This document shows positions 1 to 64,000 of a stretch of DNA of 64,000 nucleotides, piece after piece (the first letter of the stretch is position 1; each line of letters starts with the position of its first letter). The notes under the pieces are model-generated. The model searched no databases and was not told where the DNA came from. It worked only from the letters and a program-made list of their open reading frames with translations. The stretch is from Patescibacteria group bacterium (GTDB taxonomy: Bacteria; Patescibacteriota; Patescibacteriia; UBA2196): assembly GCA_028748975.1 (NCBI GenBank), contig JAQTPI010000006.1, forward strand, positions 366-64,365, read 5' to 3'. The translations under genes were made by a program, and so were the position numbers.

Positions 1-63
1 AACCCCGCCAGAAGCTCCGGCAGGGCTAAAAATACAGCTTGTGTTGTAAAATAGAAAAACTTA

Positions 64-387
64 TCAATGTTTTTTCCCCTGCTGCCTAAGCAATTCTTGT
101 TTTAATTCGCCTACCGTAGAAACCACCTTCTTCAAGCTAGCGCCGCAATGGCATAAGCCACAGGTAAAAATGGTTTCATTTTTATTGGTGTCGTGCACAA
201 AACCCACGCTTCCTTCGCATGTTGGATAATGAAAAATACGGGCCAAAACCAAGGGAAAAGCATCATAGTTTTCATCTTCAAACTGTTTACGGTCTATAAA
301 TACCGTAATCCTTTCTCCTTCATTCAAAAAAAAGGACGCAACGCACCTTATTTCCGTTCTTCTTGTTTTTCCTGTTTTTTCCGCCAC
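64..387 (-). CDS. hypothetical protein with a CxxC/CxC cysteine cluster (107 aa)
   Basis: Intact ORF. A CGLCHCG motif suggests a small zinc-binding protein. No recognisable family. Confidence 0.35.
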   Translation of the reverse strand: MAEKTGKTRRTEIRCVASFFLNEGERITVFIDRKQFEDENYDAFPLVLARIFHYPTCEGSVGFVHDTNKNETIFTCGLCHCGASLKKVVSTVGELKQELLRQQGKKH

Positions 388-521
388 TTCCGCCTCCTTT
401 TTTATATTTTTATCCTATTTTATTAAGACTAAAATAATTATAGCAAATTTAAAAAAATATGTCAAGGAAATAAAAAACCTCTGCCAGATAAACCGACAGA
501 GGTGATATTGAGTTCTTAGCA

Positions 522-896
522 TTATTTCTTCAGCCAGGCGATTAAGAACCACCTCAAATAGATGCGCTCGCCCGTGGGAAAGCGGAATGTCCACCACGGA
601 CCACCGCCCCACATAAGCTTATACCCGCGAAGGCCTTTAGGCAGACGCTGTTGATCCTTGCTGACCAACTCCAGTTTTTCCCTGGTCACCCTGGGATCTC
701 CGATGACCAAGCGTCCTTTGGTGCCGATCTTGGTCTTGGACGGAATCCGGGGAAGAGCTGGCGCGCATTTACCCGAAGTCCGCGCTGGCAGCTTTTTTTC
801 CGAAACTGCCACCAAACCGCGGTCGTAGGGATAGCCTGCAATTCTTTTTTTCAGGTCATAAAAATAATACTTTTTTTCCTCTCTGCCACGACTCAT
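522..896 (-). CDS. hypothetical protein (124 aa)
   Basis: Intact ORF with a basic, Gly/Trp-rich C-terminus. No family recognised. Confidence 0.3.
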   Translation of the reverse strand: MSRGREEKKYYFYDLKKRIAGYPYDRGLVAVSEKKLPARTSGKCAPALPRIPSKTKIGTKGRLVIGDPRVTREKLELVSKDQQRLPKGLRGYKLMWGGGPWWTFRFPTGERIYLRWFLIAWLKK

Positions 897-1006
897 ACTT
901 TTTTCTCCTTTTCTCTCACGCTTAGCGCGAGGTTTGGTTGTGAAACAGGGATCAACTAGTGCCTAGCCATTATAGTGCAAAAAGAGAAAGATGTCAAATT
1001 GACGTC

Positions 1007-1843
1007 TTACTCTTTCTCCACCACAATCATTGTTTTTGGCATACCCACTCGCAACACATGATAACCGCTCGGATAATCGGCGATGGCGTTAAACAAAAGT
1101 TCTTCCGGATATTGGTAATTTTCACCCGTGCCAAATCCGACATCATTGGTAATGAATTTTCTCGTCTGAAAATCAAAACCCCGAATGATAATCATATGGC
1201 GCTCGGGACCGGGTTGGGTGAAATGAATATTTTTTAATAATTGCCCGTTGGCCGGCACCACCACCAAATTGCCTTTTCTTAATTCCTGAATTATATTTTC
1301 ACTTGTAATGTTTTCTTCCAGCCGGACTTTTTGATAATTAAAACAGCCGACATAAAGCCGCTCAATCGTATCCGCGGCCGAAGTATCGCGCGACTCGCCA
1401 AAATTTTCTTCTTGAAATTCAACCATGCCCAAAATTTTTTCTTTAGCTTCGGTTTTGTTAATTTTATTAACTCCCTCGGCCCAGCTGACTGCGAGTAGCG
1501 TGGTCATTTCCTCACAGGCATCCTGCTGGCGCGGATCCTTCCATTCGCCAAATGGCGCCTGCACCACAAACGGCACGCCGGTGATATAAATTTTTTCTTC
1601 CGTGGTAGTGGCTTGAGACGTCTCAATTTTTTCTGATTTTGATTCTGACGGTTCTGCCGCCAAGGGCGTGGTCGTTGGAATATTTTCTAAAACTTCAATT
1701 GATTCGGTTGTCTGTTCGCTTACTGCTTTGATGATCGTTGGTTCAGAAATTTTTTTAATATCTAAAAAAAGAAAAGAGCCCAAAATCGCCGCCATTAACA
1801 GCCAAAAAAACATCTTTTGTTTTATCCGTAATTTGTATCTCAT
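1007..1843 (-). CDS. membrane-anchored/secreted papain-like (peptidase C39-like) domain protein
   Basis: N-terminal hydrophobic segment MFFWLLMAAILGSFLF. Gln...Cys (QQDACEEM), a later His (ERHMIII) and Asn/Asp (ITNDVGFG) are arranged like the C39-like/transglutaminase fold. Confidence 0.45.
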   Translation of the reverse strand: MRYKLRIKQKMFFWLLMAAILGSFLFLDIKKISEPTIIKAVSEQTTESIEVLENIPTTTPLAAEPSESKSEKIETSQATTTEEKIYITGVPFVVQAPFGEWKDPRQQDACEEMTTLLAVSWAEGVNKINKTEAKEKILGMVEFQEENFGESRDTSAADTIERLYVGCFNYQKVRLEENITSENIIQELRKGNLVVVPANGQLLKNIHFTQPGPERHMIIIRGFDFQTRKFITNDVGFGTGENYQYPEELLFNAIADYPSGYHVLRVGMPKTMIVVEKE

Positions 1844-2076
1844 AACACGTCTTTATTATTCCGCTTTTTGGTTGAAAAGTCAAAGATTGTTTGTCATGAT
1901 TAAAATCATGACATAAAAAACATCAAAATAAAGAAAAACAGTCCGATAAACATCGGACTGTTTCCCAATTTATTTCTTTATATCCTTATATCTTTATTAT
2001 TCTTTCGTGAATGGCACGAGATCCTTCGTCCTCTCCGCCCCTCGGCGGATCGTCCTCAGGATGACACAAACATAGT

Positions 2077-3588
2077 TTACCTCGCGTACTCAATCGTTCT
2101 GGTTTCGCGGATGACATTCACTTTAATTTCACCCGGATATTTCAATTCCTGTTCAATTTTATTGGCGATTTCCCGCGCCAATTTTTGCGCGCCCCAGTCA
2201 TCAATTTTTCCCGGTTCCACAAACACGCGCACTTCCCGGCCCGCCTGAATGGCATAGACTTTTTCCACGCCTTCAAAAGTTTTAGCTGTATCTTCCAGTT
2301 CGGTCAATCGTTGAATATAATTTTCATAACTGTCTTTGCGCGCGCCTGGTCGAGCACCCGAAATGGCGTCCGCCACTTTGGCAATCAAGCCTTCCAAAGT
2401 TGAGGGCTGGTCCAAATGATGTTCGCCCGCCACTTTGGCCACTTCTTCCGGCAAACCGAATTTTTTCAAAATATTATAACCGATTTCCGGGTGCGTTCCT
2501 TCCACCTCGTGGTCCACCGCTTTGCCAATGTCATGCAACAGCCCGGCTTTTTTAGCCAAATTCACATTGGCGCCAAGCTCGGCCGCGAGTAACGCTGAGA
2601 GCTGCGCCACTTCCACGCTGTGCTGTAAAACATTCTGGCCATAAGAAGTGCGGAATCTTAAACGGCCGAGTACTTGAATCAATTTGGGATCAAGTCCGGC
2701 CACGCCTACTTCGTAGGCCGCGTCTTCGCCGGCTTTTTTAATTTCCAAAGCAATCTCTTGTTTGGCCGCTTCAATCGCTTCTTCAATCCGGCCCGGATGA
2801 ATCCGGCCATCAGCGATTAATTTTTCCAAAGCCACTTTGGCCACCTGGCGTCGAATCGGTGAAAATCCGGAAACAATAATACTCTCCGGCGTGTCATCAA
2901 TCACAATATCCACGCCTAATTGCGTTTCCAAAGTTTTAATATTTCTGCCTTCCCGGCCGATAATCCGGCCTTTCATTTCGTCTGAGGGTAAAGTAATCAC
3001 GGTCGTGGTTGTTTCCGCCGCATGGCTGGAAGCACAGCGCTCAATTACCGCGCTCAAAATATGTTTGGCTTCCTTGTTCCATTCTTCCTGTGTTTCATTT
3101 TGAATTTTTCTCACCCGGCTCAACAGTTCTTCTTTGACATCGCGCTCGGTGTTGTCCAAAAGAATTTTTTGCGCCTCTTCCTTGGTTAAGCCGGCGATTT
3201 TTTGCAGTTTTTCCATCTGTTCCTCGCGAATTTTGATTATTTCCGCTTTGGCCGCTTCCAATTTCTCGCCTTTATTCAAAAGTTCTTGCTTCTTATCTTC
3301 AAATTCCAAAAGTTTCTGGTCAAACAACGCTTCGCGTTTTTCCAAACGGCGCTGAATTTCCAAAATTTCCTTGCGGCGCTCGCTTTCTTCGCGCTTGGAT
3401 TCATCAATGATTTTAATGGCTTTTTCTTTGGCTGCCAATAAAAAATCTTTTTCCTTGTTTTTGGCCTCTTCCAAAATTTTCATGGCTCGGGCTTCCGCCG
3501 ATTCGGCATAACGTTTTACCATGTAGCGCCGCACCAAATAGCCGATGCCGAGTCCGACAATCAGTCCGATTAAAGTGCTTAAAAACAT
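2077..3588 (-). CDS. rny: ribonuclease Y
   Basis: N-terminal TM helix, coiled-coil region, KH domain (GREGRNIKTLETQLGVDIVID) and HD domain (LLHDIGKAVDHEVEGTHPEIG). Length 503 aa. Confidence 0.9.
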   Translation of the reverse strand: MFLSTLIGLIVGLGIGYLVRRYMVKRYAESAEARAMKILEEAKNKEKDFLLAAKEKAIKIIDESKREESERRKEILEIQRRLEKREALFDQKLLEFEDKKQELLNKGEKLEAAKAEIIKIREEQMEKLQKIAGLTKEEAQKILLDNTERDVKEELLSRVRKIQNETQEEWNKEAKHILSAVIERCASSHAAETTTTVITLPSDEMKGRIIGREGRNIKTLETQLGVDIVIDDTPESIIVSGFSPIRRQVAKVALEKLIADGRIHPGRIEEAIEAAKQEIALEIKKAGEDAAYEVGVAGLDPKLIQVLGRLRFRTSYGQNVLQHSVEVAQLSALLAAELGANVNLAKKAGLLHDIGKAVDHEVEGTHPEIGYNILKKFGLPEEVAKVAGEHHLDQPSTLEGLIAKVADAISGARPGARKDSYENYIQRLTELEDTAKTFEGVEKVYAIQAGREVRVFVEPGKIDDWGAQKLAREIANKIEQELKYPGEIKVNVIRETRTIEYAR

Positions 3589-3844
3589 AAAAACTCCTCA
3601 AATTCAAAACAGGAACTTAAAAGGAGTTTGGGGGAAATTTTTTAAATTTTCAGCACAGCCAAAAACCGGCCTTAGGCCAACTTTTTTATTTCTAAACTAT
3701 TAAATTCAACGAATAACTTAGTTAAAAAAGTCATAATATCCATCCAAAATTGGGCTAATTTAAGCTGAAATTTCCCCTGACTGCCTCAAAAACCTGTTTC
3801 TAAAATTAATTGATTACCTATTAAGTATAGCACACCTTGCTTTT

Positions 3845-3985
3845 TGATGCAAGGTAAGCACCAAATTACAAATTCCAAATAACAAACAATTGGCGCGAGG
3901 GCGCCAATTGTTTAGGATTTGAATTTTGATATTTAAAATTTGTTTGTATTTTGGTGCTTGTTGTTTGGAATTTATTTAATTATCT
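3845..3985. repeat. large hairpin element (arms of CAAATTACAA/GCACCAAA-type units around a central TTGGCGC-N3-GCGCCAA hairpin)
   Basis: Same architecture at 48110-48250 and 56575-56745. Confidence 0.55.
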
Positions 3986-4553
3986 TGTCAATCAGCCCGT
4001 ACTTCTTCGCCTCCTCCGCGCTCATGAAATAATCGCGGTCACTGTCTTTTTCAATTTTTTCAATCGCTTGGCCGGTGTGCTCCGCCAAAATTTTATTCAA
4101 TTTATCTTTCACTTTCAAAATATGCTCGGCATTAATTTTAATGTCCGAAGCCTGGCCTTCGGCTCCGCCCATCACCTGGTGTAAAAGAACTTCGGCATTG
4201 GGCAAAATAAATCTTTTGCCGTTTTTGCCAGCTGTCAAAAGCACCGCGGCCATGGAAGCCGCCATGCCCACGCCAATTGTTTGCACGTCGCATTTCACGT
4301 ATTGCATGGTGTCATAAATCGCCATGCCAGCTGTGACCGCGCCGCCCGGCGAATTAATGTAAAGCTTGATGTCTTTTTTTTCATCTTCGGCCGCCAAAAA
4401 CAAAAGCTGGGCAATGACGGTGTTGGCCAAATCATCGGTAATTTGCCCGCCCAAAAAAATTATTCTTTCCTTTAACAGGCGCGAATAAATATCATAGGCT
4501 CGTTCACCAAAATTAGATTTTTCAATAACCGTAGGAATTAAGTGCATAAACAA
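3972..4553 (-). CDS. clpP: ATP-dependent Clp protease proteolytic subunit
   Basis: ClpP hallmarks [36 protein letters not shown] and catalytic Ser/His/Asp context. 193 aa. Confidence 0.9.
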
Positions 4554-4680
4554 GTAATCAGAAATAAGTAATCAGTAATCAGGGTAGCCACCTTTACGGC
4601 TTAGCCACAAAGGTGGCTTTGTTCCTGTTTTCAGATTTCTAATTTCTGTTTTCTAAATTATATTTTTATTGTACCACACC

Positions 4681-5625
4681 TTATTCTATCTTCCAACCTC
4701 CGTCTTCTGTTTTTACTAATTTACCTTTAACCAAAAACGCTGCCGCTTTTTTATGCCCGCCGCCGCCCAGCTCCTTGGCCAATCTGGCCACATCCGCCTT
4801 TTTACTGCGCCAGCTCACTTTAATCATGCCATCGTCACCCTCTTTTAAAACCATAGTAATTTCCGCTTCTTTGTTTTGCTGTAAAAAATTACTCAAAATA
4901 TCAGTTTCCGCTCCTTCTTCCGCCAAATCCTCCTTGGTCAAAACCAAAAAAAGAATATTTAATTTTTCATTAAATTGCAGGCGTGATAAAAATTTTCCCA
5001 AAAATTTCAATTCCGGCAATTGCTGGCTATTAAACATTCTTTTTTTAATCAAATTAAAATCCGCTCCGCGGGCGACCAAAGCCGCTGCCTTTTTTACTGT
5101 TTCACCAGAAGTATTGGCAAAAGCAAATAAGCCGGTGTCGGTCAAAATCCCGGTCAAAAGCGCGGTCGCTGTTTCTTTTTGATATTTAAAATTAACATGT
5201 TGAAAAAAATCATAAATAACTTCGCAGGTGGAAGAAATATTTTTAATGGCATTGATGTCGCCCGCGCCGCGATTGGTGACGTGGTGGTCAATTTCAATTA
5301 TAAGCGGATGATCAGTGTCTTGTAAAAAATCGGCTATACCGGTCCGCTTAATATCGCCCGCGTCCAAAACCAAAACCGTATCATATTTTTCCATTTTCAA
5401 GTTTTTCATTCCCACTAAAATTTTCTCCGTATGCGCTAAAAAATCAAAATCATTTGGCAATTCTTCATCCAAAATTATTTCGTATTTTTTATTAAGACTA
5501 ATCAAATAATCCGCCATAGCTGAAAGCGCCCCCAAACAATCGCCATCCGGTCTAGGGTGCCCCACCAAAAGCACACTCTCCGCTTTCATTAGAGCCTGTT
5601 GAATTTTATTGAATTCGTTAATCAT
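4681..5625 (-). CDS. nrnA: DHH-family phosphoesterase (NrnA-like oligoribonuclease/pAp phosphatase)
   Basis: DHH motifs (GHPRPDGDCLGA, DHHV) and a DHHA1-like C-terminus with GGGH. Start trimmed to MINEFNK (ATG at 5625). The upstream 222 nt of the ORF-track call overlaps a terminator and the small upstream gene. Confidence 0.75.
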   Translation of the reverse strand: MINEFNKIQQALMKAESVLLVGHPRPDGDCLGALSAMADYLISLNKKYEIILDEELPNDFDFLAHTEKILVGMKNLKMEKYDTVLVLDAGDIKRTGIADFLQDTDHPLIIEIDHHVTNRGAGDINAIKNISSTCEVIYDFFQHVNFKYQKETATALLTGILTDTGLFAFANTSGETVKKAAALVARGADFNLIKKRMFNSQQLPELKFLGKFLSRLQFNEKLNILFLVLTKEDLAEEGAETDILSNFLQQNKEAEITMVLKEGDDGMIKVSWRSKKADVARLAKELGGGGHKKAAAFLVKGKLVKTEDGGWKIE

Positions 5626-5732
5626 AAAGACATTAAAGTAGTATAAATCTTTTTCCAAAAAGAAGCAAGAATACAAAATAAAAACCCCGTGTAATGAATT
5701 ACGCGGGGTGACACCGTGGCGATGTCTTGCGT

Positions 5733-5945
5733 TCATGTCGTGGCCGAGTTTGGCGCGAGCCAGCCGGTGAAATAGTGGGCTATCGTCATTCCCGAAAGGA
5801 AATAACACAGAAGACTCACAGATGCCCAAACACCGGCTACCGGGCAAGCGAATGCCGTCCGATTCGCGACTGCCATCATCACGGTGGCGAATAACCCTGC
5901 CACAAACGAAATGATGGCCGCGACCAAATATTGTCTCTTTCTCAT
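5733..5945 (-). CDS. small hydrophobic membrane protein (70 aa, 2 predicted TM helices)
   Basis: Strong RBS AGGAGGTG 8 nt upstream of ATG. Two hydrophobic helices. Followed on the minus strand by a hairpin plus T-run terminator near 5676-5709. Confidence 0.5.
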   Translation of the reverse strand: MRKRQYLVAAIISFVAGLFATVMMAVANRTAFACPVAGVWASVSLLCYFLSGMTIAHYFTGWLAPNSATT

Positions 5946-6167
5946 CTTTTTTTCACCTCCTTTCGTTATTTTGGCTACTTCTATAAAGCTTTTTAGCTAC
6001 TCCTATTATAGCATGCCTAACTTTTCTTGTCAACTATTAAATTGTGGGTAAGTCAAACTTTTACTATTTTTTGGCTAAAATTAGCTAAAAATTAGTAATA
6101 TTTTTTCAAATAAAAAATCGCCTCAATCAGAACGATTTTTATTATTGCTTTATTACTTTTAATGCTT

Positions 6168-6512
6168 TTATTCCTTAATTTCCAATCCCCCAATCAACCT
6201 CTCAATTCCTTCCGCCTTTTCTTCCGTGTCATCAATTTCAAAAATCAATTTGGGAATTTTCCTAAAACTTACTCGCCGATTAAGATATTCAATCAGGTCT
6301 TGATGATGAATTTGCAGTGTTTTTAGAGCGGCGCTGGATTTTTCAAAAGGCAAACAAGAAACAAGAATGCGCGCTGACTGTAAATTTTCCGCCACTTTAA
6401 TACCCACCAGCGTGACAAAAATTCCCTCGTCAAATTCTACCACCTGCTTAATCGCCTGGTTTAATTCTTCCAAAAAAATTTGATCCAATTTTTCTTGACG
6501 GTGGTGGCTCAT
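6168..6512 (-). CDS. rbfA: ribosome-binding factor A
   Basis: RbfA-like sequence pattern (R..E.L.....F..V..V.....A.V.V) and conserved position directly downstream of infB. Confidence 0.7.
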   Translation of the reverse strand: MSHHRQEKLDQIFLEELNQAIKQVVEFDEGIFVTLVGIKVAENLQSARILVSCLPFEKSSAALKTLQIHHQDLIEYLNRRVSFRKIPKLIFEIDDTEEKAEGIERLIGGLEIKE

Positions 6513-6652
6513 AAAAACATTTTAGCATCTTAGCATTAAAGCATAAAAGCATTAAAGCAAAACTCAATTAATAAAATTCGAGAAGCTGTTGCGACTATTG
6601 CGATTTCGTCGTGCGAGCTTAGCGGAGCATTGAGCGGATGATACTGCTTGCG

Positions 6653-6869
6653 CCTGCCGCCTTAAAAAAGTTTTGGTATAAAAGCGAGCTGAGTCGGAAC
6701 GGTTTTCTGCCGCAGCAGAAAAAATTTTGCTTCTGTCTGACGCAGTTCCGCCGAAGTCCTTAGAGGACGAGGCGGAACAAGGAGTTAACAAAATTAGTGA
6801 CGACGAGGTCGCTTTTGTCAAAACTTTTTTACAGCGGCGATTTTGGCGCCACCTTTATAAAAAGGTGGC
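6653..6869. repeat. structured ~215-bp intergenic element, copy 1 (downstream of infB, upstream of rbfA)
   Basis: About 93% identical to 60825-61038. The differences are compensatory within two hairpins. Terminal hairpin GCCACCTTT-ATAAA-AAGGTGGC. Confidence 0.7.
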
Positions 6870-6876
6870 AAGAAAA

Positions 6877-8880
6877 CTATTTCTCTTCCACCACATAAAA
6901 TTCCAAAATATCCCCCTCTTTAATCACATTCGTCCCTTCCACTGAAATTCCGCATTCTTCCCCCTCTACTACCTCCTTCATATTTTCCTTGCCGCACTGA
7001 ATACGCAGTGCTTTGCCTTTAGCCACCACTGTTTCGCCGTGCACCACATTAATTTCCGCCGCCGGTATGGCCTTGCCTTCCCAGATTTTAACTCCCACCA
7101 ACTGTGCTTTCTTTTCCGTGCGGAAAATTTTAATCACTCGGCCCTTGCCCAAACTCTTTACCACGCTCTCGGTTTTCGTCAATGCTTTTACTTTTTCCGC
7201 CACAAAATCCAACAGTTCATAAATAATTGGTGAAATTTTTACCTCCACGCCCAAATTGGCGGCCATGGTCTCGGCCTCCGGCATAATTTTATTATGAAAA
7301 CCAATCACGTCCGCGCCCAAATTTTTGGCCTGTTCAATATCGCCTTCATTAATATTTCCCAGTCCTTGCTTCACTACTTTAATTTTTACTCCTTTGTTTT
7401 CCAGTTTGGTCAGCGCTTCCAAAATTGCTTCCACTGACCCCAAAACATCCGCCTTCAAAACCAAATTAACATTGGCGCCTGTTTCTTTTTCTTCGCCGTT
7501 TTCATCTTTATTCACGCTTCGGGTGTTAACTTCTTCTCTTTTCATTAAACGATGTTTGTTTTGGTCAGTCATTTTCAAAAGCTGACGAATTTCTTTTTTA
7601 TCGCTGACTTCTGAAAGAATATCGCCGACCAGCGGCACCGCTTTCAGCCCCAAAATTCTAACTGGCATGGAGGGCGTGGCCTTCTCCACCTCTGCGCCAT
7701 GCCAATTTTTTAGTGCTCTAATTTTGCTTACTGACTGGCCGATTTTAACCACGTCGCCGCGGTTTAAAGTTCCGGTTTGCACAATACAAGTGGCCACCGG
7801 CCCCAAACCCTTGTCCAGACGCGCCTCAATAATCGTGCCGACTGCCGCCCGGTTGGGATTGCCCTGAATTTTTTCTTTTTCCATTTCATAGACCAAGATC
7901 AAGGTGTCCAAAAGACCGTCAATATTTATTTTTTCTTTAGCCGAAATTTCCACGCAAATCGTCTTACCGCCCCAATCTTCCGGCGCCACGCCCATCTCGG
8001 ACAGTGCTGTTTTAATTTTATCCACGTTGGCATCCGGCTTATCAATTTTATTAATCGCCACCACAAACGGCAAACCAGCCGAACGAATTAATGACAGCGC
8101 TTCAATAGTCTGCGGTTGCACGCCATCATCAGCCGCCACCACCAAAATTGCCAAATCCGCTACCGCTGCCCCGCGCGAACGCATGGCCGAAAAAGCTTCA
8201 TGGCCCGGCGTGTCAATGAAAGTTATCTGTTGCCCATTTTTAACGACTTGGTAGGCGCCAATATGCTGGGTAATGCCCCCGGCTTCGCCCGAGACCACAT
8301 CAGTGGAGCGAATGGCATCCAAAAGTTTTGTCTTGCCATGGTCCACGTGTCCCATCACCACCACGACTGGCGGCCGCGGCGACAAATTTTTGGCCTCGTC
8401 GCCGAAAATTTTTGTTCGTTCTTCTTTTTCTTTTTCCCAATCAACCTTTTCTCCGCCCGCCTCTTTTTTCACTTCAAAACCAAAATCAGCGGCAATCAAA
8501 AGCGCGGTTTCAAAATCCACCCGTTCATTAATGGAAGCCATCACTCCGTTTTTCATTAATTGTAAAATCAAGCGTGTCACCGGCACATTCAACTTAATGG
8601 CCAGTTCTTTCACGGTAATGGTGTCGCCCACCTCCACAATTCTGCTTTGTCCCGCCAAGAGTGGCGTCGTCATCTCTTTAACTGTTTTTAATTTCTGTCC
8701 GCCCTCGCCCAAAAACTTCTCGCGCACGCGCGGATCCTGAAATTTATGGAAAATATCCCGCGCCACCCGGTCGTCAACTTTAATCGCTTTTTTGCCAATG
8801 TCAAAACCAAGCTGCGGCAGAATTTCCAATAGCTTCGTGGTCGGCACTTTGACTTGGCGTGAAAGTTCGGTGACGTTCAT
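6877..8880 (-). CDS. infB: translation initiation factor IF-2
   Basis: N-terminal IF2_N, GTPase domain with VVVMGHVDHGKTKLLD, DTPGHEAF, NKID, and a C-terminal beta-barrel domain. 667 aa. Confidence 0.95.
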   Translation of the reverse strand: MNVTELSRQVKVPTTKLLEILPQLGFDIGKKAIKVDDRVARDIFHKFQDPRVREKFLGEGGQKLKTVKEMTTPLLAGQSRIVEVGDTITVKELAIKLNVPVTRLILQLMKNGVMASINERVDFETALLIAADFGFEVKKEAGGEKVDWEKEKEERTKIFGDEAKNLSPRPPVVVVMGHVDHGKTKLLDAIRSTDVVSGEAGGITQHIGAYQVVKNGQQITFIDTPGHEAFSAMRSRGAAVADLAILVVAADDGVQPQTIEALSLIRSAGLPFVVAINKIDKPDANVDKIKTALSEMGVAPEDWGGKTICVEISAKEKINIDGLLDTLILVYEMEKEKIQGNPNRAAVGTIIEARLDKGLGPVATCIVQTGTLNRGDVVKIGQSVSKIRALKNWHGAEVEKATPSMPVRILGLKAVPLVGDILSEVSDKKEIRQLLKMTDQNKHRLMKREEVNTRSVNKDENGEEKETGANVNLVLKADVLGSVEAILEALTKLENKGVKIKVVKQGLGNINEGDIEQAKNLGADVIGFHNKIMPEAETMAANLGVEVKISPIIYELLDFVAEKVKALTKTESVVKSLGKGRVIKIFRTEKKAQLVGVKIWEGKAIPAAEINVVHGETVVAKGKALRIQCGKENMKEVVEGEECGISVEGTNVIKEGDILEFYVVEEK

Positions 8881-9133
8881 AAAGTTAAAAACTCAAAACA
8901 CAATAAACAAGAAGCAAGAATTAAGAGTTAAGAATTAAGGTTACTAGTCTTGAGTTTTGCTAATTGAGTTTTGGGTTTTGTAGTTTAATTCTATCATCTT
9001 CCCCTTATTTTGTAAACTCCTCGCATTTGACCTCTTTTCACTATCGCGATATACTGTATTATTAACCATTGAGATAGAGAAACTTATTTGTACTATTTGT
9101 ATATTTGTACTTGATTTGTAATTCGTATTATCT

Positions 9134-10288
9134 ATGTTAGAAATTAATCAACAAATCATCTCCCAAATTGAAAAAGCCCGTCAAATTTTGCTTGTTTTCA
9201 AGAAAAATTGGGAAACTGATTCCGTAGCGAGCGCCTTGGCTCTGTTTTTGTGGCTGAAAAAAACCGACAAACTGGTTGATGTCATGGCTGATGGCTTTAT
9301 AGCGCCGGCTGAATTAAAATTTTTACCCGCTCTTGAAGAAATCAAACCAGAACTTCATAATCTCCAAAAATTTGTTATCAACCTGAAATTAAATCAAAAC
9401 CAAGTTTCCGATTTTGCTTATGACACAGACGGCGATAATTTAAAAATTTTTCTCACGCCCAAAACCGGCGAATTTAAAGAAAGCGATGTCACGGCCGGCC
9501 AAAGCAATTTTCTTTATGATTTAATCATCACTGTGGACACGCCGGACCTTAATTCTTTGGGCGCTATCTATGAAAAAAATCTGGATTTCTTTTTCAACAC
9601 TCCTTTGATTAATTTTGACCACGCCACCGGAAACGAACATTTCGGACAAATTAATCTGATTGATGTCCGCGCCAATTCCACAGCTGAAATTATCTATCAA
9701 TTTCTCCATGACAATTTTTCTGCCAATTTTGATGAAAATATCGCCACCTGCCTGTTGGCGGGTATTATGGGCGCCACCACCGGTTTTAAAACAGGCAACA
9801 TTTCCCCGCAAACCCTGGGTATCACCTCTGAGTTATTGGCCCTTGGCTCCAACCGCGAACAAATTGTCCAAAATCTTTTTCACGCCAAATCACTTTCTGC
9901 TCTCAAACTTTGGGGCCGGCTTTTAGCCCGGCTCCAGCCTGACCGCGCCAATCATTTGGTCTGGTCGCTTCTTTCCTATGATGATTTCATCAAATCCGGC
10001 GCCACGCCCACTGATATCAAAGGCGCAGTCAAAGAATTAGTAACTTCTCTGCCACAGGCGGAAATTATTTTAATTTTGTACGAACAGCCCTCGGGCGAAG
10101 TCGGCACGGAAGCGCTCGCTGTCCACGGCCAGCTTTTCACTTCACCCAATTACAGCGCCCTGGATTTGGTGCGCGCCTTTCGCCCCGCCGGCGACAAAAC
10201 CTTTGCTCATTTTATTATTCCCGAAGCCAAACTCCTGGAGGCGGAGAAAATTATGATTGATGAAATCAGAAAAAAAATTGCGAATTAA
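9134..10288 (+). CDS. DHH-family phosphoesterase-like protein (second NrnA-like paralog)
   Basis: DHH-like motif FDHATGNEHFG and a Gly-rich DHHA1-like segment. 384 aa. Followed by a GC hairpin terminator at 10322-10362. Confidence 0.5.
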   Translation: MLEINQQIISQIEKARQILLVFKKNWETDSVASALALFLWLKKTDKLVDVMADGFIAPAELKFLPALEEIKPELHNLQKFVINLKLNQNQVSDFAYDTDGDNLKIFLTPKTGEFKESDVTAGQSNFLYDLIITVDTPDLNSLGAIYEKNLDFFFNTPLINFDHATGNEHFGQINLIDVRANSTAEIIYQFLHDNFSANFDENIATCLLAGIMGATTGFKTGNISPQTLGITSELLALGSNREQIVQNLFHAKSLSALKLWGRLLARLQPDRANHLVWSLLSYDDFIKSGATPTDIKGAVKELVTSLPQAEIILILYEQPSGEVGTEALAVHGQLFTSPNYSALDLVRAFRPAGDKTFAHFIIPEAKLLEAEKIMIDEIRKKIAN

Positions 10289-10405
10289 TAGCGAATTACC
10301 TGCTAATTTTGCGAATAAAAATCCGCCCCGATGCGCTTTGCGCCATCGGGGCGGATTTGATTAGTCTTATTCGCCTCCATTAGCATTATTAGCAATTATT
10401 AAACT

Positions 10406-12586
10406 TTATTCGTTTTCTATCAAAATTTGATTGCTCTGCTCGCGCCACTGTGTCGCCGGAATAGTCGGATGTACTGTTTGTTTGCCATTCTTTGCCAAAT
10501 CAAATATCTCTTGCGGGGTATAACCGCCATAAATGAAAGCATTAACCACCGCGCCCCAGGAAGTATTTTTCAAGGTTAAAATCTTACCGCCATTCAGCGC
10601 TTTCAGTTCATCTCTTAAAACTATAGCTGCGTTCTCTTCAGTTTTCAAATCACCCAGTCGCGACAAACCGTAAATTTTATTCTTATTAGTGGAAATTTTC
10701 TTGGCTTCCGGCGAGAGCGGACTATAACCGCTTTTAATTTCCGTCAAATCATCAAAGCCGTCGCCATCAGTGTCTTCTTTGTTTAGATCCGTGCCATAAA
10801 GTCCTTCTTGAAAATCAGTCAGGCCATCGCCATCAGTATCAAGTTTGTAATCAACCGCTACTGTTGTTGGTGTTGATGTTTGTGTTGGTGTTGATGTTTG
10901 TGAACCAAGGCTTGGTTTAGTGCCCGAACATAAACTGTCTGCCACCACGCTGCCATTATTGTCTTGGCATCTGACTGCCCAAGAATAAGTGGTATTGGCA
11001 CTGGTACAGCTCTGGCTCGTTGTCGGCTTGGTGTCGAAACATAAACTGTCAGCCGCCGCGGCGCCGGTATTATCTTTGCAAGACACGCTTCTTGTTTGCG
11101 TACTATTGGTGCAAGTTGACCACGCACCCGAAGACCAGGAATAAGTCGTTGTGGTGGTGGTTGAACAACTTTGATTGGTTGTTGGTTTAATGCCGGAGCA
11201 TAAACTGTCAGCCACTGTGGCACTATTTTTATCTTTACAAACCACAGTTCTGGTTTGTGTGTTACTAGAACAGGTTGACCAATCACCCGAGGTCCAAGTA
11301 TAAGTAATTCCAACACCCAAAGTTGATCCTGCCACCCAACTTGTCCAATCAGAGCAACCATTAGAATTGCAGGCTTGAACTTTGGCGCTGTAAGAACGAT
11401 TGGAACTTAAAGGATTAAATGGCGCGCCATAATTAGCTGTGTTAAAAGAAGCGCCAGTTACTTTTTGGGCATCACCTACGCCATCTACTTGGACATAATA
11501 ATATGTGGCACTGCTGACTGCGTCCCAACTCCAAGTAAGGGAAGTGCTGGTTGAACCGGTAGATTTAAAATTGGTGGGTTTATCTGGTTTTGTTGCCCAA
11601 GTCGTCCCGGCCACCCAACTTGTCCAATCAGAACAACCATTAGAATTGCAGGCTTGAACTTTGGCGCTGTAAGAACGATTGGAACTTAAAGGATTAAATG
11701 GCGCGCCATAATTAGCTGTGTTAAAAGAAGCGCCAGTTACTTTTTGGGCATCACCTACGCCATCTACTTGGACATAATAATATGTGGCACTGCTGACTGC
11801 GTCCCAACTCCAAGTAAGGGAAGTGCTGGTTGAATCTGTGGTTTTCAAATTTGTAGGAGATGTAGGAATACTCTCTATTCTTGTCACTTGTTTCACATAT
11901 GAACTGTAAGCAGAACAACCGCCGGTGTTGCAGGCCCTGACTTTTGCCTGATAGTCTGTGTTTGGTTGTAATCCAGAAAAAGTAGCGGATTTAATGGAAG
12001 AAATATTGTCTTCGGTAATTTTTTGTGTTTCATCAAAACCGCCATAAAAAGGCCGGTCCTTAACAACCTCATAATACGTCGCGCCGGACTGCGCGCTCCA
12101 CACCCATTTGATGGAAGTGCTGGTATACTCATCTACTTTCAAATCCGTGGGAGTGGTAGGAGGAGTGGGCGTGGTTACCACTGGCGTTGCTGCCGCTGGC
12201 GTCTGGGCTATATCTGAACTGGCCGAAAAAACAGAACAAATGGCATTGCAAGCTTTAACCCTAGCTATGTATGCTGTATTCGGCTTTAAACCTTTAAATT
12301 CATAAGATGTGACTTTTATATCATTAGCATACAGTGTTTCTGAACCACCAACAGAATATTCCCCAAGATAAACTTCATATCTGCTCGCGCTGGCCACCAC
12401 ATTCCAAGTAAAAGAAATTGAAGTTTCTTTAATTGATTGTGGTTGTATTTGTGGCTTCCCTGGCGCTAGGGGCATAATAATTGCTTTAGCCGAATTTGCC
12501 AACAAAAAAAGCTGACCCGAAGCCAAAGCCAGCGTAAGAGCAAATATCAAAAGACCTTTAAAATTCTTTTGCGCGCGTTTTTTCAT
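10406..12586 (-). CDS. secreted surface protein with fibronectin type III-like repeats, Cys-rich modules and calcium-binding DxDxDG repeats
   Basis: Signal peptide MKKRAQKNFKGLLIFALTLALASG. Repeated ~93-aa FN3-like units, two of them identical. Repeated TWTSGDWSTCS...TQTRTVVCKD modules. DTDGDGLTDFQEG and DTDGDGFDDLTEI thrombospondin-type-3-like Ca-binding motifs. Confidence 0.7.
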   Translation of the reverse strand: MKKRAQKNFKGLLIFALTLALASGQLFLLANSAKAIIMPLAPGKPQIQPQSIKETSISFTWNVVASASRYEVYLGEYSVGGSETLYANDIKVTSYEFKGLKPNTAYIARVKACNAICSVFSASSDIAQTPAAATPVVTTPTPPTTPTDLKVDEYTSTSIKWVWSAQSGATYYEVVKDRPFYGGFDETQKITEDNISSIKSATFSGLQPNTDYQAKVRACNTGGCSAYSSYVKQVTRIESIPTSPTNLKTTDSTSTSLTWSWDAVSSATYYYVQVDGVGDAQKVTGASFNTANYGAPFNPLSSNRSYSAKVQACNSNGCSDWTSWVAGTTWATKPDKPTNFKSTGSTSTSLTWSWDAVSSATYYYVQVDGVGDAQKVTGASFNTANYGAPFNPLSSNRSYSAKVQACNSNGCSDWTSWVAGSTLGVGITYTWTSGDWSTCSSNTQTRTVVCKDKNSATVADSLCSGIKPTTNQSCSTTTTTTYSWSSGAWSTCTNSTQTRSVSCKDNTGAAAADSLCFDTKPTTSQSCTSANTTYSWAVRCQDNNGSVVADSLCSGTKPSLGSQTSTPTQTSTPTTVAVDYKLDTDGDGLTDFQEGLYGTDLNKEDTDGDGFDDLTEIKSGYSPLSPEAKKISTNKNKIYGLSRLGDLKTEENAAIVLRDELKALNGGKILTLKNTSWGAVVNAFIYGGYTPQEIFDLAKNGKQTVHPTIPATQWREQSNQILIENE
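11325..11850. repeat. near-perfect tandem duplication (2 x 279 bp) inside the FN3 surface-protein gene
   Basis: Segments about 11332-11565 and 11611-11844 are identical except for 1-2 nt. They encode a duplicated 93-aa unit. Confidence 0.85.
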
Positions 12587-12716
12587 AGTTTTTGTGTTTA
12601 TTTTTGTTTATTTTTTCGCTAATTTTAGCGAATTATACATTAAGTATAGCAAATTTTTTGCTACTTGTCAAATTAAAAAGCCGTTCTCTGAACGGCTTTT
12701 GTTTTTGATGAGTTTG

Positions 12717-12962
12717 TCAGAAATTATAAATCCGCGTCAAATTGTCAATAAACTGCGCTGGCGGCCATTCCTTGGTGTAACCGCACTGCCGGCAAGTCAA
12801 TTTTATTTTATTACCGGAAATTTCTTCTTCTTCCATTTGTTGTTCGCAATTAAAACAACGGCTCGCTAAATTATAAGATTGGCGTGTGATAAAACAAATG
12901 AAACCCAAAAAAAATACCACCAAAAGAATACCACCAAAAATAATTCCGATTATTCCCCACAT
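12717..12962 (-). CDS. small membrane protein with C-terminal CxxC...CxxC zinc ribbon
   Basis: N-terminal TM helix IIGIIFGGILLVVFFLGFICFI. CFNC...CRQCG motifs. Bidirectional hairpin terminator at 12675-12707. Confidence 0.45.
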   Translation of the reverse strand: MWGIIGIIFGGILLVVFFLGFICFITRQSYNLASRCFNCEQQMEEEEISGNKIKLTCRQCGYTKEWPPAQFIDNLTRIYNF

Positions 12963-13076
12963 TTCTGCCTCCTTTTTTAAATTATCAAAAAATAATAAAA
13001 TATTTTATATCCTTATATCTCCATATCTTTATTTCTAATATTTTTATTTCCCTTATTACTAGTTACTAGTTACTTA

Positions 13077-13769
13077 TTACCAATTTTTTTTCACCAACCC
13101 CTTTTCCGCCGCGTCCATCTGCGCTTCTTGTTTGGAAGTGCCCTCGCCTTTAGCCACCAATTCTTCTTCCAGATAAACTCCGATGATAAATTTCTTGTTA
13201 TGATCCGGGCCGGATTCAGAAATCACCTGATATGACGGCGTCACCCCGACTTTGTCTTGCGCCATTTCCTGAAAACGCGACTTGGCGTCAATATAAAGTT
13301 TATGTTTCAAAATATCCGGCAATTTCACCAAAATATTTTTGATAATAAATTTTTTAGCGGTATCCCAACCCAAATCCAAATAAATCGCGCCGATCACCGC
13401 TTCCATGGCGTTGGCAATAATGTAACCGCGCGCTTTCTGATTTTTATCTTTGGCTTCGCCGCGCGACAAAAATAAAAAATCATCCAATTCCAGTTCCTTG
13501 CCGATTTCCGAAAGCATCTTGGCGTTGACCAAAGCCGCCCGCCAGTTTGTCATCTCACCCTCGGGATTATTAGGATAATTTTCATATAAATTTTCCGTCA
13601 CGATTAATTCCAAGACCGCGTCGCCCAAAAATTCCAGCCGTTCATTGTGTTCCATTTTTAAAGACGGGTGCTCGTTCAAATATGACCGGTGCGTCAGCGC
13701 CTGTTTCAAAAGTTCCGGATGTTTAAAATTAACTTTTAAAATTTCTTCCAATTTGGAAATGTCTTTCAT
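13077..13769 (-). CDS. rnc: ribonuclease III
   Basis: RNase III signature ERLEFLGDAVLELIVTENLY plus a C-terminal dsRBD. 230 aa. Confidence 0.9.
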   Translation of the reverse strand: MKDISKLEEILKVNFKHPELLKQALTHRSYLNEHPSLKMEHNERLEFLGDAVLELIVTENLYENYPNNPEGEMTNWRAALVNAKMLSEIGKELELDDFLFLSRGEAKDKNQKARGYIIANAMEAVIGAIYLDLGWDTAKKFIIKNILVKLPDILKHKLYIDAKSRFQEMAQDKVGVTPSYQVISESGPDHNKKFIIGVYLEEELVAKGEGTSKQEAQMDAAEKGLVKKNW

Positions 13770-13890
13770 AAAATTTTTTAGTCCATCCTGACTTCTCGCC
13801 TTTCTAATTTATTTCATCAAAAAATAAAAAGGCGAGAAGGAAGGATCCCGTGGCCAACGGGAAAAATTAATGATTTTAATGATTTTAATA

Positions 13891-14376
13891 TTATTCGCCC
13901 AAATTCGACTGGGGCCCTTCGCTTTCGCTCAGGGCAGGCTCAGTAACTTTTATCTCTCCCTTCGCTTCCATCTCCCCATAAATCGCGCCCAAAACTCCAT
14001 TGACAAATTTGCCTGAAGATTCACCGCCAAATGTTTTGGCCATTTCAATCGCCTCATTAATCACCACTTTCGGCGGTACGTCGCTAGCGGCAAATTTCAA
14101 TTCATAAATTCCCAGGCGCAGCACGTTTCTGTCCACCACCGTAATTTTATCAAGAGGCCACTCCGGCGCGAATTTAATTATAATTTCATCAATCGCTTTG
14201 ATGTTTTTTACCACGCCTTTGACCAAACTTTCCACAAAAGAAATGTCTTCCAACCCGGCCGCCTGTTCTTTAATATTGTAAGTCAAAACCTCATTTAATT
14301 TTTCTGAATGGTGATTAAAATCCCACTCATAGAGCGTTTGCATGGCAATAGTTCTGGATAGGTGTCTGTTGGGCAT
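13891..14376 (-). CDS. nusB: transcription antitermination factor NusB
   Basis: NusB-like N-terminus ([13 protein letters not shown]) and all-helical body. Start moved to the internal ATG at 14376. The 45-codon upstream extension of the ORF-track call lies inside a MITE-like repeat (14386-14540). Confidence 0.75.
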
Positions 14377-14385
14377 TTTTCGGTA

Positions 14386-14540
14386 TAATCCTGAGCGAGG
14401 ACCCCGCATCTTGCGGGGGGACGAAGTCGAAGGATCCCCTGCGAACTTGGGCAGATAGTATTTTGTAAATCTTATCTTTCTGCCACGGGGTCCTTCGGTC
14501 CGATCCGCCAATCGGCGGACTATCGGACCTCAGGACAGGT
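14386..14540. mobile_element. MITE-like element (degenerate left TIR ATAATCCTGAG, right end CTCAGGACAGG)
   Basis: Internal sequence is about 80% identical to the element at 49623-49750 (GAAGGATCCCCTGCGAACTTGGG...CCACGGGGTCCTTCG). Confidence 0.55.
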
Positions 14541-14549
14541 TAAATAATT

Positions 14550-14771
14550 TTATTTCTTCATCTTCGCTTCCTTCTCTTTCTTCTTCAAATGCTTAAATTT
14601 AATTTTCAAAACTGCTTTGCTGCGATAAGTGCCGCAGCTGGCGCAGGCGTGGTGCGGCTTAACCGGTTTGGCGCATTTCGGGCAAACCGAAATTTGGTTG
14701 GTGCCCAATTTAAAAGCGGCGCGGCGCACGCGTCCTCGTGATTTGCATAATCGTTTGCCTGGTAAACCCAT
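14550..14771 (-). CDS. rpmF: 50S ribosomal protein L32 (zinc-ribbon type, with lysine-rich C-terminal tail)
   Basis: MGLPGKRLCKSRGRVRRAA... with CPKC...CASCG zinc-ribbon cysteines typical of L32. Start moved to the internal ATG at 14771. Confidence 0.75.
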   Translation of the reverse strand: MGLPGKRLCKSRGRVRRAAFKLGTNQISVCPKCAKPVKPHHACASCGTYRSKAVLKIKFKHLKKKEKEAKMKK

Positions 14772-14814
14772 ATTTTTGTTAATTTCCAAATTCCAATTTC
14801 CAATTTCCAAACAA

Positions 14815-14847
14815 TCGGTTTTTGCCAAAGGCAAAAACCGAACTTCG
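14815..14847. repeat. palindrome CGGTTTTTGCC-AAA-GGCAAAAACCG, flanked by (AATTTCC/T)n inverted tracts
   Basis: Identical cores at 20880-20908 (upstream of recA) and 26878-26906 (upstream of ssb). Confidence 0.6.
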
Positions 14848-15002
14848 GTCGTCTGGCCTTAGGCATTTCATTAGAAATTAGTAATTAGTAATTGGATATT
14901 TATTAATTCTTATTATAATTATTATAGCTTACTTTTAATTTTTTGGCAAGTAAAAGAAAAACCCGCTTTGACTGGCGTCAAAACGGGTTATTTGTGTGTT
15001 AT

Positions 15003-15884
15003 TTAATAAAACGGAATAAATTCGGCCTTCAAACGTACCAGGCCCTTTCTATCCATCCCAAATTCCAATATCCAAAAACCCATCATAGCTGCGATCTTCT
15101 GTCGACGCATAAAACCTGTTTGATGTTGTAAGGTAGCGGTTTGAAAAACCGCCACGTTACGATAATTGGGAATCCACTCCGCTTTATGATAATGTCCTAT
15201 CAAAATAATGTTTGGTTTTTCGCCACCCGTTATTATTTCGGTATATTTTTGTGGATGATACGACAAAGCATAAGCCGTACCGCCGCCCGGATGCGATAAA
15301 CGCAACCTAATCTTATGGCCACGCGAATCCTGAATATCTATATCTTTTTCTTCTTGTCCTTCATAAACCAAGTCTTCTCTTTTTTGCGCAATTTGGTAAC
15401 CGATATCACAACCCGCATTTTTCCAAAATGACAAGTCATGATTACCGGTAATGAAATGTGTTATTATATGTGGCTTATAGGGATAATGTTTACACACATA
15501 CTTCACCTGTTCATCAGCCCCATGAACCAACAACTCATACTCGTGGCCGCGATACATTTTTTCACCATCAACTAGATCACCAGTATGATAGACTCGACGT
15601 ATGCCCTCGGACTCAAAAATATTATAAGCGGTCTTTACTAGACCGATATCATCGCACTTAGAACCAAGTTGGGTATCGCCCAAAACTCCAATCTTGACCC
15701 TTTGTGTATGAAATTTCTCCAAAGGTATGACCGTGTTATTTAAAAATTCCACCATCTGTCGGTTCAAACGAAAAATTTCTTTTTCTTTTTGTGCTAACTC
15801 CCAAATATAATTACAAACATCGCACTTAACTTTTGGTGCGCTTTTTCCCTGATATGACTTATGTTTTTGACAGTGTCGCCTCAT
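15003..15884 (-). CDS. calcineurin-like metallophosphoesterase with N-terminal CxxC zinc finger
   Basis: Metallophosphatase motifs GDTQLG, GDLVDG, GNHD and GH..H. Putative promoter TTGACA-17-TAAAAT upstream. Hairpin terminator at 14951-14988. Confidence 0.65.
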   Translation of the reverse strand: MRRHCQKHKSYQGKSAPKVKCDVCNYIWELAQKEKEIFRLNRQMVEFLNNTVIPLEKFHTQRVKIGVLGDTQLGSKCDDIGLVKTAYNIFESEGIRRVYHTGDLVDGEKMYRGHEYELLVHGADEQVKYVCKHYPYKPHIITHFITGNHDLSFWKNAGCDIGYQIAQKREDLVYEGQEEKDIDIQDSRGHKIRLRLSHPGGGTAYALSYHPQKYTEIITGGEKPNIILIGHYHKAEWIPNYRNVAVFQTATLQHQTGFMRRQKIAAMMGFWILEFGMDRKGLVRLKAEFIPFY

Positions 15885-16198
15885 CTTCTCTTTCCTTTCG
15901 CTTGTTTGATGATAAATTTGATGATAAATTTGTCCGACAAATAAAAATATTTGTCACTTATCCCCAAATTAACAACTTTCTTTCAGCTTTCAAAAAAACA
16001 TCTTATTTAGGCGTAAAACCCCCCTTTTTTCACAATTTTCCTCCTTTCTTTTTCTTTTTCCGTTGTTAAAGTTCCTTTGTCTGCTTTAATTTTATCTTAC
16101 CTGGAAACCCTTGTCAAAAAAATAAAAAAACCCGCCTTCGGCTTGGCCGACAACGGGTTATTTTTGACTGATTATAAATAGATAATATTTATTCCAAG

Positions 16199-16816
16199 TT
16201 ATTTTTCTACCGCGCAATGGTGTTCTGTTTGAGACATATTTTCATCCGCCATCTCTGGCTTGCCACGACCGCAGCTGTCGCAAAATTCACCAATGCTAAT
16301 ATCCAAACTGCCGCCTCTGATGGCACCACTAATATAACGATGCTGGCATTTGGCGGCGCAGGCATCGCAAATGCCCCATTCGCAAGCAACGCGATTAATC
16401 ATATTGGCTTTGCACAATTTGCAGTGTCTAACGGTAACTTTGATTGCTTTTTTTTCATCCACCACTGTCTCGCCGATGAAAATCAGTTCGCCGCGACCAA
16501 AAAAACAGGCGTCTCTAATTTGGCTGACTTCTCGCCTGTCTTCTTTGGTGTTACCGCTGAGAGTTAATTTAATACCACCAATACAAGCGATGCTTATGCT
16601 GGTCCACCCATTCCCTTTTTCCACCTTCTCTTTCTTTTGGGCACCGGCGTAAAAAAAGAGTCTGGGGAAACCATCCCTATCCTCATCTCGCCCATCATAA
16701 AAAATTTTATCCCCTGGTTTGAGAATTTTGATAATGGAAGCAAGAATCCTTTTTTCGCTTCTCTTGTCCGGTACAAAAGTGAAGGTTCCTGATTTCTCAT
16801 CTCGCACAATTTTCAT
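16199..16816 (-). CDS. cysteine-rich hypothetical protein (205 aa)
   Basis: Intact ORF with multiple CxxC/CxC clusters near the C-terminus (CKLCK, CDACAAKC, CDSCG). Confidence 0.45.
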   Translation of the reverse strand: MKIVRDEKSGTFTFVPDKRSEKRILASIIKILKPGDKIFYDGRDEDRDGFPRLFFYAGAQKKEKVEKGNGWTSISIACIGGIKLTLSGNTKEDRREVSQIRDACFFGRGELIFIGETVVDEKKAIKVTVRHCKLCKANMINRVACEWGICDACAAKCQHRYISGAIRGGSLDISIGEFCDSCGRGKPEMADENMSQTEHHCAVEK

Positions 16817-16860
16817 TGCGCCCTTCCTCCTTCCGCCTTTCGTTTTTTATTTTTAATGGT

Positions 16861-17226
16861 TCAACTTTTTCCCTGTCCAAAAACAAATAAATACAAACCA
16901 ATTTCCGGGTATTTCTCTCCGGCTTTTTTCATTTCTTCGGGCAAATGTTTACAAACAACCATCAGTGCCTTTTGAATTTCTTTGTTAAAAGAATACATTG
17001 TTGCCATATAAAGAAGTTCTAGAAAATCTTTTTCATCAAATAATTCCTGCCATTGGAAATCATTAATCAAATAACGAATCTTTGAGCCGTTTTGAAGGGC
17101 CCGGCAAAGACGTTCTCGTTCTTCTCTCTCCGGGTGGTTCTTTAAAATATCAAGTAAAATCAATGCCCTGATTACGTGTAAAGCACCGCGAATTTCATTG
17201 TTTTCTTCCCGGTTGAATTCTTTCAT
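16861..17226 (-). CDS. hypothetical protein (121 aa)
   Basis: Intact ORF, 4-nt overlap with the upstream gene (translational coupling). Confidence 0.4.
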   Translation of the reverse strand: MKEFNREENNEIRGALHVIRALILLDILKNHPEREERERLCRALQNGSKIRYLINDFQWQELFDEKDFLELLYMATMYSFNKEIQKALMVVCKHLPEEMKKAGEKYPEIGLYLFVFGQGKS

Positions 17227-17582
17227 CTCTTCCTCCTGGCCTCTTGGCTCTTCAGTTTTTTTAATAACTCTTTCGACGGTTTTATTAAATCAAAAGGCAC
17301 TGATACTACCTGCGATAATTTCTGTTTTTTTTCAATAAAATCGCCCGTGGTTCTGTCATAAACCAAAAACTCAAAACCTTTGCCGCCACTGCCGGCAACA
17401 ACCCAAACAATTGTCTTGTCTTTGCCGAGAATAAAATCATCCGCTCGCAATTGCCGTTCCGCATGAAGCAAATCTAAAAAATCCCATAATTTTTCCATCT
17501 TTCCTCCTCTCGCTTTGCAGCTTTTAATTTTTGATGGTTCAATTGTCTCTCTTACCTTAGCACTCTTCAAAATCTTTGTCAA
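17223..17582 (-). CDS. hypothetical protein (119 aa)
   Basis: Intact ORF. First gene of an apparent 3-gene minus-strand operon. Confidence 0.4.
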   Translation of the reverse strand: MTKILKSAKVRETIEPSKIKSCKARGGKMEKLWDFLDLLHAERQLRADDFILGKDKTIVWVVAGSGGKGFEFLVYDRTTGDFIEKKQKLSQVVSVPFDLIKPSKELLKKLKSQEARRKR

Positions 17583-17626
17583 ACCCGATTTAAAGTGATA
17601 AAATATGTATGTAATTTTCTTTTTAT

Positions 17627-17816
17627 GTCATCCTGAAGCCGATGAATATCGGCTGAAGGATCCCGTGGCCGAAGAGATAAATAATAAAGATATAAAGAAA
17701 TAAGGATATAATAGGCTAGGTCGCCTATATCTTTATATCCCTATATCCTTATATCTTTTCACAAAACCGCGAGATCCCTCGGCTCAATACTTCCCAAAAA
17801 GGCCGCTCAGGATAAA
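17627..17816. mobile_element. MITE-like element (GTCATCCTGAAG ... CTCAGGATAAAC) containing the ATATCCTTATATC palindromic sub-repeat
   Basis: Same composite structure as 40731-40983. Immediately upstream of ftsK. Confidence 0.5.
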
Positions 17817-17825
17817 CTTCAGACC

Positions 17826-20078
17826 ATGAAACAAAAAACTCCCAAACTAGAAATCCCCTCTCCCATCAAACGCGATATTTTGATAATTTTTGTTTTTCTT
17901 CTGGCCATTTTTTCCCTGGCCTCCATGGCCAATCTAACTGGCAAAGCCGGCCAATTTTTGGACCAAATCTGGCAGTGGGTTTTTGGCTGGGGCTGGTGGG
18001 TCTGGCCTTTTGTGCTTTTTATTCTTGGGTTTTTACTGGTCAATAAAGAGCGTTTGCAAATCAAGCTTTTCCGCTGGCTCGGCCTTTTTCTTTTTGTTTT
18101 GTCCTATTCTGGCCTCTTCCATATTTTCTTGGGCCCCACCCAATTTTTAACCGCGGCCAAAAATGGCGCCGGCGGCGGCTATTTGGGCTATGTTATCGCC
18201 TGGCCCTTAAATCAAATTGCTGGTTTTTGGGGCGGGCTCGTCATTCTCTTGGCTCTTTTAATTATTTCCATTCTCTTACTTTCTGAAAAAACTTTGCTGG
18301 AACTAAAAGACGGTTTGGAAACGCCGCGCCTTGGTTTTTTTGACGCGCTTAAAGAAAAATTCCGCCGTCATCAAGACGGTGAGACAGAAGAAGAAATGGT
18401 TCCGGAAGAAATCGGTTTTGAACAAAAAGAAATCGCGGAAAAAGAATTTGGCGCTGAAGAAAAAATCAGCGGCGCGCTCACCGGCGCCTTGCCACTGGAT
18501 CAAAAAGAACTTTTTCCTACCGTCAAAAAACGCCTGCCCAAAATTGATTTGCCTCTGGATTTGTTAAGTGGTAAAACCGGCCAGCCCACGGCCGGCGACA
18601 CCAAAGCCAATCAGGAAGTCATTCGCCGCACTTTTCAATATTTCGGCATTGAAGTGGAAATGGGCGAAATCTCTGTTGGCCCCACCGTCACCGAATACAC
18701 CTTGCGCCCAGCTTCCGGCGTTAAGGTTGCTCAAATTCTTTCTTTAAATAATGATTTGGCCTTGGCTCTGGCCGCCCACCCCATTAGAATTCAAGCGCCG
18801 ATTCCCGGCAAATCTTTGGTCGGCATTGAAGTTCCCAATCAAAAAGTGGCGGTGGTTTCTCTGAAAGATATTTTAATGGCTCCGGAATTCAAACAGCGTC
18901 ATGACGCCCTGACCATCGCCTTGGGTAAAGATGTTTCCGGCAAACCCTGGGTGGCGGATTTGGACCGCATGCCGCATTTGCTTTTAGCCGGCGCCACCGG
19001 TTCTGGCAAAACCGTCTGTTTAAATTCTATTATAATTTCTCTTTTATATGGCAACCAGCCTGATGAATTAAAATTCATCATGATTGATCCCAAGCGGGTG
19101 GAATTGCCAAGTTATAATGGTATTCCGCACCTGATGTGCCCGGTGATTGTGGATGTTAAAAAAACCATTAACGCCCTCCATTGGTCGGTGCGCGAAATGG
19201 AGAAACGTTTTCAAATTCTCTCACACGCCGGCAAAAGAAACATTGCTGCCTACAATGCCGCTCATCCGCAGGAAAAAATTCCCTATCTGGTTATTGTCAT
19301 TGATGAGTTGGCTGATTTAATGGCCACAGCCGCGAACGAAGTGGAGGCCTCCATTGTCCGCTTGGCGCAAATGGCCCGCGCTGTCGGCATTCATTTGGTT
19401 CTGGCCACCCAAAGGCCATCAGTGGAAGTTATCACTGGTTTAATCAAAGCTAATATTACGAGCCGTATTGCTTTTTCCGTGGCTTCGCTCATTGACTCGC
19501 GCACCATTCTTGATTGTTCTGGCGCGGAAAAACTTCTTGGGAGGGGTGACATGCTTTTTTCCACGCCGGAAATTTCCAAACCAAAAAGATTACAGGGCGC
19601 TTTTGTTTCTGATGATGAAATTGAACGGGTAGTTGGTTATTTAAAACAAAAAGGTGAGCCGGATTATGATCCGACCGTTATGGAAAAATTTATTGCTAAT
19701 AATAATCATGGGATTGGCGCGGAAATGGAAGATTCATCTTGGGGCAGTGGTTCTGACGAATCCGATGATCTTCTGCCTGATGCCAAAGAAATTGTCATGC
19801 AAGCTGGCAAAGCCTCGGCCTCATATTTGCAACGGCGTCTGCGCATCGGCTACAGCCGCGCCGCGAGATTATTAGATTTATTGGAAGAACAAGGCATTGT
19901 CGGCCCGGCTGATGGCTCCCGTCCGCGCGAGGTCTTAGTTAAAAAAGGCACGCGGGAAGAAGAAATTATGGATATTGTTAACGGCGAAGCCGAAGAAATC
20001 GGCGAGAATGAAGAAAATTTTGACGACATTCCTGTGCCGGAAAATAATGAGGAAGAAAATGATAATCCAATAATCTAG
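17826..20078 (+). CDS. ftsK: DNA translocase FtsK/SpoIIIE
   Basis: N-terminal TM helices, acidic linker, motor domain with Walker A GATGSGKT, and a C-terminal gamma domain (winged helix). 750 aa. Confidence 0.9.
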   Translation: MKQKTPKLEIPSPIKRDILIIFVFLLAIFSLASMANLTGKAGQFLDQIWQWVFGWGWWVWPFVLFILGFLLVNKERLQIKLFRWLGLFLFVLSYSGLFHIFLGPTQFLTAAKNGAGGGYLGYVIAWPLNQIAGFWGGLVILLALLIISILLLSEKTLLELKDGLETPRLGFFDALKEKFRRHQDGETEEEMVPEEIGFEQKEIAEKEFGAEEKISGALTGALPLDQKELFPTVKKRLPKIDLPLDLLSGKTGQPTAGDTKANQEVIRRTFQYFGIEVEMGEISVGPTVTEYTLRPASGVKVAQILSLNNDLALALAAHPIRIQAPIPGKSLVGIEVPNQKVAVVSLKDILMAPEFKQRHDALTIALGKDVSGKPWVADLDRMPHLLLAGATGSGKTVCLNSIIISLLYGNQPDELKFIMIDPKRVELPSYNGIPHLMCPVIVDVKKTINALHWSVREMEKRFQILSHAGKRNIAAYNAAHPQEKIPYLVIVIDELADLMATAANEVEASIVRLAQMARAVGIHLVLATQRPSVEVITGLIKANITSRIAFSVASLIDSRTILDCSGAEKLLGRGDMLFSTPEISKPKRLQGAFVSDDEIERVVGYLKQKGEPDYDPTVMEKFIANNNHGIGAEMEDSSWGSGSDESDDLLPDAKEIVMQAGKASASYLQRRLRIGYSRAARLLDLLEEQGIVGPADGSRPREVLVKKGTREEEIMDIVNGEAEEIGENEENFDDIPVPENNEEENDNPII

Positions 20079-20143
20079 TGAAATAAATTTTTTGTTACTT
20101 TATTACCTTATTACTAGTTACTTATTACTTATTACCCTCGCCC

Positions 20144-20818
20144 ATGGCTCCCTTCCATCTCAAAAAAATCCAACCCCAAAGTGACACCGGCCGCCTGCTT
20201 AAACTTCAAAGAGAGCGGCTGGGTTTGTCTTTGGAAACAATCTCACGCCAGCTGCAAATCAATAAAAACTATCTGGAAGCCATTGAAGAAAGCGCCTGGT
20301 ACAATTTGCCCGGCGAATTCTATGTCACCACTTTTACCAAAAAATATGCCCTGGCCTTGGATTTAAAATGGGAAAAGCTCAAAAAAAATTTCGAAGCCGA
20401 AATAAAATCAACGCGCGGTTTGCTTCGCGATAAAAATTTAAACGCTCCCTCAAAAAAAATCAGCAGCCTGATTCTGCCTCGGCTCATCCGCAAATTTATT
20501 ATTTTTTTAATCGTTCTGTCTCTGCTAACTTATCTTGGGACACAAATCTGGCGCGTAACCGCTCCGCCCAAATTGGTTGTTTTAAATCCAATGGAAGAAC
20601 GCTCTATTCAAAACTCTCCGACCTTAACCATTACCGGCCAGACCGACCCCAAAGCCAAAATCAAAATCAATTCTCTGGAAGTTTCCCCCGATGACACCGG
20701 CTATTTTTCCGCCACTCTTGACTTATCCTACGACTTAAATATAATAAAGGTAGAAGCCAAGAAAAAATATTCCCGCAGCACTATCATAACGAGGAATGTG
20801 GTGTATAATAAAAATTAA
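20144..20818 (+). CDS. rodZ: RodZ-like HTH (XRE-type) single-pass membrane protein
   Basis: N-terminal HTH LGLSLETISRQLQINKNYLEAIEE, central TM helix FIIFLIVLSLLTYLG, and a C-terminal periplasmic domain. Confidence 0.55.
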   Translation: MAPFHLKKIQPQSDTGRLLKLQRERLGLSLETISRQLQINKNYLEAIEESAWYNLPGEFYVTTFTKKYALALDLKWEKLKKNFEAEIKSTRGLLRDKNLNAPSKKISSLILPRLIRKFIIFLIVLSLLTYLGTQIWRVTAPPKLVVLNPMEERSIQNSPTLTITGQTDPKAKIKINSLEVSPDDTGYFSATLDLSYDLNIIKVEAKKKYSRSTIITRNVVYNKN

Positions 20819-20877
20819 TTTCTAATTTCTAATTTCTAATTTTTAAACGATTTTTAATGACTTAATTTCTAATGACC

Positions 20878-20910
20878 GAGGTTCGGTTTTTGCCTCTGGC
20901 AAAAACCGAC
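20878..20910. repeat. same palindrome core, ~35 nt upstream of recA
   Basis: GGTTCGGTTTTTGCCTCTGGCAAAAACCGAC. Confidence 0.6.
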
Positions 20911-20944
20911 ATATTAGAAATTAAAAATTAAAAATTTTACTTTT

Positions 20945-22003
20945 ATGTCCAAAGAACAAGATCCCAAAGATGAAAAAACTACTGCCACCAACACCGCCGT
21001 GGAAGCCATTCGTGAAAAATTCGGCGATGGCGCCATCATGAAATTTGGCGAAGCCAAAAATATGGTAGTGGATGTCATCCCCACCGGCTGCCTGTCCATT
21101 GACATCGCCCTTGGCATCGGCGGCGTTCCGCGCGGCCGCGTCATTGAAATTTACGGCTCGGAATCTTCCGGCAAAACCACGCTCGCCCAGCACATCATTT
21201 GCGAAGTCCAGCGCCTTGGCGGCACCGCCGCTTTTGTGGACGCCGAACACGCGCTTGACCCCGAATACGCCAAAAAAATCGGCGTCAACATTAATGAGCT
21301 TTTAATTTCCCAGCCCGACTCTGGCGAACAGGCCCTGGATATTGTGGAAACACTGGTCCGCTCCAACAGCATGGATGTGATTGTGATTGACTCGGTGGCC
21401 GCCTTGACCCCGCGCGCGGAAATTGAAGGCGAAATGGGCGATTCGCACATGGCGCTTCAGGCGCGCCTGATGAGCCAGGCACTCCGCAAACTCACCGCCA
21501 TCATTTCTAAAACAAAAACCTGCGTCATTTTTATCAATCAAACTCGCCAAAAAATCGGCGTCTTCTTTGGCAATCCCGAAACCACCACCGGCGGCATGGC
21601 TTTAAAATTTTACGCCTCCGTCCGCATTGAATTGAAGCGTGCCGCGCAGATTAAGATGGGTGAAGTCACTGTTGGCAATCGCGTCAAAGCCAAAATAGTC
21701 AAAAACAAAGTCGCCGCCCCTTTCAAATCCGCCGAATTTGACATCATGTATAATGAGGGAATTTCTCTGCCCGGCGATGTTTTGGATTTGGGTATGCTTC
21801 ATGGGCTTATTAAAAAAGTCGGCACGACTTTTTCCTACGGTGAAATGAAACTTGGCGTCGGCCGCGAAACCGCCAAAAACTTTTTAAGGCAAGATAAAAA
21901 ATTAATGAAAGAAATCAGTAAGCAAATCTGGCACGCGGTCAAAGAACTGGAAAAATCCGGCAAACTTGTTTCCGCCGTTGACGAAGGCGCGGGCGAGGAA
22001 TAA
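20945..22003 (+). CDS. recA: recombinase RecA
   Basis: Classic RecA sequence: [18 protein letters not shown] Walker A and loops L1/L2. 352 aa. Bidirectional terminator at 22021-22056. Confidence 0.95.
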
Positions 22004-22087
22004 TAAAAATAATAATTTAGAAAAAAAACACCCCGCTTTTACCAGCGGGGTTTTTGAAAGTAATAATTTTTGAAAAAATCATCAAAT

Positions 22088-22411
22088 TTATATAATGTTA
22101 TCTTTTTTGAGAAAATTACCAAACTTATAAAACGGCTTCCAAAAAAATTTTGTTATTGGAAATTTTCCAAATTCCGGATATTTCGATGGTTGCTTATTAA
22201 AAGAAATAATAAAGGCTATCAAAACAAGGCAGAGATCGCTTGGTAAACTAATTCCTAGAGAAGCTAAAGAAATAGTACCAAGGACAAAAAAGCAAATAAC
22301 GCAACTTAACGCAGTGAGTGTGGTTAAACAAATATCAATAACAAGTTCTCCTATGGTAGATTCTTGCTCTTCCTTTTTCTGTGTCCCCGAGGGTGATGTT
22401 AATTTTTTCAT
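22088..22411 (-). CDS. small membrane protein, paralog A (conserved C-terminal YPEFGKFPITKFFWKP motif)
   Basis: RBS AAGGAGG upstream. Two TM helices. C-terminus nearly identical to the paralog at 22891-23184. Confidence 0.5.
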   Translation of the reverse strand: MKKLTSPSGTQKKEEQESTIGELVIDICLTTLTALSCVICFFVLGTISLASLGISLPSDLCLVLIAFIISFNKQPSKYPEFGKFPITKFFWKPFYKFGNFLKKDNII

Positions 22412-22479
22412 TTTCTTTTCCTCCTTGCCCCGATCCGCCAGCTGTCAGATAACAGAGGCGAGCGAAGGGCTTTTTTAAA

Positions 22480-22764
22480 TCAACGGTGGGTAACGAAAAA
22501 AATAGAATCATCTTTTGGATTATCCTCAATCCAAAACTTAAATCCACTATCTGGTTTTAAAAGAATTTCCGTCAAAATTTCACAAACTTCCCGTGTGTCT
22601 TGAGGATTAATTTGAGCGACATTACGGCAACTTCTCACAACAAAACGCCAATTAAGCGGACTGTTTCCGCTAAAAAGATCTCCTGTATACCTTGCTTTTA
22701 ATTTCTCCCGTAAAACTTCTGCTACTTCCCCGTCTTTAACAAATACCATTTTTGTAAATGACAC
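22480..22764 (-). CDS. hypothetical protein (94 aa), GTG start
   Basis: RBS AAGGAGG 6 nt upstream of GTG. Sits between the two paralogous membrane-protein genes. Confidence 0.45.
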   Translation of the reverse strand: MSFTKMVFVKDGEVAEVLREKLKARYTGDLFSGNSPLNWRFVVRSCRNVAQINPQDTREVCEILTEILLKPDSGFKFWIEDNPKDDSIFFVTHR

Positions 22765-22890
22765 GTTTCGCCTCCTTGTTTTTTGATTATGAAAGAATTT
22801 TTGTTTTTAATCTCTCTTTCTGAACCAGCCATTTTGATGACGGCCTCGGAAAGATTCCCGAAGTCATTGGAGCTTCGGGAAATATTTATT

Positions 22891-23184
22891 TTAAAGACTA
22901 AAACACTTTCTTATGTTTTCAATAGTCCAATCAAGTGGTTTCCAAAATATTTTGGTTATCGGAAACTTCCCGAATTCTGGGTAGCTAAATTTATTAAAAG
23001 AAATCAACAATGCGACAATTGCCAATATTAAATCTATCGGCAAACTAATCACCAAAGAGATAATTTCTAAAATAAACAAAATAACAGCAAAAATCCAAAT
23101 AAACAAAAAAAGCATGATTCCTATAATAGGAAAAAGAAATTTTTCTCCCACTGTTAATCTTGTTTCCTTTTCTTTGCTACTCAT
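22891..23184 (-). CDS. small membrane protein, paralog B (YPEFGKFPITKIFWKP motif)
   Basis: Start moved to the ATG at 23184, which has a strong AAGGAGG RBS. Two TM helices. Confidence 0.5.
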   Translation of the reverse strand: MSSKEKETRLTVGEKFLFPIIGIMLFLFIWIFAVILFILEIISLVISLPIDLILAIVALLISFNKFSYPEFGKFPITKIFWKPLDWTIENIRKCFSL

Positions 23185-23394
23185 TTTATCCTCCTTGTTT
23201 TTATTTGTTAGGTAAATTTGGCGTCTCCAAATTACAAACCTATTATATGCCAAAACAGAAAAAGTGTCTATAATAGAACACTAAAATTAATATAAAATTT
23301 GGCTGAAATTAGCCAAAAATAATTATTTTATCAAATTTTGTCGAGCCAACTTGACACAAAATCAGGTTTGGATGTATAATTAATAACAAAAACC

Positions 23395-23545
23395 CCTATA
23401 TGCGCCTATCGGCGAATACATAATAACAACCACCCCGCTCGCTCTCGCTCGCACCCCTCCTTCGAAAGGAGGGGATAATCGCGCCGCTATCCTCCCCTTT
23501 CGAAGGGGAGGTCTCCAACAGCAGTCGGAGGGAGGGATTGTAATA
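23395..23545 (+). promoter_or_regulatory. GC-rich leader element with two perfect hairpins (CCCCTCCTT-CGA-AAGGAGGGG and CCTCCCCTT-TCGA-AGGGGAGG), upstream of the TrmB-family regulator gene
   Basis: A related element GCCTATCGGCGA...CCCCCTCGCTCTCCCCC-TTGTTAA-GGGGGAG lies upstream of ychF at 28625-28700 in the same orientation relative to that gene. Confidence 0.45.
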
Positions 23546-23557
23546 AAGTAATTTTCT

Positions 23558-24382
23558 ATGCTCAACCTCCTCATCAAACTCGGCTTAGACGAAAACGAAG
23601 CCAAAATCTATTTGGCTTTATTAGAGTTGGGTCCGGCTCTGGTTACGGAAATCGGGCAAAAAGCCGACGTCGGCCGCACCACCTGTTATGACGTTTTGGA
23701 ACGCCTGGTCAAACATAACCTCGTTACCTACGCTTCCGGCCAGGCCGCCAAAAGAAAATATTCCGCTATGCCGCCCCATAACTTGGTTGGTTTCTTGGAG
23801 CGCAAACACCGGCAACAGGAAAAACAATTAGTGGAATTAAAAGAAAAAATGCCGGAATTAAAAATGCTCTATAAAGAAACCGAGCGCCCGACTGTCAAAT
23901 TTTTTGAAGGGGTGGAAGGCGTCAAATCAATTTACGCTGAAACCCTCAAAGCCAAGGGCGAAATTCTGTCAGTGGGCGACTGCGAAGAATGGGACACGCC
24001 CGAACTTTCCGTCTGGGGCGCCAATTACAACCGCCAGCGCTCAAAATTAAAAATTAAAGAACGGGTCATAATCCCGGCTGGCGAAAAAACTATTAATTGG
24101 TTTATTGATTACCCCACCACCAAAAAATATACCGAATTCCGAATTCTGCCCAAAGAAAAGATCAATTATCTTTTTTACAGCGAAATCAATATTTATGATG
24201 ACAAGGTGGTCATCGCGCTTTTAAAAAGGCCCAATCGTCTGGGCATCATGATCACCAGCCGGCAATTTGCCAATCTGTTGCGCGCTCTTTTTGAAATGGC
24301 TTGGCTGGCAGCGGAAAAATACCCAGGTGAAAAATATGGCAAGGAACTACTCAAAAAGAAAAATTTTGTCCAACCGGCTTGA
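23558..24382 (+). CDS. TrmB-family transcriptional regulator
   Basis: N-terminal TrmB-type winged HTH (LDENEAKIYLALLELGPALVTEIGQKADVGRTTCYDVLERL). 274 aa. Confidence 0.65.
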   Translation: MLNLLIKLGLDENEAKIYLALLELGPALVTEIGQKADVGRTTCYDVLERLVKHNLVTYASGQAAKRKYSAMPPHNLVGFLERKHRQQEKQLVELKEKMPELKMLYKETERPTVKFFEGVEGVKSIYAETLKAKGEILSVGDCEEWDTPELSVWGANYNRQRSKLKIKERVIIPAGEKTINWFIDYPTTKKYTEFRILPKEKINYLFYSEINIYDDKVVIALLKRPNRLGIMITSRQFANLLRALFEMAWLAAEKYPGEKYGKELLKKKNFVQPA

Positions 24383-24472
24383 CAAACTTCCCTTTCTGCG
24401 CTAAGATGGCTAAGCTAACTTTCTTTGACAATCACCCGCCATTTTAAGGGAAAACAATCAAAAAGGAGGAAA

Positions 24473-25150
24473 ATGTACGCTAAAAAGCTGTTTTTTGTGC
24501 CGTTTCTAGCCACGCTGATTATTGGGAGTTGTATTTTTACCGCTCCCCTCAGTGGCGGAAAAAAAACTAATTTTGCCAAAAATAGAGAAAAAGAATTGCT
24601 CAAGCAAACGCTCTTCCTCGTTAAAAACGATAGTCTGGATTTAAAAAATAATCCGATCGTGGAAAGAAGAAATAATTTTATTATCGTCAACGAGGTTGAT
24701 CTCGCTCTGAGGTTAAAAGGGATTGATGGTAATGGCATTTCCAGTTATGTCATTTCCGAAGATAGTGTCTGGATTTCGTTTCAAAGAAGTTTTAAATTAG
24801 AAGCCGGTGATGAGGCGACCCTGAATAGAATAATTAATTTGGTTGCTTGGAGTTTCGAGCTGCAAGCCGCCGAAAAGAAAAATGCTCAAAACATTAAAAA
24901 TATTCTTTCTCTTGGTCCGCAAAATCCGTTCTCTTTAAACACGGAGCTGGTGCGCATCAACGCCGATACCGTCATCTGTGGTAAAAAAATAATCAGGCAA
25001 AAAGTACGGCCCCGAGCTTTTATTGATCTGGTGCCTTACAAAAAAGAACTGGAAGATAATAATAAAATTCTGGAACAAGTTTATCGAAGGATGGAAACAA
25101 TCAAGCGGGAAAAAACAATTAATTCACTATCATGGGGAATTAAATCATAA
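24473..25150 (+). CDS. predicted lipoprotein / secreted hypothetical protein
   Basis: Start moved to MYAKK, which has an AAGGAGG RBS. Signal peptide with lipobox-like LIIGSC. Bidirectional terminator at 25159-25190. Confidence 0.5.
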   Translation: MYAKKLFFVPFLATLIIGSCIFTAPLSGGKKTNFAKNREKELLKQTLFLVKNDSLDLKNNPIVERRNNFIIVNEVDLALRLKGIDGNGISSYVISEDSVWISFQRSFKLEAGDEATLNRIINLVAWSFELQAAEKKNAQNIKNILSLGPQNPFSLNTELVRINADTVICGKKIIRQKVRPRAFIDLVPYKKELEDNNKILEQVYRRMETIKREKTINSLSWGIKS

Positions 25151-25291
25151 GAAACAAAAGGCTGGCGCCACTGCGCCAGCCTTTTTTATATTTATTTTAA
25201 AAATTTTTATAATCCTTTAATTCGTTAATTCGTTAATCCGTTAATAAATAATTCTTAAATTCTATCCTCATTTTTCATTATTCATTTTTCA

Positions 25292-25855
25292 TTATTCCGT
25301 TACGCGCTCCACATATTCTCCTGTTTCCGTATTAACTCTAATCAAAGCGCCTTCTTCCAAAAATAAAGGCGCGTTAACCACGGCACCGGTTTCCAGAGTC
25401 ACCGCTTTAAAACCGCCCGTGGCCGTGTTGCCTTTCACCCCCGGCGGCGCCGAGACAACTTTCAGCACGACTTTCGGCGGCAATTCCACCCCAATCACAT
25501 TATCTTCATAAAAAACCAAATTTACTTCCTGCGATTCTTTCAAAAATTTGGCGCCTTCGCCCACCATCTCCGCGCTTAAATAGTGCTGTTCATAATTTTC
25601 GCTCTCCATGAAACAAAAATTTTCTTTTTCTTTATACAAAAAACTGGCTTTCCGGCGAGCCACGTCCGCCTCTTCCACGCTTTCGCCCTGCTTGAAACTG
25701 TATTCCACCACTTGGCCCGTCTTGATGTTTTTCAATTTGGTCTGCATCACCGGCTTCCGCTGTTGCATGCGCAAAAACTTGGCGTCCATCACCACGTAGG
25801 GGTCGCCATTATATTTGATAATCAAGCCTTTTTTGATGTCAGTTAGAGAGGACAT
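25292..25855 (-). CDS. efp: elongation factor P
   Basis: EF-P N-terminal KOW-like (GLIIKYNGDPYVV, KPVMQTKLKNIKTG) and OB domains. Start placed at MSSLTDIKKG. Confidence 0.85.
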   Translation of the reverse strand: MSSLTDIKKGLIIKYNGDPYVVMDAKFLRMQQRKPVMQTKLKNIKTGQVVEYSFKQGESVEEADVARRKASFLYKEKENFCFMESENYEQHYLSAEMVGEGAKFLKESQEVNLVFYEDNVIGVELPPKVVLKVVSAPPGVKGNTATGGFKAVTLETGAVVNAPLFLEEGALIRVNTETGEYVERVTE

Positions 25856-26008
25856 AAAATGTAAAATAATAAACCCGCCTTCGTTCCTTAACATCCCTTT
25901 AACACTCCGGCGGGTAAACTCCAATTCTTGTCTGATGACAAGTTCTAAAAACAGGAGCCTGTCCGCCGGAGCGATAATGGGTCGCTAGGGAGCGGAGGCG
26001 GACAAAAT

Positions 26009-26242
26009 TTATTGTTTCACAAACGGCATCAGCCCCATGATGCGGGCGCGCTTAATGGCGCGGGAAGCCGCTCTTTGATGCTTGGCGCAAAGGCCGGTAC
26101 TGCGGCGCGGCACGATTCTGGCATAATGCGAAAAAAAACGCTGGAGCACTTGCGTGTCCTGCCAATCCACATTGCAGTTGTTGGCGCAATAATAGCAGTG
26201 TTTTTCTTCTGGCTGTTGTTGTGTATTATTTTTGGTAAACAT
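26009..26242 (-). CDS. rpsR: 30S ribosomal protein S18
   Basis: S18 signature CYYC...IVPRRSTGLCAKHQRAASRAIKRARIMGLMP. Confidence 0.9.
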   Translation of the reverse strand: MFTKNNTQQQPEEKHCYYCANNCNVDWQDTQVLQRFFSHYARIVPRRSTGLCAKHQRAASRAIKRARIMGLMPFVKQ

Positions 26243-26322
26243 AATATCTACTTATGACCTACAACTTACAACTTTTATCATCGGTTGTTTGTTGCCAGTT
26301 GTTAGTCGTTGGTTGTTAGTTG

Positions 26323-26820
26323 TTAAAACGGCACCACTTCTTCATCTCCCGTTACTGTTTCTGCCTCTTCCATCACCAAGGGCGCTTCTTCCACCTGAAT
26401 CACGGGGATTTCATCAATTGGCGCGACTGGAACGGCGGCCGGCTTCGGAGCAAAATTATTAGCTCCGCCAGCTGCCGCTGTGCCTGATCCCACGGCTTTT
26501 GGTCCCATCTGAAAATTTTCCGCCACCACTTCAGTGCGGTATCTTTTTACGCCGTCTTGCCCCACCCAATTCCTGGTTTGTAATCTTCCCTCCACCATCA
26601 CTGTCTGGCCTTTTTTCAAATATTGTCCGGCCACTTCTGCCAGACGCGCCCAAACCACGATGTTATGAAATTCCGCCTGTTCCTGCTTGGCGCCGGCTTT
26701 ATCGGTCCAAGTGCGGTTGGTGGCCATACTGAAAGAAGCCACTGTCTGGCCGGTAGAAGTATTGCGCACTTCTGGGTCCTGGGTCAATCGACCGATTAAA
26801 AAGACTTTGTTAAGATTCAT
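26323..26820 (-). CDS. ssb: single-stranded DNA-binding protein
   Basis: OB-fold SSB N-terminus (NKVFLIGRLTQDPEVR), Gly/Ala-rich linker and acidic tail DEEVVPF. Confidence 0.9.
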   Translation of the reverse strand: MNLNKVFLIGRLTQDPEVRNTSTGQTVASFSMATNRTWTDKAGAKQEQAEFHNIVVWARLAEVAGQYLKKGQTVMVEGRLQTRNWVGQDGVKRYRTEVVAENFQMGPKAVGSGTAAAGGANNFAPKPAAVPVAPIDEIPVIQVEEAPLVMEEAETVTGDEEVVPF

Positions 26821-26875
26821 AAATTTAATTTCTAATTCCTAATTACCAATTTCTAATGAAATGCCAAATGTTAAA

Positions 26876-26908
26876 TGTCCAAAATTCGGTTTTTGCCAAA
26901 GGCAAAAA
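26876..26908. repeat. same palindrome core, between rpsF and ssb
   Basis: TTCGGTTTTTGCCAAAGGCAAAAACCGAC. Confidence 0.6.
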
Positions 26909-26945
26909 CCGACAGATTGGAAATTAGAAATTGAAAATTGGAAAT

Positions 26946-27389
26946 TTAATTACTCACTTCTTCCCCCAAAATTTCATCCAGCTTCTTATCCAAATCCTCC
27001 ATGCTCATTTTTTTTGCTTCCGCGTGGGTAGTTGTTTTATATTCTTCTGTAGTAGTCGCCGTCTCTTTTTTAAAAATTGATCGGCGTGGTGACGCCACTG
27101 GCGCGCGTTTGGGTTTAGAAACTTGATAACGGACAACTTCTGATATTAATTTCAGCTTTTTTTCCAAATCCAAAACCATCGCGGGATTCATTTCCAGATA
27201 AAAATTCAAATAAATCCCGTTTCTGATTTTTTTAATGGCATAGGCCAGCCGTTTATGCGACGGTTCGTCAGCTCTTTTAATTTCTCCGCCTAAGCCCTTA
27301 ATTGTTTCGCCAATTTTAACACCCGCTTCTTTCACCAAATCTTCGCTCAAAGTGCCGGGTAAAATCACGCTTAGTTCGTAATTGGTCAT
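26946..27389 (-). CDS. rpsF: 30S ribosomal protein S6 (with C-terminal extension)
   Basis: S6-like N-terminal domain. Conserved rpsF-ssb-rpsR gene order. Confidence 0.85.
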   Translation of the reverse strand: MTNYELSVILPGTLSEDLVKEAGVKIGETIKGLGGEIKRADEPSHKRLAYAIKKIRNGIYLNFYLEMNPAMVLDLEKKLKLISEVVRYQVSKPKRAPVASPRRSIFKKETATTTEEYKTTTHAEAKKMSMEDLDKKLDEILGEEVSN

Positions 27390-27540
27390 AAGATCAATGC
27401 GAATTAGTAGCGAATTACCAGCGAATTATGCGAATAAGCGCAGAATAATCTGTTCGCAAAATTCGCACAAAATTCGTAAGTAATTCGCATATAAATTACT
27501 TATAAGTATCTTATCATGTCTTGAAATTCTTGGCAAGTCC

Positions 27541-28599
27541 TTAGGTATTCACGTGAAAATAAACTGTGTCCCCGTCTTTTATCTCATAATCCTTGCCTTC
27601 CAGCCGCACCAGGCCTTTTTCTTTTGCCTTAACCCAGCCGCCCACCTCCACGAATTTCTCCCAAGGGCAAACCTCTGCTCGAATAAATCCTTTAATAAAA
27701 TCAGTATGAATCACCCCGGCCGCTTCCGGCGCTTTGGCGCCTTTCACCACAGTCCAAGCGCGCGTTTCTTTTTCGCCCGAAGTCAAAAAAGTTACCAGAT
27801 TCAAAATTTCATAACTTTTAATGATTAATTTTTCCAAACCGGTGTGTTCAATCTTCAATTCGCGCAAATAATCTTTCAGCTCGGCTTCTGGCAATTCGGC
27901 CAATTCCGCTTCCAGTTTGGCATTCACAAACAGCGCGCCATCCTTGATTGTTTCCGGCGCGAATTTTTCATCCACGTTGTAGACAAAAATAATCGGCTTA
28001 GCTGTCAGCAAATTTAATTCTTTGATTATTTGTTTTTCGTCATCGTGTTGCCACTCAATTTCATTGGCCAGTTTGCCTTCATCCAATTTTTCTTTTAATG
28101 TCTTTAAAACACCTAACATTTTTAAAGAATTTTTATCACCCGCTTTGGCCTCTTTTTGTGCCGTGCTTAATCTTTTTTCCACGGTTTGCAAATCCGCCAT
28201 GGCCAATTCCAAATGAATGATGCTCTTGTCGCGCTCGGCATCCACCTCGCCTTCCACGTGAATTATATTTTTGTCTTCAAACTCGCGCAATACTTCCACA
28301 ATGGCATCAGTCTCGCGAATATGGGAGAGAAATTGGTTGCCCAGCCCCTCGCCCTGATGCGCGTTTTTAACCAGCCCCGCGATATCTACAAATTCAATCG
28401 TGGTCGGAATAATTTGCTTGGATTTGGAAATTACTGCCAGTTTTTCCAAGCGCTCATCGGGTACCTCAACCACGCCGACATTGGGATCAATGGTGCAAAA
28501 AGGATAATTGGCAATCTCAATTTGTTTTTTCGTCAGCGCCTTAAACAGGGTGGATTTGCCCACATTCGGCAAGCCGACAATTCCAATCTTAAAAGACAT
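27541..28599 (-). CDS. ychF: ribosome-binding ATPase YchF
   Basis: GIVGLPNVGKSTLF, NYPFCTIDPNVG, and a C-terminal TGS domain. 352 aa. Confidence 0.9.
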   Translation of the reverse strand: MSFKIGIVGLPNVGKSTLFKALTKKQIEIANYPFCTIDPNVGVVEVPDERLEKLAVISKSKQIIPTTIEFVDIAGLVKNAHQGEGLGNQFLSHIRETDAIVEVLREFEDKNIIHVEGEVDAERDKSIIHLELAMADLQTVEKRLSTAQKEAKAGDKNSLKMLGVLKTLKEKLDEGKLANEIEWQHDDEKQIIKELNLLTAKPIIFVYNVDEKFAPETIKDGALFVNAKLEAELAELPEAELKDYLRELKIEHTGLEKLIIKSYEILNLVTFLTSGEKETRAWTVVKGAKAPEAAGVIHTDFIKGFIRAEVCPWEKFVEVGGWVKAKEKGLVRLEGKDYEIKDGDTVYFHVNT

Positions 28600-28803
28600 A
28601 AACGGGTAATAAGTAATAAGTAACTAGTAATCAGGGGCGACGTTGCGACCATCTCCCCCTTAACAAGGGGGAGAGCGAGGGGGTAGATCGCCGATAGGCG
28701 AATATAATTATTTTTCTCCCTTTACTCTACCTTAATTTTCTAATAAAATCAAATAAAAAAGGCTGAGAACTTGACTCAGCCATAAATATCTACCAAACAA
28801 ACC

Positions 28804-29091
28804 TTAAAGCTCTAACGGATAAATTTGTATGTGATAAATCCATAAATTGGAAAAAATAATTTTCCATTCAAACATGTCCTGCCAACCAGGCCTTGATTTT
28901 TTAAACTCTTCTACTAGCTTCCAAATGTTTTCTCTATTTAAAAGTTCCTTTGCTTCTTTTTCCGCTTCTTCCAAATTTTTTGCTTTCAATGGCACCGTCA
29001 TTCCGTCTGGTTCACCCTTTATTAAATCTGCCTGGCGATTTTTGAAAGACCATTTAACCGTAAATTCAAGTTTCCATCCCGGCATTTCCAT
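28804..29091 (-). CDS. hypothetical protein (95 aa)
   Basis: Intact ORF downstream of the Ubl terminator. No family recognised. Confidence 0.35.
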   Translation of the reverse strand: MEMPGWKLEFTVKWSFKNRQADLIKGEPDGMTVPLKAKNLEEAEKEAKELLNRENIWKLVEEFKKSRPGWQDMFEWKIIFSNLWIYHIQIYPLEL

Positions 29092-29145
29092 TTATTCCTC
29101 CTTGGTTAATTTGTGTATCCTCATCTTATCTTAAGAAAAAAACAT

Positions 29146-29190
29146 TGTCAAATAAAAAATAAAAACGCCGATCACTGGTGTGATCGGCGT
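29146..29190 (-). terminator. rho-independent terminator of the Ubl gene
   Basis: Perfect hairpin CGCCGATCAC-ACCAG-TGATCGGCG followed by TTTTTATTTTTT on the minus strand. Confidence 0.8.
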
Positions 29191-29210
29191 AACTTGAACG
29201 GCTGGTATGT

Positions 29211-29507
29211 CTACCGGCCGTTGCCCTTGATGAATTTCGTCATGATGACGGTGTCGTTGGCCGACACGGGCTGGTCCAGCATCGCCATCTTGGTCTAGTC
29301 GACGAGGGTCGTATTCCACCGCAGTTCAAACTCGTCGCCACGGCCGACTACCGGCAGGTCGATTTGTTCTTTCGGCCCGCGGGCGGTATTGGCCACTTCG
29401 ATCGCTTCGCGCAGTGTCGTTCCTTCTTCCACATTGACTTCGGTCAGTCGTCCCGGGAATTTCCCCAGACGCATCGGAAAGTACCCGTATGTCCCTGTTT
29501 TCGTCAC
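29211..29507 (-). pseudogene. MoaD/ThiS-like ubiquitin-like beta-grasp protein interrupted by an in-frame TAG (29295-29297); 70 aa before the stop, 98 aa if read through
   Basis: RBS AAGGAGG then GTG at 29507. LTEVNVEEGTTLREAIEVA matches the MoaD/ThiS core. After the TAG the same frame continues with TKMAMLDQPVSANDTVIMTKFIKGNGR, which matches the MoaD C-terminal strand (xDGDxVxxxPPVSGG-like). Segment GC is about 58%. Confidence 0.55.
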
Positions 29508-29635
29508 TGTGAACCTCCTTGGTTTCCTGTTCTTGTTTGACCTCCCCAACACCACCCAATTTCTATTAATTTGCCTCTGTCATTCCCCCTTTCTTGGGCT
29601 AAGATGAGGATTTTAGATTATTTTTATTTTTGGCT

Positions 29636-29737
29636 AAAAATTAAGGCTCCACTTCACCTTAGCGTAATAAAAAAAACTTGTCAAATATTAATTAAGGTTC
29701 TACTTTACCCTAGCGCAGTAAAAAAAGTTTGTCAAAC
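29636..29737 (-). promoter_or_regulatory. two tandem copies of the cluster-specific promoter/leader module upstream of the Ubl gene
   Basis: On the minus strand: TTGACA-N17-TAAGGT and TTGACA-N17-TAGGGT, each followed by the conserved GAACCTTAA leader box. Confidence 0.55.
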
Positions 29738-30463
29738 AATGGTAAACTTTCGGCTATAAATTTGGGTCAGAGGACGCAGACCGAAAATCATCTCATTTTC
29801 CAATTCATCCTCTTCACCATCCAAAATGCTTTGCCAGCGCATCATCTGCCAGATTGCCAGACCGGACAAAATGTCCGAAGTCGGACCCACGCTGGGTTCA
29901 GACCGGCAGACAGAAGGAGTGGCATCTTCATCGGTATAATGCAGTGTCTCTTCATAACCTGCGACGTGAGCCGGATTAATGGGATTGACAACGTAAATTC
30001 TGCCCTGGTCAGCGCCCATTCTGGTTTCAATCACCAGTTTGACATTGGGTTTGTATTTCAACGAACCATTCCAAATGTCCACGCGGGATTTCATGGTGTC
30101 GGTTAAGACGAAAACCACCTCTCCCAAAGTTTGGATACCGTCCACGAATTCGTCGTGAATGGTAATTTCGGTTCCGGTTTTCAAGCGGATCCATTCCCGC
30201 ATAGCCTCAATTTTTTTCTTGCCTACATCGCTTGGAAAAAACCTGGTGTTGGGCACGTTATGGTCCACCACCACGTCTGTGTCATAAAGCTCGATATTGG
30301 GTACGCCCAGTTCGGCCACGCCCAGGGCCGCTTTGGAACCAGTGGATCCACTGCCAATTATGGTCACGAGTTTCTCACCGAATTTATAGGGTGAAAACAC
30401 ACCCAAATGTCTGTTAACATCAAGAATTATTCTTGGTGTTGGTGTCGCTGTTGTTTCCGGCAC
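29732..30463 (-). CDS. E1-like ubiquitin-activating enzyme family protein (ThiF/MoeB/HesA fold, minimal 243 aa)
   Basis: RBS AAGGAGG and GTG start. Gly-rich Rossmann loop IIGSGSTGS, LYDTDVVVDHNVPNTRFF (DxDxVxxxN.R motif), and a C...GVxGP-like catalytic loop VCRSEPSVGPTSDILSGLA. Confidence 0.7.
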   Translation of the reverse strand: MPETTATPTPRIILDVNRHLGVFSPYKFGEKLVTIIGSGSTGSKAALGVAELGVPNIELYDTDVVVDHNVPNTRFFPSDVGKKKIEAMREWIRLKTGTEITIHDEFVDGIQTLGEVVFVLTDTMKSRVDIWNGSLKYKPNVKLVIETRMGADQGRIYVVNPINPAHVAGYEETLHYTDEDATPSVCRSEPSVGPTSDILSGLAIWQMMRWQSILDGEEDELENEMIFGLRPLTQIYSRKFTIV

Positions 30464-30495
30464 GGTAACCTCCTTTTTTATTTTTAATCATGGCG

Positions 30496-31380
30496 TTAAT
30501 CGTATATGGTATTGTCTTCAAAACTGCCGCTTTTGTCAGCCAGATTGGTTCCTTGCTGAAAACCAACGGCCGCGGGGTCAGTACCGTAAGAACTGGTTTG
30601 ATAATACGGATAAACCGTTACTGGTTCCGGTTCTTTAATCACAATCTTATCTTTGATTACCTGCTGCCAATATTCGCGGCGAGCCGGATCAATCGGTTGG
30701 CGTTTGCCCAAAACTTCCCAAGGCGCATCCTCAATCAGTAAATTTTCTTCTATTAAATACAGGGTTACTTGCATCCGGCCGTCTTTATTAAAAATACACC
30801 GGATAAAATGGTCGTAGCAGTCCCCGACAAACTCATCCATTTGGTCCTCGTCCGGTCCGCTGGCAAATGTTCCCATATGAACATGGCAATGACCCCAATA
30901 GCGGATGGAGTTAAAAATCTCCGCGCCATTGGGACGGGTCAATATTTCTTGGGTAACCAACTCAGCTTGTCCACCCGGAGTCAGCTTGCATTCCGAACCG
31001 TGCACCTCTTGCCCGGGCACAAAAATCTCCTTGATGAAAAAATCTTGGCCCCGTTTCTCCACCCAACCCAAATTGCCGATTTCCACCCTCATTAAATCGG
31101 CCAGAATGAACTGGTCGTTGATAACGGTGGGGTCAAAATAGGTTATGGGAATATGCACATTTTGCGGCGGTGCGATAAAACTCACTTTTGGCACAAATTC
31201 ATGCTGTTTAAAATCTTTGGTCTTCCTGAATTTCTTTCGCCAACCCTTCCAGGTTCCTTTTTTCCAGGTTCCCTTGGTCCCGCCGCTTCCGACATAAATA
31301 ATTTTAGGCTCCTCTATTTTTTGTTCCGGTTTTGCCATCTCTGGTTTTGGGTCTGTCGCCACTTTGTCGGGCTTTGTCAT
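30496..31380 (-). CDS. JAB/MPN(+) domain metalloprotease (JAMM isopeptidase-like) with basic N-terminal extension
   Basis: Complete JAMM motif: upstream Glu (GQEVHGSE), then HCHVHMGTFASGPD, which is HxHx7Sx2D. 294 aa. Confidence 0.7.
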   Translation of the reverse strand: MTKPDKVATDPKPEMAKPEQKIEEPKIIYVGSGGTKGTWKKGTWKGWRKKFRKTKDFKQHEFVPKVSFIAPPQNVHIPITYFDPTVINDQFILADLMRVEIGNLGWVEKRGQDFFIKEIFVPGQEVHGSECKLTPGGQAELVTQEILTRPNGAEIFNSIRYWGHCHVHMGTFASGPDEDQMDEFVGDCYDHFIRCIFNKDGRMQVTLYLIEENLLIEDAPWEVLGKRQPIDPARREYWQQVIKDKIVIKEPEPVTVYPYYQTSSYGTDPAAVGFQQGTNLADKSGSFEDNTIYD

Positions 31381-31474
31381 TTCTTTTCCGTCCTTTCTTT
31401 TTTAAATCTTGGGTTAGAGGGGTTTAAATTGCGGGCGAGCGCTAGGTTTAACCCGGCGCCCGCCCCGCTGTTTT

Positions 31475-33445
31475 TTATTTTTTTGCCTTTTCTACAATTG
31501 GCCAGTTATCAATATGCTGGCCCATGGGATCGTTATAATTCGCCGATTCCAAAAAAACAATGCACATAATCAATAATGGCATGAAATCAAAACGGGCAAT
31601 CAATTGCGGTAAAACTTCTTCCATCTCGGCGCCCAGACAGGCATGGCCATCCTCAAATACGTGGGGAGCATTGTGTCCGCCTATCTTTTGCGTCAAATTA
31701 AAAAATCTGATTTGGTTGCAATCGCCATTAAGCGGAATAACAATCCGGAAAGCGCCAATCAAGTGTATTTGGTCTTTTCTCGGATGTTTGCAGAATAAAA
31801 TATCAGTATCCACTATTAACTGGTTTTTGATGCAGCTGACTTTTCTTATCTTTTCCAATTGCCGCATTTTTTCAAAATCAATGGCAAATTGCTTCCGGTA
31901 AACTCCGCCATCCTTCTTCTTGCCATCCGCCACCTCTTTTAAGGCATCGTATTTTCTAATCGCGGTCACCAGTTGGATTTGCAAACTGTTTACCCGGTTG
32001 GCCACTTCCGTCAATTCTTCCTTGGCGTCCTTAATAATTGACTCTTTATTTTGCAGACAAGTGTTGGCGTAGGCCTGTCCTTGTGCTGTCCGCATCTTGG
32101 CTTCCTGTTTTTGTCTTTCCGCTGTTGTGCTTGTTAAAAGACTGGCCACGGCTTGCATCAACTTTTTAAAAATCTTTTTATATTCTTCGTCCGCTCCCAA
32201 AATAGGGAAGGGAATATAAAGATTTCTGCCCGCTATGATTTGTCCGGCCTCTTGGCCGTCCTCATCATATATTATTTTCCCTTCGTTGGTAATCTGAAAA
32301 GATCCGCTTTTGGTTGGCAGAGGAATTCTCCAAAGCTGTTTGGGTGTTAAAAACCCCTGTCTGATGCTTTCCGTTGGCGCGGCAAAAAAATAAATATGAA
32401 ACATGTTGTCATAGCGCGGCAGGTCTCTCATCCGAAACTCGCCTCCGCCGTTATGCAAACAGATGCTCCGCCTAATCTTTGTCATTAATTCCCGGCTGAT
32501 GATGGGCGCGTAAACACGCCTGACTAATTCCAGCTCTCTGCTGTTAAAACCCCCAGAATCAATTACCATCGACCTGTCTATCTCTATGCCCTCCAGTTTT
32601 TTGGAGTCTTTCTTTTTTTCCGGTTCCACTGCTTTAACTGGCCGCCGAAACCTTTTCAGTTGGGAAAAAACTTCCGGCGCCACCACCGCTTCCAGAATTT
32701 TTCTAAAAATAGTAAGTTCTGACTCGCGGCCATAATGACACAGGTCGTGAAAAATATAAAGAGTGTTTTCGCCCACCAGCTCGGCCACCGCATATCTTTT
32801 GTCTCTAATCACTATGCCTTGGCCGCTGGGTGCGAAAGATTCATCATCACAAGCCACCCTTGTTCCCCAAATCTTCTCAGGTGTCTGGGTTTCCGTGTCA
32901 CCGCTTTCTGACGGGGCCGACCAAATGCGGATATGGAAAACATCGCCTTCAGCCGGGCTGGTATGTTTTCGATGCGGCACGCTGATGACAATTTCTGTTC
33001 CAATTTTTGGTAAAAGAATTTCTTTGGCTAATTTACGAAATCGGCTGCTGCCCTCGCCGTTCCAATCTTTGATTTTCACCTGGCAATCAGCGCCTCTGTC
33101 TTTTTTTGAATTATCAAAAATTACTCTTTGTATGATTCTTTTTTGTTCCTTGGTGATGGCCGAAGTGTTTTTCCACCATTTTAAATCATCGCCCTTGGCA
33201 TATTCCGGATCCAAACCGGTTATCTCCGCAATCTCCAGTTTAAAAACTCCGGTGATCTCGGTTGGTAATTCTGCCAAACTCATTTTTTTTAGGGCTCTTA
33301 ATCCCTGGCTTAACTGTGTTTCGTCCAAAACAATGCCTTTTTTACTGCCCATCTCAAAGTCGGCAAAAATGACCTTTTGGGCATTTAAAGCCGCTTTTTT
33401 ACTCTCGTCAATAGCTGGCAAAAAATAATTTCTCACCACTTCCAT
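31475..33445 (-). CDS. large paralog 1 (656 aa): internal duplicated domain, coiled coil, C-terminal UBC/E2-like domain with putative catalytic Cys (GHACLG)
   Basis: RBS AAGGAGG. C-terminal FRIVIPLNGD...IRFFNLTQKIGGHNAPHVFEDGHACLG...LLIMCIVFLESANYNDP aligns with the UBC-fold pattern F.L.I.FP.DYP...HPN...G.ICLDIL...LLSICSLL.DPNPDDP. Confidence 0.6.
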   Translation of the reverse strand: MEVVRNYFLPAIDESKKAALNAQKVIFADFEMGSKKGIVLDETQLSQGLRALKKMSLAELPTEITGVFKLEIAEITGLDPEYAKGDDLKWWKNTSAITKEQKRIIQRVIFDNSKKDRGADCQVKIKDWNGEGSSRFRKLAKEILLPKIGTEIVISVPHRKHTSPAEGDVFHIRIWSAPSESGDTETQTPEKIWGTRVACDDESFAPSGQGIVIRDKRYAVAELVGENTLYIFHDLCHYGRESELTIFRKILEAVVAPEVFSQLKRFRRPVKAVEPEKKKDSKKLEGIEIDRSMVIDSGGFNSRELELVRRVYAPIISRELMTKIRRSICLHNGGGEFRMRDLPRYDNMFHIYFFAAPTESIRQGFLTPKQLWRIPLPTKSGSFQITNEGKIIYDEDGQEAGQIIAGRNLYIPFPILGADEEYKKIFKKLMQAVASLLTSTTAERQKQEAKMRTAQGQAYANTCLQNKESIIKDAKEELTEVANRVNSLQIQLVTAIRKYDALKEVADGKKKDGGVYRKQFAIDFEKMRQLEKIRKVSCIKNQLIVDTDILFCKHPRKDQIHLIGAFRIVIPLNGDCNQIRFFNLTQKIGGHNAPHVFEDGHACLGAEMEEVLPQLIARFDFMPLLIMCIVFLESANYNDPMGQHIDNWPIVEKAKK

Positions 33446-33464
33446 GCTTCTTCCTCCTTTTAAG

Positions 33465-33541
33465 CTGGGTTTTTAAGGTTCATCTTCACTGTTTTTAGTG
33501 AATAGCTAACCTTAGCAAAACTAAAAAACCTTGTCAAGTAA
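33465..33541 (-). promoter_or_regulatory. promoter/leader module of paralog 1
   Basis: Minus strand: cTTGACA-N17-TAAGGT, hairpin TTCACT-N6-AGTGAA, GAACCTTAAAAACC box, AAGGAGG, ATG. Confidence 0.55.
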
Positions 33542-33601
33542 TAAAATAAATAAAAAACGGTCTGCTTTGCCAGCAGGCCGTTATCTTGAAAACATTTATT
33601 T

Positions 33602-35563
33602 TTATTTTTGTTCCGTAACTATTGGCCAGTCCGCCACCCGCTCTCCGGCGCTCGCCTGGCCCTCTGCCGTTTCCAGAAAAATAAGACACATGGTTATCAA
33701 TGGTCCAAAATCAAACCGGGCGATTAATTGCGGTAAGATTTCTTGCAGCTGGCTGCCAAAGTAAGCCTGGCCATCCGGCGCCACGTTGGGAGCATTAAAT
33801 TCGTTAACCCGCCGTGTCAGATTAAAAAATCTGATATCCTCGCAATTGCCCCAAAAAGGGATAAAAATCTGGAAAGCGCCAATCAGGCGTGTTTCTTTTT
33901 TGCTGTAGAAAAGAGTGTTGGTCTCCACTATAAGACAATCCGGGGTGAAAGTAATCTGCCTTATCTTTTCCAGTCGCCCCATTTTCTCAAAATCAGCGCT
34001 AAACTTCTCTTGGTCGCCACCCTTTCTTTTGCCCTCGGTTGCTTCCTTCAGCGCATCATGCTTTCTGATGGCCGCTATCAACTGTGTTTGAAAATTTTTG
34101 ATTTGCCTGGTAATATCCACAAACTCAGCCGCGGCATCTTTCTTGATCAAATCTTTATACTGCCAACAAATGGCGGCATAAGCTTTTCCTTTGGCTGCCC
34201 GCATTTCTTCTTCCCACTGCTGCCTTTCCGCTGCCGTACTGGTAAAAAGCCTGGCCACTTCTGCCATTAAACAGGTAAAAATCCGTTGCAATGTTTTTTG
34301 GTCGGAAAATAAAAAAAATGGAATATAAAGATTTCGGCCGCCGATAATTTGCCCGACTCTTTGTCCAGCATCATCATAAACCATTACCCCTTCCCTGGTA
34401 ATCGGGCAAGGGTTATTCCCGGCCGGCAAACTAATGCCCCATAATTTATTTGATGAAGAAAATTGTCTGCCCGCCATTGAATTGGTAAAAAATATATGAA
34501 ACACCTCGTCATAAAAAGGTAATGGCTGTTGTCTTATGCTCCTATTTTTATGCAGGCAAACGCCGCGCTTAATTTTTGCCATTAATTCCCGCGCGATAAT
34601 TGGAGCATAAACTTTTCTAGCCAAAGCGCATTCTTCTGAGCTAAACCCCGGTAATTCCATCGTCAGTGTTTTATTTATATCTATTTTTTTGCTTTCCAAT
34701 TCTTTTGATTTTGTTTCTTTTTTTACTGGAGCTGGCCGCCGAAACCTTTTCAGTTGGGAAAAAACTTCCGGCGCCACCACCGCTTCCAGAATTTTTCTAA
34801 AAATAGTAAGTTCTGACTCGCGGCCATAATGACACAGGTCGTGAAAAATATAAAGGGTGTTTTCGCCCACCAGCTCGGCCACTGCGTAGTTGTTTGTCTT
34901 GTCTTTAATAACTAGGCCAAGGCCGCTCGCTGGAAAAGATGCGTCACCGCAAGCCACTTCTGTTCCCCAGATAGTTGGGGGTGTGCGAACCTCTCTGGAT
35001 CCGCTCTTCAATGGTGCCGACCAGATGTAGATATAAAAATTATCATCTGCAACCGGTTCTTTTTGGTCTCCATGTGGCACGCTGATAAAAATGTTTGTTT
35101 TAATTCTGGGCCAAAGAATTTCTTCGGCTAGCTGGCAATAATCTTCGCTGTTACTGCGTCCGTCCCAATGATCAACTGTCACAAAACCCGACCCATCCTC
35201 CTCTTCTATTGTTTCTTCTTTTTTCAAACTCTCACCAATCTTTTCCTGTAAAAATCTCCGTTGCTCTGCCGCCAGGGTGTAGCTATTTTTGCACCACCTC
35301 AAATCATCGCCTTGGGCATATTCCGGATCCGCCCCTGTGATGTCAATGGTCAAAAGCTTGAAAGCTCCCTCAATCCCGGTGGACAGTTCCGCCAAGATTG
35401 CTTTGTTTAAAGCTCTCAATCCCTGAAGTAATTGGGTTTCGTCCAAAATAATGCCCTGTTCGCCTCCCAGTTCAAAATCGGCAAAAATGACCTTGTGGGC
35501 GTTTAAAGCTGTTTTTTGTGCCGCATTGACAGCTGCTAAAAAATAGCTTCTGACAACTTCCAT
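33602..35563 (-). CDS. large paralog 2 (653 aa): same architecture, E2-like active-site Cys/His replaced (DGQAYFG)
   Basis: 52-aa block identical to paralog 1. C-terminal domain is present but lacks the Cys and the NYNDP motif. Confidence 0.6.
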   Translation of the reverse strand: MEVVRSYFLAAVNAAQKTALNAHKVIFADFELGGEQGIILDETQLLQGLRALNKAILAELSTGIEGAFKLLTIDITGADPEYAQGDDLRWCKNSYTLAAEQRRFLQEKIGESLKKEETIEEEDGSGFVTVDHWDGRSNSEDYCQLAEEILWPRIKTNIFISVPHGDQKEPVADDNFYIYIWSAPLKSGSREVRTPPTIWGTEVACGDASFPASGLGLVIKDKTNNYAVAELVGENTLYIFHDLCHYGRESELTIFRKILEAVVAPEVFSQLKRFRRPAPVKKETKSKELESKKIDINKTLTMELPGFSSEECALARKVYAPIIARELMAKIKRGVCLHKNRSIRQQPLPFYDEVFHIFFTNSMAGRQFSSSNKLWGISLPAGNNPCPITREGVMVYDDAGQRVGQIIGGRNLYIPFFLFSDQKTLQRIFTCLMAEVARLFTSTAAERQQWEEEMRAAKGKAYAAICWQYKDLIKKDAAAEFVDITRQIKNFQTQLIAAIRKHDALKEATEGKRKGGDQEKFSADFEKMGRLEKIRQITFTPDCLIVETNTLFYSKKETRLIGAFQIFIPFWGNCEDIRFFNLTRRVNEFNAPNVAPDGQAYFGSQLQEILPQLIARFDFGPLITMCLIFLETAEGQASAGERVADWPIVTEQK

Positions 35564-35584
35564 GTTTCTGCCTCCTTTTCCATT

Positions 35585-35660
35585 AAATTTTTAAGGTCTG
35601 TTTGCTTCACTCTACTGGTGAATATTTCAGCTTAGCAAAACTTATCCCGCCTGTCAAGTT
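35585..35660 (-). promoter_or_regulatory. promoter/leader module of paralog 2
   Basis: TTGACA-N17-TAAGCT, hairpin TTCAC...GTGAA, CAGACCTTAAAAATT box, AAGGAGG. Confidence 0.55.
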
Positions 35661-35795
35661 TATTTTCTAAATAAAAATATAACAAAAAATAAAAAAACGG
35701 TCCAATAATTCGCCAGTTAGCGAATCGGACCGTTTGTTGAATTTTGAATTTTTATTATTTTTCGCTCAGTTTAAATATTTAAATCCAGACGAATC

Positions 35796-37790
35796 TTAGC
35801 TGGTTTTGCGTTTTCCTTTGTCCGCTTCCTCTTGTCCTGTTTTTACCAGCGGCCATTGATCAACATGTCTGCCGATATCATCAAGGTTCGCTGATTCCAA
35901 AAAAATAATGCACATAATAACAATTGACGTGAAATCAAAACGAGCCATCAGCTCTGGTATAATTTCATGCATCTCCCTGCCCAGACAGGCATGGCCGTCA
36001 GCATATACGTGGGGAGCGTTCATTCGGCTGTCATGCGCATTAATCAGCTGTGTCAAGTTAAAAAATCTGAGATCATTGCAGCTGCCCTTAAAAGGAATAA
36101 CGATCTGAAAAGCGCCGATCAGGCGTATTTCTTTATTAGTAGGGTGCTGGTAATAAAGAATATCAGTCTCCACAATCAGGTGGGTCTTGGTGAAAGAAGC
36201 CCATCTTATCTTGTCCAGTTGCCCTATTTTCTCAAATTCAGCGGCAAATCTCTCTTGATATAATTCTTTGCCCTCCTTTTTGTCCTCAACTACTCCTCTT
36301 AAAATATCCTGCCTTCTGTTGGCCGCTACCAATTGCGTTTGCAGATTTTTTATTTGGCTACCAGTCTCAGTCAGTTCCTGGCCGGCAGTTTCTTTTTTAA
36401 TTTTGGCAAGAATCGCCTCTTTGTAGTTTTGGCAAACACGAGCATAAGTTATTTTTTGAATTGCCATCAGCCCGGCTTCCCGCTGCTGCCTTTCGGCCGC
36501 CGTGCTCTTTAAAAGCCAGTTTACTTCTTCCAATAAACGAATAAAAAACTCTTTGTTTTCTTTGGTCTCAAAAGTTAAATAAAAAGGAAGGTAGAGATTG
36601 TTGCCATTAATGAGCCAAGCCACGACTTGGCCTTGGTTGTCATAAATCGCCCTTCCCTTGTTTAAGATCACTAGGGAGTTCTTGGGGTTATCCAATTTTA
36701 TGTTGATTCCCCAAGGCGTCGGTGGACTCAATGGCGCGTTTTTAATTGCCAGTCCCGGCGAGGCTCCCAAAAAAACATGGAACATATTATCATAAAAAGG
36801 CTGAGTTTTTTTGCCAAATTCCCCGCCATGTAAACACACGTTTCTTTTAATGACTGGGGTCAGCACCTGTTTAACTATCTTGGCTGCTTCTCCGTAAAGT
36901 CTTTCAAAAAAAATTCGTGAAGAAAAATCATTTGCGCCAGCTATGAAAACTTCTTGATCCAACCAATCAGCTGGTTTTTTTTCTTTTTCTTTCACTGCCA
37001 AGGCCTCAATAATAGCCATGGTTCTGGCGATTCCCTCTTCAAATATTCTTAACTCGTTTTCATCCCCGTTGTGGCTACAAATATCATGATGAAAATACAA
37101 ATTATTCATGCCGATTAATTCGGCTACCGCGTAGCCCGTGGCTTCATCCACCAGCGAAACTCCCAGACCACTGTCCACCGTACCAATACCACGATCTGAC
37201 ACTTCAATTCCCCAAATACTCTCCGGGGGACTCTTTGTGTTATGGCTTCCGCAACTGGGAGCGGCATGAAGGTGGATATAAAAATCCGAACCCAAAATCG
37301 GATCTGTCCAACCAGATTGTTTATGGATCTGGACCTTCTTTTTTATTTTTGGAGTTATGTTCTTCATTGCCAGCCGGGTAAAAGAATTGTCATCCGGCCA
37401 TTTCCGCCAATCTTGCCGAGCCGCCTTAATCCAATTTATTTCTCCTTCTCGCTCTTGTTCCGGCGGACATAAATAATTAAATAATAATTCCTTTGCCGCC
37501 TCCGGAATCTTCAAAATATTTTTGTACCAGTTCAATTCCTCTCCGGCTTCATAACCAGCATCGGGTTCCATCGGAACTAACAGAGTTTGATAAACTCCTC
37601 TCGCCCCAGTTGGTTGTTCCCAAAGTATGGCTTTTCGCAGCCGCAGTAAACAATGTTTAATTTGTGTCTCCTCAACCAAAATTTTTTGTCCATCTCCTGG
37701 TGTGACTCTGGAAAATTTCACGCCCTGCTGGGTTAAAAATGCCTCTTCCTCTCTGGTTACCATTAAAAGGAATTTTTTTGGTTCTTCCAT
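35796..37790 (-). CDS. large paralog 3 (664 aa): divergent member with intact E2-like motif NAPHVYADGHACLG...FLESANLDD
   Basis: Colinear with paralogs 1 and 2 at about 35-40% identity outside the conversion tract. Same promoter/leader module upstream. Confidence 0.6.
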   Translation of the reverse strand: MEEPKKFLLMVTREEEAFLTQQGVKFSRVTPGDGQKILVEETQIKHCLLRLRKAILWEQPTGARGVYQTLLVPMEPDAGYEAGEELNWYKNILKIPEAAKELLFNYLCPPEQEREGEINWIKAARQDWRKWPDDNSFTRLAMKNITPKIKKKVQIHKQSGWTDPILGSDFYIHLHAAPSCGSHNTKSPPESIWGIEVSDRGIGTVDSGLGVSLVDEATGYAVAELIGMNNLYFHHDICSHNGDENELRIFEEGIARTMAIIEALAVKEKEKKPADWLDQEVFIAGANDFSSRIFFERLYGEAAKIVKQVLTPVIKRNVCLHGGEFGKKTQPFYDNMFHVFLGASPGLAIKNAPLSPPTPWGINIKLDNPKNSLVILNKGRAIYDNQGQVVAWLINGNNLYLPFYLTFETKENKEFFIRLLEEVNWLLKSTAAERQQREAGLMAIQKITYARVCQNYKEAILAKIKKETAGQELTETGSQIKNLQTQLVAANRRQDILRGVVEDKKEGKELYQERFAAEFEKIGQLDKIRWASFTKTHLIVETDILYYQHPTNKEIRLIGAFQIVIPFKGSCNDLRFFNLTQLINAHDSRMNAPHVYADGHACLGREMHEIIPELMARFDFTSIVIMCIIFLESANLDDIGRHVDQWPLVKTGQEEADKGKRKTS

Positions 37791-37811
37791 GATTTTTACC
37801 TCCTTAAGTTA

Positions 37812-37884
37812 GGTTTTTAAAGTTCGTTTTCACTTCTTAAAGTGAGTACTTTAACTTAGCAAAATTAAAAAGAGTTGTCAAGTG
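37812..37884 (-). promoter_or_regulatory. promoter/leader module of paralog 3
   Basis: TTGACA-N17-TAAGTT, hairpin TCACTT...AAGTGA, GAACTTTAAAAACC box, AAGGAGG. Confidence 0.55.
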
Positions 37885-37948
37885 AGAAAAAATCAAAAAC
37901 CGTTCCGACACAATGTCGGAACGGCTCTTGTTTTTTGAAAAATCAAAA

Positions 37949-38266
37949 TTAGATTTTCAAATCATCAACCGCGGAGGTGTCGACCGGTTCGCGATTTTCT
38001 CTGCGCGGACCGCGAGTGGAACCTTCCGGTTCGTTGATTTTCATGTTAACGCGAGCGTTGTTTCTGGCGCCCACCACGCGCAGTAAGGTGCGGATGGCGT
38101 GGGCATTTCTGCCTTGGCGGCCAATGACATAACCCATATCAGCTGGGTTAAGGTCTAAAGTTAACAACACTCCCATTTCGTCAACCTTGCGATCAACTTT
38201 GACGTCGTTCGGGTTGTCCACAATCGCTTTGACCACGAACTCGACAAATTTCACATCATTTTCCAT
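37949..38266 (-). CDS. KH-domain RNA-binding protein (KhpA/YlqC-like) with C-terminal extension
   Basis: KH fold with GxxG: VIGRQGRNAHAIRTLLRVVG. Start placed at MENDVKF. Confidence 0.55.
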   Translation of the reverse strand: MENDVKFVEFVVKAIVDNPNDVKVDRKVDEMGVLLTLDLNPADMGYVIGRQGRNAHAIRTLLRVVGARNNARVNMKINEPEGSTRGPRRENREPVDTSAVDDLKI

Positions 38267-38484
38267 ATTTTCTCTTCTGTCAGGCCCGCAAATTCCAAAT
38301 GGCATTTCAGGCCTGTTTTTCCAGCAATCACGACCTTTCTTTACTTAATTTTTAAAAATATACCCTTGCTGGTTTTCAAAATAAGTATAGCATACCTTAA
38401 AATCTGTGTCAAATTCGAACTTGCGGTCTTTTGAAAGAAGGCTTATAATTAAATTAATATCAACAACAAAAATAGGAGGCAAAA

Positions 38485-38712
38485 ATGGCCGGACAAATTT
38501 TCAGGCGAGAATTGGTCGATCTCACACAAGACACAGAAGAAACCGCTCTCATGGTTGACATCGCTGGTAAATCACTAAAAGGAGGGGAGCTTATAATAGT
38601 TAGAGAAGTGATAAGCGATGAGACACCAGAAGGAAGAGCGCGGATAAAAAAACTTATTCAAAAGGGTTGGCAACAAGTAGAACCTGCCAAAAAAGAAGAC
38701 ATCAGGGGATGA
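38485..38712 (+). CDS. hypothetical protein (75 aa)
   Basis: RBS TAGGAGG upstream. Intrinsic terminator at 38703-38733. Confidence 0.45.
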   Translation: MAGQIFRRELVDLTQDTEETALMVDIAGKSLKGGELIIVREVISDETPEGRARIKKLIQKGWQQVEPAKKEDIRG

Positions 38713-38829
38713 ACATTCGTCCCCTGTTTTTTTGTCAAACAAAAAACATCACGAAAAACTCAAGATGTTTTTATTAATTTCCCGTTTCTGATTTCTAATT
38801 TCTGTTTTCTCTTTACTCTTCACTCTTCT

Positions 38830-40716
38830 CTATTCACTAATCGTCGCCTCCGTCGTCGTTGAGAGCGTCCCTTTCTCCACCCCAATCAAACACACTGCCT
38901 GCCACGGCCGGTAAAGCGAGTGCCAGTTTTCTTTTTTCTCCGTGCCATCAACCATAGTCACGATTCTTTCCAAATCCGTTTCCGCGCCATTATGCGCCGT
39001 TTCCGTGCACTTTTTTACACCCACTGCCAAATCTTCCGTTTCCACATATTTAGTCGGCCCCGGCGCCGTGATATTATAGATCGTTGTTTTTTTCACTTCC
39101 ACCTGGCGGCCGTCGCTTGTTCCCCAAAATTCAAAGGTTATTTCATTGCCTTCAATTCTTGTTTGTAATAATAAATTACTGCCAGTGTCATTTTTAAATC
39201 TCAAATCCGGATGCGGACTATAAATTGTCGCGTCCATGCCGGCCGGTTCATAGTAAACCACGCGGTAAGCATGCGGATATCTTTCCAAAATTGGCAGTCC
39301 CGCGTCCAAGGCTACCCGAAACATGGTGGTGGCAATTTGGCACAGTCCGCCGCCAAATTCCGGCACCGTTTTATTGCCCTTGATCACCAATTCCGGCAAA
39401 TAACCGGTGGCGCCGCTAATTTCTCCCAAAGCCGTATTTAAAGAAAATTCTTCAGCCGGCGCGATAATCAAACCATTTAGGGACGCGGCACCGGTCTTAA
39501 TATTATGAATTCTGTTTTTGGGTGAACCGCTAAAATTTGACTGGCCCACCCCCACGATTTCTTTGATGCCCAAATCATTAACATCGCCGGTTAAATTTTT
39601 CACTGGAATTTCTTTGGTGTAAATCACTGAACGCGGCTTTGGCAAATTCAATAAATTAAATTCCCATTGCGCCAAAGTTTTTTCCAAATCAATCTCAATC
39701 CCCGCTTGGGATGCCTGAAATTCCACCACTCGTCCGTTTTGCATCATAATTTTTGGTTCCCGCGCCTCCACCTCAATTTCCGCGGTTAGTGGCTTTAAAA
39801 TTTCCCAAAAAACCGCGTTATCAAAACCCAGGTATGGTTTTTGTTGTTTTTCATCCCATTTCAAAACCAATCCTTTTTTAACATCTTCTTTTAATATCGG
39901 CCATTCTTTTGCCAAGGGCTGGCGCAACCAACTGCGAGTGATGGTGGCCGTCAGAAAAAAACTTTCTTTGTTTAAAACCGATTCCATTAAAGGTATTAGT
40001 TGTTCTCCGGCTGCCAAAGAAATTTTCGGCTCCACTTGAATTTTTTTAAGTTCAATCGCTACCAGATTACCCATTCTTAATTGTTTTTTAAATTGCTTTA
40101 TGGCGCTCTCATAATCCAATTCTTCGCCTGCCTGTCCCGCCACAATTTCTGGCTGGTTGTTTTGATAACTAATATTTGTCTCGCGCGCGCCGGACACCAA
40201 ATCGCCAAAATTTGTTTTCAGGGCTTTTTTTAATTCTTCTTCCGCTACCTGATTTATCCAAATAAAATTAACTCGCGAAAAAATAGTCCGCAATCGCTCC
40301 CAAAAATTTGCCAAAAAAAATCCCTGCCGGCCAAAGTGGAAAGCTTGGTTCAAAATATCTTCGGTTTCCACGTTGTAAATTTTATATGATAAATCCGGGT
40401 CGCTGGTGGAAACTGAAATCGGCAGCACCGCCACTTTTCTTTCGCCATAAATAAAAGTAACCCCCTCCTGTTCCAGCTTGCCAACTTTTTCCGTTACCAT
40501 TTGACCGGCCTTGTCATAACTTAAGCCGCCCACATTCACTCCGCCAATGCTGATATTGGGAAAAAACCGGCCGACATAAATTTGTTCCAAAGCCAAAGTC
40601 GTCCCTGCTCCCAGAATCAACAAAATTAAAAAAACGGTCAGCGTCGCCACCAACCAGGAAGGAATTCGGTATTTTTCCTTTTTTTCTTTCAAAAATTCTT
40701 TGGTTTTTTCTATCAT
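38830..40716 (-). CDS. VanW-family protein with N-terminal TM anchor
   Basis: TM helix near the N-terminus. C-terminal VanW-like region with GGGLCQIATTMFRVALDAGLPILERYPH. 628 aa. Confidence 0.65.
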   Translation of the reverse strand: MIEKTKEFLKEKKEKYRIPSWLVATLTVFLILLILGAGTTLALEQIYVGRFFPNISIGGVNVGGLSYDKAGQMVTEKVGKLEQEGVTFIYGERKVAVLPISVSTSDPDLSYKIYNVETEDILNQAFHFGRQGFFLANFWERLRTIFSRVNFIWINQVAEEELKKALKTNFGDLVSGARETNISYQNNQPEIVAGQAGEELDYESAIKQFKKQLRMGNLVAIELKKIQVEPKISLAAGEQLIPLMESVLNKESFFLTATITRSWLRQPLAKEWPILKEDVKKGLVLKWDEKQQKPYLGFDNAVFWEILKPLTAEIEVEAREPKIMMQNGRVVEFQASQAGIEIDLEKTLAQWEFNLLNLPKPRSVIYTKEIPVKNLTGDVNDLGIKEIVGVGQSNFSGSPKNRIHNIKTGAASLNGLIIAPAEEFSLNTALGEISGATGYLPELVIKGNKTVPEFGGGLCQIATTMFRVALDAGLPILERYPHAYRVVYYEPAGMDATIYSPHPDLRFKNDTGSNLLLQTRIEGNEITFEFWGTSDGRQVEVKKTTIYNITAPGPTKYVETEDLAVGVKKCTETAHNGAETDLERIVTMVDGTEKKENWHSLYRPWQAVCLIGVEKGTLSTTTEATISE

Positions 40717-40730
40717 ATTATTCTTTTTGT

Positions 40731-40983
40731 GTCATCCTGAGCGAAGGTCCGATGGACATCGGACCGGAGTCGAAGGATCTCGTTGTTTTATAAAAAAATA
40801 TAAGGATATAGAGATATAAAGATATAAGCGACCAGCCTGTTATATCCTTATTTCCTTATATCTTTATTATTTATCGCTTTGGCCACGGGATTCCCTGCCT
40901 CGCCTGACGCTCGCCTCGATTCGGCGAAGCGGGCGAGTCAAGGCGGGCTTCCTCTCCCGAGTACTCGGGATCGTCAGGATGAC
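40731..40983. mobile_element. complete MITE-like element (~253 bp) with terminal inverted repeats GTCATCCTGAG / CGTCAGGATGAC
   Basis: The two ends are reverse complements. The interior carries the ATATAAGGATATA palindromic sub-repeat and a GCGAAGCGGGCGAG sub-repeat seen elsewhere. Confidence 0.6.
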
Positions 40984-40998
40984 AACTACTTAAAAAGT

Positions 40999-41220
40999 TT
41001 ATTTCTCCAAAATCTCATTTATCAATTCTTTGGCCAACTTTCTTCTTTCCTCCTCTGCCGTAGCTTCATTAGAAACTGTTAGACGCAAAACCGCACCTTC
41101 TTTCACTTCTGCCGGCAAATTTTTTATCGGCCAAATAATTTCTTTGCCATCATCAAAAACCAGCACCGCACTCGTGCCCTCAAACCGGTCAATCGTGACT
41201 TGGCGTTCATAATTTTCCAT
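40999..41220 (-). CDS. small hypothetical protein (73 aa, DUF3006-like)
   Basis: Intact ORF. Weak recollection of the DUF3006 family. Confidence 0.4.
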   Translation of the reverse strand: MENYERQVTIDRFEGTSAVLVFDDGKEIIWPIKNLPAEVKEGAVLRLTVSNEATAEEERRKLAKELINEILEK

Positions 41221-41452
41221 AATAAAACTTATAATACTTAGTAACTTGCGATTGCTGCGATTTCGTCGTGCGAGCTTAGCGGAGCGTTAGTTAGAAAATC
41301 GAGGCGAAAGCGCCGTTAAGAAATCAATGGGGACGAACCGCAGGTGAGTCGGGACCCATTGATTTTAGGCGCTAAGCCTGATTTTCTCTAACGCGCAGCT
41401 CGCTCGCCAGTTTCTTTCAGCCACTTTCTTTGTCCAAAGAAAGTGGCATAAA

Positions 41453-41950
41453 TTACTCTCCCTTCACCTTCACCGCGATTGACTTCGCTTTCTGCGCTTT
41501 GGGTAAAATCAAAGTTAAGACGCCATTTTTCAAAATTGCCTGCGCTTCTTCCGCTTTCACTTCCACCGGTAAAACCACCGAGCGGGAAAAATCGCCCCAA
41601 TAACATTCTTGGTAAAAATAATCTTCTTCTTTAATTTCCTCTTCCAAGTGGCGCGACCCACGGACGGTCACCATGTCATTATCAATAGCAATATCAATAT
41701 CTTCCGGTTTCACGCCGGCAATGGTTGATTTGATGATGATATTGTCTGGCGTCTGAAAAACATCCACCGAGAGCTGGCCGTCCGCTCCGCTCCTGTCCAG
41801 CCATTCGCTGTCGCGCAGCCGCGCCGCCGTGGCTTCCGCCAATGGCTCCATTGGCGCCGCCGGTTCATTAATTATCGCTTCCATTTCCAGCGGTTTTTCC
41901 GGCAAATCATAACTTTCATCGTTTTTTATAACCTTGGTAAAAAATGCCAT
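41453..41950 (-). CDS. Hsp20/alpha-crystallin family small heat-shock protein
   Basis: ACD core DVFQTPDNIIIKSTIAGVKPEDIDIAIDNDMVTVRG...GVLTLILPK. Start trimmed to 41950, because the upstream extension lies in a repeat element. Confidence 0.75.
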   Translation of the reverse strand: MAFFTKVIKNDESYDLPEKPLEMEAIINEPAAPMEPLAEATAARLRDSEWLDRSGADGQLSVDVFQTPDNIIIKSTIAGVKPEDIDIAIDNDMVTVRGSRHLEEEIKEEDYFYQECYWGDFSRSVVLPVEVKAEEAQAILKNGVLTLILPKAQKAKSIAVKVKGE

Positions 41951-42111
41951 AAAAAAATATGGTGTCATTCTGACCCCGCCAATGCGGGGAGAGAATCTCT
42001 TTGTTTCTGTCTTATCCAGAAACAATTAATTTATAACTTTATTATACACCACTATTTGACAAAAATCCAAAAAAGGACTAAGCTTTTTCTATCATAATTC
42101 ACTCTAACCTG

Positions 42112-44433
42112 GTGGCCCTGTTTTTAAGCGCCGCCAATCAAAAACCTATGTCTACTCGACTCAAAGTCTTTTCTTTTGTTTTTTTAGCCGTGCTCGCTTC
42201 TTCTCTGGCTTTTCTGATTAAATCCGCCCGCACTGCCGACGCCAATTTAAGTTTTGTTGTCATCCCCGACGCTCAAAGCGAATCACGGGAAGTGATTGAC
42301 GCCATCTGCCAATGGGTTGTTGACAATAAAACCGACCAAAATATTCAAGCCGTGATTGGTCTTGGTGATTTAACCAATTATGCCACCGATGCTGAATTCC
42401 AAAGAGTCACCCCTTGCTTTGACCGTCTTAATGCCGCTGATATTATTAACGTGCCCATCATGGGCAACCATGATTATGATAATTACGCGCCGCAAAATCG
42501 CGTGGCCGCCAAATTTGATCAATATTTCGGTCCCGCGCGTTTTGCCAATAAAACCTGGTATGGCGGCAATTACAATGGCAGCAACGCCAACTATTATGTA
42601 AAATTCACTTTTGGTTCCCGCAAATTTCTCATTCTGGCCTTGGAATTTTTTCCGCGTCCGGCCGTAGTTAATTGGGCTTCCGCTGTTTTGGATCAAAATT
42701 GGGATTCGGAAGTTATTGTCACTACCCATGGTTATTTGAATCCAAACAAAACCAGAATTACAGATGGCGATACCACTGGTCCTACTTTTTACAGCCTGCC
42801 GGCCGCTGACAACAGCGGCGAGGATTTATGGCTTAATCTCTTAAAAAAGAAAGGCAATATTAAATTGGTTGTTTCCGGCCACCAGCTTGATGGCACCACT
42901 GCTTTTCGCTCTGACACCGGTGAAAAAGGCAACACCGTTAATCAGCTTTTCAATAATTTTCAATTAATGACTGATGGTAATGGCTGGCTGGGCGTGATTA
43001 AACTTGATTCTGTGACTGGCAAAGCCAGTGTTAAATATGTTAAAGCCTATCCACCAACTTATAATTTAAATTGGTCAGCTGGTACTGTCGCGCCAGCTAA
43101 CAAAGCGCCGGCGGTTAATGCTGGTTTAGATCAAAATATTATTTTGCCAGCCACTGTCAGTCTTTCTGGCACAGCCACTGATGATGGTTTGCCCGCTGGT
43201 TCTTCTTTAACTATTTCTTGGAGTAAAGTCTCCGGTCCCGGTGGAGTAACTTTCTCCAATTCTGGGGCCGTTGTTACTACCGCCTCTTTCAGCGCCGCTG
43301 GCCAATATCTTTTGCGCCTGACCGCCTCCGATGGTTCTTTGTCCGCCAGTGATGATATTATAATTTCAGTCAATTCTACCATCAGTACTTGGTATGATAC
43401 CGCTTGGCCTTATCGCAAAATTATTACTATTAATCGCGCTAAAGTCGCGGGTAATCTTGCCTCTTTCCCAGTGCTTGTTTCCATCACCGACGCGGATTTA
43501 AAGTCAACTGACAACGGCGGCAAAGTTGGGAATATTAATGGTTTTGATTTTGTCTTCACCAACTCTGCCAACACTAAATTGGCGCATGAAATTGAAAAAT
43601 ATGACCCGGCTACTGGCCAGCTTTTGGTTTGGGTGAATGTTCCGCAAATTTCCAACGCCTCCGACACTCGCCTCAATTTATATTTCGGTAATGCCACCGC
43701 CGCCAACCAACAAAATAAAACTAGTGTTTGGGACAGTCATTTCATGGCGGTCTGGCACCTGAATGAAAAATCCGGCAATCAGCTTGATGCCACTTCTCAA
43801 AATTATAACTCTACTGTTTTGGCACTCTCTGGCCAGGGCACAGCTGTTGGCAAAATCAATGACGCTGATTATTTTGCCAGCGCCACTGATTATATTTCTT
43901 TTCCTGCCACTGCCACGAATTTGAAAAAACAATTTTCTCAAATCAGTGTCAGCGCCTGGGTTTCACCAGCTTCCTATGGCGCCGGCTATTGGGGCCCCAC
44001 CATCATCTCCAACACTGACGGCGATGGCTGGGCCATGAGAATTAATGATGGCTATCTGGAGCCTGATTTCCGTCTCTCCAATGGCAATATTATGTTAAAA
44101 ATGGGTCCGCAATTGCCTTTGAACGCCTGGAGTTATGTCAATCTTGTTTATGATGGCGCCAAAATAACCGGTTATGTTAATGGTGTTTCTGTTGGTTCAA
44201 CCATCGCCACTGGCACTATGAAAAATTCAGCCAACAGTAACACTTGCACTTTCCTTGGCAATGATCCCCTGTATTGTACGGTTACCGTGAATGAATTTAA
44301 TTTTAATGGCAATTTGGATGAAGTTCGCGTTTCCGATTCCGCCCGCTCGGCCGCCTGGATCGCCACTGAATACGCCAACCAATCAAACCCGGCCGCCTTC
44401 CTCACCGCCGGCGCCACGGAAAGCAAGCCATAA
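42112..44433 (+). CDS. secreted multidomain protein: calcineurin-like metallophosphoesterase + PKD/Ig-like + DUF2341/LamG-like (concanavalin-type) domains
   Basis: Signal peptide (alternative start at ATG 42148). Motifs GLGDLTNY and GNHDYDNY. The C-terminal LDEVRVSDSARSAAWIATEY is typical of LamG_3 jelly-roll domains. 773 aa. Confidence 0.65.
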   Translation: MALFLSAANQKPMSTRLKVFSFVFLAVLASSLAFLIKSARTADANLSFVVIPDAQSESREVIDAICQWVVDNKTDQNIQAVIGLGDLTNYATDAEFQRVTPCFDRLNAADIINVPIMGNHDYDNYAPQNRVAAKFDQYFGPARFANKTWYGGNYNGSNANYYVKFTFGSRKFLILALEFFPRPAVVNWASAVLDQNWDSEVIVTTHGYLNPNKTRITDGDTTGPTFYSLPAADNSGEDLWLNLLKKKGNIKLVVSGHQLDGTTAFRSDTGEKGNTVNQLFNNFQLMTDGNGWLGVIKLDSVTGKASVKYVKAYPPTYNLNWSAGTVAPANKAPAVNAGLDQNIILPATVSLSGTATDDGLPAGSSLTISWSKVSGPGGVTFSNSGAVVTTASFSAAGQYLLRLTASDGSLSASDDIIISVNSTISTWYDTAWPYRKIITINRAKVAGNLASFPVLVSITDADLKSTDNGGKVGNINGFDFVFTNSANTKLAHEIEKYDPATGQLLVWVNVPQISNASDTRLNLYFGNATAANQQNKTSVWDSHFMAVWHLNEKSGNQLDATSQNYNSTVLALSGQGTAVGKINDADYFASATDYISFPATATNLKKQFSQISVSAWVSPASYGAGYWGPTIISNTDGDGWAMRINDGYLEPDFRLSNGNIMLKMGPQLPLNAWSYVNLVYDGAKITGYVNGVSVGSTIATGTMKNSANSNTCTFLGNDPLYCTVTVNEFNFNGNLDEVRVSDSARSAAWIATEYANQSNPAAFLTAGATESKP

Positions 44434-44499
44434 ATTTTTCTGAATCAAAAAACTAAACAAAAAACACCTGATTTAATTCTGGTGTTTTTTGGTACCGCT

Positions 44500-44574
44500 A
44501 CGGGGAATCGGACCCCGATTACCAGGATGAAAACCTGGCGTCCTAACCGTTAGACGATAGCGGCATATCTTTAG
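44500..44574 (-). tRNA. tRNA-Glu (anticodon UUC), CCA encoded
   Basis: Reverse-complement folds as a cloverleaf: acceptor GCCGCUA/UAGCGGU, D-arm GUCUAACGGUUAGGAC, anticodon arm CCAGG-UUUUCAU-CCUGG, T-arm CGGGG-UCCGAUU-CCCCG, discriminator A, CCA. Unusual C at position 55. Confidence 0.8.
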
Positions 44575-44851
44575 TTCTTAAAAAATTATAGCGTATTTTT
44601 TCTTTTTTGTCAAAAATCAAAATTACTACCGCATTTTATCGTTTATTAATTTATAAAATTTGACTTGACGGGTAATTCTAGTTGCGCTATGCTTTTATTT
44701 GACGAGTTAGCCCTCATCAGGGACAAAAATAATTCGTAATTTCTCTTTTTAAAATCAATTTGAAAAGGAGGTGAAAAAACGTCAATTTTAGGCTGGTACA
44801 AAAAACATCAGTCATCGTACCCAAGTACCCCAAAACCAAAGGAGGTTCCAG

Positions 44852-45994
44852 GTGAACCTGAGGTTTCGCGGCCGTCCGCCAATTCTCATCGCGGACTCCG
44901 TAAAAAGCGTTGTCGGTCTTACCGATCCGTATGCCAAAGAAATCATGGATCGAATGTCTCCAGTCGAAAACTTTGTTTTTCCGATTCTCAGCCAATCGGT
45001 TTTTGACTGGACCGGCAGAAATCCGCGTCCGGCTTTGGATGCCGACGGCGATTTCCAGTGTACTGATCTCGACCTTTTTTCGTTTTTGATGCCCCTGGCT
45101 GACCGCGGAGCCATTATCGAAATTCCACGTTACCGCAACCGCCGCCAGGTGGTCGTAAAAGAAAGTGAGCGAAAAATCGGCAGCAACAATTTCGGGCCGC
45201 TGCACAGCCTGGTTTCCAATCAAGAGGCCTTTTCTTTTTCAGTAAAAATCATCGATCAGACCATCATGAAAACCAATCCCGAAACCGGCAAGGAAACGCT
45301 GGGCGAACCCCGAAATTACATGATCGTGGATGTCGACGGCCACTGGTATTACGGTTGGGACTGCATCAGGTGGAATCCGACGGCGCCGGAAAACCGCTTC
45401 CTGACCGAAAAGGGATTATGGACCGGTAACTCCGTCTATTTCCAGTTCTATGTCCACCCCAACCGGTGGCGAAGCATTTTCGGCGCTCCCTATCTCTTGC
45501 TGAAGATGCTGTCAAGTCGTCTGACTGAAGAAGGCGCTTTCTACCGAAACGAAGTGAAACGCCTTGAAGATTTGGGTTTTCGGTTGCCACCTGGCGAAAA
45601 AAAGGAATATGAACCGTCAATCAGTGAAAGCACAACCAGGCCTATTACTGTTTCCACTATGGAAACGATTCTGGACCTGCCGCCTTTCAACGGTTCGTAT
45701 CCAAGAGCGATCAATACCCGAAATGGTCTGCTCGCGGCTTACCACCGGCAAAAATACCTGACCTATGTCTTAAAACCATTGGTTCAATTTGCTCTCCGGG
45801 CCGACGAAGCGGCTTATTTCCAGTATGGAGCGCGCGACATGAAAATCGCTCCCTGGCTGGATAGCCGCGCCTGGAAAACCGGCTGGCGTCCGCCCAAAGG
45901 CCGAGTCGACTGGAACTTGTTGGTGCTGAGTAACGACGTCGGCCTGCGTTGGCGCCTCAAAGACATCACCCAGCAAGTTTACGTCACCGAGTAA
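44852..45994 (+). CDS. hypothetical protein (380 aa), GC-rich (~55%), likely foreign origin
   Basis: RBS AAAGGAGG then GTG. Long intact ORF with an overlapping antisense ORF typical of high-GC DNA. Immediately adjacent to tRNA-Glu. Confidence 0.5.
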   Translation: MNLRFRGRPPILIADSVKSVVGLTDPYAKEIMDRMSPVENFVFPILSQSVFDWTGRNPRPALDADGDFQCTDLDLFSFLMPLADRGAIIEIPRYRNRRQVVVKESERKIGSNNFGPLHSLVSNQEAFSFSVKIIDQTIMKTNPETGKETLGEPRNYMIVDVDGHWYYGWDCIRWNPTAPENRFLTEKGLWTGNSVYFQFYVHPNRWRSIFGAPYLLLKMLSSRLTEEGAFYRNEVKRLEDLGFRLPPGEKKEYEPSISESTTRPITVSTMETILDLPPFNGSYPRAINTRNGLLAAYHRQKYLTYVLKPLVQFALRADEAAYFQYGARDMKIAPWLDSRAWKTGWRPPKGRVDWNLLVLSNDVGLRWRLKDITQQVYVTE

Positions 45995-46107
45995 TCTTTA
46001 CACCTTACAATCATTTCTTTAAATCCCCTGGTTCAAAAAAATCAGGGGATTTTTATTTTTATCAAAAAATAATAAACCCGGCATTGCTGTCGGGTTTGCT
46101 TGAATAA

Positions 46108-46878
46108 TTAATACAATTTTTGATTATACGCCCTAAGGATTAACCGGCCGTCTTTGCCCTGGTTGGGATCACCATCATAAATTGTCACGCCGCAATTGAT
46201 TGGCTTTTCATGTTCATCAAGATAAATAAATTGTTTTGGGCTTAATCTTTCTAGATTGGCTTTTTCAGACAATTTTGTTATGTGATGAATTATAGCCCAA
46301 ACAGTTTTATTGAAAAATTCTCTAATCAAAGTGGTGTTCCATGACCTAACTCGCTCTCTCACGTCACATTTATTTTCACCTTGTGGAAAACGATAATAAT
46401 AAGGGCCTAAAAGTTCATAAAGTCTGCGCTGGTCAGGATAAAAAGTTTGAAAAATTTTCCAATCATTAAAAAGTAATACCTTGCCATGATCTTGTTCTCT
46501 AATTCGTTCTTCTTCCACGATTTTAACTTTGGCCAATTCCGGCCAACCTATTATCATATTTTTAAGGGTTTGTTTGGTTCTTGGATATGGTGAAACAAAA
46601 ATTACATCGGGCAAGAGAACTTTATTTTTTAAAGCCGCGCCGATTATCTGGGCCTGTTTTTTGCCCTCGGCAGTTAATGCCGTTGTTTCATCATTCATAG
46701 TGCCAGGAAAAGATTTTAAAACTAGGTGGGCCAATGTTTTTGTTAAAATACTGGTATAATTTTTATTCCAGGCCCAAACAAAAGTTTGGTAAAGTTGGCT
46801 TTCTTGTTTTAATTTCTTTGCTTCATTATAAGTCGATTCCCCATGCCGAATAAGTAAAAGTTGTTTTGGCCACTTCAT
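46108..46878 (-). CDS. histidine phosphatase superfamily protein (phosphoglycerate mutase-like)
   Basis: LLLIRHGESTYN (RHG motif) at the N-terminus and downstream His (IIHHI). 256 aa. Confidence 0.75.
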   Translation of the reverse strand: MKWPKQLLLIRHGESTYNEAKKLKQESQLYQTFVWAWNKNYTSILTKTLAHLVLKSFPGTMNDETTALTAEGKKQAQIIGAALKNKVLLPDVIFVSPYPRTKQTLKNMIIGWPELAKVKIVEEERIREQDHGKVLLFNDWKIFQTFYPDQRRLYELLGPYYYRFPQGENKCDVRERVRSWNTTLIREFFNKTVWAIIHHITKLSEKANLERLSPKQFIYLDEHEKPINCGVTIYDGDPNQGKDGRLILRAYNQKLY

Positions 46879-47088
46879 TCTTCCTCCTTTTTTATTTAGT
46901 TTAAAAGAACCTACACTTAACTTAGCTTATTTTTCTTTTTTTGTCAAAACTATAAATTATTGCTACTATTATTTTATTAATCATTCGCAAAATTCGCCCG
47001 CCTCGACTCGCGTCAGATGCTCGCCTCGATTTAGCGAAGCGGGCAAGTCGACGCGAGGCGGGCCTATGATTCGCAAAATTCGCAATAT

Positions 47089-48120
47089 ATGAAAATTTTA
47101 GCTATTGAAACCTCCTGTGATGAAACTTCTGCCGCCGTGCTCAATCTTGAGCGCGGCCAGTTTAATTTGCTAAGTAATATTGTTTCCTCTCAAGTTAAAA
47201 TTCACGCTAAATTCGGCGGCGTGGTGCCGGAAGTGGCGGCACGGATGCAAATGGAAATGATTCTGCCGGTGATTGATGAATCCTTAATCGCTGCTAATAT
47301 AAAATTAAAAAATATTGATTATTTAGCTGTCACTTATGGTCCGGGTTTAATTACTTCTCTCACTGTTGGTGTGGAAACTGCCAAATCTTTGGCCTTTGCC
47401 CTAAAAAAAACACTCATCCCCACCAACCATCTGGCTGGCCATCTCTTAGCAAATTTTCTACCCAACAAAAAAATTACTGACATAAAATTTCCAGCACTTG
47501 GTCTGATTGTTTCCGGCGGACACACTCTTTTGGTTTTAATGAAAAACGAATCCAATTATAAAATTATTGGTGAAACCCTGGATGATGCCGTGGGCGAGGC
47601 CTTTGATAAAGTCGCCAAAATTTTAAATCTTGGCTATCCCGGCGGCCCCATTATTTCCAAACTAGCCAATAATGGCAATTCCGTCGCTTTTAATTTTCCG
47701 CGCCCGATGCTGAACTCTGGCGATCTTAATTTTTCTTTTTCTGGTCTGAAAACAGCCGTGTTCTACACATTAAAACATAAAAACATTAAAACATTAAAAC
47801 AAAAAGAAATAAACGACGTTTGTGCTTCATTTCAGGTGGCATGCGTCGATGTTTTAACTATTAAAACATTACGAGCGCTCCAAATTCATCAACCAAATTC
47901 ATTTCTCTTGGGCGGCGGTGTAGCTGCCAATCCCACCTTGCGCCAGCGCCTTCAAGAACAAATTAATAAAAATTTTCCTAAAATCAAAATTTTCATTCCC
48001 GAACTGCGTTTTACCGGCGATAACGCGGGAATGATCGCCGCCGCAGGATATTTTCAAGTTAAAAAAAGTAAATTCGCTAATTTCAAAAAACTGAAAGCCA
48101 ACCCAAATTTATCACTTTAA
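47089..48120 (+). CDS. tsaD: tRNA N6-adenosine threonylcarbamoyltransferase TsaD (Kae1/YgjD)
   Basis: MKILAIETSCDETSAAV, HLAGH metal-binding and GGGVAAN motifs. 343 aa. Confidence 0.9.
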   Translation: MKILAIETSCDETSAAVLNLERGQFNLLSNIVSSQVKIHAKFGGVVPEVAARMQMEMILPVIDESLIAANIKLKNIDYLAVTYGPGLITSLTVGVETAKSLAFALKKTLIPTNHLAGHLLANFLPNKKITDIKFPALGLIVSGGHTLLVLMKNESNYKIIGETLDDAVGEAFDKVAKILNLGYPGGPIISKLANNGNSVAFNFPRPMLNSGDLNFSFSGLKTAVFYTLKHKNIKTLKQKEINDVCASFQVACVDVLTIKTLRALQIHQPNSFLLGGGVAANPTLRQRLQEQINKNFPKIKIFIPELRFTGDNAGMIAAAGYFQVKKSKFANFKKLKANPNLSL

Positions 48121-48250
48121 TAAATTACAAATCACAAGCACCAAAATACAAACAAATCTCAAATATCAATAACCAAATTACAAACGCGACGGTTTAGGAT
48201 TTGAGATTTGGTGCTTGGAATTTGTTTGTTATTTGGAATTTGGTGCTTGG
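48110..48250. repeat. large hairpin element, copy 2 (between tsaD and tsaE)
   Basis: Left arm ATTACAAATCACAAGCACCAAAATACAAACAAATCTCAAATATCAA. Right arm is its imperfect reverse complement. Confidence 0.55.
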
Positions 48251-48261
48251 TGCTTAAAAAT

Positions 48262-48729
48262 ATGCTCTCTCATTCCCCCTCCCAAACCAAAACCATTGCC
48301 AAAAAACTTGCCTCTCAGTTAAAACCCGGCGCGGTTTTGGCTTTGGTCGGTGATCTCGGCGCCGGCAAAACCCATTTTGTCAAAGGTTTGGCTGAATATT
48401 TTGGCATTAAAAAAAATATTACTTCCCCGACTTTCGTTTTATTGAAAATTTATCCAATAACTAAAGTTTATCCCGAGCGAGCGGAGCGAGCCGAGGGATC
48501 TCGTAATAGAAATAAAATTAAAAAATTAATTCACCTTGACTGCTATCGCCTCAGTCATCCTGACGAACTTCTCGCCATCGGCTTCCGGGAATTTTTACAA
48601 GATAAAAATTGTTTGGTTGTAATTGAATGGGCCGACAAAATCAAAACTCTCTTGCCGAAAAATACCACTTGGCTAAAATTCAGTTTAGGCCAGAAAGAAA
48701 ATGAAAGAAAAATTGAAATCAAAAAATAA
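48262..48729 (+). CDS. tsaE: tRNA threonylcarbamoyladenosine biosynthesis protein TsaE (YjeE), with a ~14-aa in-frame insertion derived from a MITE-like element
   Basis: P-loop GDLGAGKTHFVKG. Start placed at MLSHSP, because upstream is a hairpin repeat. Residues YPERAERAEGSRNR are encoded by the repeat at 48466-48507. Confidence 0.75.
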   Translation: MLSHSPSQTKTIAKKLASQLKPGAVLALVGDLGAGKTHFVKGLAEYFGIKKNITSPTFVLLKIYPITKVYPERAERAEGSRNRNKIKKLIHLDCYRLSHPDELLAIGFREFLQDKNCLVVIEWADKIKTLLPKNTTWLKFSLGQKENERKIEIKK

Positions 48730-48732
48730 AAA

Positions 48733-48768
48733 ATCTCCGTTCTTCAACGGAGATTTTTAAATTTCATT
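48733..48768. terminator. bidirectional intrinsic terminator between convergent tsaE and the 48778 gene
   Basis: Hairpin ATCTCCGTT-CTTC-AACGGAGAT flanked by an A-run and a T-run. Confidence 0.75.
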
Positions 48769-48777
48769 ATTCTTAGT

Positions 48778-49236
48778 CTATGAATAATCACATTCTGCAA
48801 AATCCAAGTCCAACTCGTCAACCTTCTCGTGGGTTAAGGGCACTTTTCCAATAATCTTCATTTTGGCAAAAGATGTTTTCCAGCCCAAACCACTGTCAGA
48901 ATCAGTGTCCAATCCGCTACCTTCCAAAATGTACAAAAATTTAGCTTTTTTTCCATATAATTTCTTTGTATTTGTAGCATAATGTACGCAGTTATCGTCG
49001 CCGGGTAAAATAAAATCACCAACTTCAAAATTTTTGTCTGAACAATGATAACCATTAATTACCCTTTCAAAACCAGTTTCTTGTCTCTCTCTTATTATTT
49101 CCTCAATTTTCCCAACCGAAGATTTTTCCCATTTTTTTCTCACTTCTTCCGGTAACTGATTCAGCAGGGCTTCTTTAAAAGTTTTCGTTAAACCAGCCTT
49201 TTTATCAATTTGTTTTTCAATTGTTTTTACTGTCAT
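48778..49236 (-). CDS. hypothetical protein
   Basis: ORF trimmed to MTVKTIEKQ to avoid the overlap with yraN. Confidence 0.4.
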   Translation of the reverse strand: MTVKTIEKQIDKKAGLTKTFKEALLNQLPEEVRKKWEKSSVGKIEEIIRERQETGFERVINGYHCSDKNFEVGDFILPGDDNCVHYATNTKKLYGKKAKFLYILEGSGLDTDSDSGLGWKTSFAKMKIIGKVPLTHEKVDELDLDFAECDYS

Positions 49237-49246
49237 ATGTTTTATA

Positions 49247-49612
49247 TTAAATATATTTCTCCTGTTTAATTTTTGCCGAACGATTTTTAACATCCAGCTC
49301 TACTGAAATTATATCAAATCGGTAGTTTTGATTCAAACCATAATTATTCTCTTTCAAATATTTCTGCGCCGTGTAGGTCAGCCGCGCTTTTTTGCGCCGG
49401 TCCACCGCCTCCGACGGACTCCCGTAAAAAATTCCGCTTCTGGTTTTCACTTCCACAAAAACCACGTCTTTTGTTTTCTGGTCATAGACGACTAAATCCG
49501 CCTCGCCATGCCGACTATGATAATTGCCGGATAAAATTTTGTAACCCCTTTCCTCCAAAAACTTCCGCGCCAAATCCTCGCCCAAATTGCCTAATGATTT
49601 TTTGGTATTCAT
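49247..49612 (-). CDS. yraN: YraN-family (UPF0102) endonuclease-like protein
   Basis: GEDLARKFLEERGYKIL...GEADLVVYD...VFVEVKTR pattern of the YraN/restriction-endonuclease-like fold. Confidence 0.7.
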   Translation of the reverse strand: MNTKKSLGNLGEDLARKFLEERGYKILSGNYHSRHGEADLVVYDQKTKDVVFVEVKTRSGIFYGSPSEAVDRRKKARLTYTAQKYLKENNYGLNQNYRFDIISVELDVKNRSAKIKQEKYI

Positions 49613-49622
49613 ACTCTTCCTG

Positions 49623-49750
49623 GTGTCATCCTGAGGCCGATATCACATCAGCCGAAGGATCCCCTGCGAACTTGGGGAGGTAGTATTTTTTACGCTTTTC
49701 CCATTTGCCACGGGGTCCTTCGTCCCGAGTAATCGGGACTCAGGACAGGT
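49623..49750. mobile_element. MITE-like element with GTCATCCTGAGG left TIR
   Basis: See 14386-14540. Lies between yraN and yebC. Confidence 0.55.
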
Positions 49751-49760
49751 TGTAAAAAAA

Positions 49761-50480
49761 TTACATTAGATTAGTAAAATATTCCGCCACGTCCTGATGC
49801 TCTTCCAAGTCATCAATTAATTTATGTAATTTTTCACTCGTCTCATCGGAAATTTCCATTTTCTCTTTAGCCAAATATTCTACTCCGGCCGCTTCAATTT
49901 TAATTCCATCTTTTTCCAAACCGTCTTTAACTCTCCGCAAATCCTCCGGTTTGGTATAAATTATTATATCATTCTCTTCTTCTAAAAAATCTTCCGCCCC
50001 CAAATCAATCACCTTTAATTCAAACTCCTCATTATTCATTTTTAATTTTTCATTTTTCACTATTATTACACCTTTCCTCTCAAACATCCAACTTACTGCG
50101 CCAGGAGTTGCTAAAATTCCGCCGTGATTGGCAAAAAGATGTTTTAATTCATTAAAAGTTCGGTTGCTGTTGTCGCTGATGGCTTCCATAATAAAAGCGA
50201 CTTGGCCCGGACCAAAACCTTCATAAACAGTGTGGTTAAGTTGCGCTCCGCCCGCTCCGCCAGAGCCCCTGGCAATAGCACGGTCAATGTTTTCTTTGGG
50301 CATGCTCACGGCTTTAGCGCGGTCAATGGCCAGGCGCAAATTAAAATTCATCTCCGGGTCAGCCCCTAAGCGCGCCGCCACGGAAATGGCATTGGACAGC
50401 TTGGTAAAAGCGCTACCGCGCCGCTGGTCCACCACTTCTTTTTTTCTTTTAGTTGTCGCCCATTTGGAATGTCCGCTCAT
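49761..50480 (-). CDS. yebC: YebC/PmpR-family DNA-binding transcriptional regulator
   Basis: MSGHSKWATTKRKKEVVDQRRG...NFNLRLAIDRAK signature. 239 aa. Confidence 0.9.
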   Translation of the reverse strand: MSGHSKWATTKRKKEVVDQRRGSAFTKLSNAISVAARLGADPEMNFNLRLAIDRAKAVSMPKENIDRAIARGSGGAGGAQLNHTVYEGFGPGQVAFIMEAISDNSNRTFNELKHLFANHGGILATPGAVSWMFERKGVIIVKNEKLKMNNEEFELKVIDLGAEDFLEEENDIIIYTKPEDLRRVKDGLEKDGIKIEAAGVEYLAKEKMEISDETSEKLHKLIDDLEEHQDVAEYFTNLM

Positions 50481-50641
50481 TTTTGTTGGTTGTCATCCCG
50501 AGGAGTCACGCGACGAGGGATCTCGTAGTAACCCGCTCGGAATATTAAACTAAAGCTAATTTAACCTTATCATTTTAAAACACAAAAATCAAATAAAAAA
50601 GCGGGGCAAACTGAATTGCCACCGCCGTGTTATTTTAACTC

Positions 50642-50965
50642 TTAGCCAGGTAAGATCTCGTGTAATTTTCCGTTCTTAACGCTTAAACTGTGGAGGCCGG
50701 AAAATATCTTTATTTTTTGTTTGTGCCTTTCTTTCAAAAAGAAATTGGTATTGTTTTTTTGGTCCACCTGTATTTTTGCAGTATCTCGACTGCTAATAAT
50801 GAAATCCCCGTCCTTTAGGCGGGCAAAAGGACCCTCCTCTTCCACTTTCAGACGTAGGGGATTTGTTTGAATAACTTCCGCAATATAAGTTCCAATCATT
50901 CCGGTTATCTGAATCACCACATAATCACCAGGATTGGTGGTATACTTTTCGTCCTCATTATTCAT
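50642..50965 (-). CDS. hypothetical protein (107 aa)
   Basis: Intact ORF, no family recognised. Confidence 0.35.
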   Translation of the reverse strand: MNNEDEKYTTNPGDYVVIQITGMIGTYIAEVIQTNPLRLKVEEEGPFARLKDGDFIISSRDTAKIQVDQKNNTNFFLKERHKQKIKIFSGLHSLSVKNGKLHEILPG

Positions 50966-51481
50966 AGCAACCCCTTATTTTTTATTTTCATTTTTTCCTC
51001 TTTACTTCATGATAAAAAATTGTGGTCAAAATGGCGAAATAGCCGTGTTCTGTGTCTGTGGTTTCTGATCTCTGAAACCGCTCCGTAATTTTGATATTAT
51101 TACCCATTTTTGTAAGCCATTTATTTACTTTTCTTTCGTGTGCCGCGGCTTTTCCGTCAGTCTGAAAATATTTTACTTGCTCCATTTTTTCCTCCTTTTG
51201 TGTGATTTTGGCACGATTGCCATTTTTTAATAAAGATCCTTATTCGTCTTAATCCTAACGCACTTATAATTTTATGTCAAAGGATAAAAATACTTGATTT
51301 TTTAATACAAAAATTCTATACTAAAACTTGGGTTTTGTTATTTGCCTGCCCGCTTCGAGTCGCGAAGCGAGTCGGGTGGGTGTTTTGAGCTTTGTTCAAG
51401 CTGGAGTGGCGGAATTGGCCCGCCTCGACTCGCCTCGCTTGTCGAGGCGAGGCGGGTATACCTGCCCGCCATATGCCTTGA

Positions 51482-51563
51482 GCCGGAGTGGTGAAATTGG
51501 CAGACACGCCAGGTTTAGGACCTGGTGCCGAAAGGTTTGTGGGTTCGAGTCCCACCTCCGGCA
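51482..51563 (+). tRNA. tRNA-Leu (anticodon UAG), class II with long variable arm
   Basis: GCCGGAG acceptor, D-arm GUG-AAAUUGGCAGA-CAC, anticodon arm CCAGG-UUUAGGA-CCUGG, variable hairpin, T-arm GUGGG-UUCGAGU-CCCAC, acceptor CUCCGGC, discriminator A. Confidence 0.85.
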
Positions 51564-51803
51564 TAAGGCAAATGGCAGGCAGGCGCGCCCCGCAAATGCG
51601 GGGTTCCCGCAAGGGATTGAGAGTTCGAGTCTCTCCTCCAGCATTAAAAGTTACAGAAATTTTTTATAAATTTCTGTTTTTTTATTTATTTTTTTGCACT
51701 TGACATTAAATATCAACTATGCTAAACTTAAATATTATCGAATTTTCGATAATCCCTGCCACGGGGAACCCGTGGAAATTCAAAATCAAAAAAGGAGGAA
51801 GTT

Positions 51804-52589
51804 ATGAAGGAAAAATTAATAACGGCAGAAGAGCTAAAATCATTGCTTCTGGCGCGTTATCGTATGGATCAAGAAAAAAATGTAAGGTTACAAACACGCC
51901 TCCAACAAGAACTTGGTCAAGAACTTGGTAATGAGGCGCAAAAAGAGGGGCCAGAAGTCGTCGCAATCAATAACAAATTAGCCGACTGGCTCTGTGATAT
52001 AGTTGCTCAGCGCCTCAAACAAAATTGCCATGATGTTCCACTTCTCTCGACTCAAGATCTCGTCAAGTTCGTCCCCGCCATACTTGAAGTTCTTGAGCAA
52101 GGAGAAAACAGCAAACTTGATGATGTAGAACGCAAAAGGTTTGAAAAAACCATGGAAATTGTGTTTAATAACTACCTCGAAATGGTGTTTAGTCTGGTGC
52201 CTGCAGAAAAAAATATTTATGAAGAGTATTGGCGATGGATAGAGATCGTTCTCAAGCTTGCGGCCGAACGCAATGTTCCGCCGACGGAACTTTTCAATCT
52301 TGAAGATACGGCCGACGAAATCACGCGGCAAATGCTCTCTAAAGAACAATTTATCGCTATTTCCAAAAAAGCGGTAGATAAATTCGTTAACGCTGACACT
52401 CTCAAAAAAACTCTCTTCCAACCAACACTCGACGCTCTGGCCGACGGTGACGAACAAGAACGTCAAGAGTTGGAGCAAGAATTTGAAAAAGAAATTATGC
52501 CGCAATTACGTGAGATTGCTGAAAAATCCAACAAAATTATCAAGATTTTTTTTGACGAGGAAACCGCGCGAATTTATACCATAACCTAA
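51804..52589 (+). CDS. hypothetical acidic helical protein (261 aa)
   Basis: RBS AAAGGAGG. Strong intrinsic terminator at 52610-52655. Confidence 0.5.
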   Translation: MKEKLITAEELKSLLLARYRMDQEKNVRLQTRLQQELGQELGNEAQKEGPEVVAINNKLADWLCDIVAQRLKQNCHDVPLLSTQDLVKFVPAILEVLEQGENSKLDDVERKRFEKTMEIVFNNYLEMVFSLVPAEKNIYEEYWRWIEIVLKLAAERNVPPTELFNLEDTADEITRQMLSKEQFIAISKKAVDKFVNADTLKKTLFQPTLDALADGDEQERQELEQEFEKEIMPQLREIAEKSNKIIKIFFDEETARIYTIT

Positions 52590-52775
52590 TTCAATCCCAA
52601 CAACATTAACCTCTCACAGATTCGCCATAAACGAATCTTTGTGAGAGGTTTTTTCTTTTTTCAAAAAAACATTTTATTGAAAAAAATATCACAATAAGCT
52701 ATGATTAATTTGTAATCACTTTTTCTTGCTTTCCTTATTTTTTTCTAATCACTCTTCTCTAATCTCTATTCTCTT

Positions 52776-53246
52776 ATGATAATTTTAGGCATCGATCCCG
52801 GCTATGCCATTACTGGCTGGGCCATTTTGGAAAAAAAAGGCGCCAAACTAATACCCCTTGATTACGGCGCCATTGAAACAATGTCCGGCCTGCCCCATGC
52901 CGAACGGCTTTTAATTCTGCACCAAGCACTGCAAAAAATTATTAAAAAATTTAAACCCGAACTTCTCTCGGTGGAAGAACTTTTCTTTTTCAAAAATTTA
53001 AAAACTGCCATCAAAGTGGCGGAAGCGCGCGGCGTGATTCTTGCTGTTGCCGCCGAAGCTGGTTTAAAAATTTTAGAAATTACTCCGCTTCAAATTAAAC
53101 AAGCTCTTGTCGGCTATGGCCGCGCTGAAAAAAAACAGGTTCAGCAAATGGTCAAAGTAATTCTGGGCCTGAAAGAAATTCCCGAGCCCGACGACGCCGC
53201 CGACGCCCTTGCCGCCGCGATTACGGGAGCAAACAATCGGCGCTAG
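52776..53246 (+). CDS. ruvC: crossover junction endodeoxyribonuclease RuvC
   Basis: MIILGIDPGYAITGWAIL and catalytic Asp/Glu positions typical of RuvC. 156 aa. Confidence 0.9.
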   Translation: MIILGIDPGYAITGWAILEKKGAKLIPLDYGAIETMSGLPHAERLLILHQALQKIIKKFKPELLSVEELFFFKNLKTAIKVAEARGVILAVAAEAGLKILEITPLQIKQALVGYGRAEKKQVQQMVKVILGLKEIPEPDDAADALAAAITGANNRR

Positions 53247-53566
53247 CCCAATAGTTTATCCCGAGCGACCCCGAGTACTTGGGGGAGTCGAGGGATCTCG
53301 TGGTTTGGTAAATTTTATAATAAAGATATAGGGATATAAGGATATATAAAAACAAGAAAAGCCCGCCCGAACGACTGCTGTCGTTCAGTCGGGCGGGCAA
53401 GAAAAAAGTAAAAAACATTTTTGTAAATACCTCACGATCGTGAGGTATTTACAAAATTAAAAATAAAAAAAGTTTGGTTATTTTCGCGGCCGCAATTTTA
53501 ATCAAACTTTTTTAATTTAAAAAAAACAGCCCCAAAGGAATCGTCCTTCGGGGCTTTTTGAAAATT

Positions 53567-54169
53567 TTACTCACGCACGGCCATAAAACGGCAACCGCCA
53601 TGCCAGTCGTAATACCATTCACGCATGATACAATACAAACCTAACCGACGCCGACCATCGTGTCTATCAAGAAACAACACACAATGATAACCATACGCAT
53701 TCCTCCACGGAGAGCCGAGAGCCACGACAGGAAATTCTCGTTGTTTTTCCGGGTAGATGAAGCCGAACATCAAAAGCTCAGCAGGTTCGGCTGGACGCAA
53801 TCCTCGTAGCTTAAGATCATTGAGAACTGCCTGGTTAGACATATCCCGATCATAGTGGACCAAGACCAGATCGGTGGATTTACCGAGTTCCAACCTGATA
53901 GGGAAATGATCGTCAGTGATGACCGAATCGGACCAGTCGTATTTACCGGCCTTAATCAGGGAGTTGACGGTGGAACCGTTTGGAATGGTTATGGTGTAGA
54001 CATCACCAATGGTCATATCACCGAACTTTCCTTCAATTGCATTCTGTAAACACTTACGCAATTTCAGCAGATCATACGGATAACCTTTCGCCCCCCTGAT
54101 CTGCTTTTCGATTTCGAACAGTTGGGCCAAAAGCCCGTTTTTCAGCTCGCCTGTGACGATGGTCGCCAT
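53567..54169 (-). CDS. hypothetical protein (200 aa), elevated GC (~50%)
   Basis: Strong RBS AAAGGAGG. Bidirectional terminator at 53521-53565. No family recognised. Confidence 0.45.
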   Translation of the reverse strand: MATIVTGELKNGLLAQLFEIEKQIRGAKGYPYDLLKLRKCLQNAIEGKFGDMTIGDVYTITIPNGSTVNSLIKAGKYDWSDSVITDDHFPIRLELGKSTDLVLVHYDRDMSNQAVLNDLKLRGLRPAEPAELLMFGFIYPEKQREFPVVALGSPWRNAYGYHCVLFLDRHDGRRRLGLYCIMREWYYDWHGGCRFMAVRE

Positions 54170-54313
54170 GACGAACCTCCTTTGTTGAATTTTCCGCGTT
54201 AGCCCACGGCAGATGTCACCATTATTGGTAACATCTACATTATACTAAATCCACAAATTTTGTCAATAGCCAACAAAAAAACGGGCCAAAGCCCGCTTTT
54301 ATTTTTACCTAAT

Positions 54314-55522
54314 TTAAATTTTTTCACTAAGTTCTAAGTTTATAAATCTCCTCTTTCCCACCTGTATCACCATTCTGTTTTTAATTTCAATTTCTGCCTG
54401 CCAGTCTTTGATGACTTCGTCATCAATTTTTACCCCGCCTTGTTCAACCAAACGTCGTGCTTCAGCTTTACTGGATACCAATTTTGTATTAACCAATAAG
54501 TTCAAAATATTTTGAACTCTGGTTTTAACTCTAACTTTCTCCATTTCCACTGGCTTTTCTTTTTCGCTGAAAACTTTAATAAAATTTTCCCGCGCTTTTT
54601 TGGCTTCCTTTTCTGAATGCAATAATTTTACAACTTCCAAAGCCAAATCCAATTTCAAATCGCGCGGATTCTCGCCTTTCTCCATTCTCTTTTTAATTTT
54701 TCCCAAATCCGCTTTGGTTAAAATTTCAAAACCCGGCAAAATCAAACCATCAGGCCAAGACATTACTTTACCGAATTTATCATTCGCCGAATCAGTCAAG
54801 GCCGCCATGTTGCCTTCGGTTTTGCCCATTTTTTGCCCGCTGGCATCAGTCAAAAGTTTCACCCCAATCACAAATTTTTCTTTGTTTTTCAATGCCTTCA
54901 TCAAATCGCGTCCGGCCAAAATATTGAAAAGCTGATCATTGCCGCCCAGTTCTCCATCCACATCCATGGCGACACAGTCGTAACCCTGCATCAGAGGATA
55001 TAAAAATTCATGAAGATAAATCGGTTTGTTTTCTTTCATGCGCTTGTCAAACATGTCGCGCGCGAGCATCTGCTGCACCGTAAAATTGGAAGCCAAGTTC
55101 ACCACCTCTTCAAACTTAAGTTTGGAAAGCCATTTGCTATTAAATTCTACCCTCACTCCGCCCCAGCCAAATTTCAAAACCGGCGCCAATTGTTTTTTAT
55201 AACCGCTCAAATTTTTCTTTACTTCTTTTTTAGTCAATTGTTTTCGCGCCGCGCTTTTGTCCGTTGGGTCGCCAATCATACCGGTAAAATCTCCCATTAA
55301 AAGAATTGCCTCGTGCCCCAAATCCGCGAATTCTTTCAGTTTTAAAATCGTTACCAAATGCCCGAGGTGTAAATTTGGCCCGGTCGGGTCAATTCCCAGA
55401 TACATTTTCAGTTTTTTGCCGGACATTAATTTTTCCCGCACAAATTCCTTAGATGGCAAAACCGTCTCCACCCCGCGGGAGAGAAACTCGTCAATTCGTT
55501 TTGGATCGGTGATAATTTTCAT
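54314..55522 (-). CDS. tyrS: tyrosine--tRNA ligase
   Basis: HIGH motif (HLGHLV), KMSKS-like QKMGKTEGN, and C-terminal S4 domain. Start trimmed to MKIITDPKR, because the upstream codons lie in the MITE TIR. Confidence 0.9.
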   Translation of the reverse strand: MKIITDPKRIDEFLSRGVETVLPSKEFVREKLMSGKKLKMYLGIDPTGPNLHLGHLVTILKLKEFADLGHEAILLMGDFTGMIGDPTDKSAARKQLTKKEVKKNLSGYKKQLAPVLKFGWGGVRVEFNSKWLSKLKFEEVVNLASNFTVQQMLARDMFDKRMKENKPIYLHEFLYPLMQGYDCVAMDVDGELGGNDQLFNILAGRDLMKALKNKEKFVIGVKLLTDASGQKMGKTEGNMAALTDSANDKFGKVMSWPDGLILPGFEILTKADLGKIKKRMEKGENPRDLKLDLALEVVKLLHSEKEAKKARENFIKVFSEKEKPVEMEKVRVKTRVQNILNLLVNTKLVSSKAEARRLVEQGGVKIDDEVIKDWQAEIEIKNRMVIQVGKRRFINLELSEKI

Positions 55523-55532
55523 AATCAGCAAT

Positions 55533-55681
55533 GTCATTCCGAGCCACGCGCCAGCGGGCGAGGAATCTTGTAGAATACTAACAAATTTTTATTAAATTAT
55601 TGGTTTTATTGAATTATTGGATTATTATTCTCTTTACTCACGAGATCCTTCGTCCTCGCTCTCGCTCGTCCTCAGGATGAC
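55533..55681. mobile_element. complete MITE-like element (~150 bp) with TIRs TGTCATTCCGAG / CTCAGGATGACA
   Basis: The ends are reverse-complementary. Sits between divergent tyrS and the ROK kinase gene and extends both ORF-track calls. Confidence 0.6.
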
Positions 55682-55742
55682 ACGCCCTTACTCTTTCTGC
55701 TATAATACTATTATAATTCATTACCCTAATTTATTCAAATTT

Positions 55743-56576
55743 ATGGCTACTTATTCCATCGCCCTTGACATCGGCGCGACCAAAACCGCCGCCGCCTTGC
55801 TCGCCGGCAATAAAATCATCAAAAAAGTCGTCAAGCCCACTGGCGCCGGCCAAAACAAAACAAAAATTTTAAAAAACATCAGCGGCCTCATCCGCTCTCT
55901 TTGGATTCCTAATGTTAAAAAAATTGGAATTGGCCTCGCTGGCCAAATTGACGCCAAAAAAGGCATTGTTAATTCCACCGTCAATTTTAATAAAGATTTC
56001 CGTCAAATCAAGCTGGCAGAAATTTTGAAAAAAGAATTCAAAGTTCCGGTTTCTCTGGATAACGATGTCAAATGTTTTGCCCAAGGTGAACTAAAATTCG
56101 GCCAAGGCAGATATTTTAATAATTTTCTGGCGCTCACTTTTGGCACTGGCATCGGCGGCGCTGTTATTATTGACCAAAAACTTTATCGCGGCAAAAATAA
56201 TTTAGCCGGCGAATTCGGTCATCTGAAAATTGCCGGCACCTGGAGCGGCGAAACACCGCTCTGCGGCTGCGGCCAAAAATATTGTTTTGAATCTTTGGCC
56301 TCTGGCCGCGCTTGGCACAAACTGGCCAAAAAATATGGCGAAAAATCCGCCGACAAAATTATTGCGCCCAATATTGCCGTTGGTTTAGCCAATTTGGCCA
56401 CCGCCTTCAACCCCGAGGCCATCATCGTCGCCGGCGGTTTGATGGACCACAAAGGCCTTTTTGAAAAAGTCAGAAAAGAATTTAACCTTAAAGTTCCCTA
56501 CCCCGTTCTCCGCCAAACCCGCCTGATTAAATCAAAATTAGGCGAAAATGCAATACTATTAGGAGCTTTATTATAA
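55743..56576 (+). CDS. ROK-family sugar kinase (glucokinase-like)
   Basis: IALDIGATKTAAAL N-terminal ATPase motif. ROK zinc motif CGCGQKYCFESLASG. Start placed at MATYSIALD. Confidence 0.8.
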   Translation: MATYSIALDIGATKTAAALLAGNKIIKKVVKPTGAGQNKTKILKNISGLIRSLWIPNVKKIGIGLAGQIDAKKGIVNSTVNFNKDFRQIKLAEILKKEFKVPVSLDNDVKCFAQGELKFGQGRYFNNFLALTFGTGIGGAVIIDQKLYRGKNNLAGEFGHLKIAGTWSGETPLCGCGQKYCFESLASGRAWHKLAKKYGEKSADKIIAPNIAVGLANLATAFNPEAIIVAGGLMDHKGLFEKVRKEFNLKVPYPVLRQTRLIKSKLGENAILLGALL

Positions 56577-56745
56577 AAATTCCAAATTACAAGCACCAAA
56601 TGCCAGCTCCGCTGGCATCCCGCAATTCTGCGGGATGGTTGTTAAAGCAACCACAAACAAATCTCAAATATCAAAATTCAAATTTCAAACAAATTGGCGC
56701 TCCGCGCCAACCGTTTGTTATTTGGAATTTGTAATTTGGTGCTTC
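56575..56745. repeat. large hairpin element, copy 3 (between the ROK kinase and PBP genes)
   Basis: Arms CCAAATTACAAGCACCAAA ... TTTGGAATTTGTAATTTGGTGCTTC. Central TTGGCGCTCCGCGCCAA. Confidence 0.55.
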
Positions 56746-56753
56746 TTTTCTAT

Positions 56754-59258
56754 ATGTTTCATCCTAGAAAAGGAAACTGGCGCGCCGCCGAGAAAAACTT
56801 TCTCCAAAGCTACGCCCAAAAATATTCTTCTTCTTTTAATCGCCCCGGCCAAAAAAAATTCCGCCGGGTGCTTTGGAAATTCATTTTAAAAATCATTCTT
56901 ATTCTCATCATTATCGCTGGTGTCTTTCTGGCCGGCGCCGTGGCCTGGTTTTCCCGCGACTTGCCCAAATCCACCAATCTTTTGACCAAAGACAAAATGG
57001 CCGCGGCTAAAATTTATGACCGCACCGGTCAAACCATTCTCTACGATACTGGCGGCGATTTTGTCCGCACCAAAATTAAACTTTCCGACATTCCCGATTA
57101 TGCCAAATGGTCCACCATCGTGGCCGAAGACCGTGGTTTCTATTCCCACGGTGGTTTGAATTTCAAAGGCATGCTCCGCGCGCTTCTGGTTGATATCCTA
57201 CATGGCGGCAGCGCCTCCCAAGGCGGTTCTTCTATCACTCAACAATTTGTCAAAAATGCCCTGCTTTCCAATGAAAAAACTATTACCAGAAAAATTAAAG
57301 AAGTAATTTTATCTTGGCGTATGGAACAGCGCTTCAGCAAAGACGAAATTTTGGAAATGTATTTTAATGAAATTCCCTATGGCGGCACGGCCTATGGCAT
57401 TGAAGCCGCGGCTCATAAATATTTTAATAAAAATGCCAAAGATTTAACTTTGGCCGAAGGCGCGGTTTTGGCCGCTCTGCCGCAAGCGCCTTCCTATCTT
57501 TCGCCTTATGGCCCCAATAAAGATAAACTTTTAGCACGCAAAGATTGGATTTTAGACAGCTTAGTTAGTGAAGGCTATATTAGTAAAGAAAAAGCCGAAG
57601 CGGCTAAAAAAGAAGAATTAAAATTTGTTAATATCAGTAATTCCATCATCGCTCCGCATTTTTCTTTTTACATTAAAGAATTGGTGACGGAAAAATATGG
57701 TGAGCAGGCGCTCACTGATCAGGGTTTAAAAATTATTACTACCCTGGATTTAGATCAGCAAAAAAAAGCGGAAGAAGCTATTAATAAATTCTATGACCGC
57801 AATGTTAAAAGTTTTAATGCTCGTAATGCCGCCCTGGTCGCCTTGAATCCCAAAACTGGCGAAATCACGGCCATGGTCGGCTCTCACGATTATTTTGATG
57901 AGGAAAACGACGGCGCGGTTAATGTTGCCATTAGCCCGCGCCAGCCCGGCTCATCTTTCAAACCCATTGTCTATTCCGCCGCTTTTGAGGCTGGTTTTTC
58001 TCCAGACACCGTACTTTTTGATTTGCTTACCACTTTCAAAACAGAGGTGGGCGACTACACTCCGCATAATTATAACGACCATTATTTTGGCCCGGTTTCC
58101 ATCCGCAAAGCTCTGGCTGGTTCCTTGAATGTCCCGGCTGTTAAAACAATTTATTTAGTGGGTATTAATAATGTTTTAGATTTAGCCGAACGTCTGGGCT
58201 ATACTACCTTCTCTGATCGCTCGCGCTTCGGGCTTTCTCTGGTGCTTGGCGGCGGCGAAGTCAAACTTTTGGAACATGTTTCCGCTTTTTCCGCTTTGGC
58301 CAACGACGGCCGTCAATTTCAGCCCTTGGCTATTTTGAGAATTGAAAATTCTGATGGTGATATTTTGGAAGAAAACAAACCAGAAAAAAATAGGAATAAA
58401 GAAGCTCTCAAACCGCAAATCACTCGCCAGGTTGTCGGTATTATGTCTGATAATTCCGCCAGGGCCTTTGTTTTTGGTGAAAAAAATTACCTCACTCTTC
58501 CCGACCGGCCAGTCGCGGCCAAAACCGGCACCACCAACGATTTCAAAGATGGCTGGACTTTGGGTTTCACGCCCTCGCTCGCAGTTGGTGTTTGGGTTGG
58601 CAACACTCGTGGTGATGTGATGAAAGGCGCCGCTGACGGCTCCAATGTGGCCGCCCCGATTTGGCATGAATTTATGGTGAATGCCCTAAAAGGCACGCTG
58701 GTGGAAAATTTTATTGCGCCTGACTCCATTATTTTACCAAATAAACCCATGTTAAATGGCAGTTTTACTGCCGAAACAATTGTCGGTAATGTCAAAAAAA
58801 TTGAAGTCCATAATATTTTGCATTATATTAATCGCAATAATATTTTAGGACCGGCTCCGGCCACGCCTTGGGATGACCCTAATTACAATTCTTGGGAATT
58901 GGCGGTGCAGGATTGGGCACAAAAAAATGGTTATATTAATAAAGAAGTTGTTGTTGACGGCAGCGAACCAATCGTGACAATTTTAAAGCCAGTTGCCGGC
59001 GCGATTTTAACCAAAGATGATTTTCCTTTCACTATTAGTTTTCAATTAAAAAATTATCAAAACATTAATAAAGTTGACGCCTACCTGATTGATTCTGCCA
59101 GCCAAACCAACTGGCTCACTTACAAAAACATCAGCAGTTCCAATAACGACCTCCTCTGGACCGCCGCCCCTGTCCCTGGCAAATATAAATTTTATTTACT
59201 TCTCACTTCTGGCTCTCAAACTCAAAAAAGTAATGAAATTGATTTGGAAATAAAATGA
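56754..59258 (+). CDS. class A penicillin-binding protein (PBP1A; glycosyltransferase + transpeptidase)
   Basis: GT51 motifs EDRGFYSHGG and GGSSITQQ. Transpeptidase SSFKP and KTGTT. N-terminal TM anchor. Start trimmed to MFHPRKG. Confidence 0.9.
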   Translation: MFHPRKGNWRAAEKNFLQSYAQKYSSSFNRPGQKKFRRVLWKFILKIILILIIIAGVFLAGAVAWFSRDLPKSTNLLTKDKMAAAKIYDRTGQTILYDTGGDFVRTKIKLSDIPDYAKWSTIVAEDRGFYSHGGLNFKGMLRALLVDILHGGSASQGGSSITQQFVKNALLSNEKTITRKIKEVILSWRMEQRFSKDEILEMYFNEIPYGGTAYGIEAAAHKYFNKNAKDLTLAEGAVLAALPQAPSYLSPYGPNKDKLLARKDWILDSLVSEGYISKEKAEAAKKEELKFVNISNSIIAPHFSFYIKELVTEKYGEQALTDQGLKIITTLDLDQQKKAEEAINKFYDRNVKSFNARNAALVALNPKTGEITAMVGSHDYFDEENDGAVNVAISPRQPGSSFKPIVYSAAFEAGFSPDTVLFDLLTTFKTEVGDYTPHNYNDHYFGPVSIRKALAGSLNVPAVKTIYLVGINNVLDLAERLGYTTFSDRSRFGLSLVLGGGEVKLLEHVSAFSALANDGRQFQPLAILRIENSDGDILEENKPEKNRNKEALKPQITRQVVGIMSDNSARAFVFGEKNYLTLPDRPVAAKTGTTNDFKDGWTLGFTPSLAVGVWVGNTRGDVMKGAADGSNVAAPIWHEFMVNALKGTLVENFIAPDSIILPNKPMLNGSFTAETIVGNVKKIEVHNILHYINRNNILGPAPATPWDDPNYNSWELAVQDWAQKNGYINKEVVVDGSEPIVTILKPVAGAILTKDDFPFTISFQLKNYQNINKVDAYLIDSASQTNWLTYKNISSSNNDLLWTAAPVPGKYKFYLLLTSGSQTQKSNEIDLEIK

Positions 59259-59398
59259 CACCGCAGTGTCATCCTGAGCAACAGCGAAGGATCTCATTTT
59301 AAATTATAAAGCCGGGCCGACGAATGTCGGCCCGGCCTTTTGTTTTATTTATTATTATTCGGATACATTCGGAAAAAATTCGTACGGTATTCGGGAAG

Positions 59399-60805
59399 TT
59401 AAACCACCGCCTCTTCCACAAACTTAGCGCACCGACAATTTCTTTCCGCTGGTAAATTTTTTATTAATTCAAAAATTAATTCTTTAACTTTCTGATTATT
59501 TTCATTAAAAACTTTAATCACATCCTGCGCGTTCACGATTGGCACTTCCGGGTGCCCTTCCAGTCCCGCGTCGTAGTCCGTCACTAAACCAATACTTAAA
59601 TAACACATTCCCAACTCTCTAGCTAAAGCCACTTCCGGGTAGGCCGTCATATTAATTATGTCCCAGCCTTGTGCGCCAAAAAATTCCGATTCTGCCCGGG
59701 TGGAAAATCTCGGCCCCTCAATTACCACTACTGCGCCATGGGGATGAAAAGGAATGTTTAATTTCTGGCAGGCCTCCAAACTGAATTTTCTAAGTTCGGG
59801 ACAATAGGGATCAGCCAGGGAAATATGCGCCACTTTTTCCAAGTCGCCATTTTTTGAATTAACCCCATGGAAAAAAGTATCATCGCGCAAATCCGCTCCG
59901 CGGGTTCTGGTCCAGTTAATAAACTGGTCACAAATCACAAACTCGCCCGGCTTGATGTGCGCCTGCAAACTCCCGACCGCCGCTGGCGAAATAATTTTTT
60001 TCACTCCCAATTTTTTCATCGCCCATAAATTCGCCTTGTAAGGAATCTGGTGCGGCGGCAATTTATGTCCTTGGCCATGGCGCGCGATAAACGCCACATT
60101 TTTCCCGCCAATCCGGCCAATGGAAATTTTATCTGAAGTTACGCCATAGGGCGTAGGCAAATCAATTTCAATTTTTTCACCCATCAAATCATAAAAACCA
60201 GATCCGCCGAAAACTCCGATTTCCGCCACAGGAATTTCTGAATTTATATTTTCTTTTTCCTCTTTTTTTTCGGCCCATTCCGCATCATATTTTACCAAAT
60301 AATTCGTCTGATATTTTTCTTTCAATTTATTAATTCCTCCTAAAAACGGCAAATCCACCACATAACTCACGCCCACAATTTTTCCCCCCATCTCTTCCAC
60401 TAATTTGCAGGTGGCGAGCAATGTGCCGCCAGTGGCCACCAAATCATCAACCACCACCACTCTTTCGCCCGGCTTAATGGTGTCCTCGTGCATTTCAATG
60501 GTATTAGAGCCGTATTCCAAATCATAATCCGCTGATTTTGTTTTATATGGCAGTTTTCCTTTTTTGCGCACAATGGAAAGGCCGGCGCCAAGTTTGTAGG
60601 CCATAGTACTCGCCAAAAGAAACCCGCGCGCGTCAATCCCCACCACTTTATCAATTTTTTCATTTTGATAAGGAAGGCATAACTCATCAATCACAAATTT
60701 AAAAACCTCTTTATTTTCCAAAAGAGTGGTAATGTCTTTAAAATTAACTCCCGGCTTGGGCCAGTCGGGAATTTCACGAATATATTTTTTTAAATTAATT
60801 TCCAT
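59399..60805 (-). CDS. bifunctional fusion: adenine phosphoribosyltransferase (N-terminal) + 5'-methylthioadenosine/purine nucleoside phosphorylase (C-terminal)
   Basis: Apt-like PRPP-binding VVVVDDLVATGGT in residues ~1-175. MTAP/PNP-II-like GVFGGSGFY...ARHGQGHKLPPHQIPYKANLWA in residues ~190-468. Confidence 0.75.
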   Translation of the reverse strand: MEINLKKYIREIPDWPKPGVNFKDITTLLENKEVFKFVIDELCLPYQNEKIDKVVGIDARGFLLASTMAYKLGAGLSIVRKKGKLPYKTKSADYDLEYGSNTIEMHEDTIKPGERVVVVDDLVATGGTLLATCKLVEEMGGKIVGVSYVVDLPFLGGINKLKEKYQTNYLVKYDAEWAEKKEEKENINSEIPVAEIGVFGGSGFYDLMGEKIEIDLPTPYGVTSDKISIGRIGGKNVAFIARHGQGHKLPPHQIPYKANLWAMKKLGVKKIISPAAVGSLQAHIKPGEFVICDQFINWTRTRGADLRDDTFFHGVNSKNGDLEKVAHISLADPYCPELRKFSLEACQKLNIPFHPHGAVVVIEGPRFSTRAESEFFGAQGWDIINMTAYPEVALARELGMCYLSIGLVTDYDAGLEGHPEVPIVNAQDVIKVFNENNQKVKELIFELIKNLPAERNCRCAKFVEEAVV

Positions 60806-60824
60806 AATAATCGGTTAGTGGTAA

Positions 60825-61038
60825 CTGCCGCCTTAAAAAAGTTTTGGTATAAAAGCGAGCTGAGTCGGAACGATTTTTGACCGCAGTCAAAAAAATTTTG
60901 CTTCTGTCTGACGCAGTTCCGCCGAGTTGAGCGCAACGAGGCGGAACAAGGAGTTAACAAAATTAGTGACGACGAGGCCGCTTTTGTCAAAACTTTTTTA
61001 CAGCGGCGCTTTTGGCGCCACCTTTATAAAAAGGTGGC
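60825..61038. repeat. structured ~215-bp intergenic element, copy 2 (between dnaN and the apt-MTAP gene)
   Basis: See copy 1. Confidence 0.7.
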
Positions 61039-61048
61039 TAAAAGAAAT

Positions 61049-62149
61049 TTACTGTTTAATCGGCATCACCAAATACATATATTTTTCCTCGCCCGCCGGA
61101 CGAAAAACAATCGGATTAGCCGCGGAATTGATGAAAATTCTGGTCTTATTGGAATTAATATTATTTAAACCATCAAGTAAAAACTTATAATTAAACACCA
61201 CCACCACATTGCCGCCTTTTTGCTCAGTTTTAATTTTAATGGTATTTTCGCCCACTTGGCTGTTAATCGCCTTAATCACCACCGCGGCATTAATAAATTC
61301 CAAGGTCACATCAAAAATTCCGGTCTTGGCAAACAAACTGGCCGCTTTCACCGCCTTAATTAATTCATTTGTTTCAATTTCCACCTCGGTGTTAAAATTG
61401 GCCGGCACCACCTGTTTATAATCCGGGTAATCACCTTCAATCAGGCGTGAAATCACCACTGTTTCCTCAAAATCAAACTTGACCTGGGTGTCTTCAAAAT
61501 CAATGGTAAAAAATTCATTTTCCATATCCAACATCACCCGCGAGAGTTCTTGGACTGATCTTAAGGGCACAATAATTTTTTCTTCTTTCACCTCTTCTTC
61601 TAATTCTATAATTTTCTCCGCCAAGCGGTAGCTGTTGGTAGCGGCCAAAATCAGATTTTTACCTTTAAAATTAAATAAAATTCCGGTTAATTCCGGCCGC
61701 GCTTCGTCAAAAGACGCGGCAAAAACCACCGCATTAAGTGCTTGTTTAAATTCGTTTAGTTTTATTTTATATTTCTTGCCGCCTTTCACTTCCGGAATTA
61801 AAGGATAATCATCAGCCGGATTGGTTTTGATTTTTGTCTGCCAATCTTCGCTCATCACATTTAATTCACCACTCACCTCCTCTAAATCAATGTTTTTATC
61901 ACTATTAATTAAATTAATATAGTCGGTGATAATTTTGGCCGGCACCGTAATTCGGCCTTCGCCCTCCACCTTGCCCCTGATTTGGGTTTTGACTCCAATT
62001 TCCAAGTTGGTAGCCGAAATTTCAATATTTCCTTTTTCCGCCTTGAATAAAATATTATTCAAAATCGGCAAGTTAAAATTTTTGCCGGTTAAATGAGAAA
62101 CCTTATTCAAACCTTTGATTAAATTTTCTTGTTTGCAAATTATTTTCAT
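61049..62149 (-). CDS. dnaN: DNA polymerase III beta sliding clamp
   Basis: Three-domain beta-clamp length (366 aa), MKIICKQENLIKGLN start, and position downstream of dnaA. Confidence 0.9.
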   Translation of the reverse strand: MKIICKQENLIKGLNKVSHLTGKNFNLPILNNILFKAEKGNIEISATNLEIGVKTQIRGKVEGEGRITVPAKIITDYINLINSDKNIDLEEVSGELNVMSEDWQTKIKTNPADDYPLIPEVKGGKKYKIKLNEFKQALNAVVFAASFDEARPELTGILFNFKGKNLILAATNSYRLAEKIIELEEEVKEEKIIVPLRSVQELSRVMLDMENEFFTIDFEDTQVKFDFEETVVISRLIEGDYPDYKQVVPANFNTEVEIETNELIKAVKAASLFAKTGIFDVTLEFINAAVVIKAINSQVGENTIKIKTEQKGGNVVVVFNYKFLLDGLNNINSNKTRIFINSAANPIVFRPAGEEKYMYLVMPIKQ

Positions 62150-62439
62150 AAATATTTTTTCGCCAGCTGGCGAAGATTACTTATTATTATATTATTTAAA
62201 TATTAATTTAATATTATTCATAATAATTGGTTGTGGATTTGTTGATAACCATTCCCCGTAGCCTGTAAAGCTAGTATAATTGAAAAACAAGAAACAATTT
62301 TTGTTAATAAGTAATGTGGAAATGTTTGGTATAAAAATATTTTTTAAAAAATTTATATAAAAAATATTTTTTTTGGGGATAATTTTTTGTTTTTCCACAA
62401 TTAATAATTGTACTTTTCCCGTGTCTTATCCCCAACTTA
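62150..62439. other. candidate oriC segment between dnaA and dnaN: AT-rich unwinding region plus DnaA-box-like 9-mers
   Basis: TGTGGATTT (62230-62238), TTTTCCACA (62391-62399), TTATCCCCA (62427-62435), and an AT-rich run at 62290-62390. Confidence 0.5.
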
Positions 62440-63807
62440 CTATTTATTATAAATTTTTTGTTTAAGCAGAGTAATATCCTGTTTAATTTTATTATCATGG
62501 TTTAAAGCTTCTTTAATTTTATCGCAAGCATGAATGACGGTGGTGTGATCGCGGCCGCCCAGTTCGTTGCCAATATTAATATAAGACGCTCCCACCTCTT
62601 CCCGCATCAAATACATGGCGATTTGGCGCGGCATCACCAGTTCTTTTTTGCGGCAAGCGCCGGTTAAATCCGATAGTGAGGTGTCAAAAAATTCCGAAAC
62701 CGACTGTAAAATAGATTTAGTGGTTAAAGAACTTCGGGGAGTAATGGTATTAATGGACTGCAGTACGCTTTTTACTTCTTCCAGAGTTGGCTTATGCTGG
62801 CTCAATTGAAAGCGGGCGTAAATATGGTTGAGAGCCCCTTCCAATTCGCGGATATTGCTTTGGATGTTTTCCGCCAGATAATCAATAATTTCACGGTCTA
62901 AAGAAAAATTTTTATCAATTAATTTTTGCTGTAAAATTGCCACCCGGGTTTCATAGTCTGGCTCGGAAATGTCGGCAATCATGCCCCATTCAAAACGCGA
63001 CTGCAATCTCTGTTCCAGATTATTAATGGCTTTGGGCGGCCGATCCGAAGAAAGAATAATTTGTTTGTCTTTTTGGTACAGATCATTAAAGGTGTGAAAA
63101 AATTGTTCTTGCGTCTGTTCTTTGCCCGCCATAAACTGAATATCATCAATAATTAAAAAATCAATACTGCGGTATTTGTGCTGGAATTCGGTGATTTTAT
63201 TGGCGCGCAGCGCCCCGATAAATTCATTGGTAAATTTTTCGCAAGTTAGATAGTTTAGTTTGCAATTGGGGTTGTTTTTTAGAACTTCCTGGCCAATGGC
63301 CTGTAAAAGATGGGTTTTACCAAGCCCTGCCCGGCCATAAATGAAAAGCGGGTTATAGGCTTTGCCCGGTGTTTTTACCACCGCCCTGGCTGCGGCGTGA
63401 GCCAGTTCATTGTTTTTTCCCACAATAAATTTATCAAAAGTATATTTTGGATTAAGTCCAAAAGGATTGTTGGAAACCTCTATTTCTTGACTTTCTGCTT
63501 CAAATTTGTTGATATTTCTGATTTTTTCCTTCAAATTTACTATGTTTTTTGGTTTTGCACTGGTTTCTACCCGATAAAACACTTGACGTAATTTATTGTT
63601 TGTGATGTGTTTCAAAGCCTCCACAATCTTTTCTTGATACTTGTTTTCCATCCAGGCTTTGGTAAATTCATTAGGCACACCAACAACAACATTATCTTCT
63701 TCTTGAGAGATAATAAAAGTGTTTTTAAACCAAGTTGTAAAATTGGCCTTGGATAAGGACAATTCCAGTTCTCCTAAAATTGCCTGCCAAAGTTGTTCGT
63801 TGGTCAT
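62440..63807 (-). CDS. dnaA: chromosomal replication initiator DnaA
   Basis: AAA+ domain GRAGLGKTHLLQAIG and a C-terminal DnaA-box-binding HTH. 455 aa. Confidence 0.95.
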   Translation of the reverse strand: MTNEQLWQAILGELELSLSKANFTTWFKNTFIISQEEDNVVVGVPNEFTKAWMENKYQEKIVEALKHITNNKLRQVFYRVETSAKPKNIVNLKEKIRNINKFEAESQEIEVSNNPFGLNPKYTFDKFIVGKNNELAHAAARAVVKTPGKAYNPLFIYGRAGLGKTHLLQAIGQEVLKNNPNCKLNYLTCEKFTNEFIGALRANKITEFQHKYRSIDFLIIDDIQFMAGKEQTQEQFFHTFNDLYQKDKQIILSSDRPPKAINNLEQRLQSRFEWGMIADISEPDYETRVAILQQKLIDKNFSLDREIIDYLAENIQSNIRELEGALNHIYARFQLSQHKPTLEEVKSVLQSINTITPRSSLTTKSILQSVSEFFDTSLSDLTGACRKKELVMPRQIAMYLMREEVGASYINIGNELGGRDHTTVIHACDKIKEALNHDNKIKQDITLLKQKIYNK

Positions 63808-64000
63808 AATATTGTTTTTGTTTTTATCACTTTAATTTTAGCACCAATTCCAAACACCATCAAGCATCGAAAAAAAGTGGAAAAGTTCCTGGTTTGGGGA
63901 CAATTTGGGGACAAATGGGGATATCACGAGAATTTTTAATTTTCAATTTCTAATTTCTAAAAATTAGTTAATTTTTTGACATAATTTATTTTTTCAGCTA
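63808..64000. other. dnaA upstream region with three tandem TTTGGGGACAA-type 9-10-mers (possible divergent DnaA boxes) and an (AATTTCT)n tract
   Basis: tggTTTGGGGACAAtTTGGGGACAAaTGGGGATAtc at 63890-63925. The reverse complement TTGTCCCCA matches TTATCCACA at 7/9. Confidence 0.4.

Follow-up and report, generated by a model that had tools for sequence, protein, structure and literature searches.

A mobile non-coding element of Patescibacteria whose fold is kept by compensatory changes, most likely as RNA

The stretch of DNA analysed here (the window) comprises 64 kb of a Patescibacteria genome and contains two copies of a non-coding element, each situated between minus-strand housekeeping genes. 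As the first-pass annotation had stated, infB and dnaN precede the copies and the next gene lies in the same orientation; all of these genes are on the minus strand, where the order reads infB, copy 1, rbfA at one locus and dnaA, dnaN, copy 2, PRTase/PNP fusion at the other. A protein identical to the RbfA of the window is found in a protein collection under the label Patescibacteria.

6168-6512, minus strand: rbfA, flanking copy 1
6654-6839, plus strand: structured core of copy 1, 185 nt, defined by the consensus fold (covariance-model score 216 bits)
6877-8880, minus strand: infB, flanking copy 1
13077-13769, minus strand: RNase III gene (Pfam Ribonucleas_3_3, 2.4e-40, plus a dsrm domain)
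59399-60805, minus strand: phosphoribosyltransferase/nucleoside-phosphorylase (PRTase/PNP) fusion gene, flanking copy 2
60825-61008, plus strand: structured core of copy 2 (covariance-model score 208 bits)
61049-62149, minus strand: dnaN, flanking copy 2

The two copies were located where the first-pass annotation had placed them (6653-6869 and 60825-61038), with homology beginning at CTGCCGCC (6654 and 60825) and stopping at a terminal hairpin. Their near-identity was likewise borne out, although the reported ~93% was slightly high: BLASTN aligned 226 positions at 91.6% identity (E = 2.7e-87) and gave no third match in the 64-kb window. A 35-mer common to both copies occurs exactly twice in the window, as compared to zero occurrences expected from shuffles. 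Where the copies differ, the changes affect both sides of stems and leave the hairpins intact. Indeed, both stem swaps described earlier are exact: TTCTGC-CGCA-GCAGAA in copy 1 is replaced by TTTGAC-CGCA-GTCAAA in copy 2, and GTCCT-TAG-AGGAC by GTTG-AGCG-CAAC within CCGCC...GGCGG. The terminal hairpin, GCCACCTTT-ATAA-AAAGGTGGC, is present in both copies (6848-6869 and 61017-61038). The string GCCGCTTTTGTC..., said to be common to the two, is exact in copy 2 only; copy 1 reads GTCGCTTTTGTC, a variant that results in a G·U pair. Folding of copies 1 and 2 on both strands gave z-scores of -7.0 to -8.3 relative to shuffled sequences, none of 200 shuffles being as good. The whole inserted segment is somewhat longer than the homologous stretch, with an insert of ~245 bp around a 185-nt core.

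The Rfam check proposed alongside the first observation returned no family. Rfam 15 identified two tRNAs in the window and nothing else, and permissive scans of three copies reached at best an E-value of 0.14, with scores 20-70 bits under threshold and no family meaningfully recurring; HEARO and IS605-orfB RNAs did not match even at E-values up to 10. With both the gathering-threshold and the permissive scans empty, we discarded assignment to a known RNA family (6S, SRP, HEARO, self-cleaving ribozymes, riboswitches). A hammerhead ribozyme was also rejected: some copies contain a CUGANGA-like string, but the essential A9 is a C in others. As to coding potential, open reading frames at 6727-6945 (plus strand) and 6564-6821 (minus strand) cross copy 1, but the frame is broken by single-base indels in related copies (L013, L005), and the stem changes, if translated, would be radical amino-acid changes.

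Two copies are insufficient to establish covariation, and relatives were therefore sought. A 23-mer from the apparently unpaired centre of the element, used as query against the GTDB representative genomes, had no match there. A degenerate 20-mer fitting both arms of the closing stem, scanned over metagenomes, matched 23 loci, six of which (L005, L007, L008, L009, L010 and L013) carry the full element with both arms in inverted orientation; the remaining 20-mer loci, and all single-arm matches of the metagenome and genome scans, were chance or coding. The family thus comprises two window copies and six metagenomic ones, eight in total, spread over seven loci and with core identities of 64-94%. 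No copy was present in the GTDB representative genomes, as judged by exact arm matches, nor in viral scans or phage and plasmid BLAST searches, and searching every fetched locus with nhmmer and the covariance model revealed nothing beyond the eight copies. Nor did ~400 kb of sequence contain a solo terminal hairpin that might have served as a pre-existing target.

Column-by-column comparison of the eight copies resolved the element into the following parts.

6632-6653, plus strand: leader of copy 1 (...GATACTGCTTGCGC), weakly conserved, defined from the left flanks of the eight copies
6654-6682, plus strand: 5′ arm of the closing helix (P1-P3), the same in all eight copies, pairing with 6814-6839
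6688-6700, plus strand: 5′ strand of P4-P6 with the motif GAGTCGGAAC, from the column-by-column alignment
6703-6722, plus strand: hairpin H1, with a variable 8-bp stem (5 of 8 pairs double-changed, 100% of cells paired) and the invariant loop C(CGCA)G
6723-6795, plus strand: domain closed by P7 (5 of 9 P7 pairs and 13 of 13 H3 pairs double-changed)
6814-6839, plus strand: 3′ arm of the closing helix, the same in all eight copies, followed by the U-tract 6841-6844
6840-6876, plus strand: 3′ module of copy 1, consisting of AUUUUGGC, the terminal hairpin (6848-6869) and the A-rich tail AAGAAAA
60806-60824, plus strand: leader of copy 2, 19 nt, extending to the PRTase/PNP start codon
61009-61048, plus strand: 3′ module of copy 2, consisting of CUUUUGGC, the hairpin (61017-61038) and an A-rich tail

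The core of copy 1 runs from the 5′ arm (CTGCCGCC...) through the 3′ arm (...ACAGCGGCG), whose pairing forms a closing helix of 6 + 13 + 9 (~28) pairs; in every copy the 3′ arm is succeeded by A or C and a run of 4-6 U. Further inward, P4, P5 and P6 are split by two symmetric internal loops, always GA opposite GA, such that in copy 1 the dinucleotides at 6691-6692 and 6697-6698 face those at 6805-6806 and 6799-6800 to give tandem G·A loops. These helices lead to a three-way junction, from which branch H1 and the P7 domain with its two-tier variable hairpin H3. P7 itself is a long-range helix (AAUUUUG.UU with AA.CAAAAUU) and encloses the conserved strand CUGUCUGACGCAG, H3 (6745-6778) and the conserved strand AAGGAGUUAAC. 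The corresponding hairpins of copy 2 lie at 60874-60893 (H1) and 60916-60947 (H3).

Outside the core, the leader is variable in length (10-35 nt) and weakly conserved, the left flanks of the eight copies having in common the pattern nCGTTCGTGn or TGCGn. On the other side, the 3′ modules of copies 1 and 2 abut the minus-strand stop codons of infB (6877-6879) and dnaN (61049-61051), respectively. The terminal hairpin (9-10 bp, followed by an A-rich 7-9-mer) exists in two unrelated versions: GCCACCUUU/AAAGGUGGC in six copies and GGUUCUUUUUU/AAAAAAGAAC in L010 and L005, where an alternative hairpin (GGTTCTTTTTT...AAAAAAGAAC) takes its place. That alternative hairpin aside, L010 and L005 are 94% and 65% identical to copy 1. 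Pairing of the leader with the terminal hairpin or with the H1 loop was considered and dropped, as the sequences are complementary in part only and show no covariation in the copies with the alternative hairpin. The types of H1, H3 and terminal hairpin assort independently among copies, pointing to recombination between family members.

RNAalifold, run on a MAFFT alignment of the eight known copies that constitute the covariation sample, predicted 69 pairs, 23 of them changed on both sides. In this structure 97.3% of cells are paired; sliding the 3′ partners by 1-3 columns reduced this to 40-53% and left 1-6 double-changed pairs, and none of 500 shuffles attained the observed count. Realignment of the copies to a covariance model built from the hand-checked structure raised the number of double-changed pairs to 32 of 70 and the paired cells to 98.0% (slid controls: 2-7 double-changed pairs, 39-50% paired; 0 of 500 shuffles equal), with a one-sided change at only 4 pairs. 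The model-guided alignment is biased towards the structure; the MAFFT alignment is unfitted and provides the conservative figures. Covarying helices include long-range ones, with strands 60-120 nt apart, and so are not merely local palindromes. P7, for instance, joins strands ~60 nt apart and reads AAUUUUG/CAAAAUU in most copies, AGUCCG/CGGACU in L009 and AAUUUCC/GGAAAUU in L005, and P3-P6 join strands ~120 nt apart. The earlier proposal of a structured element with stems kept by compensatory change is thereby supported by six further copies, which, rather than showing non-compensatory changes in those stems, show the opposite.

The arms of the closing helix are conserved in sequence as well. 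Their 55 columns are 100% identical in 28 of 28 pairwise comparisons (the search pattern itself dictated 20 of the 55 positions in one or both arms, the other 35 being free, and the second arm of every 20-mer match was not imposed), as compared to a mean identity of 69% in the interior. There, 73 of 92 paired columns vary, versus 19 of 40 unpaired ones. At the infB-rbfA locus, which is occupied both in the window (copy 1, W1) and in L008, the element is 87% identical, rbfA 78% and its third codon positions 54%. Relative to the neighbouring essential genes, the element is thus either under stronger constraint or more recently renewed. The compensatory changes show the core fold to be maintained by selection, most likely as RNA.

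Watson-Crick covariation is blind to the strand (the minus-strand consensus is nearly the same, with 60 pairs and 23 of them compensated), and asymmetric features were therefore needed to determine which strand folds. On the plus strand, helix cells contain 28 G·U as against 2 A·C, corresponding to few independent sites (~7 versus 2). The internal loops are conserved as 5′-GA/3′-AG, the standard tandem sheared G·A motif, while adjacent pairs covary; the other strand would have U·C/C·U at these positions. In L013, the middle of P5 has itself turned into GA/AG. Unpaired positions on the plus strand are rich in purines (36% A, 31% G, 21% C, 13% U) and paired positions are balanced, the plus-strand fold is better than the minus-strand fold by 3-12 kcal/mol in all eight copies, and a U-run follows the closing helix on the plus strand only. 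A point in favour of the minus strand is the H1 loop, which there reads C(UGCG)G, a UNCG-type tetraloop. Based on the G·U excess, tandem G·A loops, purine-rich loops, fold energy and U-tract, the plus strand is probably the folded one. That this RNA-type strand is most likely antisense to infB and dnaN had gone unremarked in the first-pass annotation, as had the insertion polymorphism at both loci.

With respect to transcription signals, a consensus scan detected no promoter, and the region upstream on the plus strand contains no conserved one. Two candidates picked out by eye were rejected: an extended -10-like sequence in the 5′ arm (TGGTATAAA), since helix P3 covaries upstream of any resulting start, and a minus-strand TTGACA-N17-ACTAAT, since its -10 is lost in L009 through P7 covariation. 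The terminal hairpin does not resemble an intrinsic terminator, having a U-run before and an A-run after it on both strands. The closing helix with its 4-6 U was not called by the terminator scan, its 'loop' of 170 nt being non-standard for an intrinsic terminator.

Comparison with close relatives uncovered empty sites at both window loci. In L040 (RbfA 79% identical) infB and rbfA are separated by a spacer of 7 nt, and in L045 (DnaN 83% identical) the spacer between dnaN and the PRTase gene is 1 nt. The stretch 60806-61048 is wholly missing from L045, and the entire 243-nt spacer of copy 2, including leader and A-rich tail, therefore represents inserted DNA. After the dnaN stop codon, other sequence is found in two strains whose DnaN is 97% and 91% identical, the infB-rbfA spacers of L041 and L042 hold unrelated sequence, and relatives with ~65-68% identical RbfA or DnaN are devoid of a copy in the 12-21-kb loci searched with nhmmer and the covariance model. 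Short-read contigs of the source strain break inside the element, as expected of a repeat. The element is thus non-coding, multi-copy and present or absent among close relatives, i.e. it shows insertion polymorphism. The first-pass annotation had named a known MITE as the alternative to a structured RNA; the element is not a known MITE, yet it turned out to be a mobile repeat, MITE-like as well as structured.

Insertion occurs in tiny intergenic spacers, straight after stop codons, with the end of the A-rich tail at the stop codon of the convergent gene or at most ~30 nt away. The neighbours are housekeeping genes at every copy (rbfA, the PRTase/PNP fusion, recR, ndk, ruvB and others); this diversity does not fit a riboswitch or cis-regulatory leader, for which a constant class of downstream gene would be expected. 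The plus strand is antisense to both neighbouring genes in seven of the eight copies, the exception being L013 between ybaB and recR.

Neither the core nor the complete insert is bracketed by direct repeats at any of the eight copies, although a duplication of the TA of the stop codon is compatible with both filled/empty comparisons (L040, L045). The inverted arms (26-29 nt) are subterminal, with 10-35 nt of insert outside one arm and ~37 nt outside the other, and the eight copies display neither truly terminal inverted repeats nor a fixed target motif, the 4 nt before the core being GCGC, GTAA, GCGA, ATAA, GTGA, GTAT, GTAG and GTGC. Pfam searches of the 38 larger open reading frames of the window detected no transposase, reverse transcriptase or RNA-guided nuclease domain. 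Element-bearing contigs have housekeeping flanks only, without a transposase or reverse transcriptase gene beside any copy, as a retron or other RT-associated non-coding RNA would have, and the metagenome and genome scans, a limited search space, contained no parent insertion sequence sharing these ends. Transposition as single-stranded DNA via the lagging-strand template was discarded as well: with oriC at dnaA-dnaN, the lagging template is the minus strand and not the strand that bears the structural signature.

A second family with related architecture is represented in the window by one full element and one fragment.

6589-6631, plus strand: second-family fragment of 43 nt (leader plus 5′ closing strand), 91% identical to 41246-41288
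41225-41455, plus strand: second-family element, laid out as the first family, directly after the stop codon of the minus-strand gene hsp20

As in the first family, the plus strand of the full element is antisense to the genes on either side. Its leader (...TTGCGATTGCTGCGATTTCGTCGT) is similar to the weak leader motif seen in the first family, its closing helix comprises ~30 pairs, and its tip, GAC-GA-ACC-GCA-GGU-GA-GUC, repeats the tandem-G·A module. The motif GAGTCGGAAC recurs at 41346-41355, and the strings CCGCAG and GAGUCGGRAC are common to both families. The 3′ part consists of a U-rich tract and a GCCAC...GUGGC hairpin 5 nt from the hsp20 stop codon. The fragment adjoins copy 1 on the left, and remnants of the second-family hairpin tip lie next to the L008, L009 and L010 copies. 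The element is therefore one branch of a wider set that shares ends and a core motif, and the retention of the G·A module across families supports its being a putative recognition site.

We favour a reading, to which we assign a probability of about 0.55, in which the copies form an undescribed family of small mobile non-coding elements, from a narrow Patescibacteria lineage, that encode a small RNA on the plus strand, owe their orientation bias to terminator polarity and depend on a protein supplied in trans. The folded molecule would be RNA read from the window plus strand, antisense to the flanking genes: a separate species of ~190 nt, transcribed apart from the operon, with its end at the closing helix and U-tract. 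This end may act as a one-way terminator, such that operon insertions survive mainly where operon transcription meets the non-terminating strand. Since a one-way terminator in the sense orientation would be polar for essential co-transcribed genes, such polarity would explain the antisense bias in seven of eight copies. The invariant closing helix and conserved purine-rich loops would be contact sites for the trans-supplied protein, which might either move the element or use its RNA.

Alternatively, the element could act in cis within the minus-strand operon mRNA in the manner of Correia/NEMIS or ERIC sequences, its fold being selected for its influence on the relative stability and expression of both neighbouring genes. 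We regard this main rival as possible but less likely. RNase III might cut the ~28-base-pair closing helix of the co-transcribed element, and a hairpin beginning 7-14 nt past the stop codon (33-38 nt with the extra hairpin module) might shield the upstream message. The minus strand is the sense strand of both neighbours in seven of the eight copies, and operon-borne minus-strand RNA is therefore certain wherever the operon is transcribed; it can form the same helices, with the 23 compensated pairs and the C(UGCG)G loop on H1. The genome encodes both RNase III and RNase Y, and the former might conceivably process the closing helix. Precedent exists in Correia/NEMIS hairpins and RNase III, and in the influence of ERIC on neighbouring mRNA stability (PMC2229807). 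However, a minus-strand reading turns the conserved internal loops into U·C/C·U mismatches and the 28 G·U cells into A·C mismatches, makes 67% of unpaired positions pyrimidines and weakens the folds by 3-12 kcal/mol. Moreover, a simple RNase III hairpin has no need for a three-way junction with invariant loops, and invariance of the arms in sequence, beyond pairing, would be left unaccounted for.

An origin of the paired changes at the DNA level, without selection on a folded RNA, would make the element a palindromic MITE in which hairpin-templated repair (template switching in quasi-palindromes) keeps local stems perfect and the arms match because one transposase must bind both. Such an account would accommodate the large excess of double over one-sided changes (32 versus 4 pairs), whole stems that differ at 3-6 adjacent positions with no intermediates, arms as invariant in sequence as protein-binding terminal repeats, and the independent assortment of the H1, H3 and terminal-hairpin modules, which speaks for DNA recombination. 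It fares poorly with P7 and P3-P6, which covary over 60-120 nt, with the conservation of junction and loop nucleotides next to varying pairs (the pattern of a functional fold), with tandem G·A loops that stay mismatched instead of being 'corrected' to pairs, and with an element more conserved (87%) than the third codon positions of neighbouring rbfA (54%). In addition, the repeats are subterminal, and searches for a target-site duplication or a parent insertion sequence came up empty. Covariation over long range and the conserved mismatched loops make a purely DNA-level origin unlikely in our view, and this scenario as a whole very much so. Somewhat less remote, though still improbable, is that the element, itself non-autonomous, carries a guide or template RNA used by a mobility enzyme whose gene lies in another part of the genome, such as an IscB/TnpB omega-RNA, an IS110 bridge RNA or a reverse-transcriptase template (SINE-like, with an A-rich 3′ tail). 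The multi-copy structured RNA of ~190 nt with its invariant helix and conserved loops would suit this role, as would a 5′ leader variable in sequence and length opposite a constant 3′ end with A-rich tail, the lack of target-site duplications and terminal inverted repeats, and a second family sharing ends and G·A motif around a different interior. Yet genes for IscB, TnpB, IS110 and reverse transcriptase are absent from the window and from the surroundings of the copies, HEARO and IS605-orfB RNAs do not match, and the variable parts are stems and not single-stranded, guide-like loops. Moreover, a local hairpin at one end only and the absence of a fixed 4-5-nt target before the element are a misfit with IS200/IS605.

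A bolder reading, improbable in our view, is that the element is a mobile gene for a trans-acting structured RNA, which would supply the RNA component of a Patescibacteria system for mobility or targeting not described so far. This RNA could serve as guide, bridge or template, with the protein partner encoded elsewhere; the closing helix and G·A loops would then be a protein-binding platform, and the element at 41225-41455 a sister RNA of the same machinery.

Among known systems, the omega-RNA/HEARO RNAs of IS200/IS605 elements and their ORF-less derivatives are structured, ~200 nt long, multi-copy by virtue of a mobile element and free of target duplications. The Patescibacteria element is alike in these respects but differs in that it has no Rfam match, neither IscB nor TnpB in its vicinity and no variable guide segment. 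It also lacks the matching pair of subterminal hairpins and the fixed 4-5-nt 5′ target typical of IS200/IS605; a local hairpin occurs at one end only. The closest description is that of bcr1 from the Bacillus cereus group, a mobile non-coding repeat of ~155 bp that is patchily distributed among close strains, flanked by 5-bp direct repeats and transcribed, its double-stranded RNA fold being kept through compensatory base-pair changes (PMC3184786). The likeness lies in small size, non-coding mobility, compensatory changes and uneven distribution among strains. Unlike bcr1, to which it has no sequence similarity, the Patescibacteria element belongs to another host phylum, lacks a visible duplication, has a three-way junction, tandem G·A loops, invariant arms and a separate terminal hairpin, and is strongly orientation-biased after stop codons.

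Among structured, transcribed mobile repeats, function has been studied best for Correia/NEMIS (Neisseria) and ERIC/IRU (enterobacteria): intergenic multi-copy sequences of 100-160 bp whose inverted-repeat arms form a long RNA hairpin, and which are co-transcribed with their neighbours and have been linked to effects of RNase III or RNase E on mRNA stability (PMC2229807, PMC3184786). For Correia/NEMIS hairpins, regulation of adjacent transcripts by RNase III has been proposed, and the effect of ERIC on neighbouring mRNA stability depends on orientation (PMC2229807). In contrast to the subterminal repeats described here, those of Correia/NEMIS and ERIC/IRU are truly terminal and accompanied by TA target duplications; moreover, their interior has no conserved multi-branched fold, and in the Patescibacteria element RNA-type features favour the operon-antisense strand. 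REPs are simple palindromes of 20-40 nt, often clustered and tied to RAYT transposases (PMC2817692, PMC3116915). REP/BIME/REPIN sequences are likewise short structured repeats after genes in operons, but the Patescibacteria element is five times longer, multi-branched and solitary. Of the features of a classical MITE (PMC3184786), it has the size (~245 bp), the lack of a transposase gene and multiple copies with insertion polymorphism; as far as testable, neither a target-site duplication nor, in the limited space searched, a parent insertion sequence was seen, and its inverted arms, though invariant, are subterminal. Structured, transcribed mobile repeats with compensatory changes are thus a known kind, and the present element is MITE-like and well supported as real. 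What it adds is a core that is both multi-branched and conserved, arms without variation, a terminal hairpin that is modular and strict placement after stop codons, and the literature searched contained no description of such an element in the phylum Patescibacteria.

Patescibacteria genomes are tiny and tightly packed, and their non-coding RNAs and small mobile elements are almost uncharted. Here, a 185-nt fold with covariation support comparable to that of accepted RNA families inserts, without harm, into spacers of 1-7 nt between essential genes. If the plus-strand RNA is real, it would constitute a new structured RNA class and a rare instance of a small-RNA gene spreading as a mobile cassette; an active minus strand would instead make the element a CPR counterpart of Correia/ERIC-type operon punctuation. 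On either strand, the family explains assembly breaks in these MAGs and offers a clean model for selection on RNA structure inside a mobile element.

The window holds a second structured element family in addition to the cassette with the 185-nt core, together with two further recurring motifs:

41225-41455, + strand: second family of structured elements, laid out like the first
6589-6631: 43-nt second-family fragment, adjoining the infB-rbfA copy of the cassette (copy 1)
40717-40998, 49613-49760, 53490-53566 and 59340-59398: GAGATCC(T/C)TCG motif, also found upstream of dnaN in the relatives' loci L050 and L051
14781-14841, 20817-20945 and 26827-26948: hairpin CGGTTTTTGCCAAAGGCAAAAACCG with heptamer repeats, also found at 1-130 of the relative's locus L041

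In the second family, a leader is followed by a closing helix of ~30 pairs, a tandem G·A tip that has GAGUCGGRAC and CCGCAG in common with the first family, a U-rich tract, and a GCCAC...GUGGC hairpin lying 5 nt past the hsp20 stop codon. The GAGATCC(T/C)TCG motif, in which this sequence is followed by a short hairpin and CTCAGGATGACAC (or ...CTCGGGATAAAC), sits immediately upstream of several gene starts and looks like a conserved 5′-UTR structure or another repeat family. Heptamer repeats of the AATTTCTAA type lie in inverted runs on either side of hairpin CGGTTTTTGCCAAAGGCAAAAACCG; this hairpin recurs in intergenic spacers and takes up the infB-rbfA spacer of L041.

In the metagenome locus L008 (1862-1925, = L037/L038), 21 nt from the terminal hairpin and its A-rich tail (CTATAAAAAGGTGGCAAGAAAA) occur twice on the right-hand side of the infB-rbfA copy, bracketing a 32-nt insert that bears a small hairpin, TCTTTGTCTAAAGA. 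This duplication looks like a nested insertion or recombination scar.

Repetition is also seen among the genes of the window:

31475-37790, - strand: three tandem paralogous genes of ~655 aa each
10406-12586: fibronectin-type-III surface protein gene, 726 aa
11317-11857 and 10914-11239: tandem repeats within the latter gene

The three paralogues, without a Pfam match, share blocks of 70-98% identity at a spacing of ~2.1 kb, and in the surface protein gene one tandem repeat has a length of 262 nt, at 95% identity, and the other of ~56 nt.

Past the dnaN stop codon, a strain with a 97% identical DnaN (L051 and L052, 1518-1552) carries ATTGGTTTATCCGCCTTCGCCCTTTTCGGTCTCG..., a stretch unrelated to the cassette and within which the contig stops; it may be yet another repeat at the same post-dnaN site. 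The dnaA-dnaN spacer (62150-62439) is AT-rich (23% GC) and contains several DnaA-box-like variants, TTATCCACA or TGTGGATAA, that are kept in L050 and L051. This spacer is the probable oriC, which would place the dnaN copy of the cassette (copy 2) ~1.1 kb from the origin.

What the first reader, a model, noticed from the sequence alone, without database searches (positions are those of the whole stretch)
29146..37890. Candidate novel ubiquitin-like conjugation locus: Ubl - E1 - JAB DUB - three giant E2-fusion paralogs
The sequence shows seven genes in one minus-strand block: three ~655-aa paralogs, a JAB/MPN(+) protein with a complete HxHx7Sx2D JAMM motif plus upstream Glu, a minimal ThiF/MoeB-type E1, and a MoaD/ThiS-like beta-grasp gene closed by a strong terminator. 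The E1 call rests on GSGSTGS, DxDxVxxxN.R and a C...GVxGP-like Cys loop. The C-terminal ~130 aa of the paralogs align with the UBC/E2 fold landmarks (beta-strand F.I.IP..D, HPN-like NAPHV, G.ACLG catalytic-Cys position, and a LLIMCIVFLESANYNDP helix resembling LLSICSLL.DPNPDDP). E1 + E2 + Ubl + JAB is the component set of Bil/Bub-type and CBASS-associated bacterial ubiquitination-like systems, but here the E2 module is fused to a ~500-aa N-terminal region (a duplicated ~120-aa domain plus coiled coil) and is triplicated. I do not recognise that arrangement. I infer a transferase or defence/regulatory system in which the variable N-termini confer target specificity.
Basis: partly seen in the sequence, partly recalled or inferred. 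Interest (0 to 1): 0.9.

Follow-up and report, generated by a model that had tools for sequence, protein, structure and literature searches.

The report
Unannotated ubiquitin-like conjugation cassette, large E2s
A candidate-phyla (Patescibacteria) genome carries an unannotated ubiquitin-like tagging gene set, with a small tag protein, an activating enzyme, a trimming protease and three large conjugating-enzyme fusions; it belongs to a large family seen so far only in metagenomes and differs clearly from the known bacterial ubiquitin-like systems.

Summary

An exhaustive profile search finds about 3,000 clusters of relatives (720 at E<=1e-30). No paralog matches Pfam, NCBIfam or PHROGs, and only paralog C gives sub-significant E2 matches in PADLOC. 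In 22 of 24 loci with enough flanking DNA, the E2 fusion is followed by JAB and E1, usually then Ubl. Hosts include Patescibacteria, Melainabacteria and a 207-kb phage contig.

- Paralog B lacks the catalytic Cys and His.
- There are six genes, not seven.
- The Ubl gene is broken by an in-frame TAG.

One addition: the family's Ubl ends in an invariant Gly-Asn, not Gly-Gly.

Best reading: an E3-independent Ubl conjugation cassette. It is not Bil, Bub or CBASS. Its biological role is unknown. It is a new variant of a known kind.

The parts
35796..37790 (-). Paralog A, 664 aa. N-terminal alpha/beta domain, two NREP repeats, long helix, C-terminal UBC-like domain (about 35799-36257) with an intact APHV...GHACLG active-site motif.
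   Evidence: ORF; alignment; active-site columns; family HMM hits.
33602..35563 (-). Paralog B, 653 aa. Same architecture, but the UBC-like domain (about 33605-34051) is degenerate: APNV...GQAYFG, with no Cys and no His. Probably an inactive UEV-like partner.
   Evidence: Degenerate second paralogs recur in other loci.
31475..33445 (-). Paralog C, 656 aa. Modelled domains: N-terminal 1-75, NREP1 120-265, NREP2 290-440, helix 441-506, UBC-like domain 507-656 (DNA 31478-31927) with P594-H595, G600 and C603.
30496..31380 (-). JAMM/JAB metallopeptidase, 294 aa, with a Lys-rich N-terminal tail. Carries E100, H164, H166, S174 and D177.
   Evidence: Motif read from the sequence. These residues are invariant in 32 homologues. 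19 of 32 family members give weak Pfam Prok-JAB hits (best E 0.015). The window protein itself has no Pfam hit.
29732..30463 (-). Minimal single-domain E1 (ThiF/MoeB type), 243 aa. Has a GxGxxG loop, DxD...N, DTM..SR and invariant Cys186.
   Evidence: Pfam ThiF 5e-12. Family profile against the PDB: MccB 1e-9, ThiF 4e-9, PaaA, Uba1, UBA5, Cap2, BubCD. C186 aligns with the ThiF crossover-loop Cys. Invariant columns.
29639..29740 (-). Tandem 51-nt duplication (80% identical) in the E1-Ubl spacer. Each copy carries TTGACA-N17-TAnnnT, so this looks like a doubled promoter for the Ubl gene.
   Evidence: The function is inferred only.
29208..29507 (-). Ubl gene (beta-grasp, ThiS/SAMP-like). GTG start at 29507, or ATG at 29474. 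In-frame TAG at 29295-29297, then 28 more codons ending ...TKFIKGN-GR and a stop at 29208-29210. GC 57% and GC3 72% (93% after the TAG), against 43-48% in the neighbouring genes.
   Evidence: Family members hit Pfam ThiS (6e-6) and SAMP2 (1e-6). The TAG is also present in Logan assembly L002.
29165..29190 (-). Intrinsic-terminator-like hairpin (11 bp, 7 GC) followed by a T-run, closing the block.
37894..37930 (-). Terminator-like hairpin (17 bp) ending the upstream KH-domain gene. This is the upstream boundary of the block.
32638..32794 (-). 157-nt tract 98% identical to 34732-34888 in paralog B, against about 72% identity elsewhere. A gene-conversion tract within NREP1.

Best explanation
The block is a self-contained ubiquitin-like protein-conjugation cassette of a previously unannotated family.

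Proposed mechanism. Every step below is inferred from homology and conservation; none was tested biochemically.
1. The JAB peptidase trims the Ubl precursor. The precursor has a 2-residue tail here, and a poly-Ubl or a C-terminal extra domain in relatives. Trimming exposes the conserved ...[K/R]-G-N end.
2. The minimal E1, probably a homodimer like ThiF or UBA5, adenylates that C-terminus. It can take the Ubl onto invariant Cys186 in the crossover loop.
3. The Ubl passes to the Cys of the UBC-like domain at the C-terminus of the large proteins (C603 in paralog C).
4. No E3-like gene is conserved. The large proteins would therefore act as E2/E3 hybrids. Their divergent N-terminal domains (N-terminal domain plus one or two NREP repeats) would choose the target. 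The 66-residue helix probably dimerises them. Cys-less paralogs such as B may pair with active ones, as Mms2 does with Ubc13.
5. JAB may also reverse conjugation.

The biological role is not shown. I favour a conflict role (anti-phage, or phage against host) over housekeeping regulation, at roughly 45:30. The reasons are the patchy spread across Patescibacteria, Melainabacteria and phages, and the arrays of diverging paralogs.

In this particular genome the Ubl ORF is interrupted by a TAG. The cassette therefore works only if that codon is read through. Otherwise it is freshly inactivated.
For: Components.
- E1: Pfam ThiF; profile hits to MccB, ThiF, Uba1 and UBA5; catalytic-type Cys aligned with the ThiF Cys and invariant across the family.
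- JAB: the complete E...HxHx7Sx2D motif is invariant, with weak Prok-JAB hits in 19 of 32 members.
- Ubl: ThiS and SAMP2 hits in family members.

Linkage.
- The order E2 fusion(s), JAB, E1, Ubl holds in 22 of 24 loci with enough DNA.
- No other gene family recurs in the neighbourhoods. This supports an E3-independent four-part system.

Target-specificity idea.
- A and C are 59% identical in the E2 domain but 31-37% in the N-terminal domains.
- NREP has no invariant polar residues, so it is probably a binding domain.

Active/inactive pairs.
- The window (A and C active, B dead) and L001, L004, L006, L020, L037, L038, L045, L049, L050 and L051 combine active paralogs with paralogs that lack the Cys. 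L035, L039 and L041 carry a second paralog that keeps the Cys but has lost the His.

Spread.
- Patescibacteria MAG, Buchananbacteria and Melainabacteria, an IMG/VR 207-kb contig whose neighbours are phage nucleotide-metabolism PHROGs, and 50 metagenome loci.
Against: - No biochemical or genetic data exist for any member.
- The E2 assignment rests on a predicted structure and a short motif. Sequence profiles do not reach Pfam UQ_con or Prok-E2 families or PDB E2 sequences. The PADLOC E2 hits are sub-significant (E 0.019).
- The Ubl ends in Gly-Asn rather than Gly. This is unprecedented for E1-E2 cascades and may mean different chemistry.
- In this window the Ubl ORF has a premature TAG.
- The locus sits among housekeeping genes (rpsF-ssb-rpsR, ychF, KH protein), not in a recognisable defence island. 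No PADLOC system is called.
- Dimerisation and E2/UEV pairing are conjecture.
Confidence: 0.7

Rival explanations
1. MccB-like chemistry instead of, or on top of, a classical thioester relay. The E1 adenylates the invariant C-terminal Asn of the Ubl. The Asn side chain then cyclises to a succinimide. The product would be a nucleotidylated (phosphoramidate) or isoAsn/Asp-linked Ubl, and the UBC-like proteins would serve as acceptors or adaptors.
For: - In about 35 Ubl genes the beta-grasp domain ends [K/R]GN. In most, the stop codon follows the Asn directly. Tails beyond the Asn vary (G, S, A, E, GR, or a whole domain), so the Asn looks like the mature end rather than a cap.
- The E1 family profile's best PDB hit is MccB (1.1e-9), marginally above ThiF (4.4e-9) and PaaA.
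- MccB is an E1-like enzyme that adenylates the C-terminal Asn of MccA and proceeds through a succinimide (PMC6385645, PMC4010828).
Against: - The MccB-ThiF score difference is 2 bits, and the MccB hit covers only the Rossmann part.
- The E1 here has no N-terminal peptide-clamp domain (243 aa in total).
- Invariant Cys residues on both the E1 (C186) and the E2 domain argue for thioester transfer.
- No exporter, immunity or MccD/E-like genes recur in the neighbourhoods.
- The Asn could instead be the P1' residue of a JAB cut after Gly.
Confidence: 0.12
2. Sulfur-carrier pathway. The Ubl would be a ThiS/MoaD/CysO/TtuB-type thiocarboxylate carrier, activated by the E1 and trimmed by a Mec+/QbsD-like JAB, serving cofactor, cysteine or tRNA-thiolation chemistry rather than protein tagging.
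For: - The closest sequence families of the Ubl and the E1 are ThiS/SAMP2 and ThiF.
- The trio of JAB, E1 and beta-grasp protein is the CysO-Mec+ or QbsE-QbsD component set (established knowledge).
Against: - No rhodanese, cysteine desulfurase, synthase or thiolase gene recurs beside the cassette.
- A UBC-fold protein with an HPN-like motif and Cys is always present.
- The C-terminus is GN, not GG.
- Poly-Ubl precursors exist.
- The cassette occurs on a phage contig.
Confidence: 0.05
3. In this genome the cassette is a decaying remnant. The Ubl is a pseudogene (nonsense mutation) and paralog B has lost its active site, so nothing is conjugated here, whatever the family does elsewhere. This is not exclusive of the best explanation for the family.
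For: - The in-frame TAG at 29295-29297 removes the last beta-strand and the GN end.
- It is the only interrupted Ubl among about 35 examined.
- TAG is an ordinary, if rare, stop in this window (4 of 37 long ORFs).
- No tRNA-CUA is found in the window.
Against: - E1, JAB and paralogs A and C keep every conserved catalytic residue.
- The 28 codons after the TAG are intact, in frame, keep the IKGN motif and have 93% GC3, so any inactivation is very recent.
- Dead E2 paralogs are a normal feature of the family.
- The Ubl keeps a doubled promoter-like element and a strong terminator.
- Only 64 kb of the genome was searched for a suppressor tRNA.
Confidence: 0.35
4. The large proteins are not enzymes. 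They would be structural or scaffold proteins whose C-terminal domain is a non-catalytic UEV/RWD-like module on a coiled coil, as in kinetochore RWD proteins. They would be the substrates or receptors of the Ubl rather than its E2.
For: - The coiled-coil-plus-RWD arrangement resembles kinetochore proteins (established knowledge).
- Cys-less paralogs exist.
Against: - Active E2s outrank RWD and UEV hits throughout.
- The Cys and the preceding P-H are kept in about 97% of representatives, in exact register with the E2 active site. Such conservation is not expected for a scaffold.
Confidence: 0.06

Closest known systems
Bil (bacterial ISG15-like) systems, Type I/II: BilA Ubl, BilB E2, BilC JAB, BilD E1 (operon type 6d of Iyer et al. 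2006)
   Same: Four separate genes for Ubl, E2, JAB peptidase and E1, with no E3. In Bil the E2 is proposed to recognise the target itself (PMC11601596). Both systems have Cys-based E1 and E2.
   Different: - BilD is a tandem IAD-AAD-CYS E1. Here the E1 is a 243-aa single adenylation domain with a crossover-loop Cys.
- The E2 here is fused to 300-500 aa of N-terminal domains plus a long helix, and is often multiplied.
- It matches no Prok-E2 Pfam family.
- The Ubl ends Gly-Asn.
- Gene order is E2, JAB, E1, Ubl.
Bub (6E/DUF6527) systems
   Different: - Bub uses fusions (Ubl-E2 with JAB-E1, or E2-E1), a DUF6527 serine protease, and Ser/Tyr oxyester intermediates with no catalytic Cys.
- Here all genes are separate, no fifth conserved gene exists, and Cys is invariant in the E1 and near-invariant in the E2.
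Type II CBASS Cap2 (E2-E1 fusion) and Cap3 (JAB)
   Same: E1, E2 and JAB modules. PADLOC Cap2 'E1-E2' models hit the E1 Rossmann region (1e-10), and PADLOC E2 models hit paralog C weakly (E 0.019).
   Different: There is no CD-NTase or effector. The E2 and E1 are not fused. A dedicated beta-grasp Ubl is present. The Cap2 hits cover only residues about 28-105 of the E1.
Eukaryotic E2/E3 hybrid giants UBE2O and BIRC6
   Different: There is no sequence relationship outside the UBC fold. The N-terminal domains (NREP) are unrelated. The UBC domain here is C-terminal after a coiled coil, and the active-site Asn is replaced by His.
MccB/MccA (microcin C) and other minimal E1-like enzymes (ThiF, PaaA)
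   Same: A small bacterial E1-like adenylating enzyme. The substrate C-terminus is Asn, as in MccA (PMC6385645).
   Different: The substrate is a 70-90 aa beta-grasp protein, not a heptapeptide. The E1 has no peptide-clamp domain. E2-like and JAB partners are present. No export or immunity genes are present.

Membership tests
UBC/E2 superfamily (fold level) | UBC alpha/beta fold: alpha1, a four-stranded antiparallel sheet, then C-terminal helices | tested here: met
UBC/E2 superfamily (fold level) | Active site: HPN motif followed 8 residues later by the catalytic Cys | tested here: met
   (A/H)-P-H-[VI]-x3-G-x-[AP]-C-L-G aligns in register with UBE2D2 H75-P-N-I-x3-G-x-I-C85-L-D (hhalign). The Asn is replaced by His. 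Cys is present in 152 of 157 representatives. In the window it is met in A and C, not in B.
UBC/E2 superfamily (fold level) | Significant sequence match to Pfam UQ_con or Prok-E2_A-E, or to PDB E2 sequences | tested here: not met
   No such hit for the three paralogs or for 11 family C-terminal domains. The family profile against PDB sequences finds no E2. PADLOC E2 gives only E 0.019.
E1 / ThiF-MoeB superfamily | Rossmann adenylation domain with a GxGxxG loop, Mg/ATP-binding Asp residues, and a crossover-loop Cys | tested here: met
   Pfam PF00899 at 5e-12, above its cutoff. Profile hits to MccB, ThiF, Uba1 and UBA5 from 1e-9 to 1e-7. G37, G39, G42, D61, D63, D122 and C186 are invariant. C186 aligns with the ThiF NCRTAGVVGP Cys.
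JAMM/MPN+ (JAB) peptidases | E ... H-x-H-x7-S-x2-D metal site | tested here: met
   E100, H164, H166, S174 and D177 are present in the window protein and invariant in 32 homologues. The Pfam Prok-JAB match is only sub-threshold (19 of 32 members, best E 0.015). There is no PDB sequence hit. The fold was not modelled.
ThiS/MoaD/SAMP-type beta-grasp Ubl | Beta-grasp domain recognisable by family models | tested here: met
   11 of 26 family Ubls hit Pfam ThiS (best 6e-6) and 4 hit SAMP2 (1e-6). The window's own copy scores nothing significant and was assigned through alignment to the family.
ThiS/MoaD/SAMP-type beta-grasp Ubl | C-terminal Gly-Gly (or Gly) as the activated end | tested here: not met
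   The domain ends [K/R]-G-N in essentially all of about 35 genes, and the stop follows directly in most. Whether the Asn is retained after processing cannot be tested here.
Bil system | [quoted passage not shown] | tested here: not met
   The E1 is 243 aa with a single adenylation domain. The Bil description is from PMC11601596.
Bil system | Stand-alone small E2 (BilB) | tested here: not met
   The E2 domain is the C-terminal ~150 aa of proteins of 290-1100 aa with N-terminal domains and a coiled coil. I did not compare directly with BilB sequences.
Bub (6E/DUF6527) system | Ubl-E2 and JAB-E1 (or E2-E1) fusions plus a DUF6527 serine protease | tested here: not met
   All four components are separate genes. 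No further gene family recurs in 50+ loci. No DUF6527 hit was found in the window proteins.
Bub (6E/DUF6527) system | Oxyester chemistry: Ser in the E2 and Tyr in the E1 in place of Cys | tested here: not met
   Cys is conserved at the E2 position (152 of 157) and the E1 Cys186 is invariant.
Type II CBASS (Cap2/Cap3) | E2-E1 fusion next to a CD-NTase and an effector | tested here: not met
   PADLOC Cap2 models match only E1 residues about 28-105. No CD-NTase or effector hit was found and no such gene recurs.
Microcin C-type (MccB) peptide-nucleotide biosynthesis | E1-like enzyme with an N-terminal peptide-clamp domain, a heptapeptide ending in Asn, and export/immunity genes | tested here: not met
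   Only the C-terminal Asn and the E1 Rossmann similarity are shared. The E1 lacks an N-terminal domain. The substrate is a beta-grasp protein. No accessory genes recur.

The most novel reading that the evidence does not exclude
The invariant Gly-Asn end of the Ubl is the mature C-terminus. The E1, whose best PDB sequence match is marginally MccB, would then activate an Asn carboxylate. That chemistry is prone to succinimide formation. The family would conjugate its Ubl through a chemistry not seen in any ubiquitin-like system: a succinimide-mediated or isoAsn/Asp linkage, or a stable nucleotide adduct. Giant dimeric E2/UEV pairs would serve as built-in E3s. This would make it a fourth, mechanistically distinct branch of prokaryotic and phage ubiquitination, concentrated in Patescibacteria.
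Probability: 0.15. Interest if true: 0.9.

Novelty: new variant of a known kind. Interest (0 to 1): 0.72.

Why it matters
Only three families of bacterial E1/E2-type conjugation systems have been characterised: Type II CBASS, Bil and Bub. Each revealed unexpected biochemistry and a link to antiviral immunity.

This cassette would add a fourth family. It is large (about 3,000 clusters at 50% identity) and has so far been seen only in metagenome-derived sequences. It is invisible to Pfam, NCBIfam, PADLOC and PHROGs.

It occurs in Patescibacteria, the candidate phyla radiation, where almost nothing is known about protein modification or defence, and also in huge phages.

Its features are directly testable:
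- E2 domains fused to candidate substrate-binding domains, with no E3.
- Recurrent pairs of active and dead E2 paralogs.
- A minimal E1.
- A Ubl that ends in Gly-Asn.

The E2 domain keeps the canonical HPN...Cys spacing despite having no detectable sequence homology. That bears on how the eukaryotic E2 active site arose.

Tried and rejected
- Word-indexed protein search. It found only 4 relatives of paralog C, and the same 4 with a 79-sequence profile. This understated the family; the exhaustive HMM search was needed.
- NREP as a degenerate E2 domain. hhalign of NREP against the E2 domain gives probability 0.1%. Rejected.
- The search for related loci with the broad alignment failed because no stretch was conserved enough. 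With the tight C-terminal alignment it found nothing in viral contigs.
- No homologues in deposited phage genomes or plasmids. The single weak hit, in Mammaliicoccus phage phi6255, lies in a 2,472-aa hypothetical protein near tail genes and is most likely coiled-coil noise.
- Suppressor tRNA. Only tRNA-Glu and tRNA-Leu are in the window.
- Rfam scan of the block. One far-sub-threshold hit, taken as chance: BTnc060 at 37 bits against a gathering score of 229.
- Six literature searches found no description of this cassette. The library lacks most subscription-journal papers, so prior description cannot be excluded.

Full report
**What is in the window.** The window comes from a Patescibacteria metagenome-assembled genome; paralogs C and B are NCBI proteins PHT40_02965 and PHT40_02970. 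On the minus strand, between two strong terminator-like hairpins (37930-37894 and 29190-29165), lie six genes:
- three paralogs: A 37790-35796 (664 aa), B 35563-33602 (653 aa), C 33445-31475 (656 aa);
- a 294-aa protein (31380-30496);
- a 243-aa protein (30463-29732);
- a small gene at about 29507-29208.

The flanks are housekeeping genes. Downstream are a 95-aa ORF, then ORFs that by their sequences look like ychF, rpsF, ssb and rpsR (my reading, not tested). Upstream is a KhpA-type KH protein.

**The small components.**
- E1. The 243-aa protein is a minimal E1. It matches Pfam ThiF at 5e-12. A profile of 26 family members hits MccB (1e-9), ThiF (4e-9), PaaA, Uba1, UBA5, Cap2 and BubCD in the PDB. 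The glycine loop, the Asp residues and Cys186 are invariant. Cys186 aligns with the Cys of ThiF's NCRTAGVVGP crossover loop.
- JAB. The 294-aa protein has no Pfam hit of its own. It carries E100 and H164-x-H166-x7-S174-x2-D177, all invariant in 32 homologues. Nineteen of the 32 homologues give weak Prok-JAB matches.
- Ubl. The small gene aligns with a family of beta-grasp proteins. Family members hit Pfam ThiS (6e-6) and SAMP2 (1e-6).

**The large proteins.** AlphaFold2, run on a 79-sequence alignment, gives a confident model of paralog C (pLDDT 85). Its parts are:
- a small alpha/beta N-terminal domain (residues 1-75);
- two copies of a ~140-aa domain that I call NREP (120-265 and 290-440);
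- a 66-residue helix (441-506);
- a C-terminal alpha/beta domain.

The family motif (A/H)PH[VI]xxxGx[AP]CLG lies in exact register with HPNIxxxGxICLD of UBE2D2. The Cys is present in 152 of 157 cluster representatives and the His in 153 of 157.

Sequence methods alone do not see this relationship. PADLOC E2 models reach only E 0.019.

Paralogs A and C have the intact site. Paralog B reads APNV...GQAYFG and is catalytically dead.

**NREP.** It has no detectable relatives in PDB sequences. It is unrelated to the E2 domain by hhalign. It has no invariant polar residues. I therefore read it as a binding or scaffold domain.

**The family and its neighbourhood.** The word-indexed search made the proteins look almost unique. 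An exhaustive HMM search of 1.84 billion cluster representatives then found 3,064 hits at E<=1e-3 and 720 at E<=1e-30. Most are about 445 aa with a single NREP.

I fetched 54 loci from genomes, metagenomes and viral contigs and scored them with HMMs for the five modules. Of the 24 loci with at least 2 kb after the last E2-fusion gene, 22 carry JAB and E1, and 20 carry a Ubl. The order is almost always E2 fusion(s), JAB, E1, Ubl. No other gene family recurs. There is thus no conserved E3, effector or biosynthetic enzyme.

Arrays of paralogs are common (L020, L033, L051). A long active E2 fusion next to a shorter degenerate one recurs in many loci.

Named or recognisable hosts are:
- Patescibacteria (the window);
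- Candidatus Buchananbacteria and a Melainabacteria MAG;
- a locus next to what look like rpsF, ssb and efp in L038 (my reading);
- a 207-kb IMG/VR contig whose neighbouring genes are phage nucleotide-metabolism PHROGs.

Deposited phage genomes and plasmids have no homologues.

1. The Ubl C-terminus. In about 35 genes the domain ends [K/R]-G-N. In most, the stop codon follows the Asn directly. The rest have variable tails (G, S, A, E, GR in the window, or a second domain) or are poly-Ubl with each repeat ending RGN. An invariant residue followed by variable tails is the usual signature of a mature terminus. I therefore lean, at about 60%, to Asn being the activated residue. The alternative is a JAB cut after Gly with Asn as a fixed P1' residue. 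The Bub Ubl is cleaved to expose a C-terminal Gly, and to my knowledge the Ubls of other E1-dependent cascades also end in Gly. The one E1-like enzyme known to work on a C-terminal Asn is MccB (PMC6385645, PMC4010828). MccB is marginally the best PDB sequence match of the E1 profile. This is a lead, not a test.

2. The interrupted Ubl ORF. An in-frame TAG at 29295-29297 falls in a loop insertion. The last strand and the IKGN-GR end follow in frame. The same TAG is in an independent Logan assembly. TAG is a normal, rare stop in this window, and no suppressor tRNA lies within the 64 kb. The gene has 57% GC and 72% GC3 (93% after the TAG), against 43-48% GC in its neighbours. It sits behind a tandem 51-nt promoter-like duplication. 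It is either a very recent nonsense mutation or is read through. I cannot tell which.

**Mechanism.** The evidence shows the component set, the conserved catalytic residues, the UBC fold and the tight gene linkage. The rest is inferred.
- JAB matures the Ubl and possibly removes it from targets.
- The E1 adenylates the Ubl and takes it onto Cys186.
- The Ubl passes to the Cys of the UBC domain.
- The large proteins act as E3-independent E2s. Their N-terminal domains would select targets; these are 31-37% identical between A and C, against 59% for the E2 domain.
- The long helix dimerises the large proteins, perhaps pairing active subunits with dead ones in the manner of Ubc13-Mms2.
- A 157-nt tract 98% identical between B and C shows that the paralogs exchange sequence by gene conversion.

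The biological role is open. Patchy distribution across distant lineages and phages, together with arrays of diverging paralogs, suggests genetic conflict. The housekeeping surroundings and the absence of known defence genes do not support that.

**Comparison with known systems.** The cassette works like Bil: separate Ubl, E2, JAB and E1 genes, no E3, and Cys chemistry. It fails Bil's defining E1 architecture and its small stand-alone E2. It is not Bub, because it has no fusions, no DUF6527 protein, and Cys rather than Ser/Tyr. It is not Type II CBASS. In architecture the large proteins recall UBE2O and BIRC6.

I found no paper describing the cassette. The searchable library is incomplete, so prior description cannot be excluded.

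**Verdict.** The locus belongs to a large, unannotated family of ubiquitin-like conjugation cassettes and is a new variant of a known kind. My confidence in the conjugation-cassette reading is about 0.7. The interest score is 0.72.

Noticed in passing
window 29295-29297 (minus strand), within the Ubl gene 29208-29507: An in-frame TAG splits the Ubl ORF. The 28 codons after it keep the frame, the conserved IKGN end and 93% GC3. The whole gene has 57% GC in a 43-48% GC neighbourhood. The cause could be recent pseudogenisation, readthrough or recent transfer; this is unresolved.
   Followed up: partly
window 29639-29740 and 29121-29162: A 51-nt tandem duplication (80% identical) carrying TTGACA-N17-TAnnnT lies upstream of the Ubl gene. 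A third related copy sits just after the Ubl terminator, in front of the 95-aa ORF 28804-29091. This looks like a reused promoter module.
   Followed up: partly
window 32638-32794 and 34732-34888: A 157-nt tract is 98% identical between paralogs C and B, while the rest of the genes are about 72% identical. This is a gene-conversion tract inside NREP1.
   Followed up: yes
window 26009-28599; L038 4584-6538: In the window, ORFs that by sequence look like ychF, rpsF, ssb and rpsR lie just downstream of the cassette. In the unrelated metagenome contig L038, the cassette lies just after ORFs that look like rpsF, ssb and efp. This may be coincidence or a shared insertion region in Patescibacteria.
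   Followed up: no
L001 6260-7006; L004 2959-3471; L041 1580-2206: These are poly-Ubl genes with two or three head-to-tail beta-grasp repeats, each ending RPVRGN. They resemble polyubiquitin precursors. In L001 a 1.2-kb stretch with no long ORF (5017-6260) precedes the gene.
   Followed up: partly
L005 8445-9098; L007 4508-5245; L024 5202-6233; L040 3594-4691: In these loci the Ubl gene continues after the GN motif into a 100-240 aa extension. In L005, L007 and L024 the extension looks like a second, weaker beta-grasp-like segment. The JAB would have to cut after the first domain.
   Followed up: no
L042 5098-8019; L048 6453-9428 (also L044, L045, L049): A subfamily of paired E2 fusions: a long copy with ACLG plus a ~360-aa copy with GRSCLH or GRSSLH. 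No JAB, E1 or Ubl lies within about 7 kb downstream. These are the only exceptions to the conserved neighbourhood.
   Followed up: no
L001 2243-4126 and 7165-9069; L004 3630-5534: The Melainabacteria-type large E2 fusions begin with a hydrophobic stretch that looks like an N-terminal membrane anchor (for example TLALAGTGVFIIAGLLAF). The window paralogs have none.
   Followed up: no
L023 4120-4374 and 5136-5456: Two Ubl genes whose last 30 residues are identical flank the JAB gene in one locus.
   Followed up: no
window 29054-29194 (+): A weak Rfam match to Bacteroides sRNA BTnc060 (37 bits against a gathering score of 229, E 0.006). It overlaps the terminator and promoter region and is almost certainly chance.
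   Followed up: no

Follow-up and report, generated by a model that had tools for sequence, protein, structure and literature searches.

The Type II BilABCD (bacterial ISG15-like) ubiquitination operons have the gene order Ubl-E2-DUB-E1 and encode a multidomain E1 with an IAD-AAD-CYS architecture, and their JAB peptidase removes a short tail from the ubiquitin-like protein (Ubl), exposing a conserved Gly before adenylation by the E1 (Chambers et al., PMC10557695). In the Bub (6E/DUF6527) operons a JAB peptidase also exposes a conserved Gly before E1 adenylation, the E2s lack the catalytic Cys and use Ser, a DUF6527 serine protease (BubE) is present, and components occur as fusions (Ubl-E2, JAB-E1 or E2-E1) (Ye et al., PMC11601596).

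We describe here an operon of E2-like, JAMM, E1 and Ubl genes in an uncultivated Patescibacteria lineage, in which the frame of the Ubl gene is interrupted by a TAG codon. The stretch analysed (the window) is 64 kb long; all coordinates refer to it, and the features described are on its minus strand unless stated otherwise. An earlier note, made from the sequence of the window, had listed recent pseudogenisation, a sequencing error and programmed readthrough as candidate explanations for the TAG. We regard it as highly probable that the TAG at 29297-29295 is a very recent one-base nonsense mutation, a C-to-T transition that turned a Gln codon (CAG) into TAG in the Ubl gene of the operon.

Organization of the operon

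The neighbours of the Ubl gene are the E2-like, JAMM and E1 genes, ychF, and the rpsF-ssb-rpsR group. At the end of the window there is a dnaA gene (62440-63807), and the Ubl locus is thus within ~35 kb of the probable replication origin region. The E1-like gene (29732-30463) encodes a 243-aa ThiF-family adenylyltransferase (Pfam ThiF, E = 5e-12) that matches the PADLOC E1-E2 (Cap2-type) models with E-values down to 1e-10; in the PADLOC search no Bil-type model was matched, and the only hits were to these Cap2-type models and, faintly, to E2 models.

Adjacent to the E1-like gene is a gene (30496-31380) for a 294-aa putative JAMM/JAB-like metallopeptidase. Its residues H164-x-H166-x7-S174-x2-D177, together with upstream Glu residues, are invariant across five JAMM-like homologues, two of which have weak matches to Prok-JAB (E about 0.01). 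The window protein itself has no Pfam match, and because a sequence search of solved structures (PDB) gave nothing meaningful, the JAMM assignment is based on the motif and the weak Prok-JAB matches. The window protein and its relatives on contigs L001, L004, L005 and L007 all have the complete HxHx7Sx2D plus Glu signature, and together they look like a divergent JAB family for which there is no model.

Upstream of the JAMM-like gene are three paralogous genes for large proteins, arranged in tandem. Paralogue 1 (31475-33445, 656 aa) has a C-terminal E2-like domain (NAPHVFEDGHACLG); paralogue 2 (33602-35563, 653 aa, 53% identical to paralogue 1) has a replacement of the putative catalytic Cys (NAPNVAPDGQAYFG), and paralogue 3 (35796-37790, 664 aa, 38% identical to paralogue 1) retains it (NAPHVYADGHACLG). 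The C-termini of all three share the motifs NAPHVxxDGHACLG and FLESANxxD, and the PADLOC E2 matches of the E2-like protein are faint (E = 0.019 and 0.034). An hhalign comparison with a UBE2D2 sequence places APHV..G.ACLG on HPNI..GSICLD of UBE2D2 (E = 0.034), such that the C-terminal motifs fall on HPN...C and PNPDD of the E2 enzyme. An AF2 model of the E2-like domain made from a shallow alignment is of low confidence (pLDDT 62), and Foldseek matches to this model are not significant, with Atg10, UbcH7, Ubc13 and BilB among the top twelve. We tentatively assign the C-terminal domain of the large proteins as a likely E2. The middle paralogue, which lacks the Cys (AYFG), is reminiscent of the UEV-type inactive E2s. 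The N-terminal regions of the three paralogues, each ~500 aa long, have no Pfam match.

Like the Bil operons, this operon has four components – a Ubl, an E2 (here a putative one), a JAB/JAMM peptidase and an E1. In both, the tail that comes after the conserved Gly of the Ubl is short and varies in sequence, tandem beta-grasp Ubls occur, and the structure of BilA (8tyx) is among the fold matches of the Ubl discussed below. It differs from Bil in its minimal E1, a 243-aa protein that consists of one ThiF domain, and in its gene order (E2-like, JAMM, E1, Ubl). Further differences are that the E2-like domain is at the end of a ~650-aa protein present as three paralogues, and that the Ubl has the tail motif K-G-N, in which the Gly is followed by an Asn that is nearly invariant. 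With the Bub operons it shares a small E1-like adenylation domain of the homodimer type, architecturally diverse Ubls, and a JAB peptidase that here presumably yields the mature Ubl from a precursor; in contrast to Bub, the genes are separate and the Cys is retained in E2-like paralogues 1 and 3. No Pfam match to DUF6527 was found in the Ubl, the E1, the JAMM-like protein, the three E2-like paralogues or the flanking ORFs that were scanned. Judged by its sequence, the operon appears to resemble Bil/Bub-type ubiquitination while lacking defining features of both.

Structure of the interrupted Ubl gene

A ribosome binding site (AAGGAGG, 29520-29514) is located upstream of a GTG start codon at 29507-29505, from which 70 codons (VTKTGTYGYF...RWNTTLVD) are read to the TAG at 29297-29295. 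Beyond this TAG the frame is open for a further 27 codons (TKMAMLDQPVSANDTVIMTKFIKGNGR) up to a second TAG at 29213-29211. The coordinates and the translation of the split frame given in the earlier note were all reproduced when the minus strand was read again. The 70 codons and the premature TAG (29295-29507) correspond to beta1-beta2-alpha1-beta3-beta4 of the predicted beta-grasp fold, and the untranslated remainder (29211-29294), consisting of the 27 codons and the original TAG, encodes a short helix, the last beta-strand, a FIKGN motif and a GR tail, and is the same as in an intact 98-aa allele (P0216) described below. The public annotation (NCBI) contains the 70-aa piece only, as the hypothetical protein MDD5290128.1 (PHT40_02950; P0002 in our set). 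We found no slippery sequence around GTC GAC TAG ACC, and programmed frameshifting was discarded as an explanation.

A tentative promoter for the Ubl gene was identified by eye at 29656-29684, with TTGACA (29684-29679) and TAAGGT (29661-29656) separated by a 17-nt spacer. It is under the threshold of the consensus scan, with a -10 hexamer that matches at three of six positions, and is similar to a neighbouring promoter found by the scan (TTGACA-17-TAAGAT, 29151-29123). The purine-rich 5’ leader, which includes the ribosome binding site (29508-29640), is ~90% conserved relative to the contigs L001 and L002 that carry an orthologous locus, and relative to L001 its conservation exceeds that of the first 15 codons, the coding N-terminus being divergent. 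The Rfam scan had no match on the leader itself and its folding energy is not in excess (z = 0.30), and on these two results we rejected a regulatory RNA in this segment. On the 3’ side there is an intrinsic terminator (29165-29190), a hairpin with an 11-bp stem followed by a T-run, that is also conserved in L001 and L002. Since the Ubl gene is the last one of the cluster and seems to be served by a separate promoter and terminator, no polar effect of the TAG is expected.

Several minor features were noted at this end of the cluster. The Ubl gene is located at a local peak of G+C content (51-57% across 29100-29550); the value is ~35-45% on either side of it and ~43-48% elsewhere in the operon. 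The promoter of the type TTGACA-17-TAAGAT noted above belongs to a 95-aa ORF (28804-29091) that lies between the Ubl terminator and ychF. This ORF has a weak match to Pfam DUF6065 (E = 0.001, below the cut-off) and is present in the window and in the same-strain contigs L003 and L129; in L001 an unrelated sequence of similar length takes its place (3381-3788). On the plus strand, Rfam reports a match to the Bacteroides sRNA BTnc060 at 29054-29194 (E = 9e-4). Its 37 bits are far below the gathering score of 229, and it is most likely due to chance; the match overlaps the AT-rich promoter and terminator region.

Intact alleles and orthologues

The Logan contig L129 (run SRR22315506, 1205 bp) corresponds to window positions 28671-29875 and is identical to it at 1204 of 1205 bases. 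The sole mismatch is at 29297, within the premature amber codon (29295-29297), where the coding strand has C in L129 (CAG, Gln) and T in the window (TAG). The protein encoded by L129 (P0216) is 98 aa long and 100% identical to the joined translation of the window with Q at the position of the stop; it is the second member of the 90%-identity cluster to which the 70-aa product belongs. The TAG allele is present both in the NCBI MAG and in the Logan assembly of run SRR22315508 (contig L003, 100% identical over 3825 bp). The strain was found only in these two runs, SRR22315506 with CAG and SRR22315508 with TAG, which are probably sibling samples given that their accession numbers are adjacent.

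A more distant comparison gives the same result. The joined 98-aa product aligns with an intact 101-aa orthologue (P0001) over 99% of its length with 71% identity (E = 3.6e-39). P0001 is encoded on two Logan contigs, L001 and L002, which have ~82% nucleotide identity to the window and the same gene order, with a large protein, a ~291-aa protein, a 243-aa ThiF protein and the Ubl. When the codons are aligned, the TAG of the window faces CAG (Gln) in L001 and L002, and the final TAG and the terminator are conserved. The matches to P0001 and P0216 show that the joined frame is a genuine Ubl gene and not a chance open frame, and the comparison with orthologous loci that the earlier note proposed gives CAG and an intact gene in each of L001, L002 and L129. 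Further alleles were found neither by an E1-based scan nor by a 26-mer scan of genome contigs; a 17-mer scan of metagenome contigs gave chance matches only, this word being too short for a collection of that size.

Because an otherwise identical contig from the adjacent-numbered run still has the intact gene, the TAG is best explained as an ordinary nonsense change. Downstream of the TAG there is no secondary decay, either as frameshifts or as further stops, and since all 27 codons are identical to those of the intact allele the mutation must be very recent. The dN/dS ratios of the window relative to L001 are 0.13 for the E1, 0.20 for the JAMM-like protein, 0.19 for the C-terminal part of the E2-like protein and 0.15 for the Ubl core before the stop, indicating that the operon, in which the genes next to the Ubl gene are intact, has been under purifying selection. 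We also considered an old pseudogene with relaxed constraint, and the post-TAG codons do have a dN/dS of 0.96 relative to L001, on only 13 changes; at the informative sites of this segment the window retains the family-consensus residues, and the test is moot because these codons are the same as in the intact allele of L129. The undecayed remainder of the gene and the intact allele in the adjacent-numbered run thus point to a segregating loss-of-function polymorphism, not an old pseudogene. As in an ordinary amber pseudogene, a single C-to-T change creates the stop, an intact allele and an orthologue are available for comparison, and an essential part of the protein is lost; unlike in a fixed pseudogene, secondary decay is absent and one base in 1205 differs from the intact allele.

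With one base separating the alleles, the T at 29297 might instead be an error, or a minority variant that was made the consensus, in an organism that truly has CAG. The MAG and L003 may stem from the same reads, in which case their agreement would not be independent. A run-specific error is nevertheless unlikely, since the NCBI MAG and the Logan assembly both carry the TAG: two different assemblers gave T at a site that is neither homopolymeric nor repetitive (GTCGACTAGACC), and L003 runs for 3985 bp without interruption across it. Short-read assemblies seldom contain consensus errors of this type, and we consider such an artefact improbable. Among the three explanations first put forward, recent pseudogenisation is thus supported by the single mismatch in 1205 bp and by the CAG of the orthologue, sequencing error is unlikely, and programmed readthrough, to which we return below, is not supported.

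The Ubl family and its predicted fold

Relatives of the Ubl were collected by means of a profile search and of a full HMMER scan in which P0001 was the query, yielding about 90 relatives (93 proteins compared). These (P0003-P0013 and P0136-P0215) are either single domains of 68-88 aa or contain two to four tandem repeats (poly-Ubl). Nearly all of the proteins, and all of the internal repeats, finish with (I/V)(K/R)G(N/A). In about half of the proteins nothing follows this motif (...KGN), and the others extend for another 1-5 residues or, rarely, ~20. In the alignment Gly95 is invariant and Asn96 near-invariant, and both are encoded after the TAG in the window, as FIKGN-GR. The 70-aa P0002, ending in ...TTLVD, is the only one of the 93 that is truncated before the motif. 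The earlier note had named, as a finding that would speak against a split gene, an independent short Ubl of ~70 aa in orthologues, with a C-terminal Gly of its own; no such protein is seen among the 93, and as the window product lacks the Gly and is the lone truncated member, we rejected this reading.

An AF2 model of the intact orthologue P0001 (30-sequence alignment, pLDDT 80.5) has a beta-grasp fold, with beta1 at residues 12-20, beta2 at 24-30, alpha1 at 35-46, beta3 at 63-67, beta4 at 70-72, a helix at 74-81 and beta5 at 89-94. The TAG corresponds to Q74 of P0001, and the helix, beta5 and the tail are therefore all lost. Both the alignment and the model thus bear out the earlier proposal that the full beta-grasp exists only in the joined product, with the helix, beta5 and the invariant Gly all located past the stop; a conserved C-terminal Gly that could be exposed is likewise present in the 98-aa reading and absent from the 70-aa product. 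Foldseek searches of the PDB with the P0001 model match SUMO2/3, ubiquitin, ISG15 and the bacterial Bil Ubl BilA (8tyx), with E-values of ~1e-3 and a probability of 1.0. The predicted fold places the Ubl among the ubiquitin-type modifiers, as opposed to the sulfur carriers ThiS and MoaD. Its first description as a MoaD/ThiS-like beta-grasp protein was thus correct as to the fold but imprecise in the label, the best structural matches being SUMO, ubiquitin, ISG15 and BilA.

The pairing of a beta-grasp protein with a ThiF-type E1 is also a feature of the archaeal SAMP/UbaA/HvJAMM1 system and of ThiS/MoaD, but the proteins of those systems end in Gly-Gly and need no E2, whereas the tail here is KGN-GR. 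Some relatives of the Ubl have faint precomputed Pfam matches to ThiS and SAMP2; the window Ubl has no ThiS or MoaD Pfam match, and there are no thiamine or molybdopterin genes near it.

From the GNGR tail the earlier note had suggested JAB-dependent maturation or a non-canonical tail. Maturation of this kind fits the family pattern, with the K-G-N motif, variable tails of 0-5 residues, poly-Ubl precursors and an adjacent JAMM gene, and we infer it from these features. The terminal Asn is either a P1’ cap taken off by the JAMM peptidase or the mature C-terminus. The latter case would be chemically unusual among Ubls; for comparison, the substrate of the ThiF-like MccB is the Asn at the C-terminus of MccA.

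TAG as a stop codon and alternative readings of the split frame

Among 58 long non-overlapping ORFs in the window, TAA is used as the stop codon 45 times, TGA seven times and TAG six times. The genes ending in TAG include infB, ruvC, dnaA, an ftsK-like gene and a VanW-domain gene, and the products of the first three align up to the very ends of their NCBIfam profiles (IF-2, 581/587; RuvC, 155/161; DnaA, 437/437). The use of TAG as a stop at infB, noted earlier, thus extends to ruvC and dnaA, in each case at the normal C-terminus, and the natural stop of the intact Ubl gene is also TAG. No tRNA with a CUA anticodon is present in the 64-kb window, in which the tRNAs are tRNA-Glu and tRNA-Leu. 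Genome-wide reassignment of TAG and pyrrolysine insertion were both rejected on these grounds and because the orthologous residue is Gln; as far as the 64 kb of sequence can tell, this organism neither reassigns TAG nor has a TAG that is leaky in general.

It could still be proposed that this one amber codon is decoded at a useful rate, in a programmed or conditional manner, to give the full 98-aa Ubl; the decoder could be a near-cognate tRNA-Gln, a host suppressor or the amber-suppressor tRNA of a TAG-recoded phage. Near-cognate or phage TAG-to-Gln suppression inserts Gln, and Gln is indeed the ancestral residue, but amber codons arise by mutation most often from CAG, and Gln at this site is therefore expected by chance. 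Likewise, the perfect preservation of the downstream codons, which could speak for readthrough, is explained equally well by the recency of the change. Conservation of the stop, as expected of recoding, is not seen: L129, L001 and L002 have CAG and no other truncated member was found in the family, such that the intact codon occurs in the same strain background as well as in the orthologue. In addition, TAG is the ordinary stop of essential genes here and the window contains no suppressor tRNA. With a stop that varies even within one strain, readthrough of either the programmed or the conditional type is unsupported, and we judge it very unlikely.

A further possibility is a naturally split Ubl, in which the 70-aa fragment and a 25-aa peptide initiated at an ATG at 29288 (MAMLDQ...FIKGNGR) reassemble non-covalently and keep some function. 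The ATG is two codons past the TAG, the ORF from it (29211-29288) has the whole C-terminal motif, and complementation of split ubiquitin is known in principle. No Shine-Dalgarno sequence precedes the ATG, however, no other family member is split, and the coexistence of the intact allele means that nothing points to an evolved split arrangement; this reading is even harder to credit than readthrough. Least probable of all is that the amber allele is a conditional switch, giving full-length Ubl with Gln only when an amber-suppressing tRNA arrives, for example with a TAG-to-Gln recoded phage, although if true it would couple a phage-associated ubiquitin-like conjugation system to infection; TAG-recoded phages have been described (bioRxiv 10.1101/2021.08.26.457843).

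Predicted consequences of the nonsense mutation

For the intact allele, a pathway can be proposed by analogy with Bil and Bub. The 98-aa precursor is predicted to fold as a ubiquitin/SUMO-like beta-grasp protein; the JAMM peptidase would trim the short tail after K-G-N, or after the Gly, and the ThiF-type E1 would adenylate the C-terminus so exposed. The Ubl would then be passed to the Cys of the E2-like domain and from there to targets; the selection of these targets may lie with the long N-terminal parts of the E2-like proteins.

In the nonsense allele, translation should stop after residue 70 since TAG is a normal stop here, and the product would be without the last helix, beta5 and the tail with the conserved Gly, on which an E1 would depend. 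Near-cognate readthrough of the TAG would restore Gln, normally at trace levels. Based on the fold and on the conservation within the family, we infer that, save for such traces, the Ubl is non-functional and the pathway disabled in this population.

Taken by itself, the finding is a routine amber polymorphism, and the stop codon is of little weight. The public 70-aa entry MDD5290128.1 represents a shortened allele of the 98-aa Ubl, and its annotation should show a disrupted gene, with the 98-aa P0216 as the reference. In this uncultivated Patescibacteria lineage the TAG allele would also amount to a natural knockout of the modifier of a predicted ubiquitin-like conjugation operon, and the frequency of the allele in time-series or sibling metagenomes could show whether the system is costly or dispensable.

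Distribution of the gene set

The operon, a poorly described relative of Bil and Bub, is of more interest than the stop codon. The marks of its family are the E2-like domain on a large protein, the JAMM peptidase, the minimal E1 and the KGN-ending Ubl or poly-Ubl, and its range includes CPR bacteria, phage-like contigs and a Dehalobacter-associated prophage-like region. It may represent a distinct conjugation family of CPR bacteria and phages with a Gly-Asn-ending modifier, often made as a poly-Ubl precursor. Among the papers covered by a literature search, none was found to describe the operon in CPR bacteria, which is no proof of novelty.

On contigs L004-L006 the set of E2-like, JAMM, E1 and Ubl or poly-Ubl genes is flanked by bacterial housekeeping genes. 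It is also present on a phage-like contig (L007, Logan SRR29078196, 4943-9090) that encodes DnaB and a PolA with an intein. On a metagenome contig (L128, JGI 3300024253, 10001-14215) it is part of a prophage-like region with HNH, DnaB and primase genes. The gene set is therefore associated with phages or mobile elements as well as being chromosomal in CPR bacteria. The Ubl of the prophage-like region is listed by NCBI also from Dehalobacter genomes.

Follow-up and report, generated by a model that had tools for sequence, protein, structure and literature searches.

The Bil, CBASS type II and Bub conjugation operons are the closest described counterparts of the gene cluster analysed here, which resembles them in bringing together Ubl, ThiF-type E1, JAB-like and E2-like-motif proteins. 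At the RNA level, 5'-terminal stem-loops act as mRNA stabilisers in Escherichia coli ompA and Bacillus subtilis aprE and ermC, and RNase Y-type decay is 5'-end sensitive in B. subtilis. At the DNA level, upstream repressors are documented regulators of immune operons (PMC13373217).

The cluster lies within a 64-kb window (the whole stretch of DNA that was analysed). In addition to the Ubl gene, the ThiF-type E1 gene and the gene for a JAB-like protein, it contains three paralogs (P1, P2 and P3), arranged in tandem with one promoter each, which encode large proteins with an E2-like NAPHV..DGHACLG motif at the C-terminus. Neither the large proteins nor the JAB-like protein has a Pfam or PADLOC family. 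The family proved very rare: a protein database of 5.8 billion clusters yielded four matches, two of which are P1 and P2 of the window, and contig scans added three further loci. Terminators behind khpA, P3, P2 and Ubl divide the region into four transcription units with five promoters. A previous inspection of the sequence (hereafter the sequence-only reading) had placed a TTGACA-N17-TAAG-type promoter at five positions on the minus strand, and all five are present there with a spacing of 17 nt:

37853..37881, minus strand: P3 promoter, TTGACA..TGCTAAGTT (TTGACA, 17 nt ending in TGC, TAAGTT); preceded by the khpA terminator at 37930-37894
35629..35657, minus strand: P2 promoter, ..TGCTAAGCT (TTGACA, 17 nt ending in TGC, TAAGCT); preceded by the P3 terminator at about 35732-35691
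33509..33537, minus strand: P1 promoter, ..TGCTAAGGT (TTGACA, 17 nt ending in TGC, TAAGGT); preceded by the P2 terminator at about 33580-33552
29707..29735, minus strand: Ubl promoter a, ..CGCTAGGGT (TTGACA, 17 nt, TAGGGT); the -35 overlaps the E1 stop codon TGA
29656..29684, minus strand: Ubl promoter b, ..CGCTAAGGT (TTGACA, 17 nt, TAAGGT); copy of promoter a, repeated in tandem with a 51-nt period

These sites, of the form TTGACA-N17-TA(A/G)G(N)T, agree exactly with the sigma-70 pattern (-35 TTGACA, 16-18 bp spacer, -10 TAnnnT) in 5/5 cases. The paralog promoters have TGC-TAAG(G/C/T)T, an extended -10, and the Ubl promoters have CGC in place of TGC. The sequence-only reading had interpreted this architecture as a dedicated promoter class, possibly read by an ECF or alternative sigma factor and defining a regulon. 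In favour of such a class are GTTTTGCTAAG, which is common to the three paralogs, and the GAAC at the start of the downstream box described below, as GAAC resembles an ECF -35 element. The architecture is, however, the general promoter consensus of the window, where exact TTGACA-N17-TAnnnT was observed 19 times against 0.56 expected. Fourteen of these 19 sites lie outside the cluster, each followed by an RBS and a start codon or by a tRNA, and they include the promoters of a tRNA, khpA, a histidine-phosphatase gene and others. The finer details recur as well: GC stands directly 5' of the -10 in 14/19 sites and TGn in 9/19 (six of them outside the cluster), a TAAG(N)T -10 instead of TATAAT is found in about one-third of the other promoters of the window, and GCTAAG is present in three unrelated promoters (17582, 24379 and 46947). 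The GTTTTGC that had been reported as conserved 5' of the -10 is, among the five, common to the three paralog promoters and missing from those of Ubl, and its TTTGC core is found in two unrelated promoters (465 and 12671). The same -35, spacing and -10, GCTAAG and TTTGC included, thus drive housekeeping genes and a tRNA. Moreover, TTGACA is the -35 of RpoD and not of ECF factors, a box serving as -35 would place the -10 on the RBS, and Pfam scans of selected ORFs of at least 60 aa across the 64 kb revealed no sigma or anti-sigma gene. An ECF or alternative-sigma class has next to no probability and, for this window, is refuted, since hexamers, spacing and GC(TA) context are all common to unrelated promoters. 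A search of the window for the module outside the cluster found its promoter part before unrelated genes, the very outcome that the sequence-only reading had named as the mark of a mere housekeeping consensus. The five sites are most likely ordinary housekeeping promoters of the sigma-70/RpoD type.

All conserved elements peculiar to the cluster are located downstream of the -10, after a discriminator of constant length (6 nt). In the paralog leaders, they consist of a short hairpin followed by a box and the RBS:

33485..33502, minus strand: P1 leader hairpin TTCACTaaaaacAGTGAA, beginning 6 nt past the -10; -4.9 kcal/mol
37829..37846, minus strand: P3 leader hairpin CTCACTttaagaAGTGAA, beginning 6-7 nt past the -10; -4.8 kcal/mol
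35606..35622, minus strand: P2 leader hairpin TTCACcagtagaGTGAA, with arms 1 nt closer than in P1 and P3; -3.3 kcal/mol
35586..35598, minus strand: P2 box, variant form GACCTTAAAAATT; RBS at 35577-35571, ATG at 35563
37812..37825, minus strand: P3 box GAACTTTAAAAACC, one mismatch; RBS AAGGAGG at 37805-37799, ATG at 37790
33468..33481, minus strand: P1 box GAACCTTAAAAACC, the exact 14-nt box; RBS at 33459-33453, ATG at 33445

According to the sequence-only reading, promoter, hairpin and box form a module repeated five times. Only the promoters recur five times. The hairpin (TTCAC-N7/8-GTGAA) is restricted within the cluster to the leaders of P1, P2 and P3, a pattern search of the window found none at either Ubl promoter, and the complete succession of hairpin, box and AAGGAGG is present in the three paralog leaders only. 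Among the five units, the GAAC(C/T)TTAAAAA(C/T)C box is exact in P1 alone; the paralog boxes fit GA(A)C(C/T)TTAAAAA(CC/TT), starting 20-22 nt and ending 6-8 nt before AAGGAGG. The Ubl units share with them GA(A/G)CCTTAA only (29700-29692 and 29649-29641), at a different position: their boxes begin at +1, those of the paralogs at about +28 to +32, and the Ubl 9-mers, at the predicted transcription start, end 169 and 118 nt before the Ubl RBS.

The paralog units are products of duplication. Their proteins share 38-55% identity, and their DNA contains many stretches of 70-80% identity and one 157-nt conversion tract (98% identical between P1 and P2); the repeat family that covers the promoter (D10) extends both upstream and downstream of it. 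It is conceivable that nothing beyond promoter and RBS is functional and that hairpin and box are leftover similarity from duplication or gene conversion, as every copy is paralogous DNA, conversion is evidently at work in the P1-P2 tract, only three sequences are available and the hairpin energies are unimpressive. The distribution of identity makes this very improbable. Between P1 and P3, 22/24 positions of the hairpin arms and box are identical (92%), compared with 9/20 (45%) in the discriminator, loop and linker and 36/78 (46%) at four-fold sites (Fisher p = 5e-5, a value that is partly circular, the elements having been delimited by the very conservation that is tested). We calculated that 13/14 identity of a 14-mer at a 46% background has a chance of about 3e-4 per position. 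Conversion would homogenise everything, and the neutral-looking loops interleaved with the arms argue against a recent event. In this comparison of three paralog copies, all within the window, the hairpin arms and box are selectively conserved, since they retain their identity while loops and linkers have fallen to the level of synonymous sites, which are near-saturated between P3 and P1/P2 (44-46% identity). The idea of a conserved, cluster-specific leader element therefore holds for the three paralogs and fails for Ubl; no further above-chance match to the hairpin or box pattern was found in the 64-kb window, and 596 Gb of genomes gave chance-level matches only. In Rfam searches, two tRNAs alone reached the gathering score in the window, and nothing in 29100-38500 had an E-value below 0.2.

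The folding energies of the hairpins are weak (P against shuffles 0.03, 0.03 and 0.29), so the case for their reality is made by sequence conservation. A stem of 5-6 bp, starting 6-7 nt past the -10, can be formed in all three paralogs; in P3, its register is shifted inward, the outer U-A pair being lost and an inner pair gained with 6 bp kept. No true compensatory change was found in the arms among the three paralogs, and no complete paralog leader folds significantly (z between -1.2 and +1.0). Arms that are kept without covariation are as compatible with sequence-specific recognition, by a DNA-binding or RNA-binding protein, as with a purely structural stabiliser. A DNA operator could therefore be formed by the TTCAC(T)-N6-(A)GTGAA inverted repeat (about +1 to +18), perhaps with the RACCTTAA box, and through it a trans-encoded repressor would silence the promoters until a signal arrives, the paralog promoters being held off via the repeat and the Ubl promoters via the box. 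We regard this as unlikely, though credible. The loop is free to vary, the RNA hairpin has low stability, the overlap with the start site is typical of roadblock operators, promoters this close to the consensus would be fully active without a repressor, and all three matches to GA[AG]CCTTAA in the entire window (both strands) lie inside the cluster. Against these points, the half-site spacing is not fixed (TTCAC and GTGAA are 8, 8 and 7 nt apart, P2 being the shorter by 1 bp), the distance from hairpin to box differs by 4 nt, the Ubl promoters lack the palindrome and the box itself is non-palindromic. Nor was a regulator gene found in or beside the cluster among the scanned ORFs, and the 64 kb contain no additional copy of the site, such as one in front of a regulator gene. 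DNA-binding-type proteins in the scanned ORFs are confined to the TrmB-like product of 23558-24379 and the HTH_25 product of 20144-20815, both 5-9 kb from the cluster and without the hairpin site, and, on the other side at a distance of about 12-18 kb, YebC and a ROK protein. The regulon of five units proposed in the sequence-only reading retains the common 9-mer, which occupies another position in the Ubl units, where the hairpin is lacking; no regulator was identified among the scanned ORFs, and the regulon is weakly supported.

The Ubl gene is preceded by its two promoters and a long leader:

29689..29700, minus strand: box-like GAACCTTAATTA, 6 nt past the -10 of promoter a, without a hairpin; AGACCTTAATT in L035
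29638..29649, minus strand: box-like GAGCCTTAATTT, 6 nt past the -10 of promoter b; GGGCCTTAGTTT in L035
29508..29637, minus strand: long Ubl 5' leader, ending with RBS AAGGAGG (29520-29514) and the GTG start codon at 29507
29211..29507, minus strand: Ubl gene, with an in-frame TAG at 29297-29295; terminator at 29190-29165

The conservation of this region was judged from the single close relative found (L035/L036). Both tandem promoters appear to be functional, because the relative has the same -35 and -10 hexamers at both and the entire interval from the E1 stop to the RBS is 86% identical to L035 (186/216), compared with 70% at four-fold sites (p = 1.5e-5). Promoter b is identical at 27/29 positions, and the 114 aligned columns between box b and the Ubl RBS show 86% identity (93/108). 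The same leader bears on the possibility that the box is an anti-Shine-Dalgarno element, in which CCUU and its flanks pair with AAGG of the RBS or with GAGGUUC, throttling translation of the paralogs and, at long range, of Ubl. GAACCUU can form 7 bp with GAGGUUC at the Ubl RBS from either box, two of them being G-U pairs in the case of box b, exactly this helix closes the Ubl leader in the structures from both RNAalifold and RNAfold, an A-to-G change in L035 retains it as a G-U pair, and the minimum-energy structure of P2 shows CCUU-AAGG pairing. The Ubl leader, however, folds no better than shuffled sequences (z = +0.37), and the paralog pairing comprises 4-6 bp of marginal energy, is inconsistent in minimum-energy structures, is missing from the centroid structures of P1 and P3 and is further weakened by CUUU in the P3 box. 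This role for the box is distinctly doubtful.

For E1 and JAB, no promoter of their own was found in the window, as expected if they are read through from P1. A GC-rich stem-loop (31431..31468, minus strand; consensus -25 kcal/mol), conserved in L035, separates the P1 stop from the JAB-like gene, with neither a U-tract nor a promoter after it. Read-through from P1 into JAB and E1 may be attenuated, given the strength of this hairpin and its retention in the relative.

The explanation that we prefer, with about even confidence, is that constitutive housekeeping promoters are combined with a duplicated 5'-UTR whose terminal stem-loop and box influence the stability of the mRNA or its translation. 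The E2-like paralogs were copied as complete units (promoter, leader, gene and terminator) and the Ubl promoter was doubled in tandem with a 51-nt period, and the five promoters are alike beyond the consensus because they are duplicates. Each E2-like paralog would possess one strong constitutive promoter and Ubl two, with the JAB-like and E1 genes behind P1 and the strong stem-loop; this layout suggests a relative dosage in which Ubl and E2-like protein are high and JAB and E1 lower. The constant 6-nt discriminator implies that the element begins at about +1 in all five units, the start being deduced from the -10 spacing, and the paralog hairpin is thus predicted to be 5'-terminal on the mRNA. 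There, the 5-6 bp stem-loop most likely shields the 5' end from 5'-end-dependent decay, and the single-stranded box RACCUUAAAAA, 5' of the Shine-Dalgarno sequence, most likely modulates translation initiation or binds some factor. Action at the RNA rather than the DNA level is favoured because the elements lie downstream of the -10, their spacings vary among the paralogs (arm to arm 7 or 8 nt, hairpin to box 3 or 7 nt, box to RBS 6-8 nt), P3 keeps 6 bp, and genes for RNase Y and RNase III are present in the genome.

In comparison with known systems, the promoters resemble sigma-70 (RpoD/SigA) extended -10 promoters in TTGACA, 17-bp spacer and TAnnnT (5/5) and, in the paralogs, in TG at -15/-14; nothing essential differs, although the -10 is TAAG(N)T and not TATAAT. 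The pair of complete consensus promoters before Ubl, spaced 51 nt apart and both conserved in the relative, recalls tandem promoters such as rrn P1-P2, from which it differs in being a direct sequence duplication with the same downstream 9-mer on each copy. The repressors CapW, CapH/CapP and CapK/CapS control other bacterial defence operons through palindromic operators, and the inverted repeat here likewise overlaps the predicted start of a Ubl-conjugation-related operon, but no regulator gene lies next to it, its half-sites vary in spacing and the Ubl promoters have no site. Like the ompA, aprE and ermC stabilisers, the paralog leaders have a stem-loop 0-1 nt from the predicted 5' end and a strong RBS downstream, and the host has RNase Y; unlike those stabilisers, they have stems of no more than 5-6 bp (-3 to -5 kcal/mol) and arms conserved in sequence without covariation, and the start is a predicted one. 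Finally, the cluster is set apart from the Bil, CBASS type II and Bub operons by the rarity of its family and by its three tandem E2-like paralogs, each under its own promoter.

The window represents nearly the whole of a 65-kb chromosomal contig from an uncultured Patescibacteria MAG and contains core genes, including dnaA, dnaN, recA, ftsK, infB, the genes for RNase Y and RNase III, and others; the window proteins are named PHT40_02960 to PHT40_02970. The cluster and its surroundings, in which P1, P2, and P3 denote three tandem E2-like paralogs and Ubl a ubiquitin-like gene, are organized as follows.

38305-37949, minus strand: KhpA-like KH protein, followed by a terminator
37790-35796, minus strand: P3
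35563-33602, minus strand: P2
33445-31475, minus strand: P1
31431-31468, minus strand: GC-rich stem-loop between the P1 stop codon and the JAB-like gene (approximately -25 kcal/mol, no U-tract, kept in the related contig L035)
31380-30496, minus strand: JAB-like gene
30463-29732, minus strand: ThiF-type E1
29507-29211, minus strand: Ubl gene, followed by a terminator
past the Ubl terminator, minus strand: 95-aa ORF with its own promoter, then ychF

U-tract terminators follow khpA, P3, P2, and Ubl. As the sequence-only reading had stated, the JAB-like and E1 genes lack an upstream module, no promoter being found ahead of either, and the E1 stop codon lies within the -35 element of the first of the two tandem Ubl promoters (a, 29735-29707; b, 29684-29656). 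The paralogs have a C-terminal motif in common (NAPHV..DGHACLG) and match E2 enzymes only below threshold (PADLOC E2, E = 0.02; UBE2A in PDB, E = 0.5, in the right region). The corresponding region of P2 reads NAPNV..DGQAYFG, as opposed to NAPHV..DGHACLG in P1 and P3, and its lack of the His and Cys residues of the motif suggests that P2 may be a catalytically dead paralog.

Five exact TTGACA-N17-TAnnnT promoters are present where the sequence-only reading placed them, but the same architecture was identified at 19 sites in the window (0.56 expected), and each of the 14 sites outside the cluster leads into an RBS and start codon or into a tRNA. GC immediately precedes the -10 element at 14 of the 19 sites, and an extended -10 (TGn) is found at nine, six of them outside the cluster. 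GCTAAG also occurs outside the cluster at 17582 (as the identical 9-mer TGCTAAGGT), 24379, and 46947, TTTGC is found in unrelated promoters at 465 and 12671, and the promoter of the 95-aa ORF (29151) shares 79% identity over 42 nt with Ubl promoter b. No sigma or anti-sigma factor was detected by Pfam scans of selected ORFs of at least 60 aa across the window, and the only DNA-binding-type proteins in the window (TrmB-like, HTH_25, YebC, and ROK) do not adjoin the cluster. Because this architecture precedes unrelated genes and no sigma gene was found among the scanned ORFs, the cluster promoters are an ordinary feature, namely the standard promoter of the organism, and the proposed dedicated sigma factor or regulon was an attractive but wrong inference. 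The sequence-only reading had itself named occurrence before unrelated genes as grounds for refutation, and this applies to the promoter part of the module. As a by-product, the sites yield a clean promoter consensus, TTGACA, 17 nt, (T)GC-TAnnnT, that describes an uncultured Patescibacteria lineage.

The proposed five-fold repetition of a promoter, hairpin, and box applies to the promoters, whereas only the three paralogs are preceded by the hairpin, TTCAC(T)-N6-(A)GTGAA, which is absent at Ubl. P1 carries an exact copy of the 14-nt box, P3 a copy with one mismatch, and P2 the variant GACCTTAAAAATT. The Ubl copies constitute a 51-nt tandem duplication lacking the hairpin and have only GA(A/G)CCTTAA in common with the paralog leaders; this 9-mer starts 6 nt past the -10 element and ends 169 and 118 nt ahead of the Ubl RBS, whereas the paralog box starts 20-22 nt ahead of its RBS. 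The first conserved element of each of the five units starts 6-7 nt past the -10 element, at the expected first transcribed base.

The searches for the elements relied on regex and mismatch matching, as the 3' arm of P2 was misaligned by MAFFT. Neither the hairpin nor the box recurred above chance elsewhere in the window, and the three matches to GA[AG]CCTTAA on both strands of the window are all within the cluster. A search of 596 Gb for TCAC-N7/8-GTGA-N4-8-GAMCYTTAAAAA yielded 31 single, taxonomically scattered matches, none from Patescibacteria, as compared with an estimated number of approximately 40 by chance. Start-proximal hairpins were observed at three other promoters (1.9 expected) and are thus not a genome-wide feature. 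Box-like sites with up to three mismatches number 12 (14 expected), so that GAACTTTAACAACG at 16061-16074 (minus strand; three mismatches to the box, approximately 15 nt past the -10 of promoter 16117) is within chance. Two unrelated promoters are followed, approximately 6-10 nt downstream, by perfect 8-bp palindromes that are candidate 5' hairpins or operators: TTCGCTAA-aatt-TTAGCGAA after promoter 12671 (minus strand; approximately 12640-12615, -7.7 kcal/mol) and TTATCGAA-tt-TTCGATAA after promoter 51700 (plus strand; approximately 51735-51755, -6.5 kcal/mol).

P1 and P2 share 55% protein identity, and P3 shares 38-40% with either; at four-fold synonymous sites, P3 retains 44-46% identity to P1 or P2, as compared with a random expectation of approximately 26%. 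In a hand-checked alignment of the three paralog leaders, 22 of 24 positions in the hairpin arms and box are identical between P1 and P3, whereas the discriminator, loop, and linker (9/20) are at the level of synonymous sites. The elements differ from four-fold sites with a Fisher p of 5e-5, a value obtained from three copies only and with elements delimited by their own conservation. P2 retains 10 of 10 arm positions and 10 of 13 box positions. Conserved and neutral segments alternate within the leaders, a pattern that speaks against their recent gene conversion. Elsewhere, P1 and P2 share a 157-nt tract at 98% identity (32638-32794 and 34732-34888), in genes otherwise showing approximately 66% DNA identity, which indicates recent gene conversion between these two paralogs. 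The aligned leaders indicate that the signal is real and that selection has maintained a small hairpin and box ahead of three diverged paralogs.

We consider it about an even chance that the units combine housekeeping promoters with a duplicated 5'-UTR, in which a 5' stem-loop would be stabilizing and a box would act in translation or through a factor. An RNA-level role would be favoured by the predicted transcription of all elements, the position of the hairpin flush with the predicted 5' end, the variable spacing (arm-arm, 7/8 nt; hairpin-box, 3/7 nt; box-RBS, 6-8 nt), and the shifted stem register in P3, in which 6 bp would be retained. The genome also encodes RNase Y, whose decay pathway in Bacillus is hindered by 5'-terminal structure. 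In the paralog leaders, only the 5' hairpin was consistently predicted (-3.3 to -4.9 kcal/mol), marginally better than shuffles, and whole-leader folds were not significant. This low RNA stability, together with the conservation of arm sequence without covariation and the overlap with the transcription start, would suit the main rival explanation, in which the hairpin, possibly with the box, is a DNA operator; however, the half-site spacing varies and no regulator gene is located nearby, and we regard an operator as unlikely. Pairing between the box and the RBS in the paralogs was rejected, as only 4-6 bp of complementarity was found, neither significant nor consistent. Four further candidates were discarded by eye: a plus-strand antisense promoter (TTCACT-N16/17-TAACCT), which fails in P2; the box as the minus-strand copy of a divergent -10 (TAAGGT), which has no -35; the box as a sigma-dependent pause element, as it contains no TAnnnT; and its GAAC as an ECF-like -35, for which the -10 would land on the RBS.

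A close relative was found via the JAB-like protein in two Logan runs (L035 and L036), which are mutually identical and represent the only close relative; protein identities to the window are 73% (JAB) and 89% (E1). These contigs span the 3' part of P1, JAB, E1, and Ubl, and the paralog leaders fall beyond the contig ends. Both Ubl promoters are present, with -35 and -10 hexamers identical to those of the window, and boxes a and b of L035 are AGACCTTAATT and GGGCCTTAGTTTTTAGC, respectively. The interval from the E1 stop codon to the Ubl RBS is 86% identical (186/216), above the 70% seen over 307 four-fold sites (p = 1.5e-5), indicating that the tandem promoters and long Ubl leader are conserved as a whole; the box itself shows no excess conservation over the flanking sequence. 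Through its complementarity to GAGGUUC at the Ubl RBS, the box closes the Ubl leader in the predicted fold, with a G-U-compatible change in L035, but this fold is no better than shuffles. The conserved leader is purine- and G-rich, and the GC content of the Ubl gene (29200-29550) is 0.57, whereas the window as a whole has 0.42 and the neighbouring cluster genes have 0.40-0.49. The RBS-supported Ubl start is GTG 29507, whereas the ORF finder called an 86-aa ORF from a GTG lying in frame further upstream (29555). The window Ubl contains an in-frame TAG (29297-29295, minus strand), where L035/L036 have CAG (Gln) and an intact 101-aa Ubl ending in GNGR; the copy in the window has therefore acquired a nonsense mutation or become a pseudogene, unless the stop is an assembly error. 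Between the Ubl terminator and ychF, L035 contains a GC-rich, apparently non-coding stretch of approximately 400 nt (3370-3795) with its own TTGACA-N17-TAAAAT promoter and terminator and no Rfam match; the 95-aa ORF (28804-29091; weak DUF6065 match) occupies the matching position in the window.

Proteins related to the paralogs are extremely rare: a search of 5.8 billion clusters found four, even when run with a profile, and two of these are P1 and P2 themselves. The distant loci L001 (high-GC bacterium), L002 (metagenome), and L034 (IMG/VR viral contig of 193 kb) have in common the gene order of a large protein, a protein of approximately 290-370 aa, and a ThiF E1, plus Ubl or poly-Ubl. The module was not found upstream in these three loci, whose upstream sequences are unrelated. 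L034 encodes 473-aa, 458-aa, and 369-aa proteins and a 233-aa ThiF E1 in the same core order (7446-12148), the 458-aa protein being related to the C-terminal half of the paralogs. L001 contains two paralog and JAB-like pairs and a triple-repeat poly-Ubl, and the Ubls of L001 and L002 end in RGN.

The layout is compatible with dosage control, in which each E2-like paralog would have its own strong promoter and Ubl two, and JAB and E1 would be transcribed at a lower level behind a structured spacer. For the stem-loop at 31431-31468, possible roles are those of attenuator, processing site, or 3' stabilizer, dividing P1 from JAB/E1 expression. The leader elements, the tandem Ubl promoters with their leader, and this stem-loop suggest dosage setting without a dedicated regulator in a rare Ubl system. 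It is doubtful that the hairpin and RACCUUAA box form a lineage-specific riboregulatory or operator code co-ordinating the three E2-like paralogs and Ubl; such a code would serve a very rare, uncharacterized Ubl conjugation system in a Patescibacteria genome with very few regulators, and could involve one RNA- or DNA-binding factor sensing phage infection or stress, or a box coupling Ubl and E2 translation. The practical gain is modest and consists of candidate elements to use in expression studies and a motif with which to search the whole genome for the remaining genes of the system.

With respect to known systems, Rfam searches returned only tRNAs and noise, both at the gathering score (window and L035) and with the E limit relaxed to 5 (29100-38500), and the window contains no 16S rRNA. 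The box shares at most a GAAC half-site with the LexA/SOS box, and AACUUUAA may resemble the 'epsilon' enhancer of phage T7 gene 10. Small and lineage-restricted, the leader element belongs to a general kind of cis-element that is already known.
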